IMG/VR virus record: IMGVR_UViG_3300029219_000015
Direction: 5' to 3' (one strand)
Source of the DNA: a virus
Lineage: Duplodnaviria > Heunggongvirae > Uroviricota > Caudoviricetes
DNA: 36,605 nucleotides
Shown here: piece by piece, positions 1 to 36,605 of the stretch
Layout of the letters: each line of letters starts with the position of its first letter
Position numbering within the stretch: the stretch's first letter is position 1
Position numbers and translations under genes: made by a program
Notes under the pieces: generated by a model
The model's database searches: none
What the model was told of the DNA's origin: nothing
The model's input: the letters and a program-made list of their open reading frames with translations, nothing else

Positions 1-90
1 GGGGGAACTGAGAGAACTAAATTTCAATTTAAACAATGAATTAACTTCTTAGCGTACGTTTTCGTTCCATTGGCCCTCAAACCCCATTTA

Positions 91-177
91 GGGGAGTTAG
101 TCCGTAGAGGTAGCGGTGTAGACTGTAAATCTACTGTCATGGCGACTCGGGTGGTTCGACTCCATCACTCCCCACCA
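91..177 (+). tRNA. tRNA-Tyr (anticodon GTA), long variable arm, CCA encoded
   Basis: Acceptor stem GGGGAGT/ACTCCCC; anticodon stem GTAGA/TCTAC with loop CTGTAAA; about 15-nt variable arm; T-loop TTCGACT; 3' A-CCA. Confidence 0.8.
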
Positions 178-181
178 AATT

Positions 182-257
182 GCCGGTTTAGCTCAGTTGG
201 TAGAGCAGTCGCTTTGTAAGCGAATGGCCAGCGGTTCAAGTCCGTTAACCGGCACCA
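182..257 (+). tRNA. tRNA-Thr (anticodon TGT), CCA encoded
   Basis: Acceptor stem GCCGGTT/AACCGGC; D-arm GCTC-AGTTGGTA-GAGC; anticodon loop TTTGTAA; T-arm AGCGG-TTCAAGT-CCGTT; 3' A-CCA. Anticodon stem has one mismatch. Confidence 0.7.
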
Positions 258-577
258 ACACAACAGGTAAGAGCATTGGGCGAATCGGCGATACTGACCC
301 ACAAGGCCGTAAATCGATAGAGTCAGACCAGTGCTCTTACCGTTGTGAGGAAGTGCAGCTCTTTGAAGCAACCAGAAGATAAGCATCTGGCTTCACAACA
401 CAACGATAATATCATTACGGTTAATCGTCGTTCATGTGCACAATGACTGGTCGAAAGGTAGTGATCTTACCGTTGTGATGAATGCACAGGCTGATGTGCC
501 GCAACTACAGTAGTGCGCGCTTTGCGGGGCTTGCTACAACCCTGTGTCGGAGTTCAGTACCGACCATCACAATAGCT

Positions 578-664
578 GGAGAGTAGGGAGCATGGTGCTC
601 AAGCGGTCTTGAAAACCGTCCCATTGTGCAAACGATGATGGTTCGATTCCATTACTCTCCGCCA
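578..664 (+). tRNA. tRNA-Ser (anticodon TGA), long variable arm, CCA encoded
   Basis: Acceptor stem GGAGAGT/ACTCTCC; anticodon stem GCGGT/ACCGT with loop CTTGAAA; long variable arm; T-loop TTCGATT; discriminator G then CCA. Confidence 0.8.
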
Positions 665-666
665 GA

Positions 667-744
667 CACAGCGTTGAGCGGTTTGGCCTTTTAATCAACT
701 CGATTAAGACTCCGCTAACATAAACCAGACCGCTCAACGCTGTG
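667..744. repeat. Perfect 16-bp inverted repeat (CACAGCGTTGAGCGGT / ACCGCTCAACGCTGTG) around a 46-nt loop that itself contains TTAATC-AACTC-GATTAA
   Basis: Read directly from sequence immediately 3' of tRNA-Ser; possible processed stable RNA or structured element. Confidence 0.6.
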
Positions 745-823
745 ATAGACAATTACGGCAGACGTTCTTAACCATATAGCTTGCTAACATCCTAGCAACA
801 CTTTTTTAAGCGCAAAATCCAAA

Positions 824-843
824 GGGGCTTCGGCCCCTTTTTT
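824..843. terminator. Rho-independent terminator, usable in both directions
   Basis: GGGGC-TTCG-GCCCC followed by TTTTTT; an A-run precedes it on the + strand; sits between the tRNA cluster and the end of the minus-strand gene 845..1753. Confidence 0.75.
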
Positions 844-844
844 G

Positions 845-1753
845 TTAATGATTGCCTAGATATGATTTTAGTTCTTCTTTAATGATTAGTGAGTATTCTA
901 AAATATCACTTAGTAAAAATTTTGCTCTGTTAAAATACCCACCAAAAGAACCTAAAATTTCAGATGGTCTTTCTAAGAGCATCACAATATCATCTTCTTG
1001 CACTTTAGTAATGTAACTTCTAACAGCTCTTTCTCCAATAACTCTTTTCTTACCGTTTATTTCAGATTCATCTAAAACCTTATTTATAAATTTTTCTGTA
1101 TCATTGAATCGTCCACTATTGTGTACTATTGTATGTCTTAGTAGTTCAATTAGCTTGATGTTAAAGCGATAGTTTTTGCCAATCTTGTTGTTTGTTTCTA
1201 TCTCTTTGAAGCCAGGTATTTTATTTCTGAAAATTTTAGTTATTTTTTTCGATGGGTTACTTTTTGCTTTTAATAATCTGTAATAAACTTCCCTTTTCCC
1301 AATTTCATCATCTTCAACCTTACCAAAATCACTTGAGGACCATAAATCATTTCGAACACATACAGTATAGACATATATTGCCTCAATATAGTCTTCCAGT
1401 AACTCATAGGCTTCAGTAATAACCCACTGATATTGTTTATTTTTCAAAGTATTACACAATCTTATCTTTTCTTCTAAATCAATGGCGCTGTTACCTATCT
1501 CTAATGTTGAACCTGTATATGGGTTTGAACATAAATGGCGAGCTAACGTTGTGCCACACTTAATCTTAATAGTTTCATTAATATTAATAATAGTATCTGG
1601 ATTCTGTGCATACTCCACTTCTTTAAGAAGACGTTTTATATTTTTCTTTGTTGTATCATTTATCTGATTTAAATAATCAAAAAGTAAAGATATTTCTTCT
1701 CTAAATTCGTTGTATTTATTTTCAATCAAAGAATCAGACAACTTACCAATCAT
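845..1753 (-). CDS. Hypothetical protein on an AT-rich island; candidate HEPN/Abi-like defence protein (R-x4-H motif RHTIVH at about residues 206-211)
   Basis: 302-aa ORF with AGAGG 5 nt before the ATG; composition visibly far more AT-rich than flanks; K/E/I/N-rich; product assignment is inference from one short motif. Confidence 0.75.
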   Translation of the reverse strand: MIGKLSDSLIENKYNEFREEISLLFDYLNQINDTTKKNIKRLLKEVEYAQNPDTIININETIKIKCGTTLARHLCSNPYTGSTLEIGNSAIDLEEKIRLCNTLKNKQYQWVITEAYELLEDYIEAIYVYTVCVRNDLWSSSDFGKVEDDEIGKREVYYRLLKAKSNPSKKITKIFRNKIPGFKEIETNNKIGKNYRFNIKLIELLRHTIVHNSGRFNDTEKFINKVLDESEINGKKRVIGERAVRSYITKVQEDDIVMLLERPSEILGSFGGYFNRAKFLLSDILEYSLIIKEELKSYLGNH

Positions 1754-1926
1754 TAAAACCTCTATAAAATGTACATTTCAAGGCAATCCTTACTGTAATC
1801 TATTGTCGTAATCACTTCAATTGTTTACTAGTCAATCAATAAGTTACTACATACTTATCAAAAAAATCTGTTTGTAGTATAGTCTGATATGTTCGAATCA
1901 ATATTTATAAAGGTATTTGTTAAGTT

Positions 1927-2172
1927 ATGACGATCACTATCTACGGACGAGATAACTGCTCATACTGCAAACGTGCGGTCGAGCTGGCGAAGCAACTAAA
2001 GGGACATGGCAACGGTGATTATGAGTACATCGACATCACCACTGCCGGTATCGACAAGGAAAAACTAAGTGAAATTGTTGGTAAACCGGTAGAGACTATC
2101 CCCCAGGTGCTGATCGATGGCCAGCCGATTGGCGGATACACAGAACTGGCTGCATACGTCAGCACCCTCTGA
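1927..2172 (+). CDS. Glutaredoxin-like small redox protein (CSYC active site)
   Basis: 81 aa; N-terminal CxxC (CSYC) in a glutaredoxin-like context, C-terminal GGY motif; followed by a terminator. Confidence 0.8.
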   Translation: MTITIYGRDNCSYCKRAVELAKQLKGHGNGDYEYIDITTAGIDKEKLSEIVGKPVETIPQVLIDGQPIGGYTELAAYVSTL

Positions 2173-2178
2173 TTTTAA

Positions 2179-2199
2179 CGGCTCACAGGAGCCGTTTTT
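2179..2199 (+). terminator. Rho-independent terminator
   Basis: CGGCTC-ACAG-GAGCCG followed by TTTTT, 7 nt after the glutaredoxin stop. Confidence 0.7.
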
Positions 2200-2254
2200 A
2201 TTCCCACCAAACTCACTCCCATTTCCCTTAAAATTCAAAAAACAACGTCAAAAT

Positions 2255-2281
2255 GATTCCATACCTACTATGTATGGAATC
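2255..2281. promoter_or_regulatory. Perfect 10-bp inverted repeat GATTCCATAC-(7 nt)-GTATGGAATC; candidate recombinase core site or operator
   Basis: Read directly; about 100 bp upstream of the tyrosine-recombinase-like gene; geometry resembles tyrosine recombinase core sites. Confidence 0.35.
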
Positions 2282-2382
2282 ATTGCTGAAAATGAGTTAC
2301 TTTTACTCTTGATCCTATAAGAATCTATGCCTAATATACTGTTTACTTATACAGTGCATCGGCGTAACTCGGTGATTGTCAT

Positions 2383-3486
2383 ATGAAAAATAGCTTTGAC
2401 AGCGCACGCGCTGCGGAGAACACCTCAAAAGAGGCGATAGAGTATCTCGAAAGAGCATCTCAAATGCAGGCCGTTATGATCTCCCAGGTCAGCAATGACA
2501 TGAGATTCTCGGACGCATTCATGTTATTCACTCGCTTATCTCTGCTGATAACCAGACGTCGGCCAGAGATCGCTGTTCATTGTATTTTGATACATGTTTT
2601 GCCGCACATTGCCGATGTAAAAGTAAGTGACATTAATAGGTTCATGGTGAACCAACTGGTCAACCCACTAATACTGGATGGCAAAATTGTTATGGGCCGC
2701 CGCGTTTTCTCTCTGATGAAGCAGTTCCTTAGCTGGTGCGCCTTCCAGGGGATGATAGACGTGTCACCGTTAAACGATATGTCACTTAACAAAGTTGCCG
2801 GTGGCGCAAAGCCCACACCTCGCGAGCGGAAGCTGACCGACGCAGAGGTATGGGTGTTCTGGAATATATGGGACTACTTCAATGTGTGTGCTGGTACAAA
2901 ATGGGCGGCCAGGCTATGTCTTGTATCCGCAAGACGACCTGACGAAGTACTGCGGGCTAAAAAAAGTGAGTTCAATCTTAAGCGTGGGGTTTGGAATCAA
3001 GGCAAGAGGAACAAATCTGCCCGTGAGCATTCTCTGCCTTTAAGCTCATTAATGCGCACTTGTATTGAAGAGTTGTTCGAATATGGTAAAGACAGCCAGT
3101 GGCTCGTGCCTTCGAATAAAAAAATCGGGAAAGACCTTCCTATGTCTAAAGTGGCAATAGCCCAGGCATTACGTCGTATTCTGGAACGACCAGAACTGAT
3201 GGAGCTTGAGCCATTTACACCCCGAGATTTGCGCCGTACTGCGCGTAGTTACTTCCCAGCATTAGGCATAAGCCAGGAGGTATCACGTAAAATCATGAAC
3301 CACAGTCTTGAGGGGATAGATCGGGTCTACGACCGGCACGATTATATGGACGAGATGCGAGACGCCTTAGAAAGTTTCTCGACGTACATCGCATCAATCG
3401 TAGAGCAACCGGATTTAGACGAAATTGACCACAAATTTAAGGGAGATCGTCTATCAACAGAGCTTATTCGTGTAAATTTTTCATAG
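2383..3486 (+). CDS. Tyrosine recombinase/integrase-like protein, P4-integrase-type C-terminus, apparently lacking an N-terminal arm-binding domain
   Basis: C-terminal motifs ARRPDEV...HSLPLS...FTPRDLRRT...NHSLEGIDRVYDRHDY match the R/K/H-x-x-R/Y pattern of tyrosine recombinases; the box II position that I recall as His is Arg here. Start codon uncertain. Confidence 0.7.
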   Translation: MKNSFDSARAAENTSKEAIEYLERASQMQAVMISQVSNDMRFSDAFMLFTRLSLLITRRRPEIAVHCILIHVLPHIADVKVSDINRFMVNQLVNPLILDGKIVMGRRVFSLMKQFLSWCAFQGMIDVSPLNDMSLNKVAGGAKPTPRERKLTDAEVWVFWNIWDYFNVCAGTKWAARLCLVSARRPDEVLRAKKSEFNLKRGVWNQGKRNKSAREHSLPLSSLMRTCIEELFEYGKDSQWLVPSNKKIGKDLPMSKVAIAQALRRILERPELMELEPFTPRDLRRTARSYFPALGISQEVSRKIMNHSLEGIDRVYDRHDYMDEMRDALESFSTYIASIVEQPDLDEIDHKFKGDRLSTELIRVNFS

Positions 3487-3867
3487 AGACTTTATGGCCT
3501 CAACAACCTTTTGTGATGCGCCTTTCTCTTTACCGAATCGCTCGTTATATGCAGCAAGAACCTGTTTTTCGTCCTCGTTAAGAGGAGCAGTGCCTTCTTT
3601 GTATAAAAATGCTGCGAGTTCGGGTTGGCGTTCTTCCAGCACCATCATCATAAGACGACTTGGCTCAATGCCCAGTGCCAGCGCCAGCGGACGAACCTTA
3701 TCGATAGGCAAAGGAATTTTGCCGCTTTTAATTAAAGAAAGGTTGTTGGCGTTTTTATACCCAATTGTTTTGGCTATCTGGGCCTGGCTCATAGGTGAGG
3801 ATTCAATCAACCCTGCGATAAAAGCAGCGTAGCGACTTTCTATAAATTCAATCTTGTTATCAGACAT
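3481..3867 (-). CDS. Helix-turn-helix (XRE/Cro-CI-like) DNA-binding protein
   Basis: 128 aa; HTH-like segment SQAQIAKTIGYKNANNLSLIKSG; AAAGG 8 nt before the ATG; convergent with and overlapping the recombinase-like gene by 6 nt. Confidence 0.7.
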   Translation of the reverse strand: MSDNKIEFIESRYAAFIAGLIESSPMSQAQIAKTIGYKNANNLSLIKSGKIPLPIDKVRPLALALGIEPSRLMMMVLEERQPELAAFLYKEGTAPLNEDEKQVLAAYNERFGKEKGASQKVVEAIKSL

Positions 3868-4118
3868 GGTTACAACCTTTGCGCGTTCAATTCTCTCTGG
3901 TAAGTGCTTACCGATATTACATCAAAGGTTAGGGTTGTAAAGCTATTATCATTTTTTTCGATAGGCACTTAAAAGACCGGTTAAAGGCCATTGCACGGAG
4001 AAAAATTAGCCCAAAACAGGTAAGAAAATCAACTTGCATATGATATGAATGTATTCAGTATTGATACAAATTTTAGTAGTATTCCTTACCATAGTATAAG
4101 TTAGAATGGATTGATTGA

Positions 4119-4331
4119 ATGAACACCACTATTTCCAGCCTAATCGCTCTTGAGATCGGACACGTACAGAAATTAGCTGATGAGTGTGTAGCTGACATCC
4201 TCACCGATCTACCGAATGAGCAGATTCAGGTTGGTGTGAATGACACAACTGGCTTTATATTCGAACTTAACAACAAACGCTTCACGCTTCTCAATACCGG
4301 CTCCTGGTCTTTAGCCGTCAGAATCTGTTAA
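4119..4331 (+). CDS. Hypothetical small protein
   Basis: 70-aa ORF divergent from the HTH gene; weak RBS. Confidence 0.4.
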   Translation: MNTTISSLIALEIGHVQKLADECVADILTDLPNEQIQVGVNDTTGFIFELNNKRFTLLNTGSWSLAVRIC

Positions 4332-4429
4332 CCCCTCTTCTCCCTGCGCGAATGGCTTAGTTCCCTGTTCGCGCAGTGCTACATTAAACACACTAGTAAA
4401 TAATTTGTTTTCATAACAAAGGATTAGCC

Positions 4430-6538
4430 ATGTCTAAAAAACGTTCCATCAAAGAGGTTCAGGACTTCCGTGACAGTGTAAAACGAGTAGTCGCTCTCCT
4501 TTCAGGTAAAAACATCCCTGTTGCAGAACGAGGGGACGACGCTTATGTACGCTATAACGATGATGGAGAGCCAATTCTCGTAAACATCCCATCAATCCCG
4601 GATAACGCAACACCGGCATTGATGAATGCTGTGCGCGGATTTCTCGATCATGAGGTTGCTCACATTTTGTTTACCGATATTCGTGTGTCCAACAAAATGA
4701 GAGAAAAAGGACGCGTTCCTTCCTGGTCGCTATGGAATGCCTTAGAAGACGTGTTCATCGAGCGAAAAATGGGTCAGGTCTTTAACGGAACAAGACGTAA
4801 TCTGATGGCAACTCAGCGCCTTATAATCGAAAAAGTCTTTAAACCAAAGGCTTCAGAGGCTATTGCTTATTGTGGCAAAGATCAGCGCGCGCTTTTTCTA
4901 AACTTCTTTCTCTGTCCGGTTGTAAGAGCCTGGGATGGCCAAGCACCGTTCGTAGATTTCATGGATGAATATTGGCCTGTCATTGAGAAACCAATTTCAT
5001 TATTAAAAGAACATGGTATCGATGTGGCCGTGCGTAACATGTCTTGCACCGAGGATTGTGTAAAGGTGGCTGCGACCATAGCTAAGATCCTCAAAGACAC
5101 TGAAAGTGAAAGCAAAGGTAAGGAGTCAGCTCCGGGAAAAACTTCCGATCCTTCAGACGCTGACCAGACGGATGCCTCTGGAGAAAACAATGAAGACAAC
5201 GAAGATCATGAGACACCCTCAGCGTTAGATAATCACAAATCTATCAAATCAGAATCACACAGTAAGCACAAACATGATAATAACGACAGTGATGATTCAG
5301 ATAATTCTGAATCATCAGAAACAATATTCGATGATACAGAAAATGATAAAGAGGTATCAGATTCTGGTGCTTCTGATAACGCGGCGTCAGAATCATTTAC
5401 CACTGACCACGAAAAAAGAAAATCGACAGAAGACGGCTCTTCAGACATTCCAACTCCGTCAAAAATGAGTCTGGAAGAGGCTTTAGAGGAGTTGGATAGC
5501 ATGGAAGATGAAGTCGGAGGCATGACAGAAGATGCGCTATCCGAAACGATTAAAAGCGAGTTAACAGAAAGCTCGAAAAGCGAATACAGGCCATACAATC
5601 GCTCATACGACTTCATCGGCTCGATTGATCAGGCAGAAGCCCATATCAAACGGCTTATTAAAACATTCTCCGATATTGATTTAGGTGGATATCCAATCAG
5701 CCGTTATCGCATCGTTCCTGAAGGCAACCAACTCTTCGACAAATATATTGAAAAGCACCTTTCGTCAGGTGTTTCGTCGACGCTGGCAAAAGACCTGGAA
5801 CGTGCAATAGCAAGCAGAAACAGAGTTCAGTTTATACCTGGCCAGCGTCGGGGGCGCATTCATGGTTCAAGTATCTACAGATTAACAATGAATGATGATC
5901 GCGTGTTTCGTAAAAAAGAAGAATCTAAAGCCGTTAACGCCTGTGTTCAACAAGTGATTGATTTATCGGGTTCAATGAGTGGCGAAACGATAAAACTAGC
6001 TCTTGCAAGTGCATATACCATCGCCGATGCACTTGATCGAATAAATGTTCCCAACATTATCACCGGCTTCACTACATTTGGTAGTCATATGGCGGCAGGA
6101 GAACTTAAGGCTGTCAAGTATGAGTTCTCTCGCTTTGAATCTTTAATGCTACCTATCATCAAAAATTGGAATGAAAAGGTAAATTCTCGCGAAGTTCGCT
6201 CACGTATGGGGTGCGTAGGCTACACATTCCCACTTCTTAATAACGTGGATGGTGAAAGCATAGCCAGCCTTGCATCGTTATTTTCCGGTCGCATGGAGGA
6301 CAGGAAGATCATGCTTGTTCTGAGTGATGGCGCGCCGTGGGCTGTTGGGAGAGGTTTTGACGCTCATTTGCGTTCAGTTGCGAAGCAAATTGAAACGCAG
6401 ACTGATATTGATTTGATGGCAATTGGCATCATGACTGACGCACCGGAGAGATTTTACTCAAATCATGCCCTGGTAACGAGCGTTGATAGTCTTGGTTCAT
6501 CTGTAGTTACTGAACTATCTCGTATCATTTTAAAGTGA
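4430..6538 (+). CDS. CobT-like protein with C-terminal von Willebrand A (vWA) domain and long acidic S/D/E-rich linker
   Basis: 702 aa; AAAGGA RBS; MIDAS-like DLSGSMSG motif in the C-terminal third; roughly 160-aa acidic low-complexity region; HEVAH (HExxH-like) near the N-terminus; immediately followed by an AAA+ ATPase gene. Confidence 0.7.
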   Translation: MSKKRSIKEVQDFRDSVKRVVALLSGKNIPVAERGDDAYVRYNDDGEPILVNIPSIPDNATPALMNAVRGFLDHEVAHILFTDIRVSNKMREKGRVPSWSLWNALEDVFIERKMGQVFNGTRRNLMATQRLIIEKVFKPKASEAIAYCGKDQRALFLNFFLCPVVRAWDGQAPFVDFMDEYWPVIEKPISLLKEHGIDVAVRNMSCTEDCVKVAATIAKILKDTESESKGKESAPGKTSDPSDADQTDASGENNEDNEDHETPSALDNHKSIKSESHSKHKHDNNDSDDSDNSESSETIFDDTENDKEVSDSGASDNAASESFTTDHEKRKSTEDGSSDIPTPSKMSLEEALEELDSMEDEVGGMTEDALSETIKSELTESSKSEYRPYNRSYDFIGSIDQAEAHIKRLIKTFSDIDLGGYPISRYRIVPEGNQLFDKYIEKHLSSGVSSTLAKDLERAIASRNRVQFIPGQRRGRIHGSSIYRLTMNDDRVFRKKEESKAVNACVQQVIDLSGSMSGETIKLALASAYTIADALDRINVPNIITGFTTFGSHMAAGELKAVKYEFSRFESLMLPIIKNWNEKVNSREVRSRMGCVGYTFPLLNNVDGESIASLASLFSGRMEDRKIMLVLSDGAPWAVGRGFDAHLRSVAKQIETQTDIDLMAIGIMTDAPERFYSNHALVTSVDSLGSSVVTELSRIILK

Positions 6539-6633
6539 ACAAAACAGCCTTAACGATAAGTAACCACTTACGATAGATAATGATATATTTATATAAGAAG
6601 TTGAACGCTCATTAGAAAACAAAGGAAAAACGC

Positions 6634-7869
6634 ATGACTACTACTGCACTGCAAAATGAAAAAAATCCTTCTGATTACCTTGTTTGCAAGTGGTGCGGAA
6701 AATCATTTCACTATTTTAAGTCCCATGTAGCCAATGGTAATTGCGAGGGCATTCCTGAGTCAGTAAAAGATGCCGATCCTGACACCGTACTGAAAATGTA
6801 CACAACACAGTTTCCAGATGAGCCAACGCTATCGAAAAAGGCACTTGATGCAATTCAAGCTAAACGTGCCGAGCAAAAAAGCGAAATGGCCAAATCATCT
6901 GGCGTGACCAGTAGCCCAGGCTACACAGGCACAGTTGAGTACAAGACAGATCTGGTCGCAGCTCACGAACTGCTAAATGTAACGGTGAAAGAACTCGGAA
7001 CAAAACGTGGGACGCCGCTCATGGTTAGCGTCAACGTCAATACGCCGTTTCCAGAGTTCGTTCCAGAAGTGAAGAAGGGATACGTATATGGCGACTTCGA
7101 ACTGATCAAAGACATTTTCATGATGCTTGAACTTGGCATACCTGGCTATTTGTGGGGTCATGCAGGAACAGGCAAATCTTCATTGCCTACACAACTATGT
7201 GCTTTGCTCAATCGTCCGTTAATCCGTGCCCAACATACAGCATCAATGGAAGAGGCTCATGTTACGGGACAAATTCTGGCGCGTGATGGCTCTACGTATT
7301 TCGAGCCTGGCTTGCTTGCGCTCGCAATGAAGCATGGCTGGGTTTACCTCGCGGATGAATACGACTTTGCGTTTCCACAGATTCTTGGCGTGTATCAGCC
7401 AGTGCTGGAAGGTGAAGCGTTGGTCATCAAAGAGGCGACTCCAGAATGGCGTCGCATTACTCCGCATGAACGGTTTGCTTTCATTGGCACTGGCAACACG
7501 AACGGATCTGGTGATGAAACCGGCTTGTACCAGGGTACAAACATCCAGAACGCCGCGAACTTTTCGCGTTTTGGCATCGTTTCGAATGTGAAATACATGA
7601 GCAAAGAGGCAGAGATCAACATGTTGATAAATGCCGGTATCGTGGATGAATACGCAGAAAAGATGGTTAAGTTTGCCGGTATCGTTCGCGATGGATACGA
7701 AGAACACCTTATCAGTCAGCCAATTGGCCCTCGTGAACTTTTGTTGTCGGCCAAGATTGGAATGATGCGAGGCGACTTTGTGACAGGTATTGAGCGTTCT
7801 TTCATTAACAAACTCCCTTCAGCTTCTGCACAAGCGGCTCGTGAAGTTGTTCAAAAAATATTTGGTTAA
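6634..7869 (+). CDS. CobS-like / MoxR-type AAA+ ATPase with N-terminal Cys-rich zinc-ribbon-like segment
   Basis: 411 aa; Walker A GHAGTGKSS; Walker B VYLADEYDFA; N-terminal CKWCG...C...C; AAAGGAAAAACGC-ATG initiation region. Confidence 0.75.
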   Translation: MTTTALQNEKNPSDYLVCKWCGKSFHYFKSHVANGNCEGIPESVKDADPDTVLKMYTTQFPDEPTLSKKALDAIQAKRAEQKSEMAKSSGVTSSPGYTGTVEYKTDLVAAHELLNVTVKELGTKRGTPLMVSVNVNTPFPEFVPEVKKGYVYGDFELIKDIFMMLELGIPGYLWGHAGTGKSSLPTQLCALLNRPLIRAQHTASMEEAHVTGQILARDGSTYFEPGLLALAMKHGWVYLADEYDFAFPQILGVYQPVLEGEALVIKEATPEWRRITPHERFAFIGTGNTNGSGDETGLYQGTNIQNAANFSRFGIVSNVKYMSKEAEINMLINAGIVDEYAEKMVKFAGIVRDGYEEHLISQPIGPRELLLSAKIGMMRGDFVTGIERSFINKLPSASAQAAREVVQKIFG

Positions 7870-8049
7870 TCGTGCGTAAAGGATGTTTCGGCTCTCTTAT
7901 CGCTGCTTCTGAAACTGGTAAGGCTTGTCTGGTGTGTCCAGACAAGCCCGATTGTCACCAATCAGCAAAAGAAGTTGCGATTTCGATGCATGGGAAGTTC
8001 GTAGGCTTCCCCAATGACAAAATCAAAAAAACCAGAAAGGTAAAAACAC

Positions 8050-11000
8050 ATGAAGGCACTGATGGTTCGAACTGACTTCTCACTTGGGGAGTCGGCTCTA
8101 AAAGCAGAAAACGCGGTGAAGATTGCCAGAGAAGCTGGCTACACCGCTGTAATTTCAGCAGATAGCATGAATATTGCGAGCGTTATTCCACTACAACGTG
8201 CCGCTGGTGACGACATGGCGGTTATTTGTGGTGTGAAACTAAACATTGTTGATGATCCCACATACGAGCACCGGGCTAAACTTGCTAAAGAATCTATGAG
8301 ATGTATGGAATCATTAGAGCGGGGACGTAACTACTCGTTTACCGCTCTAATTAAAAATGAGCAAGGATATCGCGACATCTGCGAACTAATGACGGCGGCC
8401 AACACACGAGAACAGTTCTACTTTGTACCGCGTCTCTCGCTCGAACAGTTGGTTTCTACATATGCCAAAGGCAACATCATCCTGCTTACTTCCGACATCG
8501 GTAGCGTGTTCCAACGCAACGATTTTGCAAAAATCATAAGCACACTGATTACAGCGGGTGGAAAAGACAACTTCTATAGTGTGGTTTATCCGCACCCTAC
8601 CCCATTCTACGACCAGATTAACGTCCGGGCGATGAAAGTCGCCAGCGCATTGAAAATAGAGCCAGTGGCGTTCTATCCCGCTTATTACGAATCGATCGAC
8701 GATGCAGACATTAAAGACATTGCGCACATGGTTACGAACAACATCAAAATCGACCAGCCGCATCGTCTGCGTATCCCCCACCAGCGAGATAACGCCGTCA
8801 ATGGTCGCCGCCATCTCCTTGAGGCGCTTAAAGCCTTCTCCGTTCGCATGGATGTGCCGGTAACAGCTGCAATGGCCTCAACAACGCAGGATACCATTAT
8901 CGATGCCTGCACATGGCGCTGGCATGAATTGCCACCAGCACTGCCCAAGATGGCAGACGACGAACCTGCAACGCTGATGAAACTGGCTGTTGCAGGGCTG
9001 CGTAAACGTCTTACCACAAAAGAGTTTGGATACACACCACCTGCTTCTGAGAACAGGGTTTATGTTGAGCGGCTAAAGTACGAAATGGACACGCTGACTC
9101 GCCTGGGATTCTGTGGTTACTTCCTGATGGTACGCGATCTGATGAATCACAGCCGTGAAACTGGCATTCCTGTCGGGCCTGGTCGTGGTTCCTCTGCCGG
9201 TTCTCTGGTGGCGTGGTGCATAGGCATAACCAACGTCGACCCAATCCGTCACGGTCTTCTGTTTGAGCGTTTCATCAACCCTGAGCGTCTCGACTTGCCG
9301 GATGCGGACTTGGACTTCAGCCAGGCACGTCGCCATGAGGTGATCGAGTATCTGAATGAACGCTACGGCGAAGATTACGTTGCAGGCATTCCGAACTTCA
9401 CCTATCTGGGCGCGGCATCTGCGCTGCGTGACACTGCACGTATTTACGGTGTCGATGCTGCGGATATGGCGGTATCCAAAGAGTTCAAGAATATGGAGGA
9501 CGACAGCCTGTCTCTGGAAGAGCTGCGCGAGCAACTGGCCAGCCTGGACAAATACGCCACGAAAAACCCGGAAGCGTTCAAAGCGGCGTGTAAGCTGCAA
9601 AGCCTGATGCGTGGTTTTGGTCGTCACGCTGCGGGGATGATCGTCGCTGGCGTTCCATTAGTAGAGCGCACGCCCGTCGAGCTGCGTGGCAATGCTCGAT
9701 GTATTGCGTTCGATAAACGTTACTGCGAGGCGATGGGGCTGATTAAGTTGGACGTTCTCGGTCTGGCAACACTCGATCTTCTGGATAGCGCGAAACGCTA
9801 CATCAAAGAGAGTACCGGTGAAGACATCAATCTCGACGCTATCCCACTGGACGATCGCAAGGTTCTGGATGGGTTCGCTGCAGGGTACACGCAGGGCGTA
9901 TTCCAGCTGGAGTCCGGCCCCATGCGTAAGCTGCTTAAAGATCTGGGCGGTGGCATCGAGCCAATGAGTTTCAAAACCGTTGTCGCAACTACCGCCCTCT
10001 TCCGACCGGGACCGATTCAATCCGGCATGTTGGATGACTATGTTTCCGTTGCGAAAGGATTTATGACGCCTACATCACTACATCCTGTCTTGGATGAACT
10101 GACCTCTGAAACAAATGGAGTGATTCTCTATCAGGAACAAACGATGAACGCAACAAGGCTTCTTGCTGGTTTCACAATGGCCGAGGCGGATGGTGTGCGT
10201 TCAGCAATCGGTAAGAAGAACATGGAAAAGATGAGGAGCATGGGTGAGAAATTTGTCATTCAGGCTCAAGCTGGGTGGATCGACGTAGAGCTTGAAAATG
10301 GCGCAATACAACGGATTCATCGCGCAGAACATTTTAAATGCGAGGACGGTACTCTGAGGACAGTTGAAGAGGCGTTGGAGCATGGAGTGAAGCTGCCAAT
10401 GCCAGTTGTGCGCGTTACAACGTCACATCCAGGTCTGTCTGAGACGAAGGCAAAAGAGATATGGACTGCATTTGAGAAAAACGGAGCCTATCAGTTCAAT
10501 AAATCACACTCCGTTGCTTATTCTTTAATCAGTTATCAGTCTATGTGGCTAAAGACGCACTACCCTGCTGAGTTCTTCGCAGCTGCGCTCACCATTCTGG
10601 GCGAGGATAAGCATCAGGGGCTGGTGAAGGATGCGCTGACCTATGGCATTCGCGTATTGCCACCAGACGTTAATGTGTCATCTAACCGAATTGAGATCCG
10701 CACACTCGAAGACGGCAGTCAGGCACTGTATGCGCCATTCTCTGCTGTGAAAGGCTGTTCTGAAAATGGTTGTCAGGCAATTATGCGTGCGCGTGAGAAA
10801 GTTGGTGGCAAATTCGAGTCAGTGGCACAATTCGATGAAGCGGTCGAGAAGCGTGCATGTAACAGTCGTGTACGCGAGTCGCTTCATAAAGTAGGGGCTT
10901 TTGCGTCAATTGAGCCAGGCAGTCTGCCAGCAACTGATCCTGAACGACTGCGCGACCAGGCTGAGCTGATGGGCAATCTCATCATTGACGCTGTTAAAGC

Positions 11001-11568
11001 ATCACGTCCGTTCGAAATGAATCCTAAGCGTTCTGCCGAAATCAACGTACTCATGACACGTATGGCGGCTGAAATGGGCTTGGGTGAGGAGTTGATACGC
11101 CCGACTATTGGTATTAAACCCAAAATCATGATCATTCTGGACAATGCGAACGGCAATGACGCTCGTACCGGCTACTTCATGGAGAACGGATACGACGACT
11201 TTAAGGCAAAACTACTGACAGTTGGAGATCTGCGCATGGGCGATCTTTATGTCACGGGTGTTTGTAAGAAGGTTAAGGACAAAGAGAAAGACTATACCAA
11301 AGACGAGATAGGCCAGTTCACAGACTTTATGCGGGAAGAAATTAATCTTGTACGACCAACCTACATTTTGACGTGTGGTAGTCGTTCAACCGCACTATTT
11401 AACAATAAGAGTAAACCATCAGATCTGATTGGTTGTAAGGAGTACTTCCCAGAGCTTGATGCAACCGTCTTCTACGGATTTAACCCGAATATCCTGTACT
11501 TCCGACCGGAAGAAGGAGAGCGACTGGAGGCCATTCTGGCTGATATCGCGGAGACAATAAATAAGTAA
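8050..11568 (+). CDS. dnaE: DNA polymerase III alpha-subunit homolog (DnaE-type replicative polymerase)
   Basis: 1172 aa; catalytic-core motifs GIPVGPGRGSSAGSLVAWCIGIT...LLFERFINPER...LPDADLDF and FNKSHSVAYSLISYQSMWLKTHYPAEFFAA match DnaE from memory; N-terminal PHP-like region lacks the usual His pair. Confidence 0.85.
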   Translation: MKALMVRTDFSLGESALKAENAVKIAREAGYTAVISADSMNIASVIPLQRAAGDDMAVICGVKLNIVDDPTYEHRAKLAKESMRCMESLERGRNYSFTALIKNEQGYRDICELMTAANTREQFYFVPRLSLEQLVSTYAKGNIILLTSDIGSVFQRNDFAKIISTLITAGGKDNFYSVVYPHPTPFYDQINVRAMKVASALKIEPVAFYPAYYESIDDADIKDIAHMVTNNIKIDQPHRLRIPHQRDNAVNGRRHLLEALKAFSVRMDVPVTAAMASTTQDTIIDACTWRWHELPPALPKMADDEPATLMKLAVAGLRKRLTTKEFGYTPPASENRVYVERLKYEMDTLTRLGFCGYFLMVRDLMNHSRETGIPVGPGRGSSAGSLVAWCIGITNVDPIRHGLLFERFINPERLDLPDADLDFSQARRHEVIEYLNERYGEDYVAGIPNFTYLGAASALRDTARIYGVDAADMAVSKEFKNMEDDSLSLEELREQLASLDKYATKNPEAFKAACKLQSLMRGFGRHAAGMIVAGVPLVERTPVELRGNARCIAFDKRYCEAMGLIKLDVLGLATLDLLDSAKRYIKESTGEDINLDAIPLDDRKVLDGFAAGYTQGVFQLESGPMRKLLKDLGGGIEPMSFKTVVATTALFRPGPIQSGMLDDYVSVAKGFMTPTSLHPVLDELTSETNGVILYQEQTMNATRLLAGFTMAEADGVRSAIGKKNMEKMRSMGEKFVIQAQAGWIDVELENGAIQRIHRAEHFKCEDGTLRTVEEALEHGVKLPMPVVRVTTSHPGLSETKAKEIWTAFEKNGAYQFNKSHSVAYSLISYQSMWLKTHYPAEFFAAALTILGEDKHQGLVKDALTYGIRVLPPDVNVSSNRIEIRTLEDGSQALYAPFSAVKGCSENGCQAIMRAREKVGGKFESVAQFDEAVEKRACNSRVRESLHKVGAFASIEPGSLPATDPERLRDQAELMGNLIIDAVKASRPFEMNPKRSAEINVLMTRMAAEMGLGEELIRPTIGIKPKIMIILDNANGNDARTGYFMENGYDDFKAKLLTVGDLRMGDLYVTGVCKKVKDKEKDYTKDEIGQFTDFMREEINLVRPTYILTCGSRSTALFNNKSKPSDLIGCKEYFPELDATVFYGFNPNILYFRPEEGERLEAILADIAETINK

Positions 11569-11575
11569 TAAAGAA

Positions 11576-11597
11576 AACCCGCCTGTTGGCGGGTTTA
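11576..11597 (+). terminator. Rho-independent terminator after dnaE
   Basis: AACCCGCC-TGTT-GGCGGGTT then TTTAT; an A-run precedes it. Confidence 0.6.
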
Positions 11598-11871
11598 TAA
11601 AGAATTATGGCGCTTGTTGAGGAAGTCACTCCTCTTACGCACTTTGTTTTGCCATGCCGGCAGTTAGCTTCTGCCTTTGACTATTCATGCGGCAACCCCG
11701 CATTTCGCCACAATGGGCAATTCACTTTTATGGAATAAACTGGCCGTTGTGTCGATTTAATTAGCATGGCCTTACCATGCTAATTTATTCAACTTGTACA
11801 ATCCTACAAATCTATCCACTCAGGCTTACACCGTCTTCGTTATTGTAGAAATGAGGATCATCAGCGTTGAA

Positions 11872-12087
11872 TCAGCTTAGAGCAACGACATTTGCTGCTG
11901 CTGGGCCTTTAGCCCCATTCTCGATAGAGAATTCGACCTGCTGGCCTTCTTCCAAAGTGCGGAAATTATTACTCTGAATTGCCGAAAAATGTACAAAAAC
12001 ATCTTTACTGCCATCAGCAGGAGAAATAAAGCCAAAGCCTTTATCAGAGTTAAACCATTTTACTAAACCAGTCATTTTATTAGACAT
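11872..12087 (-). CDS. Cold-shock protein, CspA family
   Basis: 71 aa [38 protein letters not shown]... closely matches CspA (RNP1 KGFGFI and RNP2 VFVHF motifs); AAGAAGG 8 nt before the internal ATG at 12087. The ORF-track start at 12183 is rejected. Confidence 0.85.
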
Positions 12088-12416
12088 AGATATTACCTTC
12101 TTAATTTTGTGAGCCACATAGTGCGGCGAGAATTTGATCTGTATAGATTGGGACTTACTTAGGCACTTAAGGAGGAGACTCACGAAGAAGGGAAATCAGA
12201 AGATAACACTGAACTGAGACTGCTTTACTAAAACTGCTTACATAAGGTCTGTCTTGCAAACCAACGATGCTATTAACGCATACCCCTTCTTTTCATGCAA
12301 CCTTTATTTTTCAAAGATAACTAATTTTTGTCACCATTGGTTTAGTAAACGTTAACGAACCAGACGATGCCAGACACCTTTACAGAGAACAGATGCCCGC
12401 CAATTGGCGGGCATCA

Positions 12417-12980
12417 TTATGCGCATTTCGCAATATCTTTGCGGCGTTTAATCAGTTTCTCCGCAATTTGCTCTATTTCGTTGAAATCTTTCGAGACGCT
12501 GTTTCGAAGCGCCAGATTCCATTTACTCAAAGTTCGGGCATTTTGGACAATTTGATCGCCCTCTTTAAGTCGTCCGTTATTCATGAGCCATTCAGCCACA
12601 TCAGCCCAATCCCAGAGAGGAGACTGGCCTTTTATGCGTTGTACAGGGCAAGGGAAGTCGCCGCTTCCGCGCTTACCGTCTTTGAGCAACGCCACTGCCT
12701 GGCGAGACAGGTCTGTCAGTTCCGCGATATCGCTTAAGCCCACAAGAGCCGAGTCGACGGATTCAACAATTGCACCGATACCGGCTGATTCAATATTGTC
12801 GACCGCAGATGCGATAGCTGCATCAAGTGATTGTGCTTCGCGGTCAAATTCTACATAGACGGAGTTTCCATATGCGCAAATTAGCGCATCGTCACAGCCG
12901 TTTTGGTACAGCGCGTCTTCCAGTCCTTCCGTCTCATACGATACGCCTGAGAGCGTCAGAGTGAAGTTATAAAGCGCCAT
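12417..12980 (-). CDS. HicB-like antitoxin candidate with HTH-like segment
   Basis: 187 aa from the ATG at 12980 (AAGGA RBS); central LSDIAELTDLSRQAVALL HTH-like stretch; follows a HicA-like gene in the same orientation; perfect hairpin GCCCGCC-AATT-GGCGGGC just 3' of the stop. Confidence 0.5.
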   Translation of the reverse strand: MALYNFTLTLSGVSYETEGLEDALYQNGCDDALICAYGNSVYVEFDREAQSLDAAIASAVDNIESAGIGAIVESVDSALVGLSDIAELTDLSRQAVALLKDGKRGSGDFPCPVQRIKGQSPLWDWADVAEWLMNNGRLKEGDQIVQNARTLSKWNLALRNSVSKDFNEIEQIAEKLIKRRKDIAKCA

Positions 12981-13040
12981 AGTTTTCCTTTGAAGATAGT
13001 TGGACAGTTTCTGCAAAAGGCGGCTAATGCCGCCTTGAAA

Positions 13041-13265
13041 TCATTTACAACGATCAACCATTCGTTTGATCTGTTTGGCATGGTTTTCGGGATTACCCGG
13101 AGTCGACCATACGCTCATTTGGTGAGTTTTGTGTTCACCTTCTGGATTACCGCATCGCAGTCTGCAAAAACAATGTGCAGCACCACCAGCTGCTACCCAG
13201 ATCCAGCCTTTACTTAATGCATAGTCAATGGCTGCTTGAATATGCTTATTCGGATGTTGCTTCAT
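13041..13265 (-). CDS. HicA-like toxin candidate (small mRNA-interferase-like protein)
   Basis: 74 aa; MKQ...SKGWIWVAAGGAAHCFCRLRC...STPGNPENHAKQIKRMV resembles the HicA pattern (G-x-x-V-x-x-G-x-x-H...LR then a basic C-terminus) from memory; GGAGG RBS; canonical promoter upstream. Confidence 0.5.
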   Translation of the reverse strand: MKQHPNKHIQAAIDYALSKGWIWVAAGGAAHCFCRLRCGNPEGEHKTHQMSVWSTPGNPENHAKQIKRMVDRCK

Positions 13266-13282
13266 TCGCCTCCGATAATAGT

Positions 13283-13311
13283 ATTCTATTCACAGTGTTG
13301 ACATCTGTCAA
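13283..13311 (-). promoter_or_regulatory. Sigma70-like promoter for the HicA-like operon, with a palindromic operator over the -35
   Basis: Minus strand: TTGACA, 17-nt spacer, TAGAAT, then GGAGG and ATG; the -35 lies inside the perfect palindrome GTTGACA-TC-TGTCAAC (13297-13312). Confidence 0.5.
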
Positions 13312-13519
13312 CGGCGACTGAATTTCATCCGTTCATGCCACACCCCCATCCATCTCATGTATGTGACCTAAAGATGGTCAGCACAGCTTACCAAAATAAG
13401 ACAACTAATTATCTTCGGTGATCTCAATATTTTCCCCTGAACAAAGTTGACATGACGCCATAAACCCATTCTCTGTTTGATATAATTGATACAGATTTTA
13501 TAAGTAGGAACCTATTAGA

Positions 13520-13951
13520 GTGAACACTGATATTTTTTCTAAAATCATGGCCGATCTGGAGTTCGACCGCGACAACCTTGAGGAAGTATGGCGTAAACAG
13601 CCACGGCTTTTAATGGAGTATGGGTCAAAACTAGCGCAGGCAGATCGAGATGTCGCAGAGGCAAAACTTAACCTTGAAGCTGTTGAAGCAAAGCTATACG
13701 ACACAGAGCGTAAGAACTTGAGTATGAACGGCATTAAGTTCAACGAGTCTGTACTGGACGCTAAGGTTAAAACAAACCCACAGTATCTGTCTAAACGGCA
13801 GAAGTTGGATGAAGCACGGCACATCGCAGACATATACAAACATGCTGTCGCCGCCTTTTCGCATCGCCGAGACATGATCGTTCAGGCGTCAAAGATGGCC
13901 ATCGTTGAATTAGAGCGATTAGGCTCTGAACGCTTTATTACTCCCCGTTGA
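13520..13951 (+). CDS. Hypothetical protein, likely alpha-helical
   Basis: 143-aa ORF with GTG start after AGGAA; a TG-extended -10 (TGATATAAT, 13478-13486) lies upstream; function unknown. Confidence 0.55.
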   Translation: MNTDIFSKIMADLEFDRDNLEEVWRKQPRLLMEYGSKLAQADRDVAEAKLNLEAVEAKLYDTERKNLSMNGIKFNESVLDAKVKTNPQYLSKRQKLDEARHIADIYKHAVAAFSHRRDMIVQASKMAIVELERLGSERFITPR

Positions 13952-14068
13952 TTTTTGATAGATAATAAGTAAGTACTGATCTATCATTTAACAGCTCGAA
14001 AGAGCCACGAATGAACGAAAGCCCAACGCGCATAGCGCCATCGGCCAAATCACAACAAGGAGAAACAC

Positions 14069-15097
14069 ATGTCTAAGACATTACTTGATTTGCTTAACAA
14101 AACTCGTGAAGACATTGCCGCCAAACGTGGCAACAACGTTGATCTGACTCGCTTAAAAGACGGCGTCAACTATATCCGCATCTTCCCGAATAAAGACGAC
14201 CCAAACGGTAAGTTCTTCCAGACTTTCGGTATGCACTACGTTAAGTATCAGAACGAGGAAGGTAAAGAAGCAACCAACGCTTATATTTGTGAGCAACATA
14301 CTCACGGTCGCGCTTGTCAGCTATGCGAAATGGTTATGGAAGGTCGCGCTCGTCACAAGGGTAACAAAGCAATGGAAGAACGCATCGGTCAAATGCGTGC
14401 CACTCCTCGCTACCTGGTCAACGGCATTCTTTCTGCTCGTGAGGATTTCGCAGATGCTGAGAAATGCCAGTTAATCGAGCTGCCGTCTACTGTATTCGAT
14501 GATATCTGCAAAGCAATCACCGAAGACATCGCTGATGATATCGGCAATCCACTGAGCAAAGAGGAAGGCTACGCATTCCTGATTAAACGTACTGGCTCTG
14601 GTCGCGATACCAAATATGACGTCTCGCCTAAGCGTAAAGTCTACAAAGGCGATATCGAAGATAAATTCTGGAACACCCAGCATGATCTGATCGCATACGC
14701 AAATCAGGCTGATGAAACTCGTCTTCTGTCGACAGTTCGCACTATGGGTCGTCTGATTGGCATCGCTGCACCAACTGCCGCAGCATCTGCACCAGCAATT
14801 TCCTCAACCGCGAAAACATCGGCTGCGGCACTACCTGGATTTGGCTCTGTCACTGGTCATACAGAAGGTGCGACGGCTGTAGCAACCGCGCACACACCGG
14901 CTTCTGAACCAACCAGTCTGGTTGATGAAGAAATCCTCCGTGCCGTTGAAACTGAATTTAAACCAGAAGCAAGCTCCGCTGCCGTTGCCGTATCAGTCAA
15001 AGAGTCTGAAGCAGTCGCAGCGACATCTGTAGCAACCGCATCTGCGACGGAAGATGAAGGTCTGGATGACCTACTGAGAGAGCTGGACTCTCTGTAA
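14069..15097 (+). CDS. Single-stranded DNA-binding protein, T4 gp32-like
   Basis: 342 aa; IRIFPNKDD... N-terminal region, Zn-binding-like C-x2-H...C-x2-C (CEQHTHGRACQLCE), Ala/Ser-rich linker and acidic tail DEGLDDLLRELDSL resemble gp32; AAGGAGAAACAC-ATG. Confidence 0.75.
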   Translation: MSKTLLDLLNKTREDIAAKRGNNVDLTRLKDGVNYIRIFPNKDDPNGKFFQTFGMHYVKYQNEEGKEATNAYICEQHTHGRACQLCEMVMEGRARHKGNKAMEERIGQMRATPRYLVNGILSAREDFADAEKCQLIELPSTVFDDICKAITEDIADDIGNPLSKEEGYAFLIKRTGSGRDTKYDVSPKRKVYKGDIEDKFWNTQHDLIAYANQADETRLLSTVRTMGRLIGIAAPTAAASAPAISSTAKTSAAALPGFGSVTGHTEGATAVATAHTPASEPTSLVDEEILRAVETEFKPEASSAAVAVSVKESEAVAATSVATASATEDEGLDDLLRELDSL

Positions 15098-15115
15098 TCC
15101 CATTACGTGACCAGT

Positions 15116-15142
15116 AAGGCGTCTACGGACGCCTTACTTTTT
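15116..15142 (+). terminator. Rho-independent terminator/attenuator after the SSB gene
   Basis: AAGGCGTC-TACG-GACGCCTT followed by a T-run; same stem family as the 18715 and 19854 terminators. Confidence 0.65.
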
Positions 15143-15157
15143 GGAAGGAATGTACCG

Positions 15158-16102
15158 GTGAATTATCTCTTCGTAGATGGCAATAGCCTGGGTTATTACC
15201 ACCAACAATCTGACAAATTGCACAACGGCGAAATGGAAGTACAGGCTGCTTTCGGCTTTGTTAAGAACGTCCGTCGTTATGCCTCCATCCTCCATGCCCG
15301 ACCTATGATTCTTTGGGATGGATTTAGTGACAAGCGTCGCGACTTTTACCCGGACTACAAAGCAAATCGCGACGACGATCCTGATATGAAAAAGATGAAG
15401 GAAGGCTTTGCTATCCAGAAGCCATACATCCTCAAAATGATGACCGCGCTTGGAGTTACCCAACTCATTGCAAAAGATGCAGAAGCGGATGATCTGGCCG
15501 GGCTGCTGGTATCCCGCATGGCACCGCAGCCAACCGTTGAACACATCTATCTGTTAACAGGCGATAGCGACTGGCTTCAGTTAGTTCGCGAAAACGTAAG
15601 CTGGGTAAGCCTGCGCGAAGACGCCAAAAACAAGCAGGTTAATTTTGAGCAATTTGCGGAGCTGACAGGATTCGCTACTCCTCGCGCATTTTTGGAAGCA
15701 AAAGCATTACAAGGCGATAAATCGGACAACATTAGCGGTGTTGGTGGCATTGGTGCTGGCGGTGCGAAAGAGCTGCTGCATGAATGGGGAAGTGTCGCAA
15801 CGATGGTACGCGGCATCAACGACGGCTCAATCGTGGTTGACAAAGGACGCCATAAGACCGCCTTCAACAAACTAGCGAAGAATGCCTTCAACGAGAAAAC
15901 AGGCTGTCGAATGCTCGAAGCGTTCAAGAGAAACATCACGCTAATGAACCTGATTGAGACGAAGTTTCCGCCTACCGAAATCGAAACAATCAAAGGCAAT
16001 CGTGACGTGAAAGCATTCGAGCAACTGTGCTACGAGCTGAATTTCCGTTCGTTCCTTGAAGACCTTGAAGTGTTTGTTCTTCCATTCGAAAGGTATTGCT
16101 AA
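15158..16102 (+). CDS. 5'-3' exonuclease / flap endonuclease (RNase H-like, FEN family)
   Basis: H3TH-type motif ALQGDKSDNISGVGGIGAGGAKELL and acidic residues in GDSDWLQL; start taken at the GTG at 15158 (GGAAGGA 8 nt upstream); an in-frame GTG at 15107 is the alternative. Confidence 0.75.
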   Translation: MNYLFVDGNSLGYYHQQSDKLHNGEMEVQAAFGFVKNVRRYASILHARPMILWDGFSDKRRDFYPDYKANRDDDPDMKKMKEGFAIQKPYILKMMTALGVTQLIAKDAEADDLAGLLVSRMAPQPTVEHIYLLTGDSDWLQLVRENVSWVSLREDAKNKQVNFEQFAELTGFATPRAFLEAKALQGDKSDNISGVGGIGAGGAKELLHEWGSVATMVRGINDGSIVVDKGRHKTAFNKLAKNAFNEKTGCRMLEAFKRNITLMNLIETKFPPTEIETIKGNRDVKAFEQLCYELNFRSFLEDLEVFVLPFERYC

Positions 16103-16368
16103 TGCTTAAATCGATTATCAATGGCGCTACAACCACCCCTGCCCAACTGGCAAAAGAGATTGTCTTTTATCACGGTGAGTACGCTGTCATCGCACTGCCG
16201 TCAATTCTAGGCGCTGCCGGAATGAAAGCGACAGATCGCGAGTTTGGATTAGTCAGCGAGCAGGTCGTAAAAATCCTCGCTCGTGTATCCAGACTCCTTA
16301 ACCACGATGCGATTGTATTCGATGAATCCGCCGCTTTAAAACGAATCAACGAAACAAAAGGAGCCTGA
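16102..16368 (+). CDS. Hypothetical small protein
   Basis: 88 aa from the ATG at 16102, which overlaps the FEN stop (TAATG); sits between FEN and recA. Confidence 0.5.
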   Translation: MLKSIINGATTTPAQLAKEIVFYHGEYAVIALPSILGAAGMKATDREFGLVSEQVVKILARVSRLLNHDAIVFDESAALKRINETKGA

Positions 16369-16370
16369 TC

Positions 16371-18710
16371 ATGGCAAAAGGAAAATCCGCACTGGCACTT
16401 GCTCTGAAAAAGAAAATCGGTAGCAACGACGAAATTCAGAAAGTAACTCATTGGATTGATACAGGCTTTCCACCGTTAAACAAAGCTATTTCTGGTCGTT
16501 ACGATGGCGGCTTCCCATGTGGTCGTATCGTCGAAGTATTCGGGCCACCAAGCGCGGGGAAATGTGTTACCGCAGACACCATGCTGCTGACGGAGCGTGG
16601 AATGGTAACAGTGAAAGAGTTGTTTGAGATTGAAGGGTACAAAGCGACATGCACTACTCGCGATGTAGAGCATAACGTTGGACTCATCAATGAAAATGGC
16701 GTGATAGAGAAGACCTCACACCTGACATGGAACAACCGTCGCAAATTCAAGCGTATTAAGCTGGCATCAGGCGGTTATATCGAGGCTACGTTCCGTCACC
16801 CAATCCGTGTGGTTGACGACTTAGGTAATGTCGTCTGGCGACATGCTGAAAAAATCAGTGTAGGCGACACGATTCCTTCAATGGTTGGCACACATCAATT
16901 CGGCGATCAGCACCTGGATGCCAATATCGCACAACTGATGGGCTATTTAATTGCTGACGGATACGTGGCCTCTGAAAATTCAGTGAATTTTTCTAACACA
17001 GATCCTTTCATCAAGGATGAGTACTACCGCCTCATTTCGCTGGTATCAGACAAGATGCCAGTTACGAGAAAACATAACGGCTCGGAAGACCATGTGCTGT
17101 TTAGCAAAGAGGTGCGTTCGCTGCTTTTTAAAGAATATGGTCTGGAGTATGAGAAAGCTGCTGGCAAGCAGGTTCCGTTGAGTGTGCGTCGCGCCAATAG
17201 CGAGGCTCAAATTGCATTCCTTCGCGGCTACTTTGAGCTGGAATGCCACGTCAATGATGGTCGCTGCATTGAGGTTGTGAGCGCGAGTGGGCTGCTGCTA
17301 CAGCAAATTCGCCTCATGCTCCTGAATCTGGGGATTACGTCAACTATCTCTGAAAAACACGTCGCGGGTTATGAAAATACATATTACCGGCTGTCATTCA
17401 GTGGCTCTAATTACGACCTTTTTCTGTCAACGATTGGTTTCGAATCTCCGGCACGTTTATCAGTGGCAACCAAACGGGACATTGGTTTTGACCGCACTTA
17501 CTCAGGCTATGTTCCGCACATCAGCGGCTTAGTGAAATCACTCTACGAGTCGCTCACCAAGACCACCCGTGAAGACTACGCTCTGGTAGACCACGTTATT
17601 GGCCGCGGCGATCGTGTCGGAATAGACAAACTGCGAGAAATCTATGTCTCCTTCATTGGCAGAAAGAATCGTTTTAACGAGCATCTGTTTGCACAACTGG
17701 CAGCGGTAATTGGCTCTAACTTGTTCTACGACGAAGTCGTGGCTATTGAGGAAGGTGAAGCACCAACGTTCGACGTAGCGATGCCGGAAACACACTCTTT
17801 CTGGTCTAACGGGATTATCAGCCACAACACATTCCTTGCAACAGCAGCGATGATCTCCGCTCAAAAACAAGATGGTCTGGCGGTATTCCTCGATCATGAA
17901 AACAGTTTTGACGTTGGCCTGGCTGTAGCCAATGGCCTGAACGCAGATGAGGATGACGGTCAGTGGGTATACAAGCAGCCAGATACCTTCGAAGACTCTG
18001 TAGAGTTGATCGGCACAATACTTAAATTGGTTCGTGATGAAGAGCTTATCCCCGAATCAGCACCTATCTGTATCGTGGCTGACTCTCTTGCGTCTATGGT
18101 TCCGAACTCCAAAGCCGAGAAGTTCGAAAAGATGGCTGAAGGCACAGCCAAAGACAAAGATCAGCTAAACATGAACGACAATACGGCACTGGCTCGTGCG
18201 ACGAGTGCGAACTTCCCTACTCTGGCTTTGTGGGCACGCAAATACAACGCCTGCATCATCTTCTTGAATCAGGTTCGCACAAAAATCGGTGTAATGTTTG
18301 GCGACCCTACTACGTCGCCAGGTGGAGATTCACCGAAGTTCTACGCTTCTGTACGTATCCGTCTTGGTGCATCGGTGATGAAGGATGGTAAAGAGAAGAT
18401 CGGCCAGGACGTAGGCGCAGAATGCATCAAAAACAAAGTTGCACCACCGTATGGCAAATGCACCTGGAAATTCTACTTCGATCCTACTCGTGGCCTCGAC
18501 GTTATCGAGTCGCTCGTCGAGTACATGCTGGAAGAAGGATACCTGCCAAAGAACGCCAGCGGTCGAGTAGAAATTGGTGACAAGAAATACACCAAATCAC
18601 AGATCGTCGAGATGTATCGGGAGAAGCCACTAGCTGAAATCATTGCGGCTTTACAGGCAATCGACGACCGGAGATCAAAAGACAATCCCACCGAGTCAGT
18701 AGAAGAGTAA
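16371..18710 (+). CDS. recA: RecA-family recombinase interrupted by an in-frame intein (precursor 779 aa; predicted mature protein about 357 aa)
   Basis: N-extein ends GRIVEVFGPPSAGK and the C-extein starts T, reconstituting Walker A GPPSAGKT; C-extein FLNQVRTKIGVMFGDPTTSPGGDSPKFYASVRIRLG matches the RecA core; AAAGGAG RBS. Confidence 0.85.
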   Translation: MAKGKSALALALKKKIGSNDEIQKVTHWIDTGFPPLNKAISGRYDGGFPCGRIVEVFGPPSAGKCVTADTMLLTERGMVTVKELFEIEGYKATCTTRDVEHNVGLINENGVIEKTSHLTWNNRRKFKRIKLASGGYIEATFRHPIRVVDDLGNVVWRHAEKISVGDTIPSMVGTHQFGDQHLDANIAQLMGYLIADGYVASENSVNFSNTDPFIKDEYYRLISLVSDKMPVTRKHNGSEDHVLFSKEVRSLLFKEYGLEYEKAAGKQVPLSVRRANSEAQIAFLRGYFELECHVNDGRCIEVVSASGLLLQQIRLMLLNLGITSTISEKHVAGYENTYYRLSFSGSNYDLFLSTIGFESPARLSVATKRDIGFDRTYSGYVPHISGLVKSLYESLTKTTREDYALVDHVIGRGDRVGIDKLREIYVSFIGRKNRFNEHLFAQLAAVIGSNLFYDEVVAIEEGEAPTFDVAMPETHSFWSNGIISHNTFLATAAMISAQKQDGLAVFLDHENSFDVGLAVANGLNADEDDGQWVYKQPDTFEDSVELIGTILKLVRDEELIPESAPICIVADSLASMVPNSKAEKFEKMAEGTAKDKDQLNMNDNTALARATSANFPTLALWARKYNACIIFLNQVRTKIGVMFGDPTTSPGGDSPKFYASVRIRLGASVMKDGKEKIGQDVGAECIKNKVAPPYGKCTWKFYFDPTRGLDVIESLVEYMLEEGYLPKNASGRVEIGDKKYTKSQIVEMYREKPLAEIIAALQAIDDRRSKDNPTESVEE
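16563..17828 (+). mobile_element. Intein (422 aa) with LAGLIDADG-type homing endonuclease motifs, inserted in the RecA P-loop
   Basis: Begins with Cys (CVTADTMLL), ends IISHN followed by extein Thr; internal LMGYLIADGYV and FLRGYFELECHV resemble LAGLIDADG motifs; boundaries inferred from extein continuity. Confidence 0.8.
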
Positions 18711-18714
18711 ACAC

Positions 18715-18740
18715 AAGGCGTCCACAGGACGCCTTTTTTA
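18715..18740 (+). terminator. Rho-independent terminator after recA
   Basis: GGCGTCC-ACA-GGACGCC followed by TTTTTT. Confidence 0.8.
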
Positions 18741-18802
18741 TCTCTTGAAAATATATAAGTGCTTACTTATCATTTTCACATAACAACCACATAGGAAAAC
18801 AC

Positions 18803-19003
18803 ATGATCAAAATCTATCTATTGGCAGTAGCCACAGGCCTTTCAGTGGCTCTCATCTACGGATTACTGGTTCCGTCGCTGATTTCTGCAAAGAGTGATTT
18901 GGCCGTCATGCTTGGAGTTCTCGTTGGTTTTGGAGCTCCAGTAATCGGTCTTATTGGTGGTCGTAAGTTTATTAACTCATTAATCAAAGCAAAGGGGAAA
19001 TAA
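18803..19003 (+). CDS. Small two-helix membrane protein
   Basis: 66 aa with two hydrophobic segments; AGGAAAACAC-ATG; stop is 3 nt before the next gene. Confidence 0.6.
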   Translation: MIKIYLLAVATGLSVALIYGLLVPSLISAKSDLAVMLGVLVGFGAPVIGLIGGRKFINSLIKAKGK

Positions 19004-19006
19004 GTA

Positions 19007-19837
19007 ATGAAGAAAGGTTTACTTGCAGTTGCTCTGGCGGCTATTTGCACAATGGGTCTTACTGGCTGTGATCGCGTGGAGCCTGGATACGTTGGCATCA
19101 AAGTAAACAAATTAGGTGAAGACAAAGGGATTGGTGAAGTGGTTGGCGTTGGTCGCCAATGGACAGGTCTTAACACCGAACTTTACGTATTCCCGACCTT
19201 CAAACAAATGAAGACCTACGACGAACCGTTCACATTCCAGATGAGTGACGGTACTGCTATTGGTCACAAAATTGGCGTTGCGTATCTGGTTAATCGTGAC
19301 AAGGTAACGACGGTGTTCCAGACCTATCGCAAAGGCGTAGACGATATCACCGAATCAGATCTGCGTCAGAAAATTGCCGACTCTCTAAACCGTTTGGCCA
19401 GCCGTATGACCACTGACTCATTTATCGACGGTGGTAAGGCACAATTGCTGGACAACGCACTGAAAGATATTCAGAAAGAGATGTCTCCGGTTGGTATTGA
19501 GGTACTGAGCCTGTCATGGGTTGGAAAGCCTGATTACCCAAAAACCGTCATTGAATCTATTAACGCCAAAGTAACGGCTAACCAGCGTACTCTGCAACGT
19601 CAGCAGGAAGTTGAACAGCGTAAAGCTGAGGCGAATATGCTACGTGAACAGGCTAATGGTGAAGCTGATGCTATCCGTGCTCGTGCGCAAGCAGAAGCAG
19701 ACGCCATTCGTCTGCGCGGTGAAGCTCTGCGTCAAAACCCGAACGTTATGGAACTGGAAGCCATCAATAAATGGAATGGCCAGTTACCGCAGTACATGAC
19801 TCAAGGGGCTAACACTCCTTTCATTACAGTGAAATAA
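19007..19837 (+). CDS. SPFH/band-7 (prohibitin-like) domain lipoprotein
   Basis: 276 aa; signal peptide ending in lipobox LTGC; coiled-coil-like Ala/Glu/Arg/Gln-rich C-terminal region typical of SPFH proteins. Confidence 0.65.
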   Translation: MKKGLLAVALAAICTMGLTGCDRVEPGYVGIKVNKLGEDKGIGEVVGVGRQWTGLNTELYVFPTFKQMKTYDEPFTFQMSDGTAIGHKIGVAYLVNRDKVTTVFQTYRKGVDDITESDLRQKIADSLNRLASRMTTDSFIDGGKAQLLDNALKDIQKEMSPVGIEVLSLSWVGKPDYPKTVIESINAKVTANQRTLQRQQEVEQRKAEANMLREQANGEADAIRARAQAEADAIRLRGEALRQNPNVMELEAINKWNGQLPQYMTQGANTPFITVK

Positions 19838-19853
19838 CTCCCCTAAAAAGTTC

Positions 19854-19878
19854 AGGCGTCCAGTTGGACGCCTTTTTT
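19854..19878 (+). terminator. Rho-independent terminator
   Basis: AGGCGTCCA-GT-TGGACGCCT followed by TTTTTT. Confidence 0.8.
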
Positions 19879-19928
19879 ATCGCAATTATCTTATTAAGAA
19901 AACAATTTGTTTAAAAGGATAAGAAAAC

Positions 19929-20354
19929 ATGACAGCTATTAAGAAACTCTACGATGCCGCAAACGTGGCTCTGGATGTTATTGATGATGAAGTAGCAAAA
20001 GGCTTTCCTGAACCTGATTGGGCGCATCAGCTACGAAACGCTATCGCAGAAATGACCCCACCAGATCCAACCCCCGACGAGACAGACTGGCAGCGATTCA
20101 TCCGTATGTACGCTCAGGAAATAGGTCCAACGCCAACGGCAGAGCAGGCAATGCTGCTGAAATACTTCAAAGAGGCGGGAGAGGATTTACCAATTGATGA
20201 CTCAGCATATTGGTTCCACTGCGCATGGCGTAAGTATGACGTGATATTCACACAAGGCATGGGAAGCAAAGATATGGTTGTGTGGCATCTACTCCATATA
20301 GACACAGCCGTTGACAGAGTTATTGAACAGTTTTTCCCTAAACAAGAAGATTGA
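19929..20354 (+). CDS. Hypothetical protein
   Basis: 141-aa ORF with AAAGGA RBS; no recognisable motif. Confidence 0.6.
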   Translation: MTAIKKLYDAANVALDVIDDEVAKGFPEPDWAHQLRNAIAEMTPPDPTPDETDWQRFIRMYAQEIGPTPTAEQAMLLKYFKEAGEDLPIDDSAYWFHCAWRKYDVIFTQGMGSKDMVVWHLLHIDTAVDRVIEQFFPKQED

Positions 20355-20409
20355 TCGCCTATTCATAACTAACAAAATAAGTAAACACTAACCACAAAAG
20401 GAAAAACAC

Positions 20410-20685
20410 ATGAGAGTTTTAGTTCGAATCGTTACCAGCACTGTCTATGACGTGTTTCCACTTTTTATGATCAAAGTCGATGGCCTTAACGACGAAGAAA
20501 CTGACGCGCTGATCCAGCGTACTCTTGTTGAATATACAGGTCATGACGCTGATTCAGTGATGGTTGATGATGATGGTGTTTGTTGGCATAACGGCAACTG
20601 TTGGTACGTAGAAGAGACTCAACAAATCAGTGATGAAGATGCCGAACATCTTGAGCGTATTTTAAGCATCAGCACTTTTGAGTGA
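20410..20685 (+). CDS. Hypothetical acidic small protein
   Basis: 91-aa ORF with AAAGGAAAAACAC-ATG. Confidence 0.6.
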   Translation: MRVLVRIVTSTVYDVFPLFMIKVDGLNDEETDALIQRTLVEYTGHDADSVMVDDDGVCWHNGNCWYVEETQQISDEDAEHLERILSISTFE

Positions 20686-20724
20686 GTTTACAGTAAAATT
20701 TATATAAGTTAGTATCTACCTATC

Positions 20725-20904
20725 ATGAAGATTTTTATTGAATACTTGTTACTCATCGTTTCAATAGCTTTTGTCATCGACTGCATTTTCACCGGTGTCA
20801 TTCGTAAAGTCTTTTCCCCGGTGAACGACGTAGTCATAAACGCTTTGGCTATCGTGCTCGTATTTAATTCAGCATTTGATGTAATCAAAGAGGTGGCAGC
20901 ATGA
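20725..20904 (+). CDS. Hypothetical small hydrophobic (membrane) protein
   Basis: 59-aa ORF below the ORF-track cutoff; hydrophobic; its stop overlaps the next start (ATGA). Confidence 0.35.
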   Translation: MKIFIEYLLLIVSIAFVIDCIFTGVIRKVFSPVNDVVINALAIVLVFNSAFDVIKEVAA

Positions 20905-21236
20905 AGGCCATCCCATTCACTCTGTTGTTCCTTTCCTCGATCGTTGTGGCCGACACCACTGTTTATCAGTGTGAAATGTCTGTAGCCGACGTTAAGAATG
21001 GCGCTCTTACCGACGTCATAAAAGCACCATATGGAGCGATGGTCGTAGACAGCGGCGACCAGTTCTATGTTGTGCGTGACGATCGAGTGTTGTCATCCCC
21101 ATATCTCACAAACCGTAATGGTAAATTAACCGGCGTCGGAGAAGACCACTTCGTATACAACAAATACAAGGGCTTCTATGGCGTTCACGCTTCTCAGCAA
21201 AGCTACCTTTTCGATGACTGCAAGGAGGTTGGATAA
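20901..21236 (+). CDS. Hypothetical secreted protein
   Basis: 111 aa; N-terminal signal peptide MKAIPFTLLFLSSIVVA; GAGG RBS. Confidence 0.6.
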   Translation: MKAIPFTLLFLSSIVVADTTVYQCEMSVADVKNGALTDVIKAPYGAMVVDSGDQFYVVRDDRVLSSPYLTNRNGKLTGVGEDHFVYNKYKGFYGVHASQQSYLFDDCKEVG

Positions 21237-21448
21237 TGGCATTAACACTGGCAGGTCTGGAAATCGAGAAAACAAGCGGATACTGGCGTGCTAAGGGTTT
21301 CAAGCAGCCTGGCATTCTTGAGCGTCTGGAACGTGAAGATGGGTATATCGTCCACCAGCGGCGTGAATGGCGTATGTACGATCCAGAAACAGGAAAACTG
21401 ACTACAAAAGCCGGAACACTTTGGGGTCTGTTGAAGAAAATACACTAA
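21236..21448 (+). CDS. Hypothetical small basic protein
   Basis: 70 aa; GGAGG RBS; start overlaps the previous stop. Confidence 0.55.
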   Translation: MALTLAGLEIEKTSGYWRAKGFKQPGILERLEREDGYIVHQRREWRMYDPETGKLTTKAGTLWGLLKKIH

Positions 21449-21495
21449 ATGCAAACTGACTGCGGCACGTTCCGCAGTCATATTTCATAGTCGTC

Positions 21496-22028
21496 ACCGC
21501 TGACAGCATACACAATCAACTGCCGCTGATAGCATATCGAGAGTCTATCTCACCGCTCACAGCATACTTTACTCGATTTTTTACCGCTGACAGCATACTT
21601 AAGACATTGCATGAATAATGTGTACCGGTATGGGTATAACCAGAACAAAATTACCGCTGGCAGCATACGAAGGTCTGACATATGCCATTAATTACCGCTG
21701 ATAGCATATCCAAACAAAAATTCCTCAATAAAACACCGCTGACAGCATACGTTCTATCAGGGAGCAGCAGGCAATAAATACCTTTCACTACAAGTAATCA
21801 GCGCAATGGGAATAGAATGTTAGTGAGCGCAAACCTATATGGAATGCACTCTTCGAGGTTAGTAACCACTGGGGAGGTATAAAAGAGCATTGAGTGGTGA
21901 TAGATGATTTACCGCTCACAGCATACGTTCATCTCACTATACCGCTGGTAGCATATCTTTAACCGTTCACAGCATACTTTTCAGAAAAATAGCCGCTGAT
22001 GGCATACATTTCACCGCTGACAGCATAT
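21496..22028 (+). repeat. Iteron array: 12 direct copies of a 16-17 bp repeat (consensus ACCGCTGACAGCATAC) in two groups (21496-21750, 21910-22028), immediately 3' of the rep-like gene
   Basis: Copies start near 21496, 21522, 21551, 21582, 21652, 21693, 21734, 21910, 21940, 21961, 21991 and 22012; all in one orientation, spaced 21-70 bp. Confidence 0.85.
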
Positions 22029-23122
22029 CAAAGCAGTTTGAGACTATTGGAAAGGATCTCAATCATCTTGATATTTTCAGGCGTCAAATTCTGCGAAAGT
22101 TCAGTTATCTTGTTGATAATGTTCTGTTTAGCATCAATTTCCCCGGCTTTCTCATCTGGTTTTTTGGGTTCGATGTCTTCAGGTTTTGGCGGTGCGACTT
22201 TAAGTTTTGGATTGCGGCTGTGAATCTGGATATAGATCGACCGCCCTCGCTTAATCTCGCTGTATTCGAGATAGCCCAAATCTTGGAGAGCTTTTAAGCC
22301 GTTACGTATAGTCTGATTCTGCGAGCTGACATTCCTGCTACTCAAATTGAGTCGCGCACGCAATCGAGCAAGCGATACCGGCGCAGGCTTGGTTGGAAGA
22401 CTTTCGATGAAGGTGTACAGAGCCTGTGCTGTTTCTTTGCGTGGTAGCTTATTGATAACCTTTAACTGCAAAAGAACCTTATGGTCAAAGCGATATAGTT
22501 CGGCCAGCTTCGGTTCTGCATAGAACACCACCGTATCTTTCTGCTCGTTGTAGTCCACGCTATTGATGAGGTGCACCATCAGAAGCGAGATCTTGTTAGA
22601 GCCGTCGACGTTCTTTTCTTCATACGTTCTCTGGAAAGACAGAGTTGTACGCATGATCTTCAAAAGACTGTTTGTAAGCCGGTCGCGGAGTGTTTTGCGG
22701 ATCTGTGACGATGGATAGCCACAAAACTTCGCAAATTTCGTGATGCTTAACTCGACACGACCGTTAGGTTCGCCGTATTCTGCCAGCGAACGCACAACGC
22801 CCACCCACGTTTTGAAATCATGATCCATGTCGAGACGAGGACCGGTTATCTTGATATCGGAATAGCCTTCAGAACGGGCTACTTCGAGCTGAACAAGCTC
22901 CTTTGAAGCATCGATCTCATTTGGCTTGTTACGCTTGCTGTATTTTGTCCCCTTGAGCGTGGGCACGAACAATCCCAGCCGCATCAACGCAATTGGTTGG
23001 ACTGTATTGTTGCTATTAGGGACAAGTTCCCCTGTGTACAATTCAAGGGAACCTTCTTCAAAGTTGTCGAGATTATCTTCTACTTCTTTGTTATTTTTAC
23101 CTTTTTTATTTTTTGTGGACAT
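22028..23122 (-). CDS. Candidate iteron-binding replication initiator (RepA-like)
   Basis: 364 aa from the ATG at 23122 (AAAGGTG RBS); flanked on both sides by the same direct repeats; basic C-terminal half; family assignment is inferred from context, not a recognised motif. Confidence 0.6.
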   Translation of the reverse strand: MSTKNKKGKNNKEVEDNLDNFEEGSLELYTGELVPNSNNTVQPIALMRLGLFVPTLKGTKYSKRNKPNEIDASKELVQLEVARSEGYSDIKITGPRLDMDHDFKTWVGVVRSLAEYGEPNGRVELSITKFAKFCGYPSSQIRKTLRDRLTNSLLKIMRTTLSFQRTYEEKNVDGSNKISLLMVHLINSVDYNEQKDTVVFYAEPKLAELYRFDHKVLLQLKVINKLPRKETAQALYTFIESLPTKPAPVSLARLRARLNLSSRNVSSQNQTIRNGLKALQDLGYLEYSEIKRGRSIYIQIHSRNPKLKVAPPKPEDIEPKKPDEKAGEIDAKQNIINKITELSQNLTPENIKMIEILSNSLKLL

Positions 23123-23142
23123 GTGGACACCTTTGTCATTCA

Positions 23143-23244
23143 ACCGCTGACAGCATACTTGATTTGCCGCTGGCAGCATACCAAAAACAGTTGGCAGCAT
23201 ACGGCGAACCGTTGACAGACTATCAATTACCGCTGACAGCATAC
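23143..23244 (+). repeat. Upstream iteron group: 3 full and 2 partial copies of the same repeat in the rep promoter region
   Basis: Full copies near 23143, 23165 and 23228; partial copies near 23190 and 23208. Confidence 0.8.
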
Positions 23245-23284
23245 ATGAACATGGCTTCAGACCAGTCGTGGCGCGGCTTACAGC

Positions 23285-23357
23285 GATCGGGGATCTTATT
23301 TGATCTATACAAGGATCTATCTATGGATCTCTTTATTAGGATCTATCCTGTGGATAT
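23285..23357. promoter_or_regulatory. oriC-like segment: six GATC sites in 13-mer-like AT-rich units plus a DnaA-box-like 9-mer
   Basis: GATCTTATTTGAT, GATCTATACAAGG, GATCTATCTATGG, GATCTCTTTATTAG (close to the oriC R 13-mer), GATCTATCC, then TGTGGATAT (8/9 to TGTGGATAA) at 23349-23357. Confidence 0.6.
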
Positions 23358-23443
23358 GTGAATAATTAAAACAGGCATTTACTACCTTCGGCGCACCTGG
23401 TGGGTTATCGTTGCCTCGGCTAACAATCACAGAAAAATGACAT

Positions 23444-24088
23444 ATGGATCTAAAACGCACGCGCTGGGTTCGTCGTCTTGAAGACGGCTCATACACTATC
23501 GAATCAAATTCCAACCTGAATAAGCAGAAGTTGCTTTGTGACATCTGCGGTATAGCGGCGAAGTGCCCGATCTACGAAACCAGAATTAAACTTGATAAGG
23601 CTGGTGTGAATTTTCATTTAAACAGTTGCATCAGGTACGTTCCATTACTCGCATTTCGTAAACCGATCATCGGATTGGATGCTCCCTACTTCAACACACT
23701 CCGTTCAGGTGTGACGTGGCGAGATCGTTTATCACCAGACAAGCTGATTTGCCTCGTATCCGCAGACACAGGGAAAATCATCCGTTTTGGGAAAGTAGAC
23801 AAGGTTTACTCAGGCCCAGTAGACGAAATGTTGCGGAAACACAGCCGGTTTAATCATCTCTGTATGGGTGGTGAGAAAATCGAGAAGGTAGAAGAAGTGA
23901 TCCGCAAATCCTACGGACACTTTCTGACCAAAGATAGCCTGCTCACAGCAATCTACATCAGACATGTAAAACGTGAGTTCGACCTCGAATACCACAGCGA
24001 AGAAGAGCTTAACCTTGTTGACCCACGTCCAAAAGCTGGCGTCATAAGCATAAACGCAGCGCGTAAAAAGCCCACTGACGCGCTGTAA
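23444..24088 (+). CDS. Hypothetical protein with Cys-x2-Cys pair
   Basis: 214-aa ORF; no convincing RBS; function unknown. Confidence 0.5.
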   Translation: MDLKRTRWVRRLEDGSYTIESNSNLNKQKLLCDICGIAAKCPIYETRIKLDKAGVNFHLNSCIRYVPLLAFRKPIIGLDAPYFNTLRSGVTWRDRLSPDKLICLVSADTGKIIRFGKVDKVYSGPVDEMLRKHSRFNHLCMGGEKIEKVEEVIRKSYGHFLTKDSLLTAIYIRHVKREFDLEYHSEEELNLVDPRPKAGVISINAARKKPTDAL

Positions 24089-24342
24089 CCCTCCAGATCG
24101 TATATTGGCGTAGATAGAATCTACGCCCCCTCAAAATAGCTCTCATAGCGTTCTACAGTGATCCTGTCTTATTTTTAGTCATACAGACAAGCAAAGTTGC
24201 GCCACGATAAATAGGTATATACTTACTTATAAATTTTGTATATTAAGGCGCTCGTTTCATTCCTAACATACCGTTATGCATAGTTGTTTACCTTCTCATT
24301 GCTCTTAGAATTTGTATCAAAATAATCACAAAGGAAAAACAC

Positions 24343-25428
24343 ATGACTTTGCCATACGGCGTCATTTCTGACTGCCACTACCACAAATGGGATGCGTTCT
24401 CCACGACGAACGCTGAGGGGCTTAACTCCAGACTTGAAATACAGTTGGAAGCAACGAAAGAAGCAGCCATCGCCATGAAGAAGGCCGGTTGTAAGTACAT
24501 GTTGGTTGCCGGTGATACATTTCACGTCCGAGGAACTGTGTCCCCTTCTGTTTTGCATTACGTAACTGAAACGTACAAGTGGATTATCAACGAGCTTGAT
24601 CTGACAGTAGTAATGCTGGCCGGTAATCACGATCTTGAAACCAACGATTCAGTATATAGCGCCAACGCAGCAGCATCGCTGAGTTCTATCGGCGTGGTAA
24701 TCGTATGTGGCAAGCGCCCACACTCAATAAAAATTGGTGATGTGACTGTCCACCTGATTAGCTGGCGTAACAATCATGCGGAGCTTATCAGCGATCTGAA
24801 AGCATTACGTAAGAGCGTAGAAGGTGATAATCATGACGTTGTTATCCATACATCCATTAACAAAGCCATTCCAACAATGCCTGACGTCGGTATCGATGCG
24901 CAGGAGTTAAAGGATATCGGCTTTCGTCTCGTGCTTAGTGGGCATTACCACAACCACAAAGAGGTCATTCCTGGAGTTATCAGTGTTGGTGCACTGACTC
25001 ATCAAAATTGGGGAGATGTTGGATCTCTGGCTGGCTACATGATCGTAAACCCGGACGGCAGTTTCAGTCACTACGAAACCAGTGCGCCTAAATTCATTAA
25101 CCTGGAAGATGATGTTGCTGATGACCAAATTCGCGGCAACTACGTGCGTTTCCGCGCCGTAATTGAGAACGATGAAGAAGGCATTAAGTACCAGAACATC
25201 CTCAAAACAATGGGTGCAAAAGGTGTCGTGTGCAACTTCATCCGTAAGTCATCAATGATGGAAGGGACAGCCAGCACAACTGAAACCAGCAAAATCGATA
25301 GCCTGGGAGAGTCGGTATCTGCTTATTGCAAGATTGTCCACGATACTGACGGCGGATTTGATCTGAGCAAATTGGATATTTTGTGTCAGGAAATCCTCAC
25401 CGAAGCGGAGAGTTCGGAGGCTGTGTGA
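24343..25428 (+). CDS. SbcD/Mre11-like nuclease (calcineurin-like phosphoesterase; T4 gp47-like)
   Basis: Phosphoesterase motifs DCHYH, GDTFH, GNHD, GHYH in the expected order; AAAGGAAAAACAC-ATG. Confidence 0.8.
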   Translation: MTLPYGVISDCHYHKWDAFSTTNAEGLNSRLEIQLEATKEAAIAMKKAGCKYMLVAGDTFHVRGTVSPSVLHYVTETYKWIINELDLTVVMLAGNHDLETNDSVYSANAAASLSSIGVVIVCGKRPHSIKIGDVTVHLISWRNNHAELISDLKALRKSVEGDNHDVVIHTSINKAIPTMPDVGIDAQELKDIGFRLVLSGHYHNHKEVIPGVISVGALTHQNWGDVGSLAGYMIVNPDGSFSHYETSAPKFINLEDDVADDQIRGNYVRFRAVIENDEEGIKYQNILKTMGAKGVVCNFIRKSSMMEGTASTTETSKIDSLGESVSAYCKIVHDTDGGFDLSKLDILCQEILTEAESSEAV

Positions 25429-25657
25429 AGCAAAGTCGTTATGGGAGCTTTCGAGACTTTGCCATCACGATGAAAAGACTTGAACGAGGCCAGACGGTGA
25501 TGTTTCACAAGCCCTACCCGCCACAAGGAAATCCCGTAGCGTTTTATCTTGGAAGGTTAACAAGAAAAGGCGTATTGAGGCGCAGATCCTTCCCGGCGCA
25601 TACGGAGTTCAGATTGAAAGAAGGCCAAAAGCTAACACACGGTATCAGAGGTGTTAT

Positions 25658-27574
25658 ATGAAGTTTTTAAAGCTCCAGGTTGAGAATTTTATGGCTATCG
25701 CCAGCGCGGAGGTCGAGTTAGATCAGCGTGGTTTAGTGCTCATTCAGGGTGTTAATAGTGATGATAGTTCCGCATCAAGTAATGGCTCTGGAAAGTCAAC
25801 TCTAATGAATAGCCTGATGTGGTGTCTTTATGGCGAAACAGCTTATGGTGTGAAGGGTGACGATGTGTTGTCTACCGACCATGAAAAGAACTGTCGTGTT
25901 GCAGTAACCATCGAGGATGAAGGCAAGAGATACGCAATCATTCGTCACCGTAAACACAAAGAGTTCAAAAATCGTCTTATCGTTCGTGGTGAAGATGGCG
26001 ATATGACGAAAGGCAAAGATGCGCTGACGCAGGAGTTCGTCGAGCGTCTGATCGGTGCATCTAAAGAGGTTTTCATGGCTTCCATCTATGCGAGCCAAGA
26101 AGCTATGCCAGATTTACCTGGAATGTCCGACAAAAACCTCAAAACCATCGTAGAAGAAGCCGCTGGCGTTGACAGACTGACACGCGCCTACGCTATTGCT
26201 CGTGAGCGAGCTAATGCAGCTGCCGCACGTATGGATGTGGTTAAAACCAAATTGGAGTCGACAATCTCGACCATTGAGGCAACACAGTCAGAAATTGAGT
26301 CAGCGAAAGCCTCCTCTGAATCATGGGAGCAAGAGCGTTCTAAACGTTATGACGATGCCCTGGCTGGGCTGGCCAGTGCCGAAGTTGAGTTAACGGAAGT
26401 TGAACTTGAGATCCGCACTCTTCCCGAACAGATACGTGATACCGAGAAGGCAATCGAAAGTGAGCGCAAAAAGTTAGCCTCAAAAGAAGAACATGACGCC
26501 AAGTTGCTCAAAGTTCGTGGTGCGATAACTGATATTCGGGCAAGCATCAAAGCTACAGAAAATAGTCAGGCTGATGCAATGAACCGCGCGCGTAATTTTA
26601 AGACCAAAGCAGAAGAGGTTGGTACTAAAGTGGGATCACCATGCCCTACTTGTGGCAAAGCCTACTGCGAAGAAGATCTATCAACGGTGAAGGAGAATTT
26701 CATTGAACAAGCACGTCAGGAAATTGGTCAGGCGAAGACACTTGCAGAGGCAATGGCTAAACACAAAACGAATCTTGAGAAAGCGTTAAGCATTGAGTCT
26801 GCCCTTGTTAAAACGACACCTGATGTAACGGCTATCATTGCCCGGATTGAAGAGCTTACGAAACAACTCTCATCTTTGCGTCATCGTGAGAAGGAGGTTG
26901 TTGCTATTGAGTCTCTTGTGACTCGTGCTCGTACTGAGGTCGATCGTATATCAAAAGAGATTAATCCGTTTATTGCTCTTATCGCCAGACACGAAGATAA
27001 CTTGGTATCCAGTAAGTCTACCTTCAAGTCCTTAAAAGATGAGTTGAAGGCTATTCAGGAACAAACGTTGCTATTGGAAAAAGCTCGTCAGGTCTACTCT
27101 CCTGCCGGGGTGCGTTCTCATATTTTGACGTCTGTTACGCCTTTCCTGAATACACGCACTGCCGAGTATCTCAATACGTTGTCTGACGGGAATATTACTG
27201 CTGAGTGGTCGACGATGGATGTCACTAAAAAAGGTGAGTATCGCGACAAATTCAACATTAGTGTGCAGAAGAAAGGTTCAAGTAAGTCGTTCCAGACCCT
27301 CTCTGGTGGTGAGAAGCGGAAGGTTCGCATTGCGTGTTCTTTGGCATTGCAGGATCTGGTTAGTAACCGGGCGAGTAAAAACATCGATTTGTTTATCGGC
27401 GACGAAATTGACGATGCACTCGATACAGCCGGTCTTGAACGCCTCATGGGTATTCTGGAGTCCAAAGCTCGCGAGCGAGGTACTGTGCTGATTATCTCCC
27501 ATAAAGAGATGAAGTCATGGTTCCGGGAAACTATTACGCTGGAAGTTAAAGAGGGGCGCAGCTATGTCGTTTAA
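25658..27574 (+). CDS. SbcC/Rad50-like ATPase (T4 gp46-like)
   Basis: Walker A NGSGKST; long coiled-coil region with CPTCG zinc-hook-like motif; signature LSGGEKRKV; Walker B LFIGDEID; GAGGTG RBS. Confidence 0.85.
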   Translation: MKFLKLQVENFMAIASAEVELDQRGLVLIQGVNSDDSSASSNGSGKSTLMNSLMWCLYGETAYGVKGDDVLSTDHEKNCRVAVTIEDEGKRYAIIRHRKHKEFKNRLIVRGEDGDMTKGKDALTQEFVERLIGASKEVFMASIYASQEAMPDLPGMSDKNLKTIVEEAAGVDRLTRAYAIARERANAAAARMDVVKTKLESTISTIEATQSEIESAKASSESWEQERSKRYDDALAGLASAEVELTEVELEIRTLPEQIRDTEKAIESERKKLASKEEHDAKLLKVRGAITDIRASIKATENSQADAMNRARNFKTKAEEVGTKVGSPCPTCGKAYCEEDLSTVKENFIEQARQEIGQAKTLAEAMAKHKTNLEKALSIESALVKTTPDVTAIIARIEELTKQLSSLRHREKEVVAIESLVTRARTEVDRISKEINPFIALIARHEDNLVSSKSTFKSLKDELKAIQEQTLLLEKARQVYSPAGVRSHILTSVTPFLNTRTAEYLNTLSDGNITAEWSTMDVTKKGEYRDKFNISVQKKGSSKSFQTLSGGEKRKVRIACSLALQDLVSNRASKNIDLFIGDEIDDALDTAGLERLMGILESKARERGTVLIISHKEMKSWFRETITLEVKEGRSYVV

Positions 27575-28307
27575 ATTAAGCCGCTCGCAGTTTTTGCAGG
27601 TATTTGCAGTGATGCAGTCGATAAAACTGATCAATGGGCATACTTCCAATGGTGCGGCTCCACGTATTCTGTGGGGCAGCAACAATATTGACGGAGTACA
27701 ATTCGCCGCGTTGCTTGGTCTAATATCCGAGACGCCATTGATGCAAAGTTTGAAATCACTACCACCTGGATGTATTGCGCCGATCCTGATTAATCCTTTT
27801 GTTGAGGGGGGATATCTTCCCAACGTCGGGCCTGGGTTTATTGCATCCCATGAAACTGAAGATCTTAACATTAATAGCGAAGGGTTCTTTGGGGGAATGG
27901 GTGCGCATCACTGTATGGCTTTCACGAACCTTATTCGACTTGCCAATAAGCGGGTGGATAGTTTGGCATCGCCAGGTGATGCTTTTACTGGTTTCCTTAT
28001 CCAAAGGAGGGATAAAAAGTACAGTGCGGACAAACTACAGTTTGTTGGTAAGTATGGAGAAATGGTAGAAATCGAACTTCAGCTCCCTCATGTTTTAGCA
28101 AACGATAGTGCAGACAGTCGGAGGCTATTGGGCATCATGCGTCATTTCATAGCAAGTGGTGTTAAACATGCCGCAGATAAACGTGTCACGCAGGAAAATG
28201 AGTATTCAGACTTTGCAAACTATCCCCAACCAACGTTGCAAACGGCAATAGTAGCCAATTCGTTGGAGGCGAGATTATTGGAAAACCCTATATGGGGAAC
28301 ATGGTAA
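27564..28307 (+). CDS. Hypothetical protein
   Basis: 247-aa ORF overlapping the SbcC-like stop by 11 nt; GAGGGG RBS. Confidence 0.55.
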   Translation: MSFKLSRSQFLQVFAVMQSIKLINGHTSNGAAPRILWGSNNIDGVQFAALLGLISETPLMQSLKSLPPGCIAPILINPFVEGGYLPNVGPGFIASHETEDLNINSEGFFGGMGAHHCMAFTNLIRLANKRVDSLASPGDAFTGFLIQRRDKKYSADKLQFVGKYGEMVEIELQLPHVLANDSADSRRLLGIMRHFIASGVKHAADKRVTQENEYSDFANYPQPTLQTAIVANSLEARLLENPIWGTW

Positions 28308-28316
28308 GGAGACTAT

Positions 28317-28886
28317 ATGAGTAAAAAAATCAGCGTAGTTGGTGTTGATCCCTCTATGAGCAACTTTGGGCTTGCTGTGGGCACTTTAGACCTTGAAACG
28401 GACGAACTTGAGATTCACGGCCTTACTCTTGTTGAGACTAAAGCGGGGAGTAACAAAAAGACCGTTCGTGTGAACAGTGACGATCTGCGCCGCGCCAGTG
28501 AAATATGGCGTGTTGCGAAGCCAATCATTGATAAGGCAAATATGGTTTTTTGTGAGCTACCGGTTGGGAGCCAAAACTCTCGTTCGCAGACGTCTTACGG
28601 TATTTGTATCGGTGTACTTGCGTGTGTGGATAAGCCATTGATCCAGGTTACTCCAAACGAAATCAAGCATTTTGTCGGCAATAAACTTACTACATCGAAA
28701 GAAGAGATTATCCAGTGGGCTACGAAAAAACACCCTAAAGCACCGTGGCTGCGTCGTAAGCAATCTGGACAGGATGTTCTCGTGAACAAAAACGAACATT
28801 TGGCTGATGCGGTGGCTGCCATCCATACCGGTATGCAAACAGATCAGTTCCGCCAGGTGCGCGATGTTCTTAAGTCTCTCATTTGA
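28317..28886 (+). CDS. RuvC-like Holliday junction resolvase
   Basis: 189 aa; N-terminal ISVVGVDPSMSNFGLAV matches the RuvC-type IxGIDPG first acidic motif; further acidic residues in CELPVGS and EHLADAV; AAGGAG RBS. Confidence 0.65.
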   Translation: MSKKISVVGVDPSMSNFGLAVGTLDLETDELEIHGLTLVETKAGSNKKTVRVNSDDLRRASEIWRVAKPIIDKANMVFCELPVGSQNSRSQTSYGICIGVLACVDKPLIQVTPNEIKHFVGNKLTTSKEEIIQWATKKHPKAPWLRRKQSGQDVLVNKNEHLADAVAAIHTGMQTDQFRQVRDVLKSLI

Positions 28887-28920
28887 TTTCATTGATAGGT
28901 AAGTGCTTATCTATTAACAT

Positions 28921-28952
28921 GGGCCACTATATTTAGTGGCCCTCTTTATTTG
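28921..28952 (+). terminator. Rho-independent terminator
   Basis: GGGCCACT-ATATTT-AGTGGCCC followed by TCTTTATTT. Confidence 0.7.
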
Positions 28953-28959
28953 GTGATAC

Positions 28960-31275
28960 ATGATAAGCATCGTAAAACGTAACGGCCAAACAGAGCCGTT
29001 ATCCGAAGAAAAATACAACCGCGTCGTAATGTATGGCGTAGAAGGCATTCGTGGTGTAAGCGCATCCGCTGTAGCAATGGGAGCTGCGGCCAGCATTTTT
29101 GATGGGATTACCACCAGCCAGTTGCATGAGGCTTTGGTTAAATCTGCCGCTGATTTGATCTCACCAGAAGCACCAAATTACTCACAGGTGGCTGCCCGCC
29201 TGAACATTTTTAAAATCCGCAAAGATGCCTTCGGTCGTTACGACTATCCGAACTTCTACCAACACATTGTCAAGAACGTTAACAAGGGCGTTTATGACAA
29301 GGATTTGCTGACACATTATTCGTTTGAAGAGATCGAAGAACTCGGCAATTACATTAAGCCGAAACGTGACGATCTTTTTGGCTATGCAGCTACGGTGCAG
29401 TTGCAAAGCAAATACCTCGTTCAAAACCGTGTTACTGGTGAGATTCATGAGGGGCCGCAACATATCTATATGCTGGTAGGCATGTGTCTGTTCCAGAATT
29501 GGGAAGACGACTGCGCTGGCAAAACACGTATGGAGATGGTCAAAGGTTTCTATGACGTTACAAGTACGTTCAAACTGTCTCTGCCCACACCAATCATGGC
29601 CGGCGTCCGTACTCCAACCCGTCAGTTCTCCAGTTGTGTGCTGATTGAGTCTGGCGATAGTCTGAAAGGGATTAGTGCAGCTTCAGCCGCAATTATCGAC
29701 TACGTTTCACGTCGTGCTGGAATTGGTATTGGTTTTGGCCGTATCCGTGCGCTGGGCAGCGAGATCCGCAATGGTGAAGCCACCCATACCGGAGTTATTC
29801 CATTCCTGAAGCATTTCCAGACGGCTGTTAAATCTTGTTCGCAAGGTGGTGTTCGTGGTGGCGCAGCAACAGCGTTTTACCCGATCTGGCATCTTGAAGT
29901 TGAAAGTCTGCTGGTGGTGAAAAATAACCGTGGTATTGATGAAAACCGCGTTCGCCATCTTGATTACGGCGTCATGAGTAACCGTCTAATGTACCGTCGA
30001 CTCGTCAGAAGCGAGAACATCACTCTGTTCAGCCCGCATGATGTGCCTGATATGTACGAAGCCTTCTTCACAGACCAGGAGCTGTTTGAAAAGCTGTACC
30101 ATAAATACGAAGCCGATGATTCAATTCGCAAGAAGCCAGTACCTGCCATTGAGCTGTTCTCATCTCTGATGCAGGAACGAGCGTCCACGGGCCGAATTTA
30201 TATTGCGAACGTAGATCATATTAACGAGCATGGCGCTTTCATTCCTGCTCTTGCACCTGTTCGCCAGTCAAACCTGTGCATGGAGATCACTCTACCCACT
30301 CGTCCACTGGCATTTACCGACGACCCGAACGGTGAGATCGCGCTATGCACTTTATCCGCTTTTAACCTCGGAGCCATCCGTTCACTGGAGTCTCTTAAAG
30401 AGGTGGCGTTCTATGCCGTTGCTGCACTGGATTCGTTACTGGATTATCAAGACTATCCGATGGAGGCAGCCGAAGTGCCTGCCAAAGCTCGTCGTAGCTT
30501 GGGAATTGGTGTAACCAACTTTGCTTATTACCTGGCAAAGAATGGCGTTCGTTATTCTGATACCGCTGGCAATAAACTGGTGCATGAAACGTTCGAAGCT
30601 ATCCAGTATTACCTTCTTGATGCCAGCTGCCGACTTGCTGAAGCAAAAGGTGAGTGTGACTGGTTTGAGCAGACCAAGTACGCAATTGGTCAGTTGCCGA
30701 TCGACCATTACCGTTCTTCATTAGACGAAAGTGGCGAAACCAACTTTGAGTTAAAGATGCCGTGGGAAGAACTGCGTGAACGTATTGCAAAATACGGCCT
30801 TCGCAACTCCACACTGACGGCACAAATGCCATGCGAGACTTCCAGCCAGATCACTAATTCCACCAACGGCATCGAACCGCCTCGTGGCCCGGTGTCGGTG
30901 AAATCTTCTAAGGACGGCATCGTTAAGATGGTCGTGCCTGAGTTTGAAAAACTGAAGGAACAGTATGAATACCTGTGGGATATGCCGGACAACCGCGGCT
31001 ATCTGACAAAGGTGGCGATCATCCAGAAGTTCTTTGACCAGGCTATTTCAGCCAATACCAACTATGACCCTTCTCGCTTTGAAGGCGATAAAGTCCCAAT
31101 GATGACGCTACTGTCAGATTTGCTTCTCGCCTACAAGATGGGAGTTAAAACGCTTTACTACCACAACACCAGAGATGGGGCAGGAAAGCGTGATGACGAC
31201 GAACCGCAGAATCCACTGACGCAAGCTGTAGCCGTCGAGCCAGAAGATGAGTGCGACGGAGCCTGCAAAATCTGA
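28960..31275 (+). CDS. nrdA: Ribonucleoside-diphosphate reductase class Ia alpha subunit
   Basis: 771 aa; N-terminal ATP-cone-like VKRNGQTEPL; active-site NLCMEITLP; C-terminal Cys pair; length and order match NrdA. Confidence 0.85.
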   Translation: MISIVKRNGQTEPLSEEKYNRVVMYGVEGIRGVSASAVAMGAAASIFDGITTSQLHEALVKSAADLISPEAPNYSQVAARLNIFKIRKDAFGRYDYPNFYQHIVKNVNKGVYDKDLLTHYSFEEIEELGNYIKPKRDDLFGYAATVQLQSKYLVQNRVTGEIHEGPQHIYMLVGMCLFQNWEDDCAGKTRMEMVKGFYDVTSTFKLSLPTPIMAGVRTPTRQFSSCVLIESGDSLKGISAASAAIIDYVSRRAGIGIGFGRIRALGSEIRNGEATHTGVIPFLKHFQTAVKSCSQGGVRGGAATAFYPIWHLEVESLLVVKNNRGIDENRVRHLDYGVMSNRLMYRRLVRSENITLFSPHDVPDMYEAFFTDQELFEKLYHKYEADDSIRKKPVPAIELFSSLMQERASTGRIYIANVDHINEHGAFIPALAPVRQSNLCMEITLPTRPLAFTDDPNGEIALCTLSAFNLGAIRSLESLKEVAFYAVAALDSLLDYQDYPMEAAEVPAKARRSLGIGVTNFAYYLAKNGVRYSDTAGNKLVHETFEAIQYYLLDASCRLAEAKGECDWFEQTKYAIGQLPIDHYRSSLDESGETNFELKMPWEELRERIAKYGLRNSTLTAQMPCETSSQITNSTNGIEPPRGPVSVKSSKDGIVKMVVPEFEKLKEQYEYLWDMPDNRGYLTKVAIIQKFFDQAISANTNYDPSRFEGDKVPMMTLLSDLLLAYKMGVKTLYYHNTRDGAGKRDDDEPQNPLTQAVAVEPEDECDGACKI

Positions 31276-31280
31276 CATAT

Positions 31281-31313
31281 GGTGGGGGATATCCCCACCT
31301 TCTCTTTGATTTG
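31281..31313 (+). terminator. Rho-independent terminator after nrdA
   Basis: Palindrome GGTGGGGATATCCCCACC followed by TTCTCTTTGATTT. Confidence 0.7.
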
Positions 31314-31381
31314 TAAGCCTTGTTTAAACACATAAGATAACAACTTGTTTAAACGCACCAAAAAAGAAAAAGGAAAAACAC

Positions 31382-32524
31382 ATGTCATATTCAACGTTCC
31401 GTTTGGGTGCTAATGATGCAACCAAAGAGCCTATGTTCCTCGGACAATCTGTCAACGTGGCACGTTACGATCAGCAAAAATACCGTGATTTTGAAAAGTT
31501 GATTGAACGTCAATTGTCTTTCTTCTGGCGGCCGGAAGAAGTTGATATTTCGAGCGATCGTATCGACTTCAACACGAAGCTGCGGGACCACGAACGTCAC
31601 ATTTTTCTGAGCAATCTCCGTTATCAAACGTTACTCGATTCAGTTCAGGGACGTAGCCCAAATGCAACGCTGCTGCCGCTTATCTCTATTCCTGAACTGG
31701 AAACGTGGGTTGAAACATGGTCTTTCTCTGAGACTATCCATAGCCGCAGCTACACCCACATTATTCGTGGCATGGTGGACGATCCGAGCATTGTTTTTGA
31801 CGGTATTGTTACGGATGAAGAAATCATCAACCGAGCGATCAGTATCTCTGCTGAATATGACAGGCTTTATGGGATGACCTGCGAGCGCCAGTCGTTAGGT
31901 GAGAAAGAGTTTGAACGTCTGTACGTAAATGAATATGGCTGGGAGCCATACCCTTTGCATCGTCAGCTTTTCCGCACGTTGGTGTCCATTAATGCGCTTG
32001 AGGCGATCCGTTTCTATGTAAGTTTTGCATGTACGTTTGCCTTTGGCGAACGGAAGTTGCTTGAGGGTAACACCAAAATTATGCGCTTTATTGCCCGTGA
32101 TGAAGCTCTGCATTGCGAAGGAACTGAACGCATGATCCGCTTCATGCGTACCGGTCGCGAAGGTTTATTGTGGAAAGAGATTGCTGCTGATGAAGAAAAC
32201 GTCATTTACGACACCATGAAATCAGTCGCCGAACAAGAAATGAACTGGGCAGACTATCTCTTCAAAGACGGTTCGATGATTGGTTTAAACGCGGATATTC
32301 TGAAGACCTATGTAAAATACCGAACCAATCTGGCTATGAATCGTCTTGGCCTGAAGGCTTTATTTCCAGAAGTTACCACTGATCCGCTGGTCTGGATGAA
32401 CAAGTGGTTGTTAACCGACACACTGCAAATTGCACCACAAGAGGCAGAGCAAAGCACATATCTGGTAGGTCAGATCGATTCTACCGTGGATAAGGCTTCT
32501 CTAAGCCAGTTTGCAGACCTGTAA
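31382..32524 (+). CDS. nrdB: Ribonucleoside-diphosphate reductase class Ia beta subunit
   Basis: 380 aa; near-identical blocks to E. coli NrdB from memory ([74 protein letters not shown]). Confidence 0.9.
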
Positions 32525-32601
32525 ACCGATACAAAGCATTATGTGGCCTGGCAACGCTGGGCCACAATGGATCACAAGAATTAAGAAGGAACAAAACTAG
32601 C

Positions 32602-33471
32602 ATGAACTTTACCAAACTGACTGACCACCTGAAACTTGCCACCGATCGACTCATTGGATTTAAGCCAGAACCATATGAGTTGCATGAAGGCCATGGTGTA
32701 GCCACTGAAAGTATTTACAAGATGGTCGATCAGTTTCATGAACTCTTCCAGCATCCGAGACGCGTTATGCCGACACCAGAGCTGCTTCGTCTCCGTGCAA
32801 GCCTGATTCATGAAGAAGCTGTAGTGGAAGGTATTCCAGCTGCAATGAATGGGGATATTGAGCAACTGCTGGATGCAATGGCCGACTTTTTATACGTTGG
32901 TGTTGGTACGATGGTCGCCATCAAAGGTGGTATTTCTACCGGCATGACCTATTACACGCAGGAACAGAGCATTGATCGCTTTATGCAGACAATTTTTGTG
33001 CCCGGTAACACTGTTTTCGATGATATGGCAATGCCATTTCAGGAAGCTCGTGAGGCGTCATGTATGCTCGAAGAGCTGGCAGATAAACTTGAGAACAAGA
33101 CTGTTAAGGATTCTGAGCTGATTCAGGAACTGCGCCGTGTCATGAACAAAATCTATGTGGCGTGCATGATGACCTATCGACTGGCTGATTTCCTCGGTAT
33201 CAATGTAGTCGAGCTGGTTGGCGAAATTCATCGGTCTAACATGACAAAATTATGGCCTGCTGATGTAGAGGAACGTCGCCAGGCTGTGGCCAACTGCAAA
33301 TACGACTCTTCAGACCTGGGATTTCGCCATGCTGATGGTACCGATAAGATGATCGGTTTTCGAATTTCCGATGGAAAGATTCTGAAGTCTCCAACCTATA
33401 GTGATGTCGATTTATCCTCCTTTGTTGAGCAAGCTAAAGCCTCAGCAATGTACGGAATGATCAAAAAATAA
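32602..33471 (+). CDS. Hypothetical protein; possible MazG-like all-alpha NTP pyrophosphohydrolase
   Basis: 289 aa; acidic helix motif IHEEAVVEG...DIEQLLDAMADFLYV resembles the MazG-type metal-binding EExxE...D pattern; weak. Confidence 0.45.
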   Translation: MNFTKLTDHLKLATDRLIGFKPEPYELHEGHGVATESIYKMVDQFHELFQHPRRVMPTPELLRLRASLIHEEAVVEGIPAAMNGDIEQLLDAMADFLYVGVGTMVAIKGGISTGMTYYTQEQSIDRFMQTIFVPGNTVFDDMAMPFQEAREASCMLEELADKLENKTVKDSELIQELRRVMNKIYVACMMTYRLADFLGINVVELVGEIHRSNMTKLWPADVEERRQAVANCKYDSSDLGFRHADGTDKMIGFRISDGKILKSPTYSDVDLSSFVEQAKASAMYGMIKK

Positions 33472-33539
33472 TTGTAGGTAGTTATCTATCTATGTATATT
33501 GTGTTGGCGCGTTAAATTCCTGAAACAACTATTCGTTTT

Positions 33540-33565
33540 TGGTGGCCTATGGCCACCATTTTTTA
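33540..33565 (+). terminator. Rho-independent terminator
   Basis: TGGTGGCC-TAT-GGCCACCA followed by TTTTTT. Confidence 0.75.
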
Positions 33566-33641
33566 TCTATCTGGCCTTGTTCTCTCAATAAATGTAAACT
33601 CACGTAATGAATAAGTGGTTACTTATCTTTGTGAGGTTTTT

Positions 33642-34745
33642 GTGTCACTCCTTTTGAATCGTGAGCATACGAACGGTCAGGTAACAAACGCATCGTATGC
33701 AAAAGTTATTGAGACGGTGCTTAAAAGCGGCGTGCAGGCTGATGATCGCACAGGCACTGGTACTTTAAGCACCTGCTACGTTCCCTCTTACTACATGCTT
33801 ACTGGTGGGACTGTGCCGCTTATTTCTGGAAAGGCGGTAAATCTTAAGCCACTGCTTGTCGAACTTGAGTGGTATCTGAAAGGCACGGGCAACATCCAAT
33901 TTCTCAAGGATAACGGCGTTAAGATTTGGGATGCATGGGCCGATGAGAATGGCGATTTGGGGCCGGTTTACGGTAAGCAGTGGCGTCGATGGGAAGATAC
34001 CCGCATCGTGAGCCATAGTGAATATCTGAGCAAGATCGCTACTTTCCGTGAACGCGGGTACAAAGTCGAGGGATACCTGGGTATCAGTGAAGATCGCGTA
34101 GTGCTGTCCCGTGAAATCGATCAGCTACAGCGTATTGTCGATACACTGCGCACGAACCCTACCGATCGTCGCATCATGCTTAACGCATGGAACGTAGGCG
34201 AGCTTGAGGATATGAAACTGCCACCTTGCCACTTTGTCTTCTCTTTGTGGAGTCGTGAGCTGGATTTTGAAACCCGTTTAACGATGGCAACTGACATTGG
34301 TCTTCAACACAGTCGCCTCAGTTACGAGTCTATCTACACCAAGATGCTATACGATCTGGAGATGGACGGCAGTGTTACTGAAGCTGAACTGGATGAACTT
34401 GGAATCCCCAAACGCATCCTCAACTCCTGCCTCGTACAGCGTAGCGTAGACACTTTTGTTGGTATGCCATTCAATATTGCTGGCTATGGCATTCTCACTC
34501 ATTTTCTCGCGAAGATTACGGGTCACATGGCCGGTGCATTTGTGCATTTTGGCTTTGACGTGCATTTGTACAACAACCACATGGAAGGTGTGTGTGAGCT
34601 AATGAAACGACAGGCTCCAGAGCATTCAGATCCGGTCGTTATTTTCCCTCATGAATGGTCAGAGTTGGATGATTTCAAATGGGACGAGGTTTTAATTCTT
34701 GGCTATGACCCTCTATCGTGGATCAAGGTTCCAGTGGCGGTGTGA
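33642..34745 (+). CDS. thyA: Thymidylate synthase (ThyA type) with an internal insertion of about 50 aa
   Basis: DRTGTGT, WADENGDLGPVYGKQWRRW, LPPCH, GMPFNIAGYG and C-terminal KVPVAV match ThyA; start taken at the GTG at 33642 (GAGG 5 nt upstream), ORF-track start 33615 is the alternative. Confidence 0.8.
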   Translation: MSLLLNREHTNGQVTNASYAKVIETVLKSGVQADDRTGTGTLSTCYVPSYYMLTGGTVPLISGKAVNLKPLLVELEWYLKGTGNIQFLKDNGVKIWDAWADENGDLGPVYGKQWRRWEDTRIVSHSEYLSKIATFRERGYKVEGYLGISEDRVVLSREIDQLQRIVDTLRTNPTDRRIMLNAWNVGELEDMKLPPCHFVFSLWSRELDFETRLTMATDIGLQHSRLSYESIYTKMLYDLEMDGSVTEAELDELGIPKRILNSCLVQRSVDTFVGMPFNIAGYGILTHFLAKITGHMAGAFVHFGFDVHLYNNHMEGVCELMKRQAPEHSDPVVIFPHEWSELDDFKWDEVLILGYDPLSWIKVPVAV

Positions 34746-34746
34746 T

Positions 34747-35160
34747 ATGGCAAGAGGTATGTATGTCTTATGCGAAATTGAAGGTGTGCTGGCAAATGCC
34801 AGCCATCGTAAATCAGTATCTGACGCGGATGCAGGCCAGCTCATTGCCGGTGATGAACTCATTTTCCCCACCAGCCGTATGTTGCGTGGTTTTGCTCGCT
34901 CAGGGGCTGAAGTGGTGCTTATCAGTAGCCGCTCTGAAACTCTTGAAGCGCCAACTAAACGATGGCTGAAAGATTTTGGCGTTGATTATGACTGGCTTCA
35001 TCTCGTACCGAATGGCACCAGTTATGAGAAGCATATTAAGCGCACATTAGCGGAGCATAAAGGCGATCTGCTTATCGCTGCGCTGGTGCACGATCCTCGA
35101 CTCCGTGCCGCTTTAGCCGACTCTCACCATCGACCGGTCATCTATGAGGTGAGCAAATGA
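34747..35160 (+). CDS. Hypothetical protein, HAD-like layout with E-x-E in place of the nucleophile D-x-D
   Basis: 137 aa from the ATG at 34747; YVLCEIEGVL, VVLISSRS and KGDLLIAALVHD fall where HAD motifs I, II and IV would; start coupled to the thyA stop. Confidence 0.45.
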   Translation: MARGMYVLCEIEGVLANASHRKSVSDADAGQLIAGDELIFPTSRMLRGFARSGAEVVLISSRSETLEAPTKRWLKDFGVDYDWLHLVPNGTSYEKHIKRTLAEHKGDLLIAALVHDPRLRAALADSHHRPVIYEVSK

Positions 35161-35633
35161 AGATGATCGCTGCTGTTGGCCGTAACTATGAGATCGGCAT
35201 AGCGAATGAACTCCCCTGGCGTTGTTCTACCGATCTGAAGCTATTTAAGAGACTCACCAAAAACGCCACTGTCGTTATGGGGCGTAAAACGATGGAAAGT
35301 CTCAAACGCCCTCTTCCAGAGCGTCATAACCTCGTTTTGACGCGCTCTCATGGCTTTGTACCAAATGGATTCTACCCTGCTGGTGTGGATGATGTGTTGC
35401 GATTACCAGAGCCTGTGTGGGTGATTGGCGGGGAACAAATTTACTCGCTATTCATGCCGCATGTTGAAGAGATTTGGCTCTCCCACATCGGCGTTGATGT
35501 GCCAAACGCCGATGCATTCTTCCCGGCAAGCATGATGCGTAATTTAGGCTTTGTGCCTGTTGAAACAGCTTATACCCAACGAGCCAGCGAGGAAGAGCCT
35601 GGCTTTTCGCAGATCGTATACAGAAGGTCGTAA
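35157..35633 (+). CDS. folA: Dihydrofolate reductase
   Basis: 158 aa; MIAAVGRNYEIGIANELPW...VVMGRKTMESL...VWVIGGEQIY matches the DHFR signature; GAGGTG RBS; ATGA overlap with the previous gene. Confidence 0.85.
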   Translation: MKMIAAVGRNYEIGIANELPWRCSTDLKLFKRLTKNATVVMGRKTMESLKRPLPERHNLVLTRSHGFVPNGFYPAGVDDVLRLPEPVWVIGGEQIYSLFMPHVEEIWLSHIGVDVPNADAFFPASMMRNLGFVPVETAYTQRASEEEPGFSQIVYRRS

Positions 35634-36277
35634 TGGATTACCGGATTGGGATCACTGGTGCTCAGGGCAGTGGGAAAACAACCCTGGCTAAATATATCGA
35701 CAAACATTACGGAATCCCTTACGTGGATGCTGGTGTCGGAAGTTTGATGAGCCGCCTCGGTGTTCGAGTAGGTGATTCTATGCCTCTATATGAGCGGCTT
35801 CAGATTCAAATGGAAATAGCAAAGCATATAGAGCTACTTACGCGTGGTGTTGAAGGCTTTGTTATCGATCGCACACCTGCTGATGTTATGGCCTACACGT
35901 TGGATTTGGTCGGCCATACAAATGAAGATCGGTGTATTGAGTTAGCCCTCGATATCGAAAAGTTTTGCCACAAAACTGCTATTTCAAACTTTAACGCCAT
36001 TGCTGGCTTACGCCCGGGAGTCGCTCTCTCAGAGCGAGATTACTTGCGATCACAACGAGCATCATTAGACCGTCTGTATGTCGCTCGTATTGATGCGTTG
36101 ATGTGCGGGGAACTGACAAAAATTCACCTGCATCCGCAAAGGGGAGATCTGCAAACCTTCGTCGTTTCCAACCGATATCGCACGGTTGAAGCAAGAGCCA
36201 GATCAGTGATGAGAATGCTAGATAACGCTGTAGAAAAGATAGAAAACCGGTTCTGTGGCCGAGTGACCGTTCATTAG
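35633..36277 (+). CDS. P-loop NTPase, probable (deoxy)nucleotide kinase
   Basis: 214 aa; Walker A GITGAQGSGKTTLA at the N-terminus; sits in the nucleotide-metabolism operon. Confidence 0.6.
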   Translation: MDYRIGITGAQGSGKTTLAKYIDKHYGIPYVDAGVGSLMSRLGVRVGDSMPLYERLQIQMEIAKHIELLTRGVEGFVIDRTPADVMAYTLDLVGHTNEDRCIELALDIEKFCHKTAISNFNAIAGLRPGVALSERDYLRSQRASLDRLYVARIDALMCGELTKIHLHPQRGDLQTFVVSNRYRTVEARARSVMRMLDNAVEKIENRFCGRVTVH

Positions 36278-36338
36278 AAATTGTTCGCCTCTTCGACATT
36301 GCGACAATAAAACTCTCAAAATGGGTTAAGGATAAAAA

Positions 36339-36521
36339 ATGTTTAGTGAAATGTTGCTTGAAGATGAACTGGATCGGAAAACAACAGAGGCTTTGATTCG
36401 TGTAGCGGACGAACATTCCCGGTCGCTTATGAGCGATCGAGAGGCTCGTCTGGCTATTCGTGCCATATTCGAAACTGCGCAGGGGCTTGTTGGTACACAA
36501 GTGGGTGAAGCCATTAACTGA
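36339..36521 (+). CDS. Hypothetical small protein
   Basis: 60-aa ORF near the window edge; no motif. Confidence 0.35.
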   Translation: MFSEMLLEDELDRKTTEALIRVADEHSRSLMSDREARLAIRAIFETAQGLVGTQVGEAIN

Positions 36522-36605
36522 TCTTACCCAGCAATAGTGGACACGCGGCTAAGTGAGTAAACTCTCAGTCAGAGGTGACTCACATGACAAAAACAGTATC
36601 AACCA

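What the first reader, a model, noticed from the sequence alone, without database searches (positions are those of the whole stretch)
16563..17828. Intein with LAGLIDADG-type motifs inserted exactly in the Walker A P-loop of a RecA homolog
The recA-like ORF is 779 aa instead of about 350. The sequence breaks after GPPSAGK at a Cys (CVTADTMLL...) and resumes after ...IISHN with Thr, so removing 422 residues restores GPPSAGKT and a contiguous RecA core. The insert has the expected intein ends (Cys1, terminal His-Asn, +1 Thr) and two LAGLIDADG-like motifs, the second of them degenerate. The recombinase would be inactive until splicing, and the element may home at the recA P-loop codon.
Basis: partly seen in the sequence, partly recalled or inferred. 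Interest (0 to 1): 0.75.

Follow-up and report, generated by a model that had tools for sequence, protein, structure and literature searches.

The report
Known RecA P-loop intein, phage-plasmid borne
The recombinase gene of this E. coli phage-plasmid is interrupted in its ATP-binding loop by a genuine self-splicing intein with a homing endonuclease; the element was already catalogued in 2015, so it is real and shows signs of continuing spread, but it is not new.

Summary
ORF 16371-18710(+) encodes 779 aa, and residues 65-486 (nt 16563-17828) are a 422-aa class-1 intein. It sits between Lys and Thr of the Walker A motif GPPSAGK|T of a phage RecA/UvsX-like recombinase.

All splicing residues and both LAGLIDADG catalytic acids (Asp132, Glu227) are present. 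Profile HMMs pass their curated cut-offs. An AlphaFold model best matches endonuclease-containing inteins. Removing the insert in silico gives a 357-aa protein that differs by one residue from natural intein-less alleles.

The window is an SSU5-type phage-plasmid, about 98% identical to Escherichia phage Cyrano. The intein is in 248 PLSDB plasmids and in 120 of 5426 complete E. coli genomes.

Intein DNA is 96.7-99.9% identical between alleles whose exteins are only 82-88% identical. All 11 sampled intein-plus alleles share one 17-nt flank that 0 of 11 intein-less alleles have. That indicates repeated homing with short co-conversion tracts.

Topilina et al. 2015 (NAR 43:6631) already list this intein as RecA insertion point c2, residues 65-486, in E. 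coli, Enterobacter and Salmonella. [quoted passage not shown] Verdict: interpretation supported, already known, modest interest. The phage-plasmid context and the homing footprint are the added value.

The parts
16371..18710 (+). Precursor gene: intein-containing RecA/UvsX-like recombinase, 779 aa plus stop
   Evidence: ORF list; Pfam RecA, Intein_splicing and LAGLIDADG_3; PHROG 9666 matched over its full length and PHROG 97 UvsX-like
16359..16363 (+). Ribosome-binding site AGGAG, 7 nt before the ATG; the stop codon of the upstream 90-aa ORF (16366-16368) lies in the spacer
   Evidence: Read directly from the sequence
16371..16562 (+). N-extein, aa 1-64, ending in the Walker A residues GPPSAGK
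   Evidence: Translation; identical motif in all 22 alleles compared
16563..17828 (+). Intein, 422 aa (protein residues 65-486)
   Evidence: same residue numbers as RecA-c2 in PMC4513877 Table 1
16563..16601 (+). Intein block A (CVTADTMLLTERG); Cys1 at 16563-16565
   Evidence: TIGR01445 intein_Nterm covers intein residues 1-83; coordinates
16770..16811 (+). Intein block B (GGYIEATFRHPIRV); Thr76 at 16788-16790 and His79 at 16797-16799 (TxxH)
   Evidence: aligned with relatives; invariant in 11 alleles
16935..16967 (+). LAGLIDADG motif 1, block C (LMGYLIADGYV); catalytic Asp132 at 16956-16958
   Evidence: Alignment to the Thermococcus VMA intein 7qss/7qsu; invariant in 11 alleles
17217..17252 (+). 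LAGLIDADG motif 2, block E (FLRGYFELECHV); catalytic Glu227 at 17241-17243
   Evidence: Pfam LAGLIDADG_3 covers intein residues 215-292; aligned to the Asp of the VMA intein; invariant in 11 alleles
17763..17828 (+). Intein blocks F and G (PTFDVAMPETHSFWSNG, then IISHN); Asp404, penultimate His421, terminal Asn422
   Evidence: TIGR01443 intein_Cterm; near-identical block in distant RecA inteins
17829..18710 (+). C-extein, aa 487-779; Thr+1 (ACA) at 17829-17831 completes Walker A as GPPSAGKT; contains the rest of the RecA core
16554..16562 (+). 5' co-conversion flank GCGGGGAAA, shared by all intein-plus alleles
   Evidence: Junction comparison of 11 intein-plus and 11 intein-less alleles
17829..17836 (+). 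3' co-conversion flank ACATTCCT, shared by all intein-plus alleles
   Evidence: no intein-less PLSDB allele has the joined flank
18715..18745 (+). Intrinsic terminator-like hairpin (9-bp stem, 6 GC pairs) followed by a T-run, directly after the stop codon

Best explanation
This is a class-1 intein with a nested double-motif LAGLIDADG homing endonuclease. It is inserted between Lys64 and Thr of the Walker A loop of the RecA/UvsX-like recombinase of an SSU5-type phage-plasmid. The gene is the last in a uvsY, gp32-like SSB, 5'-3' exonuclease, recA operon.

Shown by sequence and comparison: the position, all catalytic residues, the fold, and the exact restoration of an intein-less allele.

Inferred mechanism of splicing: the 779-aa precursor cannot bind ATP because the P-loop is split. 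Cys1 carries out an N-S acyl shift. Thr+1 attacks the thioester. Asn422 cyclises, helped by His421, and releases the intein. An O-N shift then yields the 357-aa recombinase and a free 422-aa intein.

Inferred mechanism of spread: when an intein-less phage-plasmid shares the cell, the endonuclease (Asp132 and Glu227) cuts its recA at the P-loop codons. Repair from the intein-plus copy installs the intein together with a few flanking bases.

The element is the one already published as RecA insertion point c2.
For: Curated HMM thresholds are passed for intein N-terminal and C-terminal regions, the intein splicing domain and LAGLIDADG_3.

The AlphaFold model (pLDDT 80.7, pTM 0.84) best matches endonuclease-containing inteins: TliVMA 7qss (E 8e-19, TM 0.69), PI-PfuI, PI-PkoII and PI-SceI.

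The spliced product in silico equals natural intein-less alleles apart from one residue and gives a single RecA domain match.

Cys1, Thr76, His79, Asp132, Glu227, Asp404, His421, Asn422 and Thr+1 are invariant, with no stop codons, in 11 alleles.

Exteins of intein-plus alleles have dN/dS of 0 to 0.12, so the host protein is still under selection and the intein must splice.

The intein has dN/dS 0.15-0.17 overall and 0.19-0.24 in the endonuclease region. Intein dS is 0.09 against extein dS of 1.4-1.5.

The intein is 96.7-99.9% identical across four extein lineages that are 82-88% identical to each other. Three of those lineages also contain intein-less alleles at 96-99% extein identity.

All 11 intein-plus alleles carry GCGGGGAAA|ACATTCCT and 0 of 11 intein-less alleles do (Fisher p = 3e-6). 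No such empty site occurs in PLSDB or IMG/VR.

Prior publication: PMC4513877 Table 1 lists c2 (65-486), including E. coli MS 145-7. That strain's plasmid protein differs from the window's by 2 of 779 residues.
Against: No experiment on splicing or DNA cleavage exists for this intein in the searchable literature.

The second motif ends in Cys rather than Gly.

The allele sample is 22 of more than 700 records, and the alleles are related, so the Fisher p-value overstates independence.

General recombination between phage-plasmids is frequent and could move the intein without endonuclease action. The chimeric intein in plasmid NZ_CP010153 shows that such recombination happens.

One intein-less Citrobacter allele also has ACA at Thr+1.
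Confidence: 0.85

Rival explanations
1. The intein splices, but its endonuclease is now inactive. Its presence in several recA lineages comes from ordinary homologous recombination between co-resident phage-plasmids and from vertical descent, not from homing.
For: Mosaic alleles exist. Plasmid NZ_CP010153 has a chimeric intein, and some intein-less E. coli and Shigella alleles have mosaic C-extein starts. The second motif departs from the consensus (Cys in place of Gly). No cleavage data exist.
Against: Conversion tracts end within about 9 nt of both intein ends in four separate extein lineages. That is expected for repair of a break at the insertion site, not for crossovers at random positions. 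Both catalytic acids are invariant. The endonuclease region has dN/dS of 0.19-0.24, whereas a dead endonuclease should drift towards 1 and be lost, as in the shortened relatives P0007 and P0013.
Confidence: 0.2
2. The insert is a non-splicing domain insertion or a dead element, and the interrupted recA is a pseudogene.
For: None specific. Splicing has not been shown experimentally.
Against: All splicing residues are intact in 11 alleles, and the ORFs of 779-781 aa are intact. Extein dN/dS is 0 to 0.12 among intein-plus alleles. The intein is carried by about half of E. coli SSU5-type plasmids, 120 of 243 genomes. IS-disrupted copies are rare exceptions.
Confidence: 0.03
3. The intein has been co-opted as a conditional post-translational switch. 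Splicing, and so recombinase activity, would respond to temperature, redox state or DNA damage, as reported for the Pyrococcus horikoshii RadA intein at the homologous site. This would not exclude mobility.
For: The insertion point is the same as in Pho RadA, where native exteins lock splicing and ATPase activity is compromised before splicing (PMC4513877; PMC8529194). The Cys1 nucleophile is redox-sensitive in principle. The intein is frequent in the population.
Against: The presence/absence polymorphism at over 96% extein identity and the recent spread fit a selfish element. Intein-less plasmids are equally common. Topilina et al. state that Pho RadA-like extein-intein orientations are not feasible for the E. 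coli RecA precursor because of steric clashes. No data bear on regulation.
Confidence: 0.1

Closest known systems
RecA intein at insertion point c2 (Topilina, Novikova, Stanger, Banavali and Belfort 2015, NAR 43:6631, PMC4513877)
   Same: This is the same element. It occupies residues 65-486 of a 779-aa RecA in E. coli, Enterobacter and Salmonella, in the P-loop. E. coli MS 145-7 is in their table, and its plasmid protein differs from the window's at 2 of 779 residues.
   Different: The paper lists it as a bacterial RecA intein. It never mentions phage (0 occurrences of the word) and reports no splicing, cleavage or population analysis for it. Here the host gene is shown to be the UvsX-like recombinase of SSU5-type phage-plasmids and is never chromosomal.
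Pyrococcus horikoshii RadA intein (insertion point c1)
   Same: It has the homologous insertion point at the end of the Walker A loop of a RecA-superfamily ATPase. Its splicing domain is a structural match (4e2t).
   Different: It is a mini-intein without an endonuclease, it is archaeal, and it shares little sequence similarity. The authors inferred independent invasion.
Mycobacterium tuberculosis (RecA-a) and M. leprae (RecA-b) RecA inteins
   Same: These are inteins in RecA. The M. tuberculosis intein also carries a LAGLIDADG endonuclease.
   Different: The insertion points differ: residues 252 and 206, at the monomer-monomer interface, against the P-loop here. The NCBIfam model for intein-containing RecA (NF007072) aligns the window's exteins around model position 71 and scores 100 bits against a cut-off of 1024.
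RecA P-loop inteins of Herelleviridae Bacillus phages (e.g. fHSPT3) and of assorted bacterial RecAs (P0007, P0012, P0013)
   Same: They share the GK|T/S insertion point, the full-length intein architecture and a near-identical F/G block HSFWSNGxISHN. Identity is 28-45%.
   Different: The host proteins and lineages differ. Several relatives have lost or degraded the endonuclease domain.
Staphylococcus phage Twort-like DNA helicase inteins
   Same: These are the nearest phage inteins outside RecA, at 32-34% identity over all 422 residues.
   Different: The host protein is a helicase, in Gram-positive myoviruses.
Endonuclease-containing archaeal inteins with solved structures (TliVMA 7qss, PI-PfuI 1dq3, PI-PkoII 2cw7) and yeast PI-SceI
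   Same: They share the overall architecture: a Hint splicing domain plus a double LAGLIDADG core. These are the best fold matches.
   Different: Sequence identity is only 10-22%, and the host proteins differ.

Membership tests
Intein, class 1 (Hint fold) | N-terminal Cys or Ser nucleophile (block A) | tested here: met
   Cys1 at 16563-16565. TIGR01445 scores 35.4 bits against a cut-off of 24.5. Invariant in 11 alleles.
Intein, class 1 (Hint fold) | Block B TxxH | tested here: met
   T76-F-R-H79.
Intein, class 1 (Hint fold) | Blocks F and G with penultimate His and terminal Asn, followed by Cys, Ser or Thr at +1 | tested here: met
   ...FDVAMPETHSFWSNGIISHN|T. TIGR01443 scores 17.8 bits against a cut-off of 15.6.
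Intein, class 1 (Hint fold) | In-frame insertion whose exact removal restores a conserved host protein | tested here: met
   The spliced product differs from natural intein-less alleles by one residue and gives a single RecA domain match.
Intein, class 1 (Hint fold) | Hint fold of the splicing domain | tested here: met
   AlphaFold model with pLDDT 80.7. Foldseek hits to many mini-intein structures and full inteins. This rests on a predicted structure, not a solved one.
Intein, class 1 (Hint fold) | Autocatalytic protein splicing | not testable with these tools
   The evidence is indirect: exteins are under purifying selection in intein-plus alleles (dN/dS 0-0.12).
LAGLIDADG homing endonuclease, double-motif, intein-nested | Two LAGLIDADG helices about 95 residues apart, each with an acidic residue at motif position 8 | tested here: met
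   LMGYLIADG with Asp132 and LRGYFELEC with Glu227. PF14528 scores 64-66 bits against a cut-off of 22.5.
LAGLIDADG homing endonuclease, double-motif, intein-nested | Endonuclease core fold | tested here: met
   Fold matches to PI-PfuI, PI-PkoII, PI-SceI and I-DmoI.
LAGLIDADG homing endonuclease, double-motif, intein-nested | Site-specific cleavage of the intein-less allele, and homing | not testable with these tools
   Indirect support only. The intein is 96.7-99.9% identical across exteins that are 82-88% identical. A shared 17-nt flank occurs in 11 of 11 intein-plus alleles and 0 of 11 intein-less alleles.
RecA insertion point c2 (PMC4513877) | Insertion between Lys and Thr of Walker A, residues 65-486 of an enterobacterial RecA | tested here: met
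   Identical residue numbers. The allele of the published strain MS 145-7 is 99.7% identical in protein sequence.
Bacterial RecA orthologue (TIGR02012 equivalog) | Score above the equivalog cut-off | tested here: not met
   132.5 bits against a cut-off of 325.3. PHROG 97 UvsX-like recombinase scores 283 bits. The gene is always on a plasmid or phage. It belongs to the RecA superfamily but is a phage paralogue, not the cellular RecA.
M. tuberculosis-type intein-containing RecA (NF007072) | Intein at RecA residue about 252, and a model score above the cut-off | tested here: not met
   100 bits against a cut-off of 1024. The insertion is at model position about 71.
SSU5-type phage-plasmid | Synteny and DNA identity with SSU5, pHCM2 and pMT1-like elements | tested here: met
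   The window is 97-99% identical to phage Cyrano over most of its length. SSU5 has the same gene order. Homologous recA genes occur in Yersinia pestis and Salmonella plasmids.

The most novel reading that the evidence does not exclude
The intein may be more than a passenger. On this reading its endonuclease acts as a gene-drive and competition weapon between co-resident SSU5-type phage-plasmids of clinical Enterobacteriaceae. It would cut rival intein-less plasmids at recA and convert them. Splicing of the P-loop intein would also be conditional, tying the plasmid's recombination-dependent replication to the state of the cell.
Probability: 0.12. Interest if true: 0.55.

Novelty: already known. 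Interest (0 to 1): 0.3.

Why it matters
E. coli is usually treated as free of inteins. This element is nonetheless present in about 2% of complete E. coli genomes and in roughly a third of SSU5-type plasmids across Escherichia, Klebsiella, Enterobacter, Citrobacter, Cronobacter and Salmonella.

Its existence has been published. What this analysis adds is that the host gene belongs to a phage-plasmid recombination module rather than to the bacterial chromosome, and that the intein shows a clear footprint of recent, repeated homing.

That makes it a convenient natural system for studying intein homing in E. coli. Intein-plus and intein-less partners at over 98% extein identity both exist, and inducible phage forms such as Cyrano and PhiR41_1 are available.

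It also exposes an annotation problem. Most RefSeq records name the whole precursor "LAGLIDADG family homing endonuclease", which hides the recombinase.

Tried and rejected
Literature searches that found nothing specific: intein + SSU5, LAGLIDADG + SSU5, intein + phage-plasmid, intein + pHCM2, intein + LF82, and intein + UvsX. The supplementary tables of Novikova 2016 are not held. The prior report turned up only when reading Topilina 2015 for the RadA site. A final search found no follow-up work.

The word-indexed protein search returned only 13 relatives. These were enough for an alignment, but the alignment is shallow.

I looked for an intein-less allele carrying the intein-type flank, which would mark precise loss or a naive donor site. 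There were 0 exact matches in PLSDB and 0 in IMG/VR.

I considered a perfect link between ACA at Thr+1 and intein presence and rejected it, because one Citrobacter intein-less allele has ACA. Only the combined 17-nt flank is exclusive to intein-plus alleles.

I considered membership of the M. tuberculosis RecA intein family and of the bacterial RecA equivalog and rejected both.

The low-GC 302-aa ORF had no Pfam or PADLOC match.

Full report
**1. Observation**

The window holds an ORF at 16371..18710 (+) of 779 aa. Translation reads ...EVFGPPSAGK|CVTADTMLLTERG...HSFWSNGIISHN|TFLATAAMISAQ.... Cys65 is encoded at nt 16563-16565 and Asn486 at 17826-17828.

In the precursor the Pfam RecA match is split into two stretches. 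After removing the insert in silico, a single RecA match covers residues 27-281 at 145.7 bits.

**2. What it is**

Curated profiles are passed:
- PF14890 Intein_splicing: 44-47 bits, cut-off 35.8.
- PF14528 LAGLIDADG_3: 64-66 bits, cut-off 22.5.
- TIGR01445 intein N-terminal region: 35.4 bits, cut-off 24.5.
- TIGR01443 intein C-terminal region: 17.8 bits, cut-off 15.6.

The canonical blocks can be placed as follows:
- Block A: Cys1.
- Block B: T76-x-x-H79.
- LAGLIDADG motif 1: LMGYLIADG, with Asp132.
- LAGLIDADG motif 2: LRGYFELEC, with Glu227.
- Block F: PTFDVAMPETHSFWSNG.
- Block G: IISHN, followed by Thr+1.

The second motif deviates from the consensus. It still keeps an acidic residue where the Thermococcus VMA intein has its catalytic Asp. 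From memory, PI-PfuI also uses a Glu at this position.

An AlphaFold model built on a 9-sequence alignment reached pLDDT 80.7 and pTM 0.84. Its best PDB matches are complete endonuclease-bearing inteins: TliVMA 7qss (E 8e-19, TM 0.69), PI-PfuI, PI-PkoII and PI-SceI. Mini-inteins, including Pho RadA, match the splicing domain, and I-DmoI matches the endonuclease core.

**3. Host gene and genome**

The extein belongs to the RecA superfamily but is not the cellular RecA. TIGR02012 scores 132.5 bits against a cut-off of 325.3, while PHROG 97 "UvsX-like recombinase" scores 283 bits.

The window is 97-99% identical to Escherichia phage Cyrano, apart from three swapped modules. Cyrano has the same length as the E. 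coli LF82 plasmid NC_011917. The window has the same gene order as Salmonella phage SSU5.

The gene is the last of a uvsY-like, gp32-like SSB, 5'-3' exonuclease, small ORF, recA operon. It has an AGGAG ribosome-binding site 7 nt upstream and a hairpin plus T-run terminator at 18715-18745. Every copy found in E. coli genomes is on a plasmid, and none is chromosomal.

**4. Natural intein-less alleles**

Escherichia phage CMS-2020a and many plasmids carry a 1074-nt recA without the insert. The window's exteins, joined in silico, differ from CMS-2020a at 22 of 1074 nt and at one residue (S347A).

In 22 alleles from eight genera the P-loop is always GPPSAGK|T. Whenever the intein is present it occupies residues 65-486.

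**5. Distribution**

- The intein DNA occurs in 248 PLSDB plasmids: Escherichia 123, Klebsiella 71, Enterobacter 41, and also Citrobacter, Shigella, Cronobacter, Kluyvera and Salmonella. It is at least 95% identical in 239 of them.
- Of 731 PLSDB records that match the gene, 237 carry the full intein-containing form.
- In complete E. coli genomes, 243 of 5426 have the gene and 120 have the intein.

**6. Evidence for mobility**

- Among intein-plus alleles from different extein lineages (33 pairs), C-exteins are 82.3-87.7% identical while the inteins are 96.7-99.9% identical.
- Synonymous divergence is about 0.09 in the intein and 1.4-1.5 in the C-extein.
- The nearest extein relative of each intein-plus allele is an intein-less one. 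The window pairs with NZ_CP025870 at 98.8%, Klebsiella CP041101 with OW967791 at 96.0%, and Enterobacter AP022453 with CP053644 at 97.5%.
- All 11 intein-plus alleles share GCG GGG AAA | ACA TTC CT at the junction, whatever their lineage. The 11 intein-less alleles vary at -7, -4, +3, +6, +7 and +9, and none has the 17-mer. Fisher p is 3e-6 and is inflated by relatedness.
- No empty site with that flank exists in PLSDB or IMG/VR.

Short tracts ending within about 9 nt of both intein ends in four lineages are what break repair at the insertion site predicts. Ordinary recombination would give scattered end points.

The endonuclease region has dN/dS of 0.19-0.24, and both catalytic acids are invariant.

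One allele, E. coli D9 plasmid A, has a chimeric intein plus about 33 nt of foreign C-extein. This shows that recombination also occurs within the element.

**7. Evidence that it splices (indirect)**

- All splicing residues are invariant, and the ORFs are intact, in 11 alleles.
- Exteins compared between intein-plus alleles have dN/dS of 0 to 0.12, so the recombinase is still under selection.
- The claim that the precursor is inactive is an inference from the split Walker A motif. It is supported by the published finding that ATPase activity of P. horikoshii RadA, interrupted at the same site, is compromised before splicing (PMC8529194).

**8. Comparison with what is known**

Insertion between the Walker A Lys and Thr is described as the "classic" P-loop intein position (PMC5050341).

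Topilina et al. 2015 (PMC4513877) mined RadA and RecA inteins and list "c2 (65-486)" for eight E. coli strains, two Enterobacter strains and one Salmonella strain. [quoted passage not shown]

E. coli MS 145-7 is on that list. Its plasmid NZ_CP146657 encodes a protein that differs from the window's at 2 of 779 residues. The element is therefore already known.

That paper does not mention phage and gives no splicing, cleavage or population data for this intein. No later paper in the searchable library follows it up.

RefSeq names a minority of copies "intein-containing recombinase RecA" and most "LAGLIDADG family homing endonuclease".

Relatives at 28-45% identity sit at the same GK|T/S position in other bacterial RecAs and in the RecA of Bacillus phage fHSPT3. 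Twort-like helicase inteins are the nearest relatives outside RecA.

**9. Verdict**

The element is a textbook class-1 intein with a probably active LAGLIDADG endonuclease, at a well-known hot spot, and it has been catalogued since 2015.

This analysis adds three things: the phage-plasmid context, the prevalence figures, and a clear co-conversion footprint of repeated homing. Interest is modest at 0.3.

Noticed in passing
window 845-1926 (ORF 845-1753, minus strand): An island of about 30% GC carries a 302-aa ORF that is absent from the otherwise 97-99% identical phage Cyrano. It has no Pfam or PADLOC match and may be variable cargo such as a defence or anti-defence gene.
   Followed up: partly
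window 91-664: There are three tRNA genes: Tyr-GTA, Thr-TGT and Ser-TGA. The set and its positions differ from the Asn, Thr and Ser genes annotated in Cyrano, so the tRNA region is variable. tRNA-Thr(UGU) decodes ACA, the Thr+1 codon linked to the intein, which is probably coincidence.
   Followed up: no
window 21449-23255 (ORF 22028-23242, minus strand, 404 aa): The replication-region module has no blastn match to Cyrano's RepA region. The window therefore carries a different replicon module in an otherwise colinear backbone.
   Followed up: no
L014 (CP059946), L015 (CP043243), L017 (NZ_CP034165): Some plasmids have the intein-containing gene broken by insertion sequences. One has about 771 nt with an 8-bp duplication inside the endonuclease domain. 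One has about 1162 nt in the C-extein. An E. albertii copy has its C-extein truncated next to an IS911-family transposase gene.
   Followed up: partly
L020 (NZ_CP010153, E. coli D9 plasmid A): The intein is chimeric. The first ~450 nt are of the window type. The part from about nt 775 onward is of the Klebsiella/Enterobacter type. The first ~33 nt of the C-extein come from the other extein lineage. This points to recombination between intein variants or a long one-sided conversion tract.
   Followed up: partly
L016 (NZ_CP146657, E. coli MS 145-7): The copy from the published strain sits on a 198-kb record typed as IncC plus rep_cluster_488 and conjugative. It looks like a cointegrate of an SSU5-type phage-plasmid with an IncC plasmid.
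   Followed up: no
window 16096-16368 (+): A conserved ORF of 88-90 aa of unknown function (WP_000920224 to WP_000920226 in relatives) lies directly upstream. Its stop codon falls between the recA ribosome-binding site and the ATG, which suggests translational coupling.
   Followed up: no
RefSeq and PLSDB records of the same gene: Annotation is inconsistent. Most precursors are named 'LAGLIDADG family homing endonuclease'. Others are 'recombinase RecA', 'hint domain-containing protein', 'hypothetical protein' or 'intein-containing recombinase RecA'. PHROG 9666, which is this protein, is labelled unknown function.
   Followed up: yes
P0004 (metagenomic protein, 478 aa, partial): A more distant phage-type RecA has an N-extein resembling the window's (…ISGRYDGGFPVGRIVEISGASSSGK|C…) and an intein 44% identical at the same site. 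The association between this intein family and this recombinase family may therefore be old.
   Followed up: no
L022 (NZ_CP057631, Citrobacter, intein-less): This is the only sampled intein-less allele with ACA at the Thr+1 codon. It differs from the intein-type flank at -7 and +6. It could be an informative natural substrate for testing endonuclease specificity.
   Followed up: no

What the first reader, a model, noticed from the sequence alone, without database searches (positions are those of the whole stretch)
18755..18770. Recurring palindromic intergenic motif (ATAAGT-N4-ACTTAT; core TAAGTGCTTA) upstream of many operons
Near-palindromic sites recur in intergenic regions just upstream of gene starts: ATAAGTGCTTACTTAT (18755-18770), ATAAGTGGTTACTTAT (about 33608-33623), ATAAGTAACCACTTAC (about 6557-6572), GGTAAGTGCTTACC (3899-3912) and GGTAAGTGCTTATC (about 28898-28911). 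Looser versions occur near 1848-1870, 13965-13980, 20705-20720 and 24222-24240. The 10-mer TAAGTGCTTA occurs exactly three times. This looks like an operator or promoter element for a regulator encoded by the element, possibly the HTH protein at 3481..3867, whose own upstream region carries a copy.
Basis: seen in the sequence. Interest (0 to 1): 0.5.

Follow-up and report, generated by a model that had tools for sequence, protein, structure and literature searches.

The report
Dispersed repressor operators of a phage-plasmid
The recurring palindrome is real: it marks the starts of about 27 transcription units in an SSU5/pHCM2/pMT1-type phage-plasmid. It is most likely the binding site through which one small phage repressor keeps the whole virus silent while it lives as a plasmid.

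Summary
The window is the DNA-metabolism arm of an E. coli SSU5-like phage-plasmid. A matrix trained only on Salmonella and Klebsiella relatives finds 12 motif loci in the window, all intergenic (about 0.2-0.65 hits expected). It finds 27 loci in a complete close relative, ahead of both early and late operons.

The consensus is TAAGTA-NN-TACTTA, with weaker symmetric flanks. TAAG and CTTA occur only 2, 6 or 10 bp apart.

The arms are more conserved than neighbouring intergenic DNA (89% against 73.5%). In a distant Acinetobacter relative both arms change symmetrically (TAAG to TCAG, CTTA to CTGA). This is the signature of a dimeric DNA-binding protein, not of an RNA hairpin or a core promoter.

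The best candidate binder is the XRE-type helix-turn-helix (HTH) protein at 3481..3867. It is present in essentially every plasmid-form relative and is expressed in lysogens. A copy of the motif abuts the -10 of its own promoter and is invariant in 76 of 80 metagenomic loci. The protein is missing only from the lytic isolate SSU5, so it is not an activator of lytic genes. Binding itself is untested.

The closest analogues are the P1 C1 operators and the L5 stoperators. I rate this a new member of a known kind, of moderate interest.

The parts
1836..1861 (.). Motif locus 1. Two overlapping registers (TAAGTTACTACATACTTA), 65-69 nt before the glutaredoxin gene 1927..2172.
   Evidence: Matrix scores 13.2 and 14.4 bits; pattern hit.
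3897..3918 (.). Motif locus 2. GGTAAGTGCTTACC (3899-3912) abuts the -10 of the HTH gene's own promoter, over its expected transcription start. It lies in the divergent HTH/orf70 region.
   Evidence: 14.5 bits. It is the most conserved block of the intergenic alignment across E. coli, S. Typhi pHCM2, Y. pestis pMT1 and Klebsiella. The 22-mer GGTAAGTRCTTACYGATATTAC occurs once, at a fixed distance from the HTH gene, in 76 of 80 IMG/VR loci.
3958..3971 (.). Weak second site (TCGATAGGCACTTA, 2 mismatches), 57 bp from locus 2.
   Evidence: Read from the sequence. The AGGCA core is conserved in the alignment. It scores below the matrix threshold.
6553..6574 (.). Motif locus 3. TAAGTAACCACTTA lies between cobT-like 4430..6538 and the AAA ATPase gene 6634..7869.
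   Evidence: 18.4 bits. A perfect copy sits at the syntenic position in nearly all 80 IMG/VR loci, in SSU5 and in Klebsiella.
13497..13518 (.). Motif locus 4. TAAGTAGGAACCTA, 28 nt before the UvsY-like gene 13547..13951.
   Evidence: 14.1 bits.
13962..13987 (.). Motif locus 5. TAAGTAAGTACTGATCTA lies inside a promoter-like TAGATA-17-TATCAT, before the gp32-like single-strand-binding gene 14069..15097.
   Evidence: 20.8 and 15.3 bits; promoter scan; orthologous copies in SSU5 and Klebsiella.
18748..18773 (.). Motif locus 6, the reported site. ATAAGTGCTTACTTAT fills the spacer and -10 of TTGAAA-17-TATCAT, directly after terminator 18715-18735 and 29 nt before gene 18803..19003.
   Evidence: 23.8 bits; promoter and terminator scans. 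The -35, palindrome arms and -10 are conserved in SSU5, while the spacer and downstream DNA differ.
20374..20395 (.). Motif locus 7. TAAGTAAACACTAA, 14 nt before gene 20410..20685.
   Evidence: 15.0 bits.
20701..20726 (.). Motif locus 8. TAAGTTAGTATCTACCTATCAT abuts the start of gene 20725..20904 and lies within promoter-like TTTATA-16-TATCAT.
   Evidence: 13.1 and 18.5 bits; promoter scan; conserved in SSU5 and Klebsiella.
24208..24233 (.). Motif locus 9. TAGGTATATACTTACTTA, about 110 nt before the SbcD-like gene 24343..25428.
   Evidence: 26.6 bits, the best score in the window.
28892..28917 (.). Motif locus 10. TAGGTAAGTGCTTATCTA lies within promoter-like TTGATA-17-TAACAT. It is followed by hairpin 28921-28942 and then nrdA 28960..31275.
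   Evidence: 20.4 and 18.0 bits; promoter and terminator scan; SSU5 ortholog TAGGTAAGTACTTATCTA.
33471..33492 (.). Motif locus 11. TAGGTAGTTATCTA, just after the MazG-like gene 32602..33471.
   Evidence: 16.2 bits.
33608..33629 (.). Motif locus 12. ATAAGTGGTTACTTAT, 12 nt before thyX (33642..34745) and about 50 nt after terminator 33540-33558.
   Evidence: 19.7 bits; terminator scan.
3481..3867 (-). Candidate binder: a 128-aa XRE-type helix-turn-helix (HTH) protein, identical to CYRAN_45 'putative repressor' of phage Cyrano.
   Evidence: Pfam HTH_19 at 19.7 bits, below the 30.2-bit cut-off. PHROG 8 'transcriptional regulator', E=1e-11. AlphaFold model pLDDT 75. Foldseek matches have weak E-values (0.02-0.2) but are consistently XRE repressors: Stl, C.BclI, HigA, 434. 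Found in 995 plasmid records, essentially all SSU5-like plasmids. 100% identical to CYRAN_45, which is expressed in LF82 lysogens at about 10x background (PMC9928086).
3914..3941 (-). Predicted promoter of the HTH gene: TTTACA-16-TAATAT.
   Evidence: Promoter scan. Both hexamers are invariant across five lineages.
2309..2355 (+). SOS-type promoter TTGATC-17-TAATAT with LexA box TACTGTTTACTTATACAGT (2337-2355). It lies before integrase 2383..3486, whose 3' end overlaps the 3' end of the HTH gene. It is the inferred induction input.
   Evidence: Sequence. The box TACTGT-N8-ACAGT sits at the same place in nearly all 80 IMG/VR loci, in Klebsiella and in OW968253.1.

Best explanation
The motif is a set of operator sites for one dimeric DNA-binding regulator encoded by the phage-plasmid. 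There are 12 sites in the window and about 27 in the genome. Each is an inverted pair of TAAGTA half-sites. The usual form is TAAGTA-NN-TACTTA, and some sites overlap as TAAG-TA/TG-CTTA.

The sites sit at the heads of transcription units, in or beside sigma-70-type promoters and often right after a terminator. They precede both DNA-metabolism and virion operons.

The most likely binder is the 128-aa XRE-type HTH protein at 3481..3867. In the plasmid (lysogenic) state it would occupy all sites, block RNA polymerase at lytic promoters or act as a roadblock, and hold down its own promoter through the copy over its start site.

Induction would come from the SOS response. A LexA-controlled promoter drives the integrase gene convergently into the repressor gene.

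Shown: existence, enrichment, symmetry, conservation, positions, and the distribution of the HTH gene. Inferred: binding by the HTH protein, repression, and the induction route.
For: (1) Enrichment and placement. 15 perfect TARGT-N4-ACYTA sites occur in pMB5646_2 against 0.27 expected, and 14 of 15 are intergenic. An independent matrix finds 18 hits in 12 loci in the window, all intergenic, and 27 loci genome-wide, 25 of them in unannotated or intergenic DNA.

(2) A DNA palindrome read by a dimer. Information content is symmetric and falls to about zero outside the palindrome. Arms are 89/100 identical between the window and SSU5, against 73.5% for other intergenic DNA and 75% for the spacer. 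In an Acinetobacter relative both arms change together, to TCAG-N6-CTGA / AGTCAGTACTGACT, with 11 perfect sites against 0.6 expected.

(3) Operator-like positions. The palindrome lies in the -35/-10 spacer or over the -10 at 18745-18773, 13959-13987, 20699-20726 and 28892-28920. It abuts the -10 of the HTH promoter.

(4) The HTH candidate. It has an XRE fold. It is present in essentially every SSU5-like plasmid, with per-genus counts close to those of backbone DNA hits. Its operator-plus-promoter block is invariant across HTH identities of 56-100%. The recognition-helix motif KN.NN is kept wherever the motif is TAAG. Residue N39 is Arg only in the TCAG clade.

(5) The lytic isolate SSU5 lacks the HTH gene yet grows, so the protein is not needed to activate these promoters.

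(6) In LF82 lysogens the HTH gene is expressed (96 counts), while genes just after motif sites sit at background (median 9) (PMC9928086).
Against: No binding or transcription-start data exist. The HTH-motif covariation rests on one contrast (enterics against Acinetobacter), across which everything else also diverged.

SSU5 keeps 17 perfect sites without the HTH gene. This is weak evidence, because SSU5 is about 97.5-98% identical to HTH-bearing plasmids, so the loss looks recent.

Half-sites occur at spacings differing by 4 bp (N2, N6, N10), which a rigid dimer should not tolerate equally.

Several sites lie only 0-20 nt from start codons, leaving little room for a promoter downstream of them.

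Genes directly after sites are not significantly more induced in the macrophage RNA-seq than other lytic genes (p=0.097). One site-proximal gene, CYRAN_34, is moderately expressed in lysogens.
Confidence: 0.55

Rival explanations
1. The sites are bound by a different phage-encoded regulator. Examples are a lytic-phase factor that shuts off the HTH promoter and activates or co-ordinates lytic operons, or a ParB-family global regulator like KorB of plasmid RK2. The HTH protein would then have other targets.
For: SSU5 has no HTH gene but keeps 17 perfect sites. Two ParB_N proteins and several small unannotated proteins are conserved in SSU5, and a site lies 14-19 nt before the first parB-like gene. 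The motif precedes late as well as early operons.
Against: Pfam finds no HTH or other DNA-binding domain in the ParB_N proteins or the other conserved candidates tested, and the 174-aa 'regulator' is an FljA-type RNA-binding protein. A palindrome in the -35/-10 spacer with normal 16-17 bp spacing is a repressor position, not an activator position. SSU5 lost the HTH gene only recently.
Confidence: 0.2
2. The motif is itself a phage-specific promoter element, read by RNA polymerase with a phage sigma factor or co-factor, as with T4 middle/late or P1 late promoters.
For: Sites follow terminators and precede genes. TATCAT-like hexamers often adjoin the right arm.
Against: The element is symmetric, and nothing asymmetric is conserved at a fixed distance. 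The TATC is mirrored by GATA on the other side, so it is part of the palindrome. The distance to start codons ranges from about 0 to 200 nt. Arms occur in three registers. No sigma factor or RNA polymerase gene appears in the curated Cyrano annotation.
Confidence: 0.08
3. A host transcription factor of Enterobacterales binds the sites, and a different host factor does so in Acinetobacter.
For: The motif is constant across E. coli, Salmonella and Klebsiella elements and changes in the Acinetobacter relative, that is, with the host group. From memory only, the outer bases resemble the RcsAB box TAAGAATATTCCTA.
Against: It does not match the LexA box (CTGT-N8-ACAG), which occurs separately in the same element. 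By recall it also fails the RcsB core (GA...TC against GT...AC here). About 27 copies in a 110-kb element, plus a copy locked to the element's own repressor promoter, point to a self-encoded factor.
Confidence: 0.07
4. The palindromes act as RNA hairpins, for example processing, stability or translational control sites in polycistronic transcripts.
For: They lie in intergenic positions, some 0-20 nt from ribosome-binding sites. A conserved FljA/Hfq-like RNA-binding protein is encoded by the element.
Against: Many sites pair TAAGT with ACCTA, which gives A-C mismatches on the sense strand, and no TAGGT...ACCTA compensated pairs were seen. Sequence rather than pairing is conserved. The N2 form leaves no loop. 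Sites after terminators need a new promoter, not a hairpin.
Confidence: 0.03

Closest known systems
Phage-plasmid P1: C1 repressor and its many dispersed operators (from established knowledge)
   Same: A plasmid prophage in which one repressor controls many operators scattered over a roughly 100-kb genome, overlapping the promoters of lytic-function operons. The repressor lacks a LexA-like cleavage domain, so induction is indirect.
   Different: P1 operators are asymmetric 17-mers (ATTGCTCTAATAAATTT), and C1 is a large protein unrelated to XRE. Here the sites are palindromes of TAAGTA half-sites, the candidate is a 128-aa XRE protein, and sites also precede virion operons directly. In P1, late operons are reached through the activator Lpa.
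Mycobacteriophage L5 gp71 'stoperators' (from established knowledge)
   Same: About 30 copies of one short repressor site lie in short intergenic gaps throughout early and late operons. This suggests silencing by roadblock as well as by promoter occlusion.
   Different: Stoperators are asymmetric 13-mers with one orientation relative to transcription. The present sites are symmetric. The host and the repressor family also differ.
Operators of XRE/Cro-CI repressors: 434 (ACAA-N6-TTGT) and P22 C2 (TTAAG-N4-CTTAA) (from established knowledge)
   Same: A 14-18 bp palindrome with 4-5 bp half-sites about one helical turn apart. An autoregulatory copy sits at the repressor's own promoter. The protein fold is shared.
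   Different: Those repressors act at two or three clustered operator regions, not about 27 dispersed loci. The 4-bp register series (N2/N6/N10) is not a known feature of them.
RK2/IncP KorB (ParB family) OB operators (from established knowledge)
   Same: A short palindrome repeated about a dozen times near promoters around a plasmid genome gives one global regulon.
   Different: The KorB-type HTH was not detected in the ParB_N proteins here. The sequence is unrelated (TTTAGCSGCTAAA).

Membership tests
Dispersed lysogeny-repressor operators (P1 C1 type) | Many copies of one site dispersed over the prophage genome, far above chance | tested here: met
   27 loci in pMB5646_2 against 0-1 in shuffles. 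15 perfect sites against 0.27 expected.
Dispersed lysogeny-repressor operators (P1 C1 type) | Sites overlap or adjoin promoters of lytic-function operons | tested here: inconclusive
   All sites are intergenic and upstream of genes. Five coincide with sigma-70-like hexamer pairs and several follow terminators. No transcription-start data exist, and some sites are too close to start codons to precede a promoter.
Dispersed lysogeny-repressor operators (P1 C1 type) | Sites are bound by the prophage's maintenance repressor | not testable with these tools
   Only indirect support: an autoregulatory copy, the distribution of the HTH gene, and the N39R / A-to-C covariation.
Dispersed lysogeny-repressor operators (P1 C1 type) | Downstream genes are silent in the lysogen while the repressor is expressed | tested here: met
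   LF82 RNA-seq table: HTH 96 counts; site-proximal genes median 9, which is background (PMC9928086). An activator model predicts the same pattern.
L5-type stoperators | Asymmetric site with a fixed orientation relative to transcription | tested here: not met
   The enteric sites are symmetric in sequence and information content. 6557 and 33612 are the same sequence in opposite orientation.
XRE/Cro-CI HTH repressor (for protein 3481..3867) | Five-helix lambda-repressor-like HTH domain | tested here: met
   PHROG 8, E=1e-11. Foldseek E-values are weak (0.02-0.2), but the matches are consistently XRE proteins: Stl, C.BclI, C.AhdI, HigA, 434. Pfam HTH_19 scores 19.7 bits, below its 30.2-bit cut-off.
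LexA (SOS) box | CTGT-N8-ACAG | tested here: not met
   The motif arms are TAAG/CTTA. Genuine LexA boxes occur separately, at 2337-2355 and before the umuD-like gene.
Phage-specific core promoter | Asymmetric conserved element at a fixed distance from the transcription start or gene | tested here: not met
   There is no information outside the palindrome. Distances to start codons range from about 0 to 200 nt.
Structured RNA element (hairpin) | Pairing maintained by compensatory or wobble changes on the transcribed strand | tested here: not met
   TAAGT...ACCTA (an A-C mismatch) is frequent, and no compensated TAGGT...ACCTA pair was seen.
KorB/ParB-type global operator | Cognate ParB-family protein carrying an HTH DNA-binding domain | tested here: inconclusive
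   Two ParB_N-only proteins are present and Pfam finds no HTH in them. No structure search was done on them.

The most novel reading that the evidence does not exclude
SSU5/pHCM2/pMT1-type phage-plasmids may be silenced by an unusual 'lattice' operator system. A 128-aa XRE protein would read TAAGTA half-sites laid out on a TA-every-4-bp lattice that tolerates N2, N6 and N10 registers. It would occupy about 27 sites, including roadblock sites inside virion operons. It would be switched off not by cleavage but by SOS-induced, LexA-controlled integrase transcription running antisense through the repressor gene. A second palindrome, AAACAA-N-TTGTTT, would define a second regulon. If true, this is a lysis-lysogeny circuit not described for any phage-plasmid.
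Probability: 0.2. Interest if true: 0.6.

Novelty: new member of a known kind. Interest (0 to 1): 0.45.

Why it matters
SSU5-like phage-plasmids are common in clinical Enterobacterales. They matched more than 800 plasmid records here, including pHCM2 of S. Typhi, pMT1 of Y. pestis and Klebsiella elements, and the literature reports that some carry resistance genes. Their lysis-lysogeny control has not been described in the papers I could search.

A defined operator set plus a candidate repressor gives three things:
- a predicted map of transcription units;
- a direct handle for inducing or curing these elements;
- a testable recognition-code pair: Asn39 with TAAG against Arg39 with TCAG.

It also adds an apparently independent example of genome-wide, multi-operator silencing, alongside P1 and L5.

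Tried and rejected
- RNA hairpin reading: rejected because of A-C mismatches and because sequence rather than pairing is conserved.
- LexA box, or any host box I could recall: no match. The RcsAB resemblance is from memory only and fails at the core bases.
- Tyrosine-recombinase core sites: rejected by reasoning. The spacer is too short, and about 27 recombination sites in one replicon would be destructive.
- Type I restriction target: rejected. The sites are confined to intergenic DNA, and the restriction-modification system is not shared by relatives.
- 'SSU5 lacks the HTH gene, so the HTH protein cannot be the binder': I first took this as strong evidence. I downgraded it after finding that SSU5 is 97.4-98% identical to HTH-bearing plasmids.
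- RNA-seq test of stronger induction for site-proximal genes: not significant, p=0.097.
- PDB sequence search for the HTH protein: nothing found.
- IMG/VR search for divergent HTH clades, to obtain more motif/helix contrasts: it returned only the same enteric clades at 56-100% identity.
- Literature searches for SSU5/pHCM2 repressor, operator, motif or transcriptome: no description of the motif. One 2026 bioRxiv preprint on a phage-plasmid and heteroresistance matched the terms 'promoter' and 'lysogen' many times but could not be opened.
- Technical problem: only some fetched loci were copied to the Python sandbox (later calls copied one or two), so some loci had to be fetched twice.

Full report
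**What the window is.** The 36.6-kb window is 99% identical to E. coli plasmids of about 109 kb, such as pMB5646_2 (NZ_CP103659.1). It is 97.5% identical to phage Cyrano (pLF82) and about 80% identical to Salmonella phage SSU5 and to Klebsiella phage-plasmids. It is therefore the DNA-metabolism and replication arm of an SSU5/pHCM2/pMT1-type phage-plasmid. The genes include cobT/cobS-like, dnaE, uvsY-, gp32- and recA-like, sbcCD-like, nrdAB and thyX. Nearly all genes are on the + strand.

**Observation check.** TAAGTGCTTA occurs three times against 0.04 expected. TAAGTNNNNAC has 10 distinct sites. All are intergenic once thyX is started at 33642, as in the Cyrano annotation, rather than at the GTG at 33615.

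To avoid circularity I trained a 22-bp symmetrised matrix only on perfect sites from SSU5 and a Klebsiella plasmid. It finds 18 hits at or above 8 bits in the window, in 12 loci. All lie in the 15% of the window that is intergenic, and Markov shuffles give 0.65. Three loci (13501, 20378, 33475) were not in the finding.

**Genome-wide picture.** I rebuilt the complete close relative pMB5646_2 from two fetched pieces plus the window. It has 15 perfect TARGT-N4-ACYTA sites against 0.27 expected, 14 of them intergenic. With the matrix there are 27 loci, 25 in the 19% of the genome without annotated genes.

The sites precede DNA-metabolism operons. They also precede genes annotated as portal protein, the gene just downstream of portal, a tail protein, minor tail protein, tail fibre, holin, parB-like protein and helicase. 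The motif therefore marks the heads of most transcription units of the virus, early and late.

An unbiased scan for enriched 5-mer inverted repeats ranks TAAGT-N4-ACTTA first in pMB5646_2 and third in SSU5.

**Anatomy.** Fifty-nine sites from pMB5646_2 and SSU5 give the consensus a.ATAAA|TAAGTA-a-n-TACTTA|CCTAT. Information is symmetric about the centre and drops to about zero beyond roughly 13 bp on either side. The often-seen TATC(AT) on the right is mirrored by GATA on the left, so it belongs to a weaker outer part of the palindrome. The idealised full form would be GATAGGTAAGTA-TA-TACTTACCTATC.

TAAG and CTTA are enriched only at spacings of 2, 6 and 10 bp. Direct TAAGTAAG is also enriched, so TA recurs every 4 bp through a site. 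How one protein would accept registers 4 bp apart is unexplained.

**Conservation.** SSU5 has 17 perfect sites at orthologous places. The Klebsiella plasmid pKP4823_2 and the more divergent OW968253.1 keep the motif. The cobT/cobS site is a perfect match at the syntenic position in nearly all of 80 IMG/VR loci.

In window-versus-SSU5 alignments the ten arm positions are 89/100 identical. The figures are 75% for the four spacer bases, 73% for flanks and 73.5% for other intergenic DNA. The Klebsiella comparison gives 36/40. Close relatives differ mainly in the spacer, for example TAAGT-GCTT-ACTTA against TAAGT-ACTT-ACTTA at 18756.

**A symmetric change in a distant relative.** An Acinetobacter baumannii phage-plasmid (NZ_CP155459.1) shows similar gene order around the HTH gene. 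It lacks the enteric motif, with 2 TAAG-N6-CTTA copies in 50 kb. It has TCAG-N6-CTGA / AGTCAGTACTGACT instead, with 11 perfect sites against 0.6 expected, mostly intergenic. The N2/N6 register pattern and the direct TCAGTCAG repeat are the same.

One base changed in both arms at once. This is what a dimeric protein site does. It argues against chance, against a core promoter and against an RNA structure.

**RNA or DNA?** Read as + strand RNA, many sites pair TAAGT with ACCTA, which gives an A-C mismatch. No compensated TAGGT...ACCTA pair was found. The N2 form leaves no loop. I therefore treat the element as acting at the DNA level.

**Relation to promoters.** The consensus scan places the palindrome in the spacer or over the -10 of four sigma-70-like promoters: 18745-18773 (TTGAAA-17-TATCAT), 13959-13987, 20699-20726 and 28892-28920. 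Sites 18752 and 33608 follow strong intrinsic terminators, so a new promoter is needed there.

At 18745-18773 the -35, the arms and the -10 are conserved in SSU5, while the downstream leader is not. Other sites lie 0-20 nt from start codons. There they would sit at or after the transcription start, which is compatible with a roadblock but not with an upstream activator site. No transcription-start data were available.

**Who binds?** The 128-aa protein at 3481..3867 has a weak Pfam HTH_19 match below the cut-off and belongs to PHROG 8, 'transcriptional regulator'. Its model (pLDDT 75) matches XRE-family repressors: Stl, C.BclI, C.AhdI, HigA and the 434 repressor. Foldseek E-values are weak, 0.02-0.2.

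With the adjacent integrase, it is present in 995 plasmid records. Per-genus counts are close to those of backbone DNA hits: Klebsiella 348 against 328, Escherichia 230 against 231, Enterobacter 92 against 91, Yersinia 63 against 63, Salmonella 49 against 49. It is 100% identical to CYRAN_45. The Cyrano authors call CYRAN_45 the putative repressor and find it expressed at 10x background in lysogens (PMC9928086).

In the HTH/orf70 intergenic region the most conserved block across E. coli, S. Typhi pHCM2, Y. pestis pMT1 and two Klebsiella species has three parts. These are the -35 (TTTACA) and -10 (TAATAT) of the HTH promoter, followed immediately by GGTAAGTRCTTACC over the expected start. The 22-mer covering the operator and the -10 occurs once, at a fixed distance, in 76 of 80 IMG/VR loci whose HTH identity ranges from 56% to 100%. 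This is the classic layout of negative autoregulation. OW968253.1 has two tandem copies next to its HTH gene, and the Acinetobacter element has three TCAG-type copies in the same region.

The recognition-helix region is G-Y-K-N-A/P-N-N/I-L-S-L-I-K-S-G in all TAAG-type elements. It is G-F-K-R-P-N-V-L-S-M-I-K-S-G in the TCAG-type element. N39R is the only change there that is unique to that clade. Asn to Arg alongside A:T to C:G fits common recognition preferences. That is inference from a single contrast.

**The SSU5 exception.** SSU5 has no homologue of the HTH protein, and the integrase-HTH block is missing at the tRNA/cobT junction. I first read this as evidence against the HTH protein as binder. 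However, SSU5 is 97.4-98% identical over 25 kb to plasmids that carry the gene; CP082664.1 appears in both lists. The loss therefore looks recent, and retention of the sites says little.

What it does show is that lytic growth does not need the HTH protein. If the protein binds these sites, it acts as a repressor, not an activator.

**Expression data.** In the LF82 RNA-seq table, genes directly after motif sites sit at background in lysogens (median 9 normalised counts). The HTH gene (96), repA (133) and the toxin-antitoxin and par genes are expressed.

At 6 h in macrophages the largest rises include orf70 (CYRAN_46), CYRAN_56 and CYRAN_60-62, which follow sites. As a class, though, site-proximal genes are not significantly more induced (mean +2.75 against +2.23 log2, p=0.097). 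The data fit the model but do not discriminate between repressor and activator.

**Induction.** The HTH protein has no S24 peptidase domain. A good LexA box (TACTGTTTACTTATACAGT, 2337-2355) lies right after a TTGATC-17-TAATAT promoter, 28 nt before the integrase gene. The integrase 3' end overlaps the 3' end of the HTH gene.

The box is at the same place in nearly all 80 IMG/VR loci, in Klebsiella and in OW968253.1. Cyrano is induced by ciprofloxacin (PMC9928086). I infer that SOS-induced convergent transcription lowers repressor expression. This is untested.

**Rivals.** Another phage regulator, either a lytic-phase factor or a ParB/KorB-like protein, cannot be excluded. The candidates I scanned show only ParB_N, an FljA-type RNA-binding domain, or no domain at all. 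A core-promoter reading fails on symmetry and variable distances. A host factor is unlikely, given the copy locked to the element's own repressor promoter and the lack of a match to the boxes I checked.

**Comparison and novelty.** Functionally this resembles the dispersed C1 operators of P1 and the L5 stoperators. Structurally it resembles the 14-18 bp palindromes of 434 and P22 repressors. It differs from P1 and L5 in being symmetric. It differs from lambdoid systems in being dispersed at about 27 loci including virion operons, and in its 4-bp register series.

I found no description of it in the searchable literature. One possibly relevant 2026 preprint could not be read. I rate it a new member of a known kind, of moderate interest.

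Noticed in passing
window 19901-19911 and 31339-31349; 12 copies in pMB5646_2, 13 in SSU5: A second dispersed palindrome, AAACAA-N-TTGTTT, is usually preceded by a conserved ..ATAAGAA. It lies mostly 10-40 nt before start codons. In the window it precedes the DUF7238 gene 19929 and nrdB 31382; elsewhere it precedes terS, parA, dnaB-like and cobT. Both window copies follow intrinsic terminators (19854-19873, 31281-31299). It looks like the site of a second regulator, that is, a second class of transcription units.
   Followed up: partly
window 2309-2355 (promoter plus LexA box), integrase 2383..3486, HTH 3481..3867: A conserved LexA-controlled promoter drives the integrase gene convergently into the repressor gene, and the two 3' ends overlap by 6 nt. 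The box TACTGT-N8-ACAGT is at the same position in nearly all 80 related loci. This is a possible route to SOS induction by antisense transcription or transcriptional interference.
   Followed up: partly
all motif sites; window, pMB5646_2, SSU5, Klebsiella and Acinetobacter relatives: TAAG...CTTA (TCAG...CTGA in Acinetobacter) is enriched only at spacings 2, 6 and 10, and TAAGTAAG direct repeats are enriched. TA therefore recurs every 4 bp. A rigid dimer should not accept registers 4 bp apart, and this remains unexplained.
   Followed up: partly
window 16371..18710: The RecA/UvsX-like gene encodes 779 aa, against about 358 aa in SSU5 and Klebsiella. It carries an intein with a LAGLIDADG homing endonuclease, at roughly residues 73-486.
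   Followed up: yes
window 4119..4331 (orf70, PHROG 2627): This small acidic protein is transcribed divergently from the repressor gene. Its Cyrano counterpart CYRAN_46 shows the largest rise of any + strand gene among CYRAN_1-73 in LF82 at 6 h in macrophages (log2 4.3 to 10.8). It has no HTH match and could be an anti-repressor or an early switch protein.
   Followed up: no
SSU5 (NC_018843) around 42.5-42.8 kb, compared with window 845-4331: The lytic isolate SSU5 lacks the whole block that carries the integrase, the HTH gene and orf70. It is otherwise 97.4-98% identical to HTH-bearing plasmids over the 25 kb compared. It looks like a recent repressor-deletion derivative of a temperate phage-plasmid.
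   Followed up: partly
window 28921-28942: A strong terminator-like hairpin (GGGCCACTATATTTAGTGGCCC followed by a T-run) lies between motif locus 10 and the nrdA start at 28960. It is conserved in SSU5 and may be an attenuator in the nrdA leader.
   Followed up: no
window about 84-690, 11872..12087(-), 12417..13265(-): There is a tRNA cluster at the left end (Asn, Thr and Ser in Cyrano), a cspG-like cold-shock gene, and a HicAB toxin-antitoxin pair on the minus strand. The toxin-antitoxin pair is highly expressed in lysogens.
   Followed up: no

What the first reader, a model, noticed from the sequence alone, without database searches (positions are those of the whole stretch)
18803..19837. 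Two-gene membrane module: small two-helix protein plus SPFH/band-7 lipoprotein
A 66-aa two-helix membrane protein is followed 3 nt later by a 276-aa protein with a lipoprotein signal (lipobox LTGC) and an SPFH-like body with coiled-coil tail, bracketed by terminators. SPFH proteins organise membrane microdomains; a mobile-element copy could act in superinfection exclusion, receptor masking or membrane-protein quality control.
Basis: partly seen in the sequence, partly recalled or inferred. Interest (0 to 1): 0.5.

Follow-up and report, generated by a model that had tools for sequence, protein, structure and literature searches.

The report
Phage prohibitin-like lipoprotein with small membrane partner
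The two genes are real: a self-contained 1.1-kb cassette on an E. coli phage-plasmid encodes a prohibitin/HflK-like SPFH lipoprotein and a small two-helix membrane partner, a pair also found in many phages and bacteria, with no tested function.

Summary
A 66-aa two-helix protein (18803-19003) lies 3 nt before a 276-aa lipoprotein (19007-19837) with a Band_7/SPFH domain (E 2.6e-30). Two hairpin terminators flank the pair.

The window is an SSU5-like E. coli phage-plasmid, and the genes are orthologues of SSU5_061/062. Additional findings:
- The small protein is a conserved partner of this SPFH clade. It lies immediately upstream in at least 72 of 78 evaluable genomic loci across phyla, and in some genomes the two are fused into one ORF.
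- The clade sits closest to prohibitin and HflK/C and is predicted to face the periplasm from the inner membrane.
- The pair occurs in SSU5-, P1-, P2- and lambda-like temperate phages and in virulent N4-, rV5- and Bruynoghevirus-type phages, among early or DNA-metabolism genes.
- Here it is a 1.14-kb cassette bounded by near-identical terminator repeats, and a natural plasmid has the empty site.

No defence-system model matches, and I found no functional study.

Most likely it builds an HflKC/prohibitin-like assembly on the inner membrane early in phage development. What the phage gains is unknown: FtsH or membrane quality control, or exclusion of DNA entry. Masking of an outer-membrane receptor is unlikely.

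The parts
18716..18742 (+). Left boundary: recA terminator hairpin AGGCGTCC-ACA-GGACGCC followed by TTTTTTATC. It is one of two near-identical direct repeats that delimit the cassette.
   Evidence: Terminator scan. The pattern occurs only twice in the window, against 0 expected. The junction of the natural empty site lies inside this repeat.
18745..18773 (+). Sigma-70-like promoter TTGAAA-17 nt-TATCAT. The near-palindrome TAAGTGCTTA (18756-18765) sits in its spacer and is a candidate repressor operator.
   Evidence: The site matches 10 of 12 consensus positions. The whole 29-nt element is almost invariant in 20 distinct SSU5-like upstream sequences, while the flanks vary. The same 10-mer also lies at 3901 and 28900, upstream of + strand genes.
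18803..19003 (+). Gene for the 66-aa two-helix inner-membrane partner (N-in/C-in). It has a conserved Pro24-x3-Ser28 motif at the periplasmic turn and a basic C-terminal tail. An AGGA ribosome-binding site lies at 18793-18796.
   Evidence: It matches phrog_1130 with E 5e-25 and no Pfam family. P24 and S28 are invariant in 20 diverse homologues. A homologue lies immediately upstream of the SPFH gene in 67 of 80 genomic loci by HMM, plus 5 more found by eye.
19007..19837 (+). Gene for the 276-aa prohibitin/HflK-like SPFH lipoprotein. Features: signal peptide at residues 1-20, lipobox LTGC with Cys21 (19067-19069), Asp22 at +2, Band_7 domain at residues 23-209 (19073-19633), long helix at residues 179-243 (19541-19735), and a conserved C-terminal W256-x-G258-x2-P261. 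The AAGGGG ribosome-binding site at 18992-18997 lies inside the end of the upstream gene.
19854..19881 (+). Right boundary: terminator hairpin AGGCGTCC-AGTT-GGACGCC followed by TTTTTTATC. This is the second copy of the direct repeat.
   Evidence: (conserved in relatives).

Best explanation
This is a self-contained accessory cassette on an SSU5-like phage-plasmid, made of promoter, small gene, SPFH gene and terminator. It encodes a two-component membrane module.

The 276-aa product is exported, lipid-modified at Cys21 and kept at the outer face of the inner membrane (Asp at +2). By homology with prohibitin, HflK/C, erlin, stomatin and QmcA, it should oligomerise through its long helix and conserved C-terminus into a ring or cage over a patch of inner membrane.

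The 66-aa product is a helical hairpin in that membrane. Its conserved Pro-x3-Ser turn faces the periplasm, next to the membrane-proximal SPFH1 domain. It serves as the dedicated membrane-spanning subunit of the assembly. It works like the transmembrane anchors of HflK/C, or like NfeD for stomatin-type SPFH proteins, but it is not a homologue of either. Close spacing and overlapping stops and starts give coupled, roughly equimolar synthesis. In some bacteria the two are one polypeptide.

The module is an old cellular one that phages have captured repeatedly. In phages it sits among early or DNA-metabolism genes, so it most likely acts during phage development rather than as a lysogen-expressed conversion gene. 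My preferred role is to insulate or reorganise inner-membrane proteins, most plausibly by modulating access of FtsH-type quality control to its substrates, as HflKC and prohibitins do.

Shown here: the gene anatomy, the domain and fold, partner conservation and fusion, cassette boundaries and distribution. Inferred: lipidation, inner-membrane retention, oligomeric cage, physical contact of the two proteins, timing of expression and the FtsH link.
For: Domain and fold.
- Band_7 matches with E 2.6e-30.
- Foldseek finds full-length matches to the cage-forming SPFH proteins.
- A family profile hits prohibitin 1 at E 6e-10 over nearly the full length, then prohibitin 2, then HflK/HflC at about 6-8e-7, then QmcA at 3e-6.
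- NCBI names some members 'prohibitin family protein'.

Topology.
- The signal peptide, lipobox and Asp+2 are present, and D22 is at least 90% conserved in 31 enterobacterial members.
- Relatives without a lipobox have one N-terminal hydrophobic anchor.
- Charge bias in the partner places its loop outside the cytoplasm.

Partnership.
- A homologous small ORF lies upstream in almost all 80 viral loci.
- An HMM of the partner hits 67 of 80 genomic loci from Enterobacterales, Dyella, Cupriavidus, Leptospira, Bacteroidota and others.
- Every hit is on the same strand and directly upstream. There is no hit among the other roughly 7,700 ORFs scanned.
- Five more partners were found by eye, giving 72 of 78 evaluable loci.
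- About 17 of 150 cluster representatives are in-frame fusions of partner, lipobox segment and SPFH. Two genome assemblies also carry the fusion, L146 and L136.
- The partner diverges fast (27% identity between the window and P88) while the SPFH protein stays at 77%. Even so, P24 and S28 are invariant.

Cellular origin. Neighbours in non-enteric genomes are housekeeping genes, with no recurring third gene.

Cassette. The two flanking terminator repeats are the only such pair in the window. Plasmid pEco_M21170_105 has recA, one terminator and the downstream gene, with the junction inside the repeat. A Klebsiella SSU5-like phage lacks the module.

Timing.
- In P1-like phages the pair replaces tciABC between the C1-controlled Pban promoters and ban.
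- In P2-like P88 it lies between cox and the replication gene.
- In phiP27 it lies on the int/xis side.
- In virulent N4-like S6, rV5-like FENT2 and Bruynoghevirus DL54 it sits among early or nucleotide-metabolism genes.
- Here its promoter carries the 10-mer that also lies next to the putative repressor gene and upstream of nrdA.
Against: - Nothing here shows lipidation, localisation, oligomerisation, contact between the two proteins, or any link to FtsH.
- The residue at +3 is Arg. From my own knowledge, the strength of Asp+2 retention depends on the +3 residue, and I could not evaluate Arg.
- The C-terminal 20 residues, which should close a cage, are modelled with pLDDT below 50 in the monomer.
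- HflK/HflC equivalog models score far below their cut-offs, 30 against 134 bits, so an FtsH link cannot be assumed by orthology.
- The cassette has its own promoter and terminators. It could therefore also be expressed in the plasmid-prophage state.
- The operator idea rests on only three copies of a 10-mer.
- Six of 78 evaluable genomic loci have no recognisable partner, so the SPFH protein can exist without it.
Confidence: 0.55

Rival explanations
1. Superinfection exclusion at the inner membrane. The periplasm-facing assembly blocks the inner-membrane step of DNA entry by incoming phages, either by covering channel or receptor proteins or by stiffening the membrane. This would protect an already infected or lysogenic cell.
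For: - The pair sits among early genes in many phages, including virulent ones, which is where exclusion genes are usually found.
- It is located at the periplasmic face of the inner membrane.
- It is a dispensable cassette with its own promoter and terminator.
- In Vi01-like phage PhiSH19 the SPFH gene is listed next to a gene annotated as a superinfection exclusion protein (PMC3220722).
- In P1 it swaps with tciABC, which is annotated as tellurite or colicin resistance.
Against: - No PADLOC model matches either protein.
- The same pair is chromosomal, with housekeeping neighbours, in many non-enteric bacteria.
- The SPFH protein is strongly conserved, 77% between P2-like and SSU5-like copies. 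That is not the pattern expected of a protein in direct arms-race contact.
- No paper in the library links SPFH proteins to exclusion or defence.
Confidence: 0.22
2. A general membrane stabiliser during infection. The assembly buffers the inner membrane against stress from phage replication, membrane-protein overproduction or early holin accumulation. This would keep the proton-motive force and the timing of lysis intact, with no specific client such as FtsH.
For: - The SPFH fold and cage-type architecture are present.
- The pair has no third conserved partner and no protease gene nearby.
- It is present in both virulent and temperate phages.
Against: This is not distinguishable from the main explanation with sequence data. 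The conserved Pro-x3-Ser turn and the C-terminal W-x-G-x2-P motif point to specific protein contacts.
Confidence: 0.15
3. A lysogenic-conversion surface or vesicle lipoprotein that acts on the animal host, like the prophage-borne HflK/C-like PM0222 of Pasteurella multocida. That protein was reported in outer-membrane vesicles, signalling through TLR1/2.
For: PMC9872710 reports a prophage-encoded HflK/C-like protein as a virulence factor. The cassette here has its own promoter. The carriers are E. coli, Shigella and Salmonella plasmids from humans and animals.
Against:
- Asp+2 and the membrane-integral partner argue for the inner membrane.
- The family is common in virulent phages and environmental bacteria.
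Confidence: 0.04
4. The small protein is a class II (two-helix) holin or pinholin, and the SPFH protein regulates it.
For: It is 66 aa with two transmembrane helices, N-in/C-in topology and a basic C-terminal tail. That description also fits class II holins. One of 20 homologues has a weak chance-level Pfam match to a holin family (E 0.16).
Against: - No endolysin or spanin gene is adjacent, here or in the other phages examined.
- The pair is conserved in non-phage chromosomal loci.
- The small protein is fused to the SPFH protein in some bacteria.
Confidence: 0.03

Closest known systems
Salmonella phage SSU5 genes SSU5_061 (membrane protein) and SSU5_062 (lipoprotein; 'putative SPFH domain / band 7 protein'), and the same pair in E. 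coli phage Cyrano / plasmid pLF82
   Same: The order, sizes (66 and 276 aa) and position after recA are the same. DNA identity is about 78% to SSU5 and 94-96% to Cyrano. These are orthologues.
   Different: Nothing structural differs. Those records give names only, with no function, and the window's recA carries an intein.
E. coli HflK/HflC (FtsH modulator cage; PDB 7VHP, 7WI3, 9CZ2)
   Same: Both have a periplasm-facing SPFH domain anchored to the inner membrane, and the full-length fold matches (Foldseek E 3e-14). The profile match is E about 6e-7.
   Different: There is one SPFH gene here, not a paralogous pair. The anchor is a lipid rather than an N-terminal helix. Sequence identity is about 17%, and the equivalog models score far below cut-off. 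A separate two-helix partner is present. No link to FtsH has been shown.
Prohibitins, including the prokaryotic prohibitin group SPFH4 of Hinderhofer et al. 2009 (PMC2636767)
   Same: Prohibitin is the best profile match among solved structures, E 6e-10 over nearly the full length. Some members are named 'prohibitin family protein'. The orientation is non-cytoplasmic. The paper notes that no bacterial member had been studied and that no partner gene was known for SPFH4.
   Different: I could not test membership of SPFH4 as that paper defines it. This clade has a conserved two-helix partner, and most members are lipoproteins.
SPFH-NfeD operons (E. coli QmcA-YbbJ, PDB 8Z5G; YqiK-YqiJ)
   Same: Both are two-gene operons of an SPFH protein and a small membrane protein whose helices would lie inside the SPFH ring. 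QmcA is a fold match, E 3.5e-7.
   Different: QmcA faces the cytoplasm. The partner here is 66 aa with no soluble domain and no match to any Pfam family, NfeD included. It works like an NfeD-type partner but is not a member of that family.
Phage morons (self-contained promoter-gene-terminator inserts in temperate phage genomes)
   Same: The cassette has its own promoter-like site and is flanked by terminators. There is presence/absence polymorphism at one site, and it is dispensable.
   Different: Classical morons are expressed from the prophage. Here the promoter carries a candidate operator, and in other phages the pair sits inside early operons.

Membership tests
SPFH / Band 7 superfamily (Pfam PF01145) | Band_7 domain above the Pfam gathering score | tested here: met
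   E 2.6e-30, 106.2 bits against a cut-off of 23.6, over residues 23-209 and covering profile positions 2-176 of 176.
SPFH / Band 7 superfamily (Pfam PF01145) | SPFH1/SPFH2 fold followed by a long coiled-coil helix, as in the cage-forming members | tested here: met
   The AlphaFold model has mean pLDDT 76.8 and a helix at 179-243. Foldseek gives full-length hits to HflK, prohibitin, erlin, HflC, stomatin, flotillin and QmcA.
SPFH / Band 7 superfamily (Pfam PF01145) | Assembly into a large ring or cage oligomer | not testable with these tools
   Only monomer prediction was available. The C-terminal 20 residues have low confidence.
HflK / HflC (FtsH modulators) | Match to the HflK or HflC equivalog models above their cut-offs | tested here: not met
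   TIGR01932 hflC scores 30.2 bits against 134.4. TIGR01933 hflK scores 18.7 bits against 159.4.
HflK / HflC (FtsH modulators) | Two adjacent paralogous SPFH genes | tested here: not met
   There is a single SPFH gene, and the neighbour is a 66-aa non-SPFH protein.
Prokaryotic prohibitins (SPFH4 of PMC2636767) | Closest similarity to prohibitins among SPFH groups | tested here: met
   The family profile against PDB sequences gives prohibitin 1 at E 6e-10 (query 8-240), ahead of HflK/C and QmcA.
Prokaryotic prohibitins (SPFH4 of PMC2636767) | Clustering with the SPFH4 set of that paper, and mutual exclusion with HflK/C in genomes | not tested
   The paper's sequences and whole genomes were not available. 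The enterobacterial hosts of these phages do have HflK/C (own knowledge).
SPFH-NfeD operon | Partner with an NfeD domain (a C-terminal soluble beta-barrel after the membrane helices) | tested here: not met
   The partner is 66 aa, consisting of two helices and a 13-residue tail. It matches no Pfam family at E up to 0.1, and 20 homologues give only chance hits. There is no PDB sequence match.
Bacterial lipoprotein retained in the inner membrane | Signal peptide with lipobox [LVI][ASTVI][GAS]C | tested here: met
   The signal is MKKGLLAVALAAICTMGLTG|C, with LTGC at residues 18-21. G20 and C21 are at least 90% conserved.
Bacterial lipoprotein retained in the inner membrane | Lol-avoidance residue (Asp) at +2 | tested here: met
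   Asp22 is present and at least 90% conserved in 31 enterobacterial members. In other phyla +2 is S, T, D, G or another residue. The effect of Arg at +3 was not evaluated.
Bacterial lipoprotein retained in the inner membrane | Actual lipidation and localisation | not testable with these tools
   This needs an experiment.
Phage moron / accessory cassette | Own promoter and terminator, and presence/absence polymorphism at the same site | tested here: met
   The promoter-like site and terminators are present and conserved in relatives. The empty site is seen in pEco_M21170_105. The module is absent from Klebsiella phage ST13-OXA48phi12.3.
Known anti-phage defence systems (PADLOC-DB 2.0) | Match to any defence-system protein model | tested here: not met
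   Neither protein matches any family at E up to 0.1.
Class II holin | Small two-helix membrane protein encoded in a lysis cassette next to an endolysin | tested here: not met
   The topology fits. However, no lysis gene is adjacent in any of the phages examined, and the gene is conserved in non-phage loci.

The most novel reading that the evidence does not exclude
The pair defines an unrecognised two-component branch of the SPFH world. It is a periplasm-facing prohibitin-like lipoprotein with a dedicated two-helix partner, sometimes made as a single precursor with an internal lipobox. It is ancient in bacteria and has been captured repeatedly by temperate and virulent phages as an early host-takeover or exclusion function acting on the inner membrane, for example by competing with HflKC for FtsH or by closing the DNA-entry route.
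Probability: 0.3. Interest if true: 0.65.

Novelty: new variant of a known kind. Interest (0 to 1): 0.42.

Why it matters
SPFH proteins (prohibitin, stomatin, flotillin, HflK/C) are now known to build cages on membranes. What most bacterial ones do is still unclear, and the prokaryotic prohibitin-like group has no studied member and no known partner (PMC2636767).

This cassette is a compact, dispensable two-gene version carried by common E. coli phage-plasmids. About 5% of complete E. coli genomes have a copy. It is found in 373 of 50,697 phage records, including virulent phages.

If the two proteins form a cage with the hairpin inside, the pair would be a simple model for how SPFH cages are anchored and loaded. 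Its repeated capture by phages would point to a host-membrane function that phages need early in infection.

For annotation, the small partner gene is missing from several reference records, including RCS47 and phiP27. The frequent label 'serine protease' for the SPFH gene has no support here.

Tried and rejected
- PADLOC scan of both proteins: no hit.
- NCBIfam: only sub-threshold HflC/HflK/FloT matches.
- Pfam and PDB sequence searches with the small partner and 19 homologues: only chance hydrophobic matches. I rejected NfeD, holin and any other named family for the partner.
- Word-based homologue search with the small protein: only close E. coli and Shigella 'hypothetical proteins'.
- First attempt at a distant genome scan with a 50-sequence alignment failed because no block was conserved enough. 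A 12-sequence alignment worked.
- Search with fused protein P0158: its close relatives are unfused, so fusions are sporadic and do not form one clade.
- Literature searches on SPFH with prophage, superinfection exclusion, anti-phage defence, phage-plasmid, and band 7 with lipoprotein. These gave only annotation-level mentions and the Pasteurella PM0222 study, whose sequence I could not compare.
- Recurring third gene next to the pair in non-enteric genomes: none found.
- The 'serine protease' label used in many records: rejected. No protease family matched except a weak phrog_11227 hit on the coiled-coil region, E 2.7e-4.
Full report

Yes. The + strand carries a 66-codon ORF at 18803-19003 and a 276-codon ORF at 19007-19837, with only GTA between the stop and the next ATG.

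The small protein has two hydrophobic stretches, and AlphaFold folds it as a helical hairpin, helices 2-28 and 32-65. In 20 homologues the two ends hold 99 Lys/Arg against 28 Asp/Glu, while the five-residue turn holds 7 against 14. Both ends therefore face the cytoplasm and the turn faces the periplasm.

The only hydrophobic stretch in the large protein is an N-terminal signal peptide ending in the lipobox LTGC, with Asp after the Cys. Its body matches Pfam Band_7 at E 2.6e-30. The model (pLDDT 76.8) shows the two SPFH subdomains and a 65-residue helix. Foldseek aligns nearly the whole chain to HflK, prohibitin, erlin, HflC, stomatin, flotillin and QmcA.

Hairpin terminators with T-runs sit at 18715-18735 and 19854-19873. 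A TTGAAA-17-TATCAT promoter-like site sits at 18745-18773.

**2. Where does the window come from?**

The region is 94-98% identical to about 108-kb E. coli phage-plasmids (CMS-2020a, PhiR41_1, Cyrano) and about 78% identical to Salmonella phage SSU5. Those records annotate the same two genes after recA as 'membrane protein' and 'lipoprotein / SPFH domain protein'.

The cassette is in 203 PLSDB plasmids, nearly all non-mobilisable E. coli plasmids of about 110 kb. Megablast detects a copy in 283 of 5,426 complete E. coli genomes, at 195 plasmid places and 101 chromosomal places.

**3. The small protein is a conserved partner.**

In the 80 closest viral contigs a homologous small two-helix ORF almost always precedes the SPFH gene. 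P2-like phage P88 has the pair too. Its SPFH protein is 77% identical to the window's, but the partner is only 27% identical.

An exhaustive search found 2,816 cluster representatives of the SPFH protein at E up to 1e-3, and 195 at E up to 1e-30. Most are 270-300 aa with a lipobox or a single N-terminal anchor. About 17 of the best 150 are 320-390 aa, because a homologue of the small partner is fused in frame in front of the lipobox segment. Two such fusions are visible as single ORFs in genome assemblies, an Iamiaceae MAG and another MAG, and one of them has no internal Met.

I built an HMM of the partner and scanned all 7,793 ORFs of at least 35 aa in 80 genomic loci. These came from Enterobacterales, Xenorhabdus, Morganella, Dyella and relatives, Cupriavidus, Leptospira, Bacteroidota and others. 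It hit 67 loci, once each, always on the same strand and directly upstream. Two of these were fusions and two were separated from the SPFH gene by an IS element. It hit nowhere else. Five of the 13 misses have a recognisable partner by eye and two are cut off, so at least 72 of 78 evaluable loci have the pair.

Pro24 and Ser28, at the end of helix 1, are invariant in 20 diverse partners. The partner belongs to no Pfam family and has no solved relative.

**4. What kind of SPFH protein is it?**

A profile of 50 diverse members finds prohibitin 1 best among solved structures (E 6e-10, almost full length). Prohibitin 2 follows, then HflK and HflC (about 6-8e-7), then QmcA. HflK/HflC equivalog models are far below their cut-offs.

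This fits the 'prokaryotic prohibitin' idea of Hinderhofer et al. They predicted a periplasmic orientation, knew of no studied member and found no partner gene for that group (PMC2636767). I could not test membership of their set.

Several lines together place the SPFH domain on the periplasmic face of the inner membrane:
- the signal peptide and lipobox;
- the nearly invariant Asp+2 in the enterobacterial clade;
- the transmembrane anchors of lipobox-less relatives;
- the membrane-integral partner.

This is an inference, not a demonstration.

**5. Cellular origin and repeated capture by phages.**

In non-enteric genomes the neighbours are housekeeping genes (Suf, succinate dehydrogenase and others). 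They include no phage genes among the top families and no recurring third gene.

Among phages, tblastn finds full-length homologues in 373 of 50,697 records. Several lineages carry the pair:
- SSU5-like phages.
- P1-like phages (RCS47 and P1 variants), where the pair replaces tciABC between the C1-controlled Pban promoters and ban.
- P2-like P88, in the early operon.
- Lambdoid Stx phages such as phiP27, on the int/xis side.
- Burkholderia phi1026b.
- Virulent N4-like, rV5-like and Bruynoghevirus phages.

Vi01-, FelixO1- and phiCbK-like phages have the SPFH homologue, but I did not check them for the partner.

In every phage locus I examined, the partner HMM hit a small ORF next to the SPFH gene or one to two genes upstream. 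This ORF is unannotated in RCS47 and phiP27.

**6. The cassette in this window.**

The two flanking terminators share the stem AGGCGTCC...GGACGCC and the tail TTTTTTATC, and they are the only two such sites in the window. Plasmid pEco_M21170_105 has recA, one terminator with the left-type loop, and then the right flank. The junction falls inside the repeat. So about 1.14 kb is either inserted here or deleted there. A Klebsiella SSU5-like phage also lacks the module. The module is therefore dispensable for maintenance of the plasmid.

The promoter element is almost invariant in 20 distinct SSU5-like upstream sequences, although the flanks vary. Its spacer holds the near-palindrome TAAGTGCTTA. 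The same 10-mer lies at two other places:
- 3901, between a divergent transcriptional-regulator gene (3481-3867) and the long + strand early operon;
- 28900, before nrdA.

At each site a -10-like hexamer follows two bases later. This suggests a shared operator and early, repressor-controlled expression. It rests on three sites only.

**7. Mechanism.**

The best-supported picture is an HflKC/prohibitin-like assembly of the lipoprotein on the periplasmic face of the inner membrane. The hairpin protein acts as its membrane-spanning subunit, made in step with it or as one precursor. It plays the role NfeD plays for QmcA without being related to NfeD.

The benefit to the phage is not established. 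I favour modulation of inner-membrane protein quality control of the FtsH type, for two reasons: the closest solved relatives all do this in the same topology, and the module is cellular in origin. Exclusion of incoming DNA at the inner membrane is the main rival, and general membrane stabilisation comes next. Masking of an outer-membrane receptor, a holin role and a host-directed virulence role are unlikely, for the reasons given under the rivals.

**8. Novelty and verdict.**

The genes themselves are known and named in databases, and they are ordinary for this plasmid family. As far as the searchable literature shows, what has not been described is:
- the conserved, sometimes fused, non-NfeD partner;
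- the breadth of the pair across bacteria and phage lifestyles;
- the clean cassette boundaries.

I rate it a new variant of a known kind, of moderate interest.

Noticed in passing
window 3901-3910, 18756-18765, 28900-28909: The exact 10-mer TAAGTGCTTA (near-palindrome TAAG-NN-CTTA) occurs three times on the + strand, and each copy is followed two bases later by a -10-like hexamer. The sites are: next to a divergent transcriptional-regulator gene (3481-3867, - strand) at the head of the long + strand operon, in the SPFH cassette promoter, and upstream of nrdA. It is a candidate operator or promoter motif of the phage-plasmid's early genes.
   Followed up: partly
window 16371-18710: The RecA/UvsX-like recombinase gene is interrupted by an intein with a LAGLIDADG homing endonuclease. 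Pfam matches are RecA E 3e-36, LAGLIDADG_3 E 2e-17 and Intein_splicing E 2e-11. SSU5 and the Klebsiella relatives have an uninterrupted recombinase gene of about 1.08 kb.
   Followed up: partly
L172 (NZ_CP133922.1, pEco_M21170_105) 1480-1620, compared with window 18680-18790 and 19825-19945: This is a natural empty site. recA is followed by a single terminator and then directly by the DUF7238 gene, and the junction lies inside the 27-nt terminator repeat that flanks the cassette in the window.
   Followed up: yes
L083 (phage RCS47) 4425-4661; L166 (phage phiP27) 3262-3450: The small partner gene is present but not annotated in these reference phage records. In both it overlaps the start of the SPFH gene. 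Many records label the SPFH gene 'serine protease', for which I found no support.
   Followed up: yes
L083 and L084 (P1-like phages), between upl and ban: P1 variants carry either tciA-tciB-tciC or the small-partner/SPFH pair at the same place in the ban region. Two different membrane-related accessory modules therefore swap at one locus.
   Followed up: partly
L089 and L090 (Shigella flexneri and E. coli chromosomes) 5027-6828: In these chromosomal (apparently prophage) copies about 770 bp of IS-like sequence separates the partner gene from the SPFH gene, and an IS3-type element lies just upstream.
   Followed up: partly
L088 (Yersinia pestis NCTC5923, 108-kb contig) 5797-6828: A 94% identical copy of the SPFH protein, with an intact partner gene directly upstream, lies on a contig of about 108 kb in Y. 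pestis. The phi1026b record also cites a Y. pestis protein (NP_395392) as similar. The pair is therefore present on an SSU5-related replicon in Y. pestis. I did not identify which plasmid.
   Followed up: no
window 19929-20354 and 20410-20685: The two genes just downstream (DUF7238, E 5e-38, and a 91-aa ORF) are also absent from the Klebsiella SSU5-like phage. The stretch after recA is therefore a variable region of this phage-plasmid family.
   Followed up: partly
window 12417-13016 and 13041-13265 (- strand): By synteny with phage Cyrano these two ORFs are probably a HicB antitoxin and HicA toxin pair lying between the DNA polymerase III alpha gene and the UvsY/SSB/exonuclease/RecA block. 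I did not check this by domain search.
   Followed up: no
L146 5752-6903 and L136 5656-6837: The fused versions keep the lipobox Cys inside the polypeptide, after two transmembrane helices. If signal peptidase II cuts there, one precursor would yield the same two products as the two-gene form. This is speculation and was not tested.
   Followed up: no

What the first reader, a model, noticed from the sequence alone, without database searches (positions are those of the whole stretch)
21496..23357. Plasmid-type iteron replicon (rep-like gene, flanking iteron arrays, GATC-rich oriC-like segment with DnaA-box-like site) among phage-like genes
About 17 same-orientation copies of a 16-17 bp repeat (consensus ACCGCTGACAGCATAC, with internal GCTGnCAGC dyad) lie on both sides of a minus-strand 364-aa gene: 12 downstream (21496-22028) and 3 full plus 2 partial upstream (23143-23244), over its promoter. 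Next to the upstream group is an AT-rich stretch with six GATC sites in GATCTnTnTnT units and a TGTGGATAT 9-mer. This layout (origin with DnaA box and GATC-rich region, promoter iterons, rep, downstream control iterons) is that of P1 oriR-repA-incA and F-type replicons; the 13-mers and 9-mer resemble E. coli oriC elements. It suggests the element can replicate as a plasmid (phage-plasmid lifestyle) or uses an initiator-dependent theta origin.
Basis: partly seen in the sequence, partly recalled or inferred. Interest (0 to 1): 0.8.

Follow-up and report, generated by a model that had tools for sequence, protein, structure and literature searches.

The report
P1-type plasmid replicon in phage-plasmid
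This is the plasmid-maintenance replication module (initiator gene, its repeated binding sites and a DnaA/Dam-type origin) of a well-known family of E. coli phage-plasmids; it is laid out part for part like that of phage P1, so it is real but ordinary.

Summary
Seventeen same-strand copies of ACCGCTGACAGCATAC flank a minus-strand 364-aa gene: 12 downstream and 5 upstream at 21-bp phase.

The protein is 46% identical to P1 RepA (E 4e-86), hits Pfam Rep3_N, and its model matches only iteron initiators. The GATC/DnaA-box segment aligns at DNA level with the annotated P1 and P7 oriR. Spacings match P1 almost base for base, and as in P1 the control array starts on the rep stop codon.

The window is an SSU5-supergroup phage-plasmid of the pECOH89 type, replicon type IncFIB(H89-PhagePlasmid), MOB-suite rep_cluster_488. 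The replicon occurs in 120 of 5,426 complete E. coli genomes, always on plasmids, and in the deposited phage PhiR41_1. Relatives keep the same layout while Rep and iteron sequence diverge together.

It most likely works like P1 oriR-repA-incA: RepA, DnaA and Dam-methylated repeats open the origin, and the downstream array limits copy number. Function was not tested here.

Verdict: already known, low interest. Minor loose ends: a conserved 160-bp iteron-free island, a natural 9-iteron variant, and an over-extended 404-aa RefSeq gene call.

The parts
21457..21480 (.). Hairpin (9-bp stem, 6 G-C pairs) with terminator-like hits on both strands. It ends the upstream + strand operon (Cra-like 70-aa ORF 21236-21448) and marks the outer edge of the replicon.
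   Evidence: ORF identity from PHROG 804 and the SSU5/P1 'Cra' annotation
21496..22028 (+). Control (incA-like) array: 12 direct iterons in the same orientation as the origin iterons, grouped 4 + 3 + 5. The last iteron overlaps the rep stop codon by 1 nt, as P1 incA copy 9 does.
   Evidence: P1 annotation; array conserved in relatives
21751..21910 (.). 160-bp iteron-free island inside the control array; function unknown.
   Evidence: Conserved at 95-100% in 120 plasmid records, always in this replicon. No Rfam hit. Folded as RNA, the minus strand gives z -2.4 and the plus strand z 0.1.
22028..23122 (-). rep gene, 364 aa: RepA-family (Rep_3, WH1-WH2) iteron initiator. It has a roughly 55-aa C-terminal linker plus helix that P1 RepA lacks but RepFIB-type RepA proteins share.
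23143..23244 (+). Origin (incC-like) array: 5 iterons at 23/21/21/21-bp spacing, directly upstream of rep.
   Evidence: P1 incC spacing is 22/21/21/21
23155..23184 (-). Inferred rep promoter (TTGGTA, 18 nt, AAGTAT) lying between and within the last three iterons, at the position equivalent to P1 PrepA. Weak match to consensus; inferred only.
   Evidence: relaxed scan and P1 PrepA hexamers TTGCTA/TAGGAT; the strict scan found none
23245..23284 (.). G+C-rich spacer of 41 bp between the iterons and the GATC repeats (40 bp in P1), with conserved blocks CCAG...GCGGC.
23285..23343 (.). A+T-rich GATC repeat region with six Dam sites; the presumed unwinding and SeqA-sequestration element. It is homologous to the five annotated Dam sites of P1 oriR.
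23349..23365 (-). Two tandem DnaA boxes, ATATCCACA and TTATTCACA, overlapping by 1 nt. They align with the annotated DnaA site of P1 oriR.
23143..23385 (-). Predicted minimal origin, defined by equivalence to the 242-bp P1 oriR feature.
   Evidence: Coordinate mapping; inferred.

Best explanation
This is the prophage-plasmid maintenance replicon of an SSU5-supergroup, pECOH89-type phage-plasmid (IncFIB(H89-PhagePlasmid), rep_cluster_488). It is a homologue of P1 oriR-repA-incA. The proposed mechanism is inferred from P1. RepA monomers bind the five phased origin iterons (23143-23244). Host DnaA binds the tandem boxes (23349-23365). [quoted passage not shown] After initiation the hemimethylated GATC cluster is sequestered by SeqA. 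RepA bound to the origin iterons also covers its own promoter, which gives autorepression. The 12 downstream iterons (21496-22028) hold copy number low by titrating RepA and by RepA-mediated pairing ('handcuffing') with origin iterons, and they define incompatibility. Shown here: the sequence anatomy, the homology of protein and origin, conservation of the layout, and exclusively plasmid location. Inferred: every biochemical step, the promoter, and the copy-number role.
For: Repeat statistics and layout. GATC cluster and two DnaA boxes. RepA homology: P1 RepA 46% identity over 278 aa, E 4e-86; pMT1 RepA 49%; pO111-type Rep 45%; Pfam Rep3_N above cut-off; PHROG 775; 477 homologues, all carrying PF01051 among the 120 listed, and those with names called RepA, RepB or RepFIB. 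AlphaFold model with a folded core at residues 70-300, whose top 11 Foldseek PDB hits are RctB domains 2-3, RepE, a Rep-DUE complex and a WH1 domain, with pi lower down. The origin aligns at DNA level with P1 and P7 oriR, whose Dam sites, DnaA site, iterons and PrepA are annotated in the records. Distances match P1: iterons to first GATC 41 vs 40 bp, first GATC to DnaA boxes 64 vs 60 bp, and the control array starts on the stop codon in both. The layout is conserved in Klebsiella, E. albertii, pB20 and PhiR41_1. Rep and iterons co-diverge in sister replicons. There are 188 plasmid records. 120 of 5,426 complete E. coli genomes carry it, at 185 places, all on plasmids. It is the only replicon typed in p503440_100, pB20 and a 62-kb E. 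albertii derivative. The family is described as phage-plasmids and encodes its own dam, parA and parB (PMC3999498, PMC7969092). MW590712.1, which carries this replicon, is cited as highly similar to plasmids typed IncFIB(H89-PhagePlasmid) (PMC12838234).
Against: Nothing was tested functionally here. No consensus sigma-70 promoter was found among the origin iterons by the strict scan, and the proposed one matches only 7 of 12 positions. P1's second set of DnaA boxes in the repA leader has no room here, because the leader is about 20 nt. All 12 control iterons are direct, whereas P1, pMT1 and the pO111 type mix orientations, so pairing geometry may differ. NCBIfam and a PDB sequence search gave no hit. 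The model is only moderately confident (pLDDT 69, TM 0.25-0.41). The 160-bp island in the control array is unexplained.
Confidence: 0.9

Rival explanations
1. The module is the lytic (vegetative) origin of the phage rather than the plasmid-maintenance origin: Rep-driven initiation would start genome amplification after induction.
For: It lies inside a DNA-metabolism block with DnaE, SSB, flap endonuclease, RecA, SbcCD-like and NrdAB genes. No second origin was identified in the window.
Against: Protein and origin are homologous to P1's plasmid origin oriR, which the P1 record annotates as the origin of plasmid replication. A 12-iteron negative-control array is a low-copy device. A 62-kb E. albertii derivative that has lost much of the element still persists as a plasmid with this as its only typed replicon. 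All 185 E. coli occurrences are on resident plasmids.
Confidence: 0.05
2. The protein is a winged-helix transcription regulator and the repeats are operator arrays controlling neighbouring genes, with no origin function.
For: Iteron initiators do repress their own promoters, and winged-helix regulators appear among the weak Foldseek hits (ranks 17 and below).
Against: E 4e-86 to P1 RepA. All significant fold hits are initiators. The adjoining segment is homologous to P1 oriR, with Dam sites and DnaA boxes that an operator would not need.
Confidence: 0.02
3. The replicon is a decaying relic, and another replicon outside the window maintains the element.
For: Only 36.6 kb of a roughly 100-110 kb element is visible. 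One origin iteron (23208) carries 4 mismatches.
Against: The ORF is intact and at least 95% identical across more than 110 records. The array layout is conserved to the base pair in E. coli and E. albertii. The weak fourth origin iteron is closer to consensus in PhiR41_1, pB20 and Klebsiella. MOB-suite typing lists no other replicon in three complete records.
Confidence: 0.03

Closest known systems
Phage P1 / P7 plasmid replicon oriR-repA-incA (IncY)
   Same: RepA is 46% identical. There are five origin iterons at about 21-bp phase over the rep promoter region, then a 40-41-bp G+C-rich spacer, a GATC repeat region and tandem DnaA boxes at the outer edge, all alignable at 73-77% DNA identity. 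The downstream control array begins on the rep stop codon.
   Different: The iteron sequence differs: 16-bp core ACCGCTGACAGCATAC against P1's 19-bp TTTCCCTCCAGCACACATC, sharing only a CAGCA-type core. There are 12 rather than 9 control iterons, all direct (P1 has 6 of 9 inverted), interrupted by a 160-bp island. There are six rather than five GATC sites. There are no DnaA boxes in the short rep leader. Rep has a roughly 55-aa C-terminal extension. par is not adjacent. The host element is SSU5-like, not P1-like.
RepFIB replicons (IncFIB plasmids; the rep-flanked-by-repeats layout of P307/F RepFIB is recalled from memory)
   Same: Same protein family at 50-55% identity, including the C-terminal linker and helix. 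PlasmidFinder files this replicon as an IncFIB variant (PMC12838234).
   Different: The iterons differ, and the replicon co-resides with IncFIB(AP001918) plasmids in one strain (PMC12838234), so it behaves as a separate incompatibility specificity. RepFIB origin sequences were not examined here.
pMT1 / pHCM2 / SSU5 RepA replicon (sister variant on the same phage-plasmid backbone)
   Same: It sits in the same genomic slot between the same flanking genes (336-bp and 213-bp ORFs on one side, a 645-bp ORF on the other). RepA is 49% identical. Iterons lie on both sides, and the GATC/DnaA-box module is homologous.
   Different: The iteron consensus differs (TACTCTCTACAGTGGAT), the orientation downstream is mixed, and more sequence lies between rep and the origin module. 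It is typed IncFIB (pMT); the paper read lists IncFIB(pLF82-PhagePlasmid) as a replicon type separate from H89, and the pECOH89 paper gives 48% RepA identity to pLF82.
pO111-type phage-plasmid replicon (p321-pO111)
   Same: Rep is 45% identical, and the origin module is 78-83% identical over about 110 bp.
   Different: Rep is 294 aa without the C-terminal extension. Iterons are TCGCGTATAGTCAAC, with inverted copies downstream.

Membership tests
P1 RepA-type iteron replicon (oriR-repA-incA architecture) | Initiator homologous to P1 RepA | tested here: met
   BLASTP gives 46% identity over 278 aa, E 4e-86; PHROG 775, E 4.6e-133.
P1 RepA-type iteron replicon (oriR-repA-incA architecture) | Five phased initiator-binding iterons immediately upstream of rep, forming the origin core | tested here: met
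   Five copies at 23143-23244, spaced 23/21/21/21 bp against 22/21/21/21 bp in P1. Binding itself was not tested.
P1 RepA-type iteron replicon (oriR-repA-incA architecture) | GATC (Dam) repeat region and DnaA boxes on the far side of the origin iterons | tested here: met
   Six GATC sites in 60 bp and two tandem DnaA boxes, alignable with the annotated P1 and P7 features.
P1 RepA-type iteron replicon (oriR-repA-incA architecture) | Separate downstream iteron array that controls copy number and incompatibility | tested here: inconclusive
   The array is present (12 iterons, 21496-22028, starting on the stop codon as in P1). Its control function was not tested. A natural 9-iteron variant exists.
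P1 RepA-type iteron replicon (oriR-repA-incA architecture) | Autonomous, RepA-, DnaA- and Dam-dependent replication; chaperone activation of RepA | not testable with these tools
   Needs cloning and host-mutant tests. The only indirect support is exclusive plasmid location and being the sole typed replicon.
P1 RepA-type iteron replicon (oriR-repA-incA architecture) | rep promoter embedded in the origin iterons (autorepression) | tested here: inconclusive
   The strict scan found no promoter. A weak TTGGTA-N18-AAGTAT lies at the position equivalent to P1 PrepA.
Rep_3 (PF01051) WH1-WH2 iteron initiators | Profile match above the curated threshold | tested here: met
   Rep3_N 37.5 bits against a cut-off of 22.4. 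Rep3_C is only 13.0 bits against 21.1, below the cut-off.
Rep_3 (PF01051) WH1-WH2 iteron initiators | Two winged-helix domains in tandem | tested here: met
   AlphaFold model with two helix/beta-hairpin modules at residues 70-210 and 214-303. Foldseek top hits are RctB domains 2-3, RepE, a Rep-DUE complex and pi. Confidence is moderate (pLDDT 69).
SSU5-supergroup phage-plasmids (pECOH89 type) | Near-identity and synteny with named members, with phage genes in the backbone | tested here: met
   98.8% identity to phage PhiR41_1, and 95-99.8% to more than 110 plasmids of 100-115 kb, including the 111,741-bp pB20. Same flanking genes as SSU5 and pMT1. Window genes match the set listed for pECOH89. 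Virion genes lie outside the window.
   The GATC units match the 13-mer consensus at only 6-9 of 11 positions (by eye, consensus from memory). There are only two DnaA boxes. A dedicated Rep with iterons is present.

The most novel reading that the evidence does not exclude
The roughly 110-bp host-factor module (G+C-rich spacer, GATC repeats, tandem DnaA boxes) stays at 67-84% DNA identity between all pairs of P1, pO111-type, SSU5/pMT1, Klebsiella and this replicon, whether their Reps are 45% or 85% identical. BLASTN finds this module but not the rep genes. One reading is that the module is an exchangeable cassette recombining among enterobacterial phage-plasmid replicons. Another is that almost every base is constrained by host DnaA/Dam/SeqA. 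Either way, co-resident phage-plasmids would share one host-coupled timing device under different Rep/iteron specificities. Separately, the conserved 160-bp island splitting the control array, and natural iteron-number variants (12 vs 9), could act as a copy-number rheostat relevant to gene-dosage phenotypes. A 2026 preprint on phage-plasmid heteroresistance that mentions repA 41 times could not be read.
Probability: 0.2. Interest if true: 0.35.

Novelty: already known. Interest (0 to 1): 0.12.

Why it matters
The replicon explains how this common E. coli phage-plasmid persists as a low-copy plasmid. The element is carried by about 2% of complete genomes and sometimes bears blaCTX-M-15. The replicon also sets the element's incompatibility and replicon type. 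The base-level map made here (minimal origin, 5+12 iterons, DnaA boxes, true start codon) is useful for annotation, for building mini-replicons, and for interpreting copy-number variants. It adds no new biology beyond the P1 paradigm.

Tried and rejected
- The 404-aa RefSeq/PGAP gene model (start at 23242) was rejected. Its extra 40 aa are the translated origin iterons (MLSAV... repeats) and it has no Shine-Dalgarno sequence. The ATG at 23122 has AAGGTG 5 nt upstream, and alignment to P1 and RepFIB N-termini starts there.
- The GCTGnCAGC dyad as a functional dimer site was rejected. It is absent from sister iterons (CTATTCTGTAGGCGGT in L009; pMT1; pO111 type).
- An inverted iteron-like site inside rep (22775-22790, repeats I1/I3/I4) has 4 mismatches. 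Five such sites occur in the window, so it is within chance.
- IHF consensus sites: none in the replicon.
- Rfam: no RNA family in 21400-23500.
- RNA folding of the 160-bp island is marginal on the minus strand (z -2.4) and null on the plus strand.
- NCBIfam gave no hit for Rep or the neighbouring ORFs.
- The PDB sequence search gave no hit; fold search was needed.
- The strict promoter scan found no rep promoter.
- The neighbouring 214-aa ORF (23444-24088), conserved next to the origin across SSU5-type elements, has no Pfam or NCBIfam match and only PHROGs of unknown function.
- Preprint 10.64898/2026.08.19.745698 could not be opened.
- Cassette exchange of the origin module: the pairwise identities are too noisy over 112 columns to decide.
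Full report
**1. What is in the sequence**

The stated region holds a minus-strand ORF at 22028-23122 (364 aa). Its ATG is preceded at 5 nt by AAGGTG.

The 16-mer ACCGCTGACAGCATAC, allowing 3 mismatches, occurs 16 times on the + strand between 21496 and 23244. Shuffles of the window give 0.29 expected. A seventeenth copy at 23208 has 4 mismatches but sits exactly in the 21-bp phase.

- Twelve copies lie downstream of the gene, at 21496-22028, grouped 4 + 3 + 5. Spacings are 26, 30, 31, 70, 41, 41, 176, 30, 21, 30 and 21 bp.
- Five lie upstream, at 23143-23244, spaced 23, 21, 21 and 21 bp.
- Position-wise information content defines a 16-bp core.

Beyond the upstream group the order is:
- a 41-bp G+C-rich spacer;
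- six GATC sites within 23285-23343, the densest cluster in the window, which averages 4.6 per kb;
- two tandem DnaA boxes on the minus strand, ATATCCACA (23349-23357) and a perfect TTATTCACA (23357-23365).

**2. The protein**

- Pfam gives Rep3_N at 37.5 bits, against a cut-off of 22.4. PHROG 775 matches at E 4.6e-133.
- Direct comparison gives 46% identity to P1 RepA over 278 aa (E 4e-86). It gives 49% to pMT1 RepA and 45% to the Rep of a pO111-type phage-plasmid.
- A database search found 477 homologues. All 120 listed carry PF01051, and those that have names are called RepA, RepB-family or RepFIB.
- An alignment shows that the roughly 55-aa C-terminal linker plus helix, absent from P1 RepA, is usual for RepFIB-type proteins.
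- An AlphaFold model (pLDDT 69, core residues 70-300 well folded) finds only iteron initiators among its significant PDB matches. These are RctB domains 2-3, RepE, a Rep-DUE complex and a WH1 domain, with pi lower down.
- The RefSeq 404-aa model adds 40 residues that are simply the translated origin iterons. I regard it as an over-extension.

**3. The origin is homologous to P1 oriR**

BLASTN of 23130-23445 against phages hits the P1 and P7 records at 77% identity (E 1e-11). The hit falls exactly on the features annotated there as Dam methylation sites, the DnaA site and oriR. The six-way alignment keeps the GATC sites, the DnaA boxes and blocks of the G+C-rich spacer invariant.

Distances are nearly the same as in P1:

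| Feature | This window | P1 |
|---|---|---|
| Origin iteron spacing | 23/21/21/21 bp | 22/21/21/21 bp |
| Last origin iteron to first GATC | 41 bp | 40 bp |
| First GATC to DnaA boxes | 64 bp | 60 bp |
| Last control iteron vs rep stop codon | overlaps by one base | overlaps by one base |

Differences from P1:
- The iteron sequence differs; only a CAGCA-type core is shared.
- There are 12 direct control iterons rather than 9 of mixed orientation, and a 160-bp iteron-free island interrupts the array.
- There are six GATC sites rather than five.
- There is no second set of DnaA boxes, because the rep leader is only about 20 nt.
- No par genes are adjacent.

**4. What element this is**

- The 2-kb region is 95-99.8% identical to 119 full-length plasmid records, mostly 100-115 kb and non-mobilizable, from Escherichia and Shigella. 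It is 98.8% identical to the deposited phage PhiR41_1.
- Records are typed rep_cluster_488 only.
- MW590712.1, which carries this replicon, is cited as highly similar to plasmids that PlasmidFinder types as IncFIB(H89-PhagePlasmid), the pECOH89 type (PMC12838234; PMC3999498).
- The flanking genes are the same as around repA in SSU5 and pMT1.
- The rest of the window encodes the DNA-metabolism set listed for pECOH89: DnaE, SSB, flap endonuclease, RecA, SbcCD-like proteins, NrdAB, ThyA and DHFR.
- SSU5-related elements are a recognised phage-plasmid supergroup (PMC7969092).
- Among 5,426 complete E. coli genomes, 120 carry the replicon at 185 places. All are on plasmids and none on a chromosome.
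- A 62-kb E. albertii derivative keeps it as its only typed replicon.

**5. Comparative support for function**

- Klebsiella relatives (77% DNA identity) keep the same iteron consensus, with 9 downstream and 5 upstream copies.
- E. coli, E. albertii and pB20 copies keep the 12+5 layout to the base pair.
- PhiR41_1 has lost three control iterons through an 87-bp iteron-to-iteron deletion.
- Sister replicons whose Rep is 61% or 78% identical have altered iterons, for example CTATTCTGTAGGCGGT. They keep the five-copy, 21/21/21/23-bp origin array and the control array starting at the stop codon.
- pMT1 and the pO111 type each have their own iterons on both sides of rep.

Rep and iterons therefore co-diverge, as expected for incompatibility specificities. 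Consistent with this, IncFIB(AP001918) and IncFIB(H89-PhagePlasmid) plasmids coexist in one strain.

**6. Mechanism**

The mechanism is inferred from established knowledge of P1 and from the P1 record's annotation.

- RepA monomers bind the five origin iterons, and DnaA binds the tandem boxes.
- Together they melt the Dam-methylated A+T-rich GATC repeats, and host helicase and polymerase then carry out theta replication.
- SeqA sequesters the hemimethylated repeats after firing.
- RepA on the origin iterons represses its own promoter.
- The downstream array limits copy number by titration and handcuffing.

General features of iteron control are reviewed in PMC6090056. The element family encodes its own dam.

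The promoter is the weakest step. A strict scan found none. Only a 7-of-12 match, TTGGTA-N18-AAGTAT, lies at the position of P1 PrepA.

**7. Rivals**

- A lytic-origin role is unlikely. The homologue is P1's plasmid origin, and a truncated derivative persists as a plasmid.
- A pure transcription-factor reading is excluded by the homologies.
- A relic is excluded by conservation and by sole-replicon status.

**8. Loose ends**

- The 160-bp island (21751-21910) is conserved in 120 records and found only in this context. It has no Rfam match and only marginal RNA structure.
- The origin host-factor module is 67-84% identical in all pairwise comparisons regardless of Rep divergence. This indicates either very strong constraint or exchange; the data cannot decide.
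- No IHF consensus site lies in the replicon.

**9. Verdict**

The finding is real and correctly interpreted, but it is a catalogued replicon type on a well-described phage-plasmid family, organised like the textbook P1 replicon. Novelty: already known. Interest: low.

Noticed in passing
window 16371-18710 (+): The RecA-like gene (779 aa) is interrupted by an intein with a LAGLIDADG homing-endonuclease domain (Pfam RecA, Intein_splicing, LAGLIDADG_3). The near-identical plasmid p503440_100 carries an intein-less 357-aa allele. Phage PhiR41_1 carries the 779-aa allele.
   Followed up: partly
window 11847-12265 (-): Full-length match to the cspA thermoregulator RNA (Rfam RF01766, 185.7 bits), implying a cold-shock-type csp gene with its regulatory 5' UTR on the phage-plasmid.
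   Followed up: no
window 91-664 (+): Cluster of three tRNA genes (Tyr-GTA, Thr-TGT, Ser-TGA) at the window start. Rfam confirms two of them.
   Followed up: no
window 23123-23242 (-); RefSeq WP_001717293.1 in L001: PGAP annotates Rep as 404 aa. The 40-aa N-terminal extension is the translation of the origin iterons (MLSAV... repeats), kept open because the iterons are spaced 21 bp apart. It is probably an annotation over-extension repeated in hundreds of records.
   Followed up: partly
L002 (PhiR41_1) about 6097, versus window 21496-21583: The phage record lacks 87 bp, which equals three control iterons, through a deletion between two identical iterons. This gives a 9+5 layout instead of 12+5 and is predicted to raise copy number.
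   Followed up: partly
window 21751-21910: A 160-bp iteron-free island splits the control array. It is conserved at 95-100% in 120 plasmid records and never found outside this replicon. It is absent from the Klebsiella version. No function could be assigned.
   Followed up: partly
window 23256-23376, with L003, L005, L006, L007, L008: The origin host-factor module is 67-84% identical between all replicon pairs, even where the Reps are only about 45% identical. P1 vs Klebsiella (84%) slightly exceeds window vs Klebsiella (80%). This suggests either saturating constraint or module exchange.
   Followed up: partly
window 23444-24088 (+): A 214-aa ORF of unknown function (PHROG 2105, no Pfam or NCBIfam match) always sits next to the origin in SSU5, pMT1, Klebsiella and L009 elements, whichever Rep variant is present.
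   Followed up: partly
window 33615-34745 (+): In the thymidylate synthase homologue, 350 residues span a 265-position Pfam model, implying an insertion of roughly 85 aa.
   Followed up: no
L010 (Rosenbergiella contig) 559-4215: A 78%-identical Rep with related iterons sits next to parA-parB and Mrr/Abi genes rather than the SSU5-type neighbours. The replicon therefore also occurs with different neighbouring genes.
   Followed up: no
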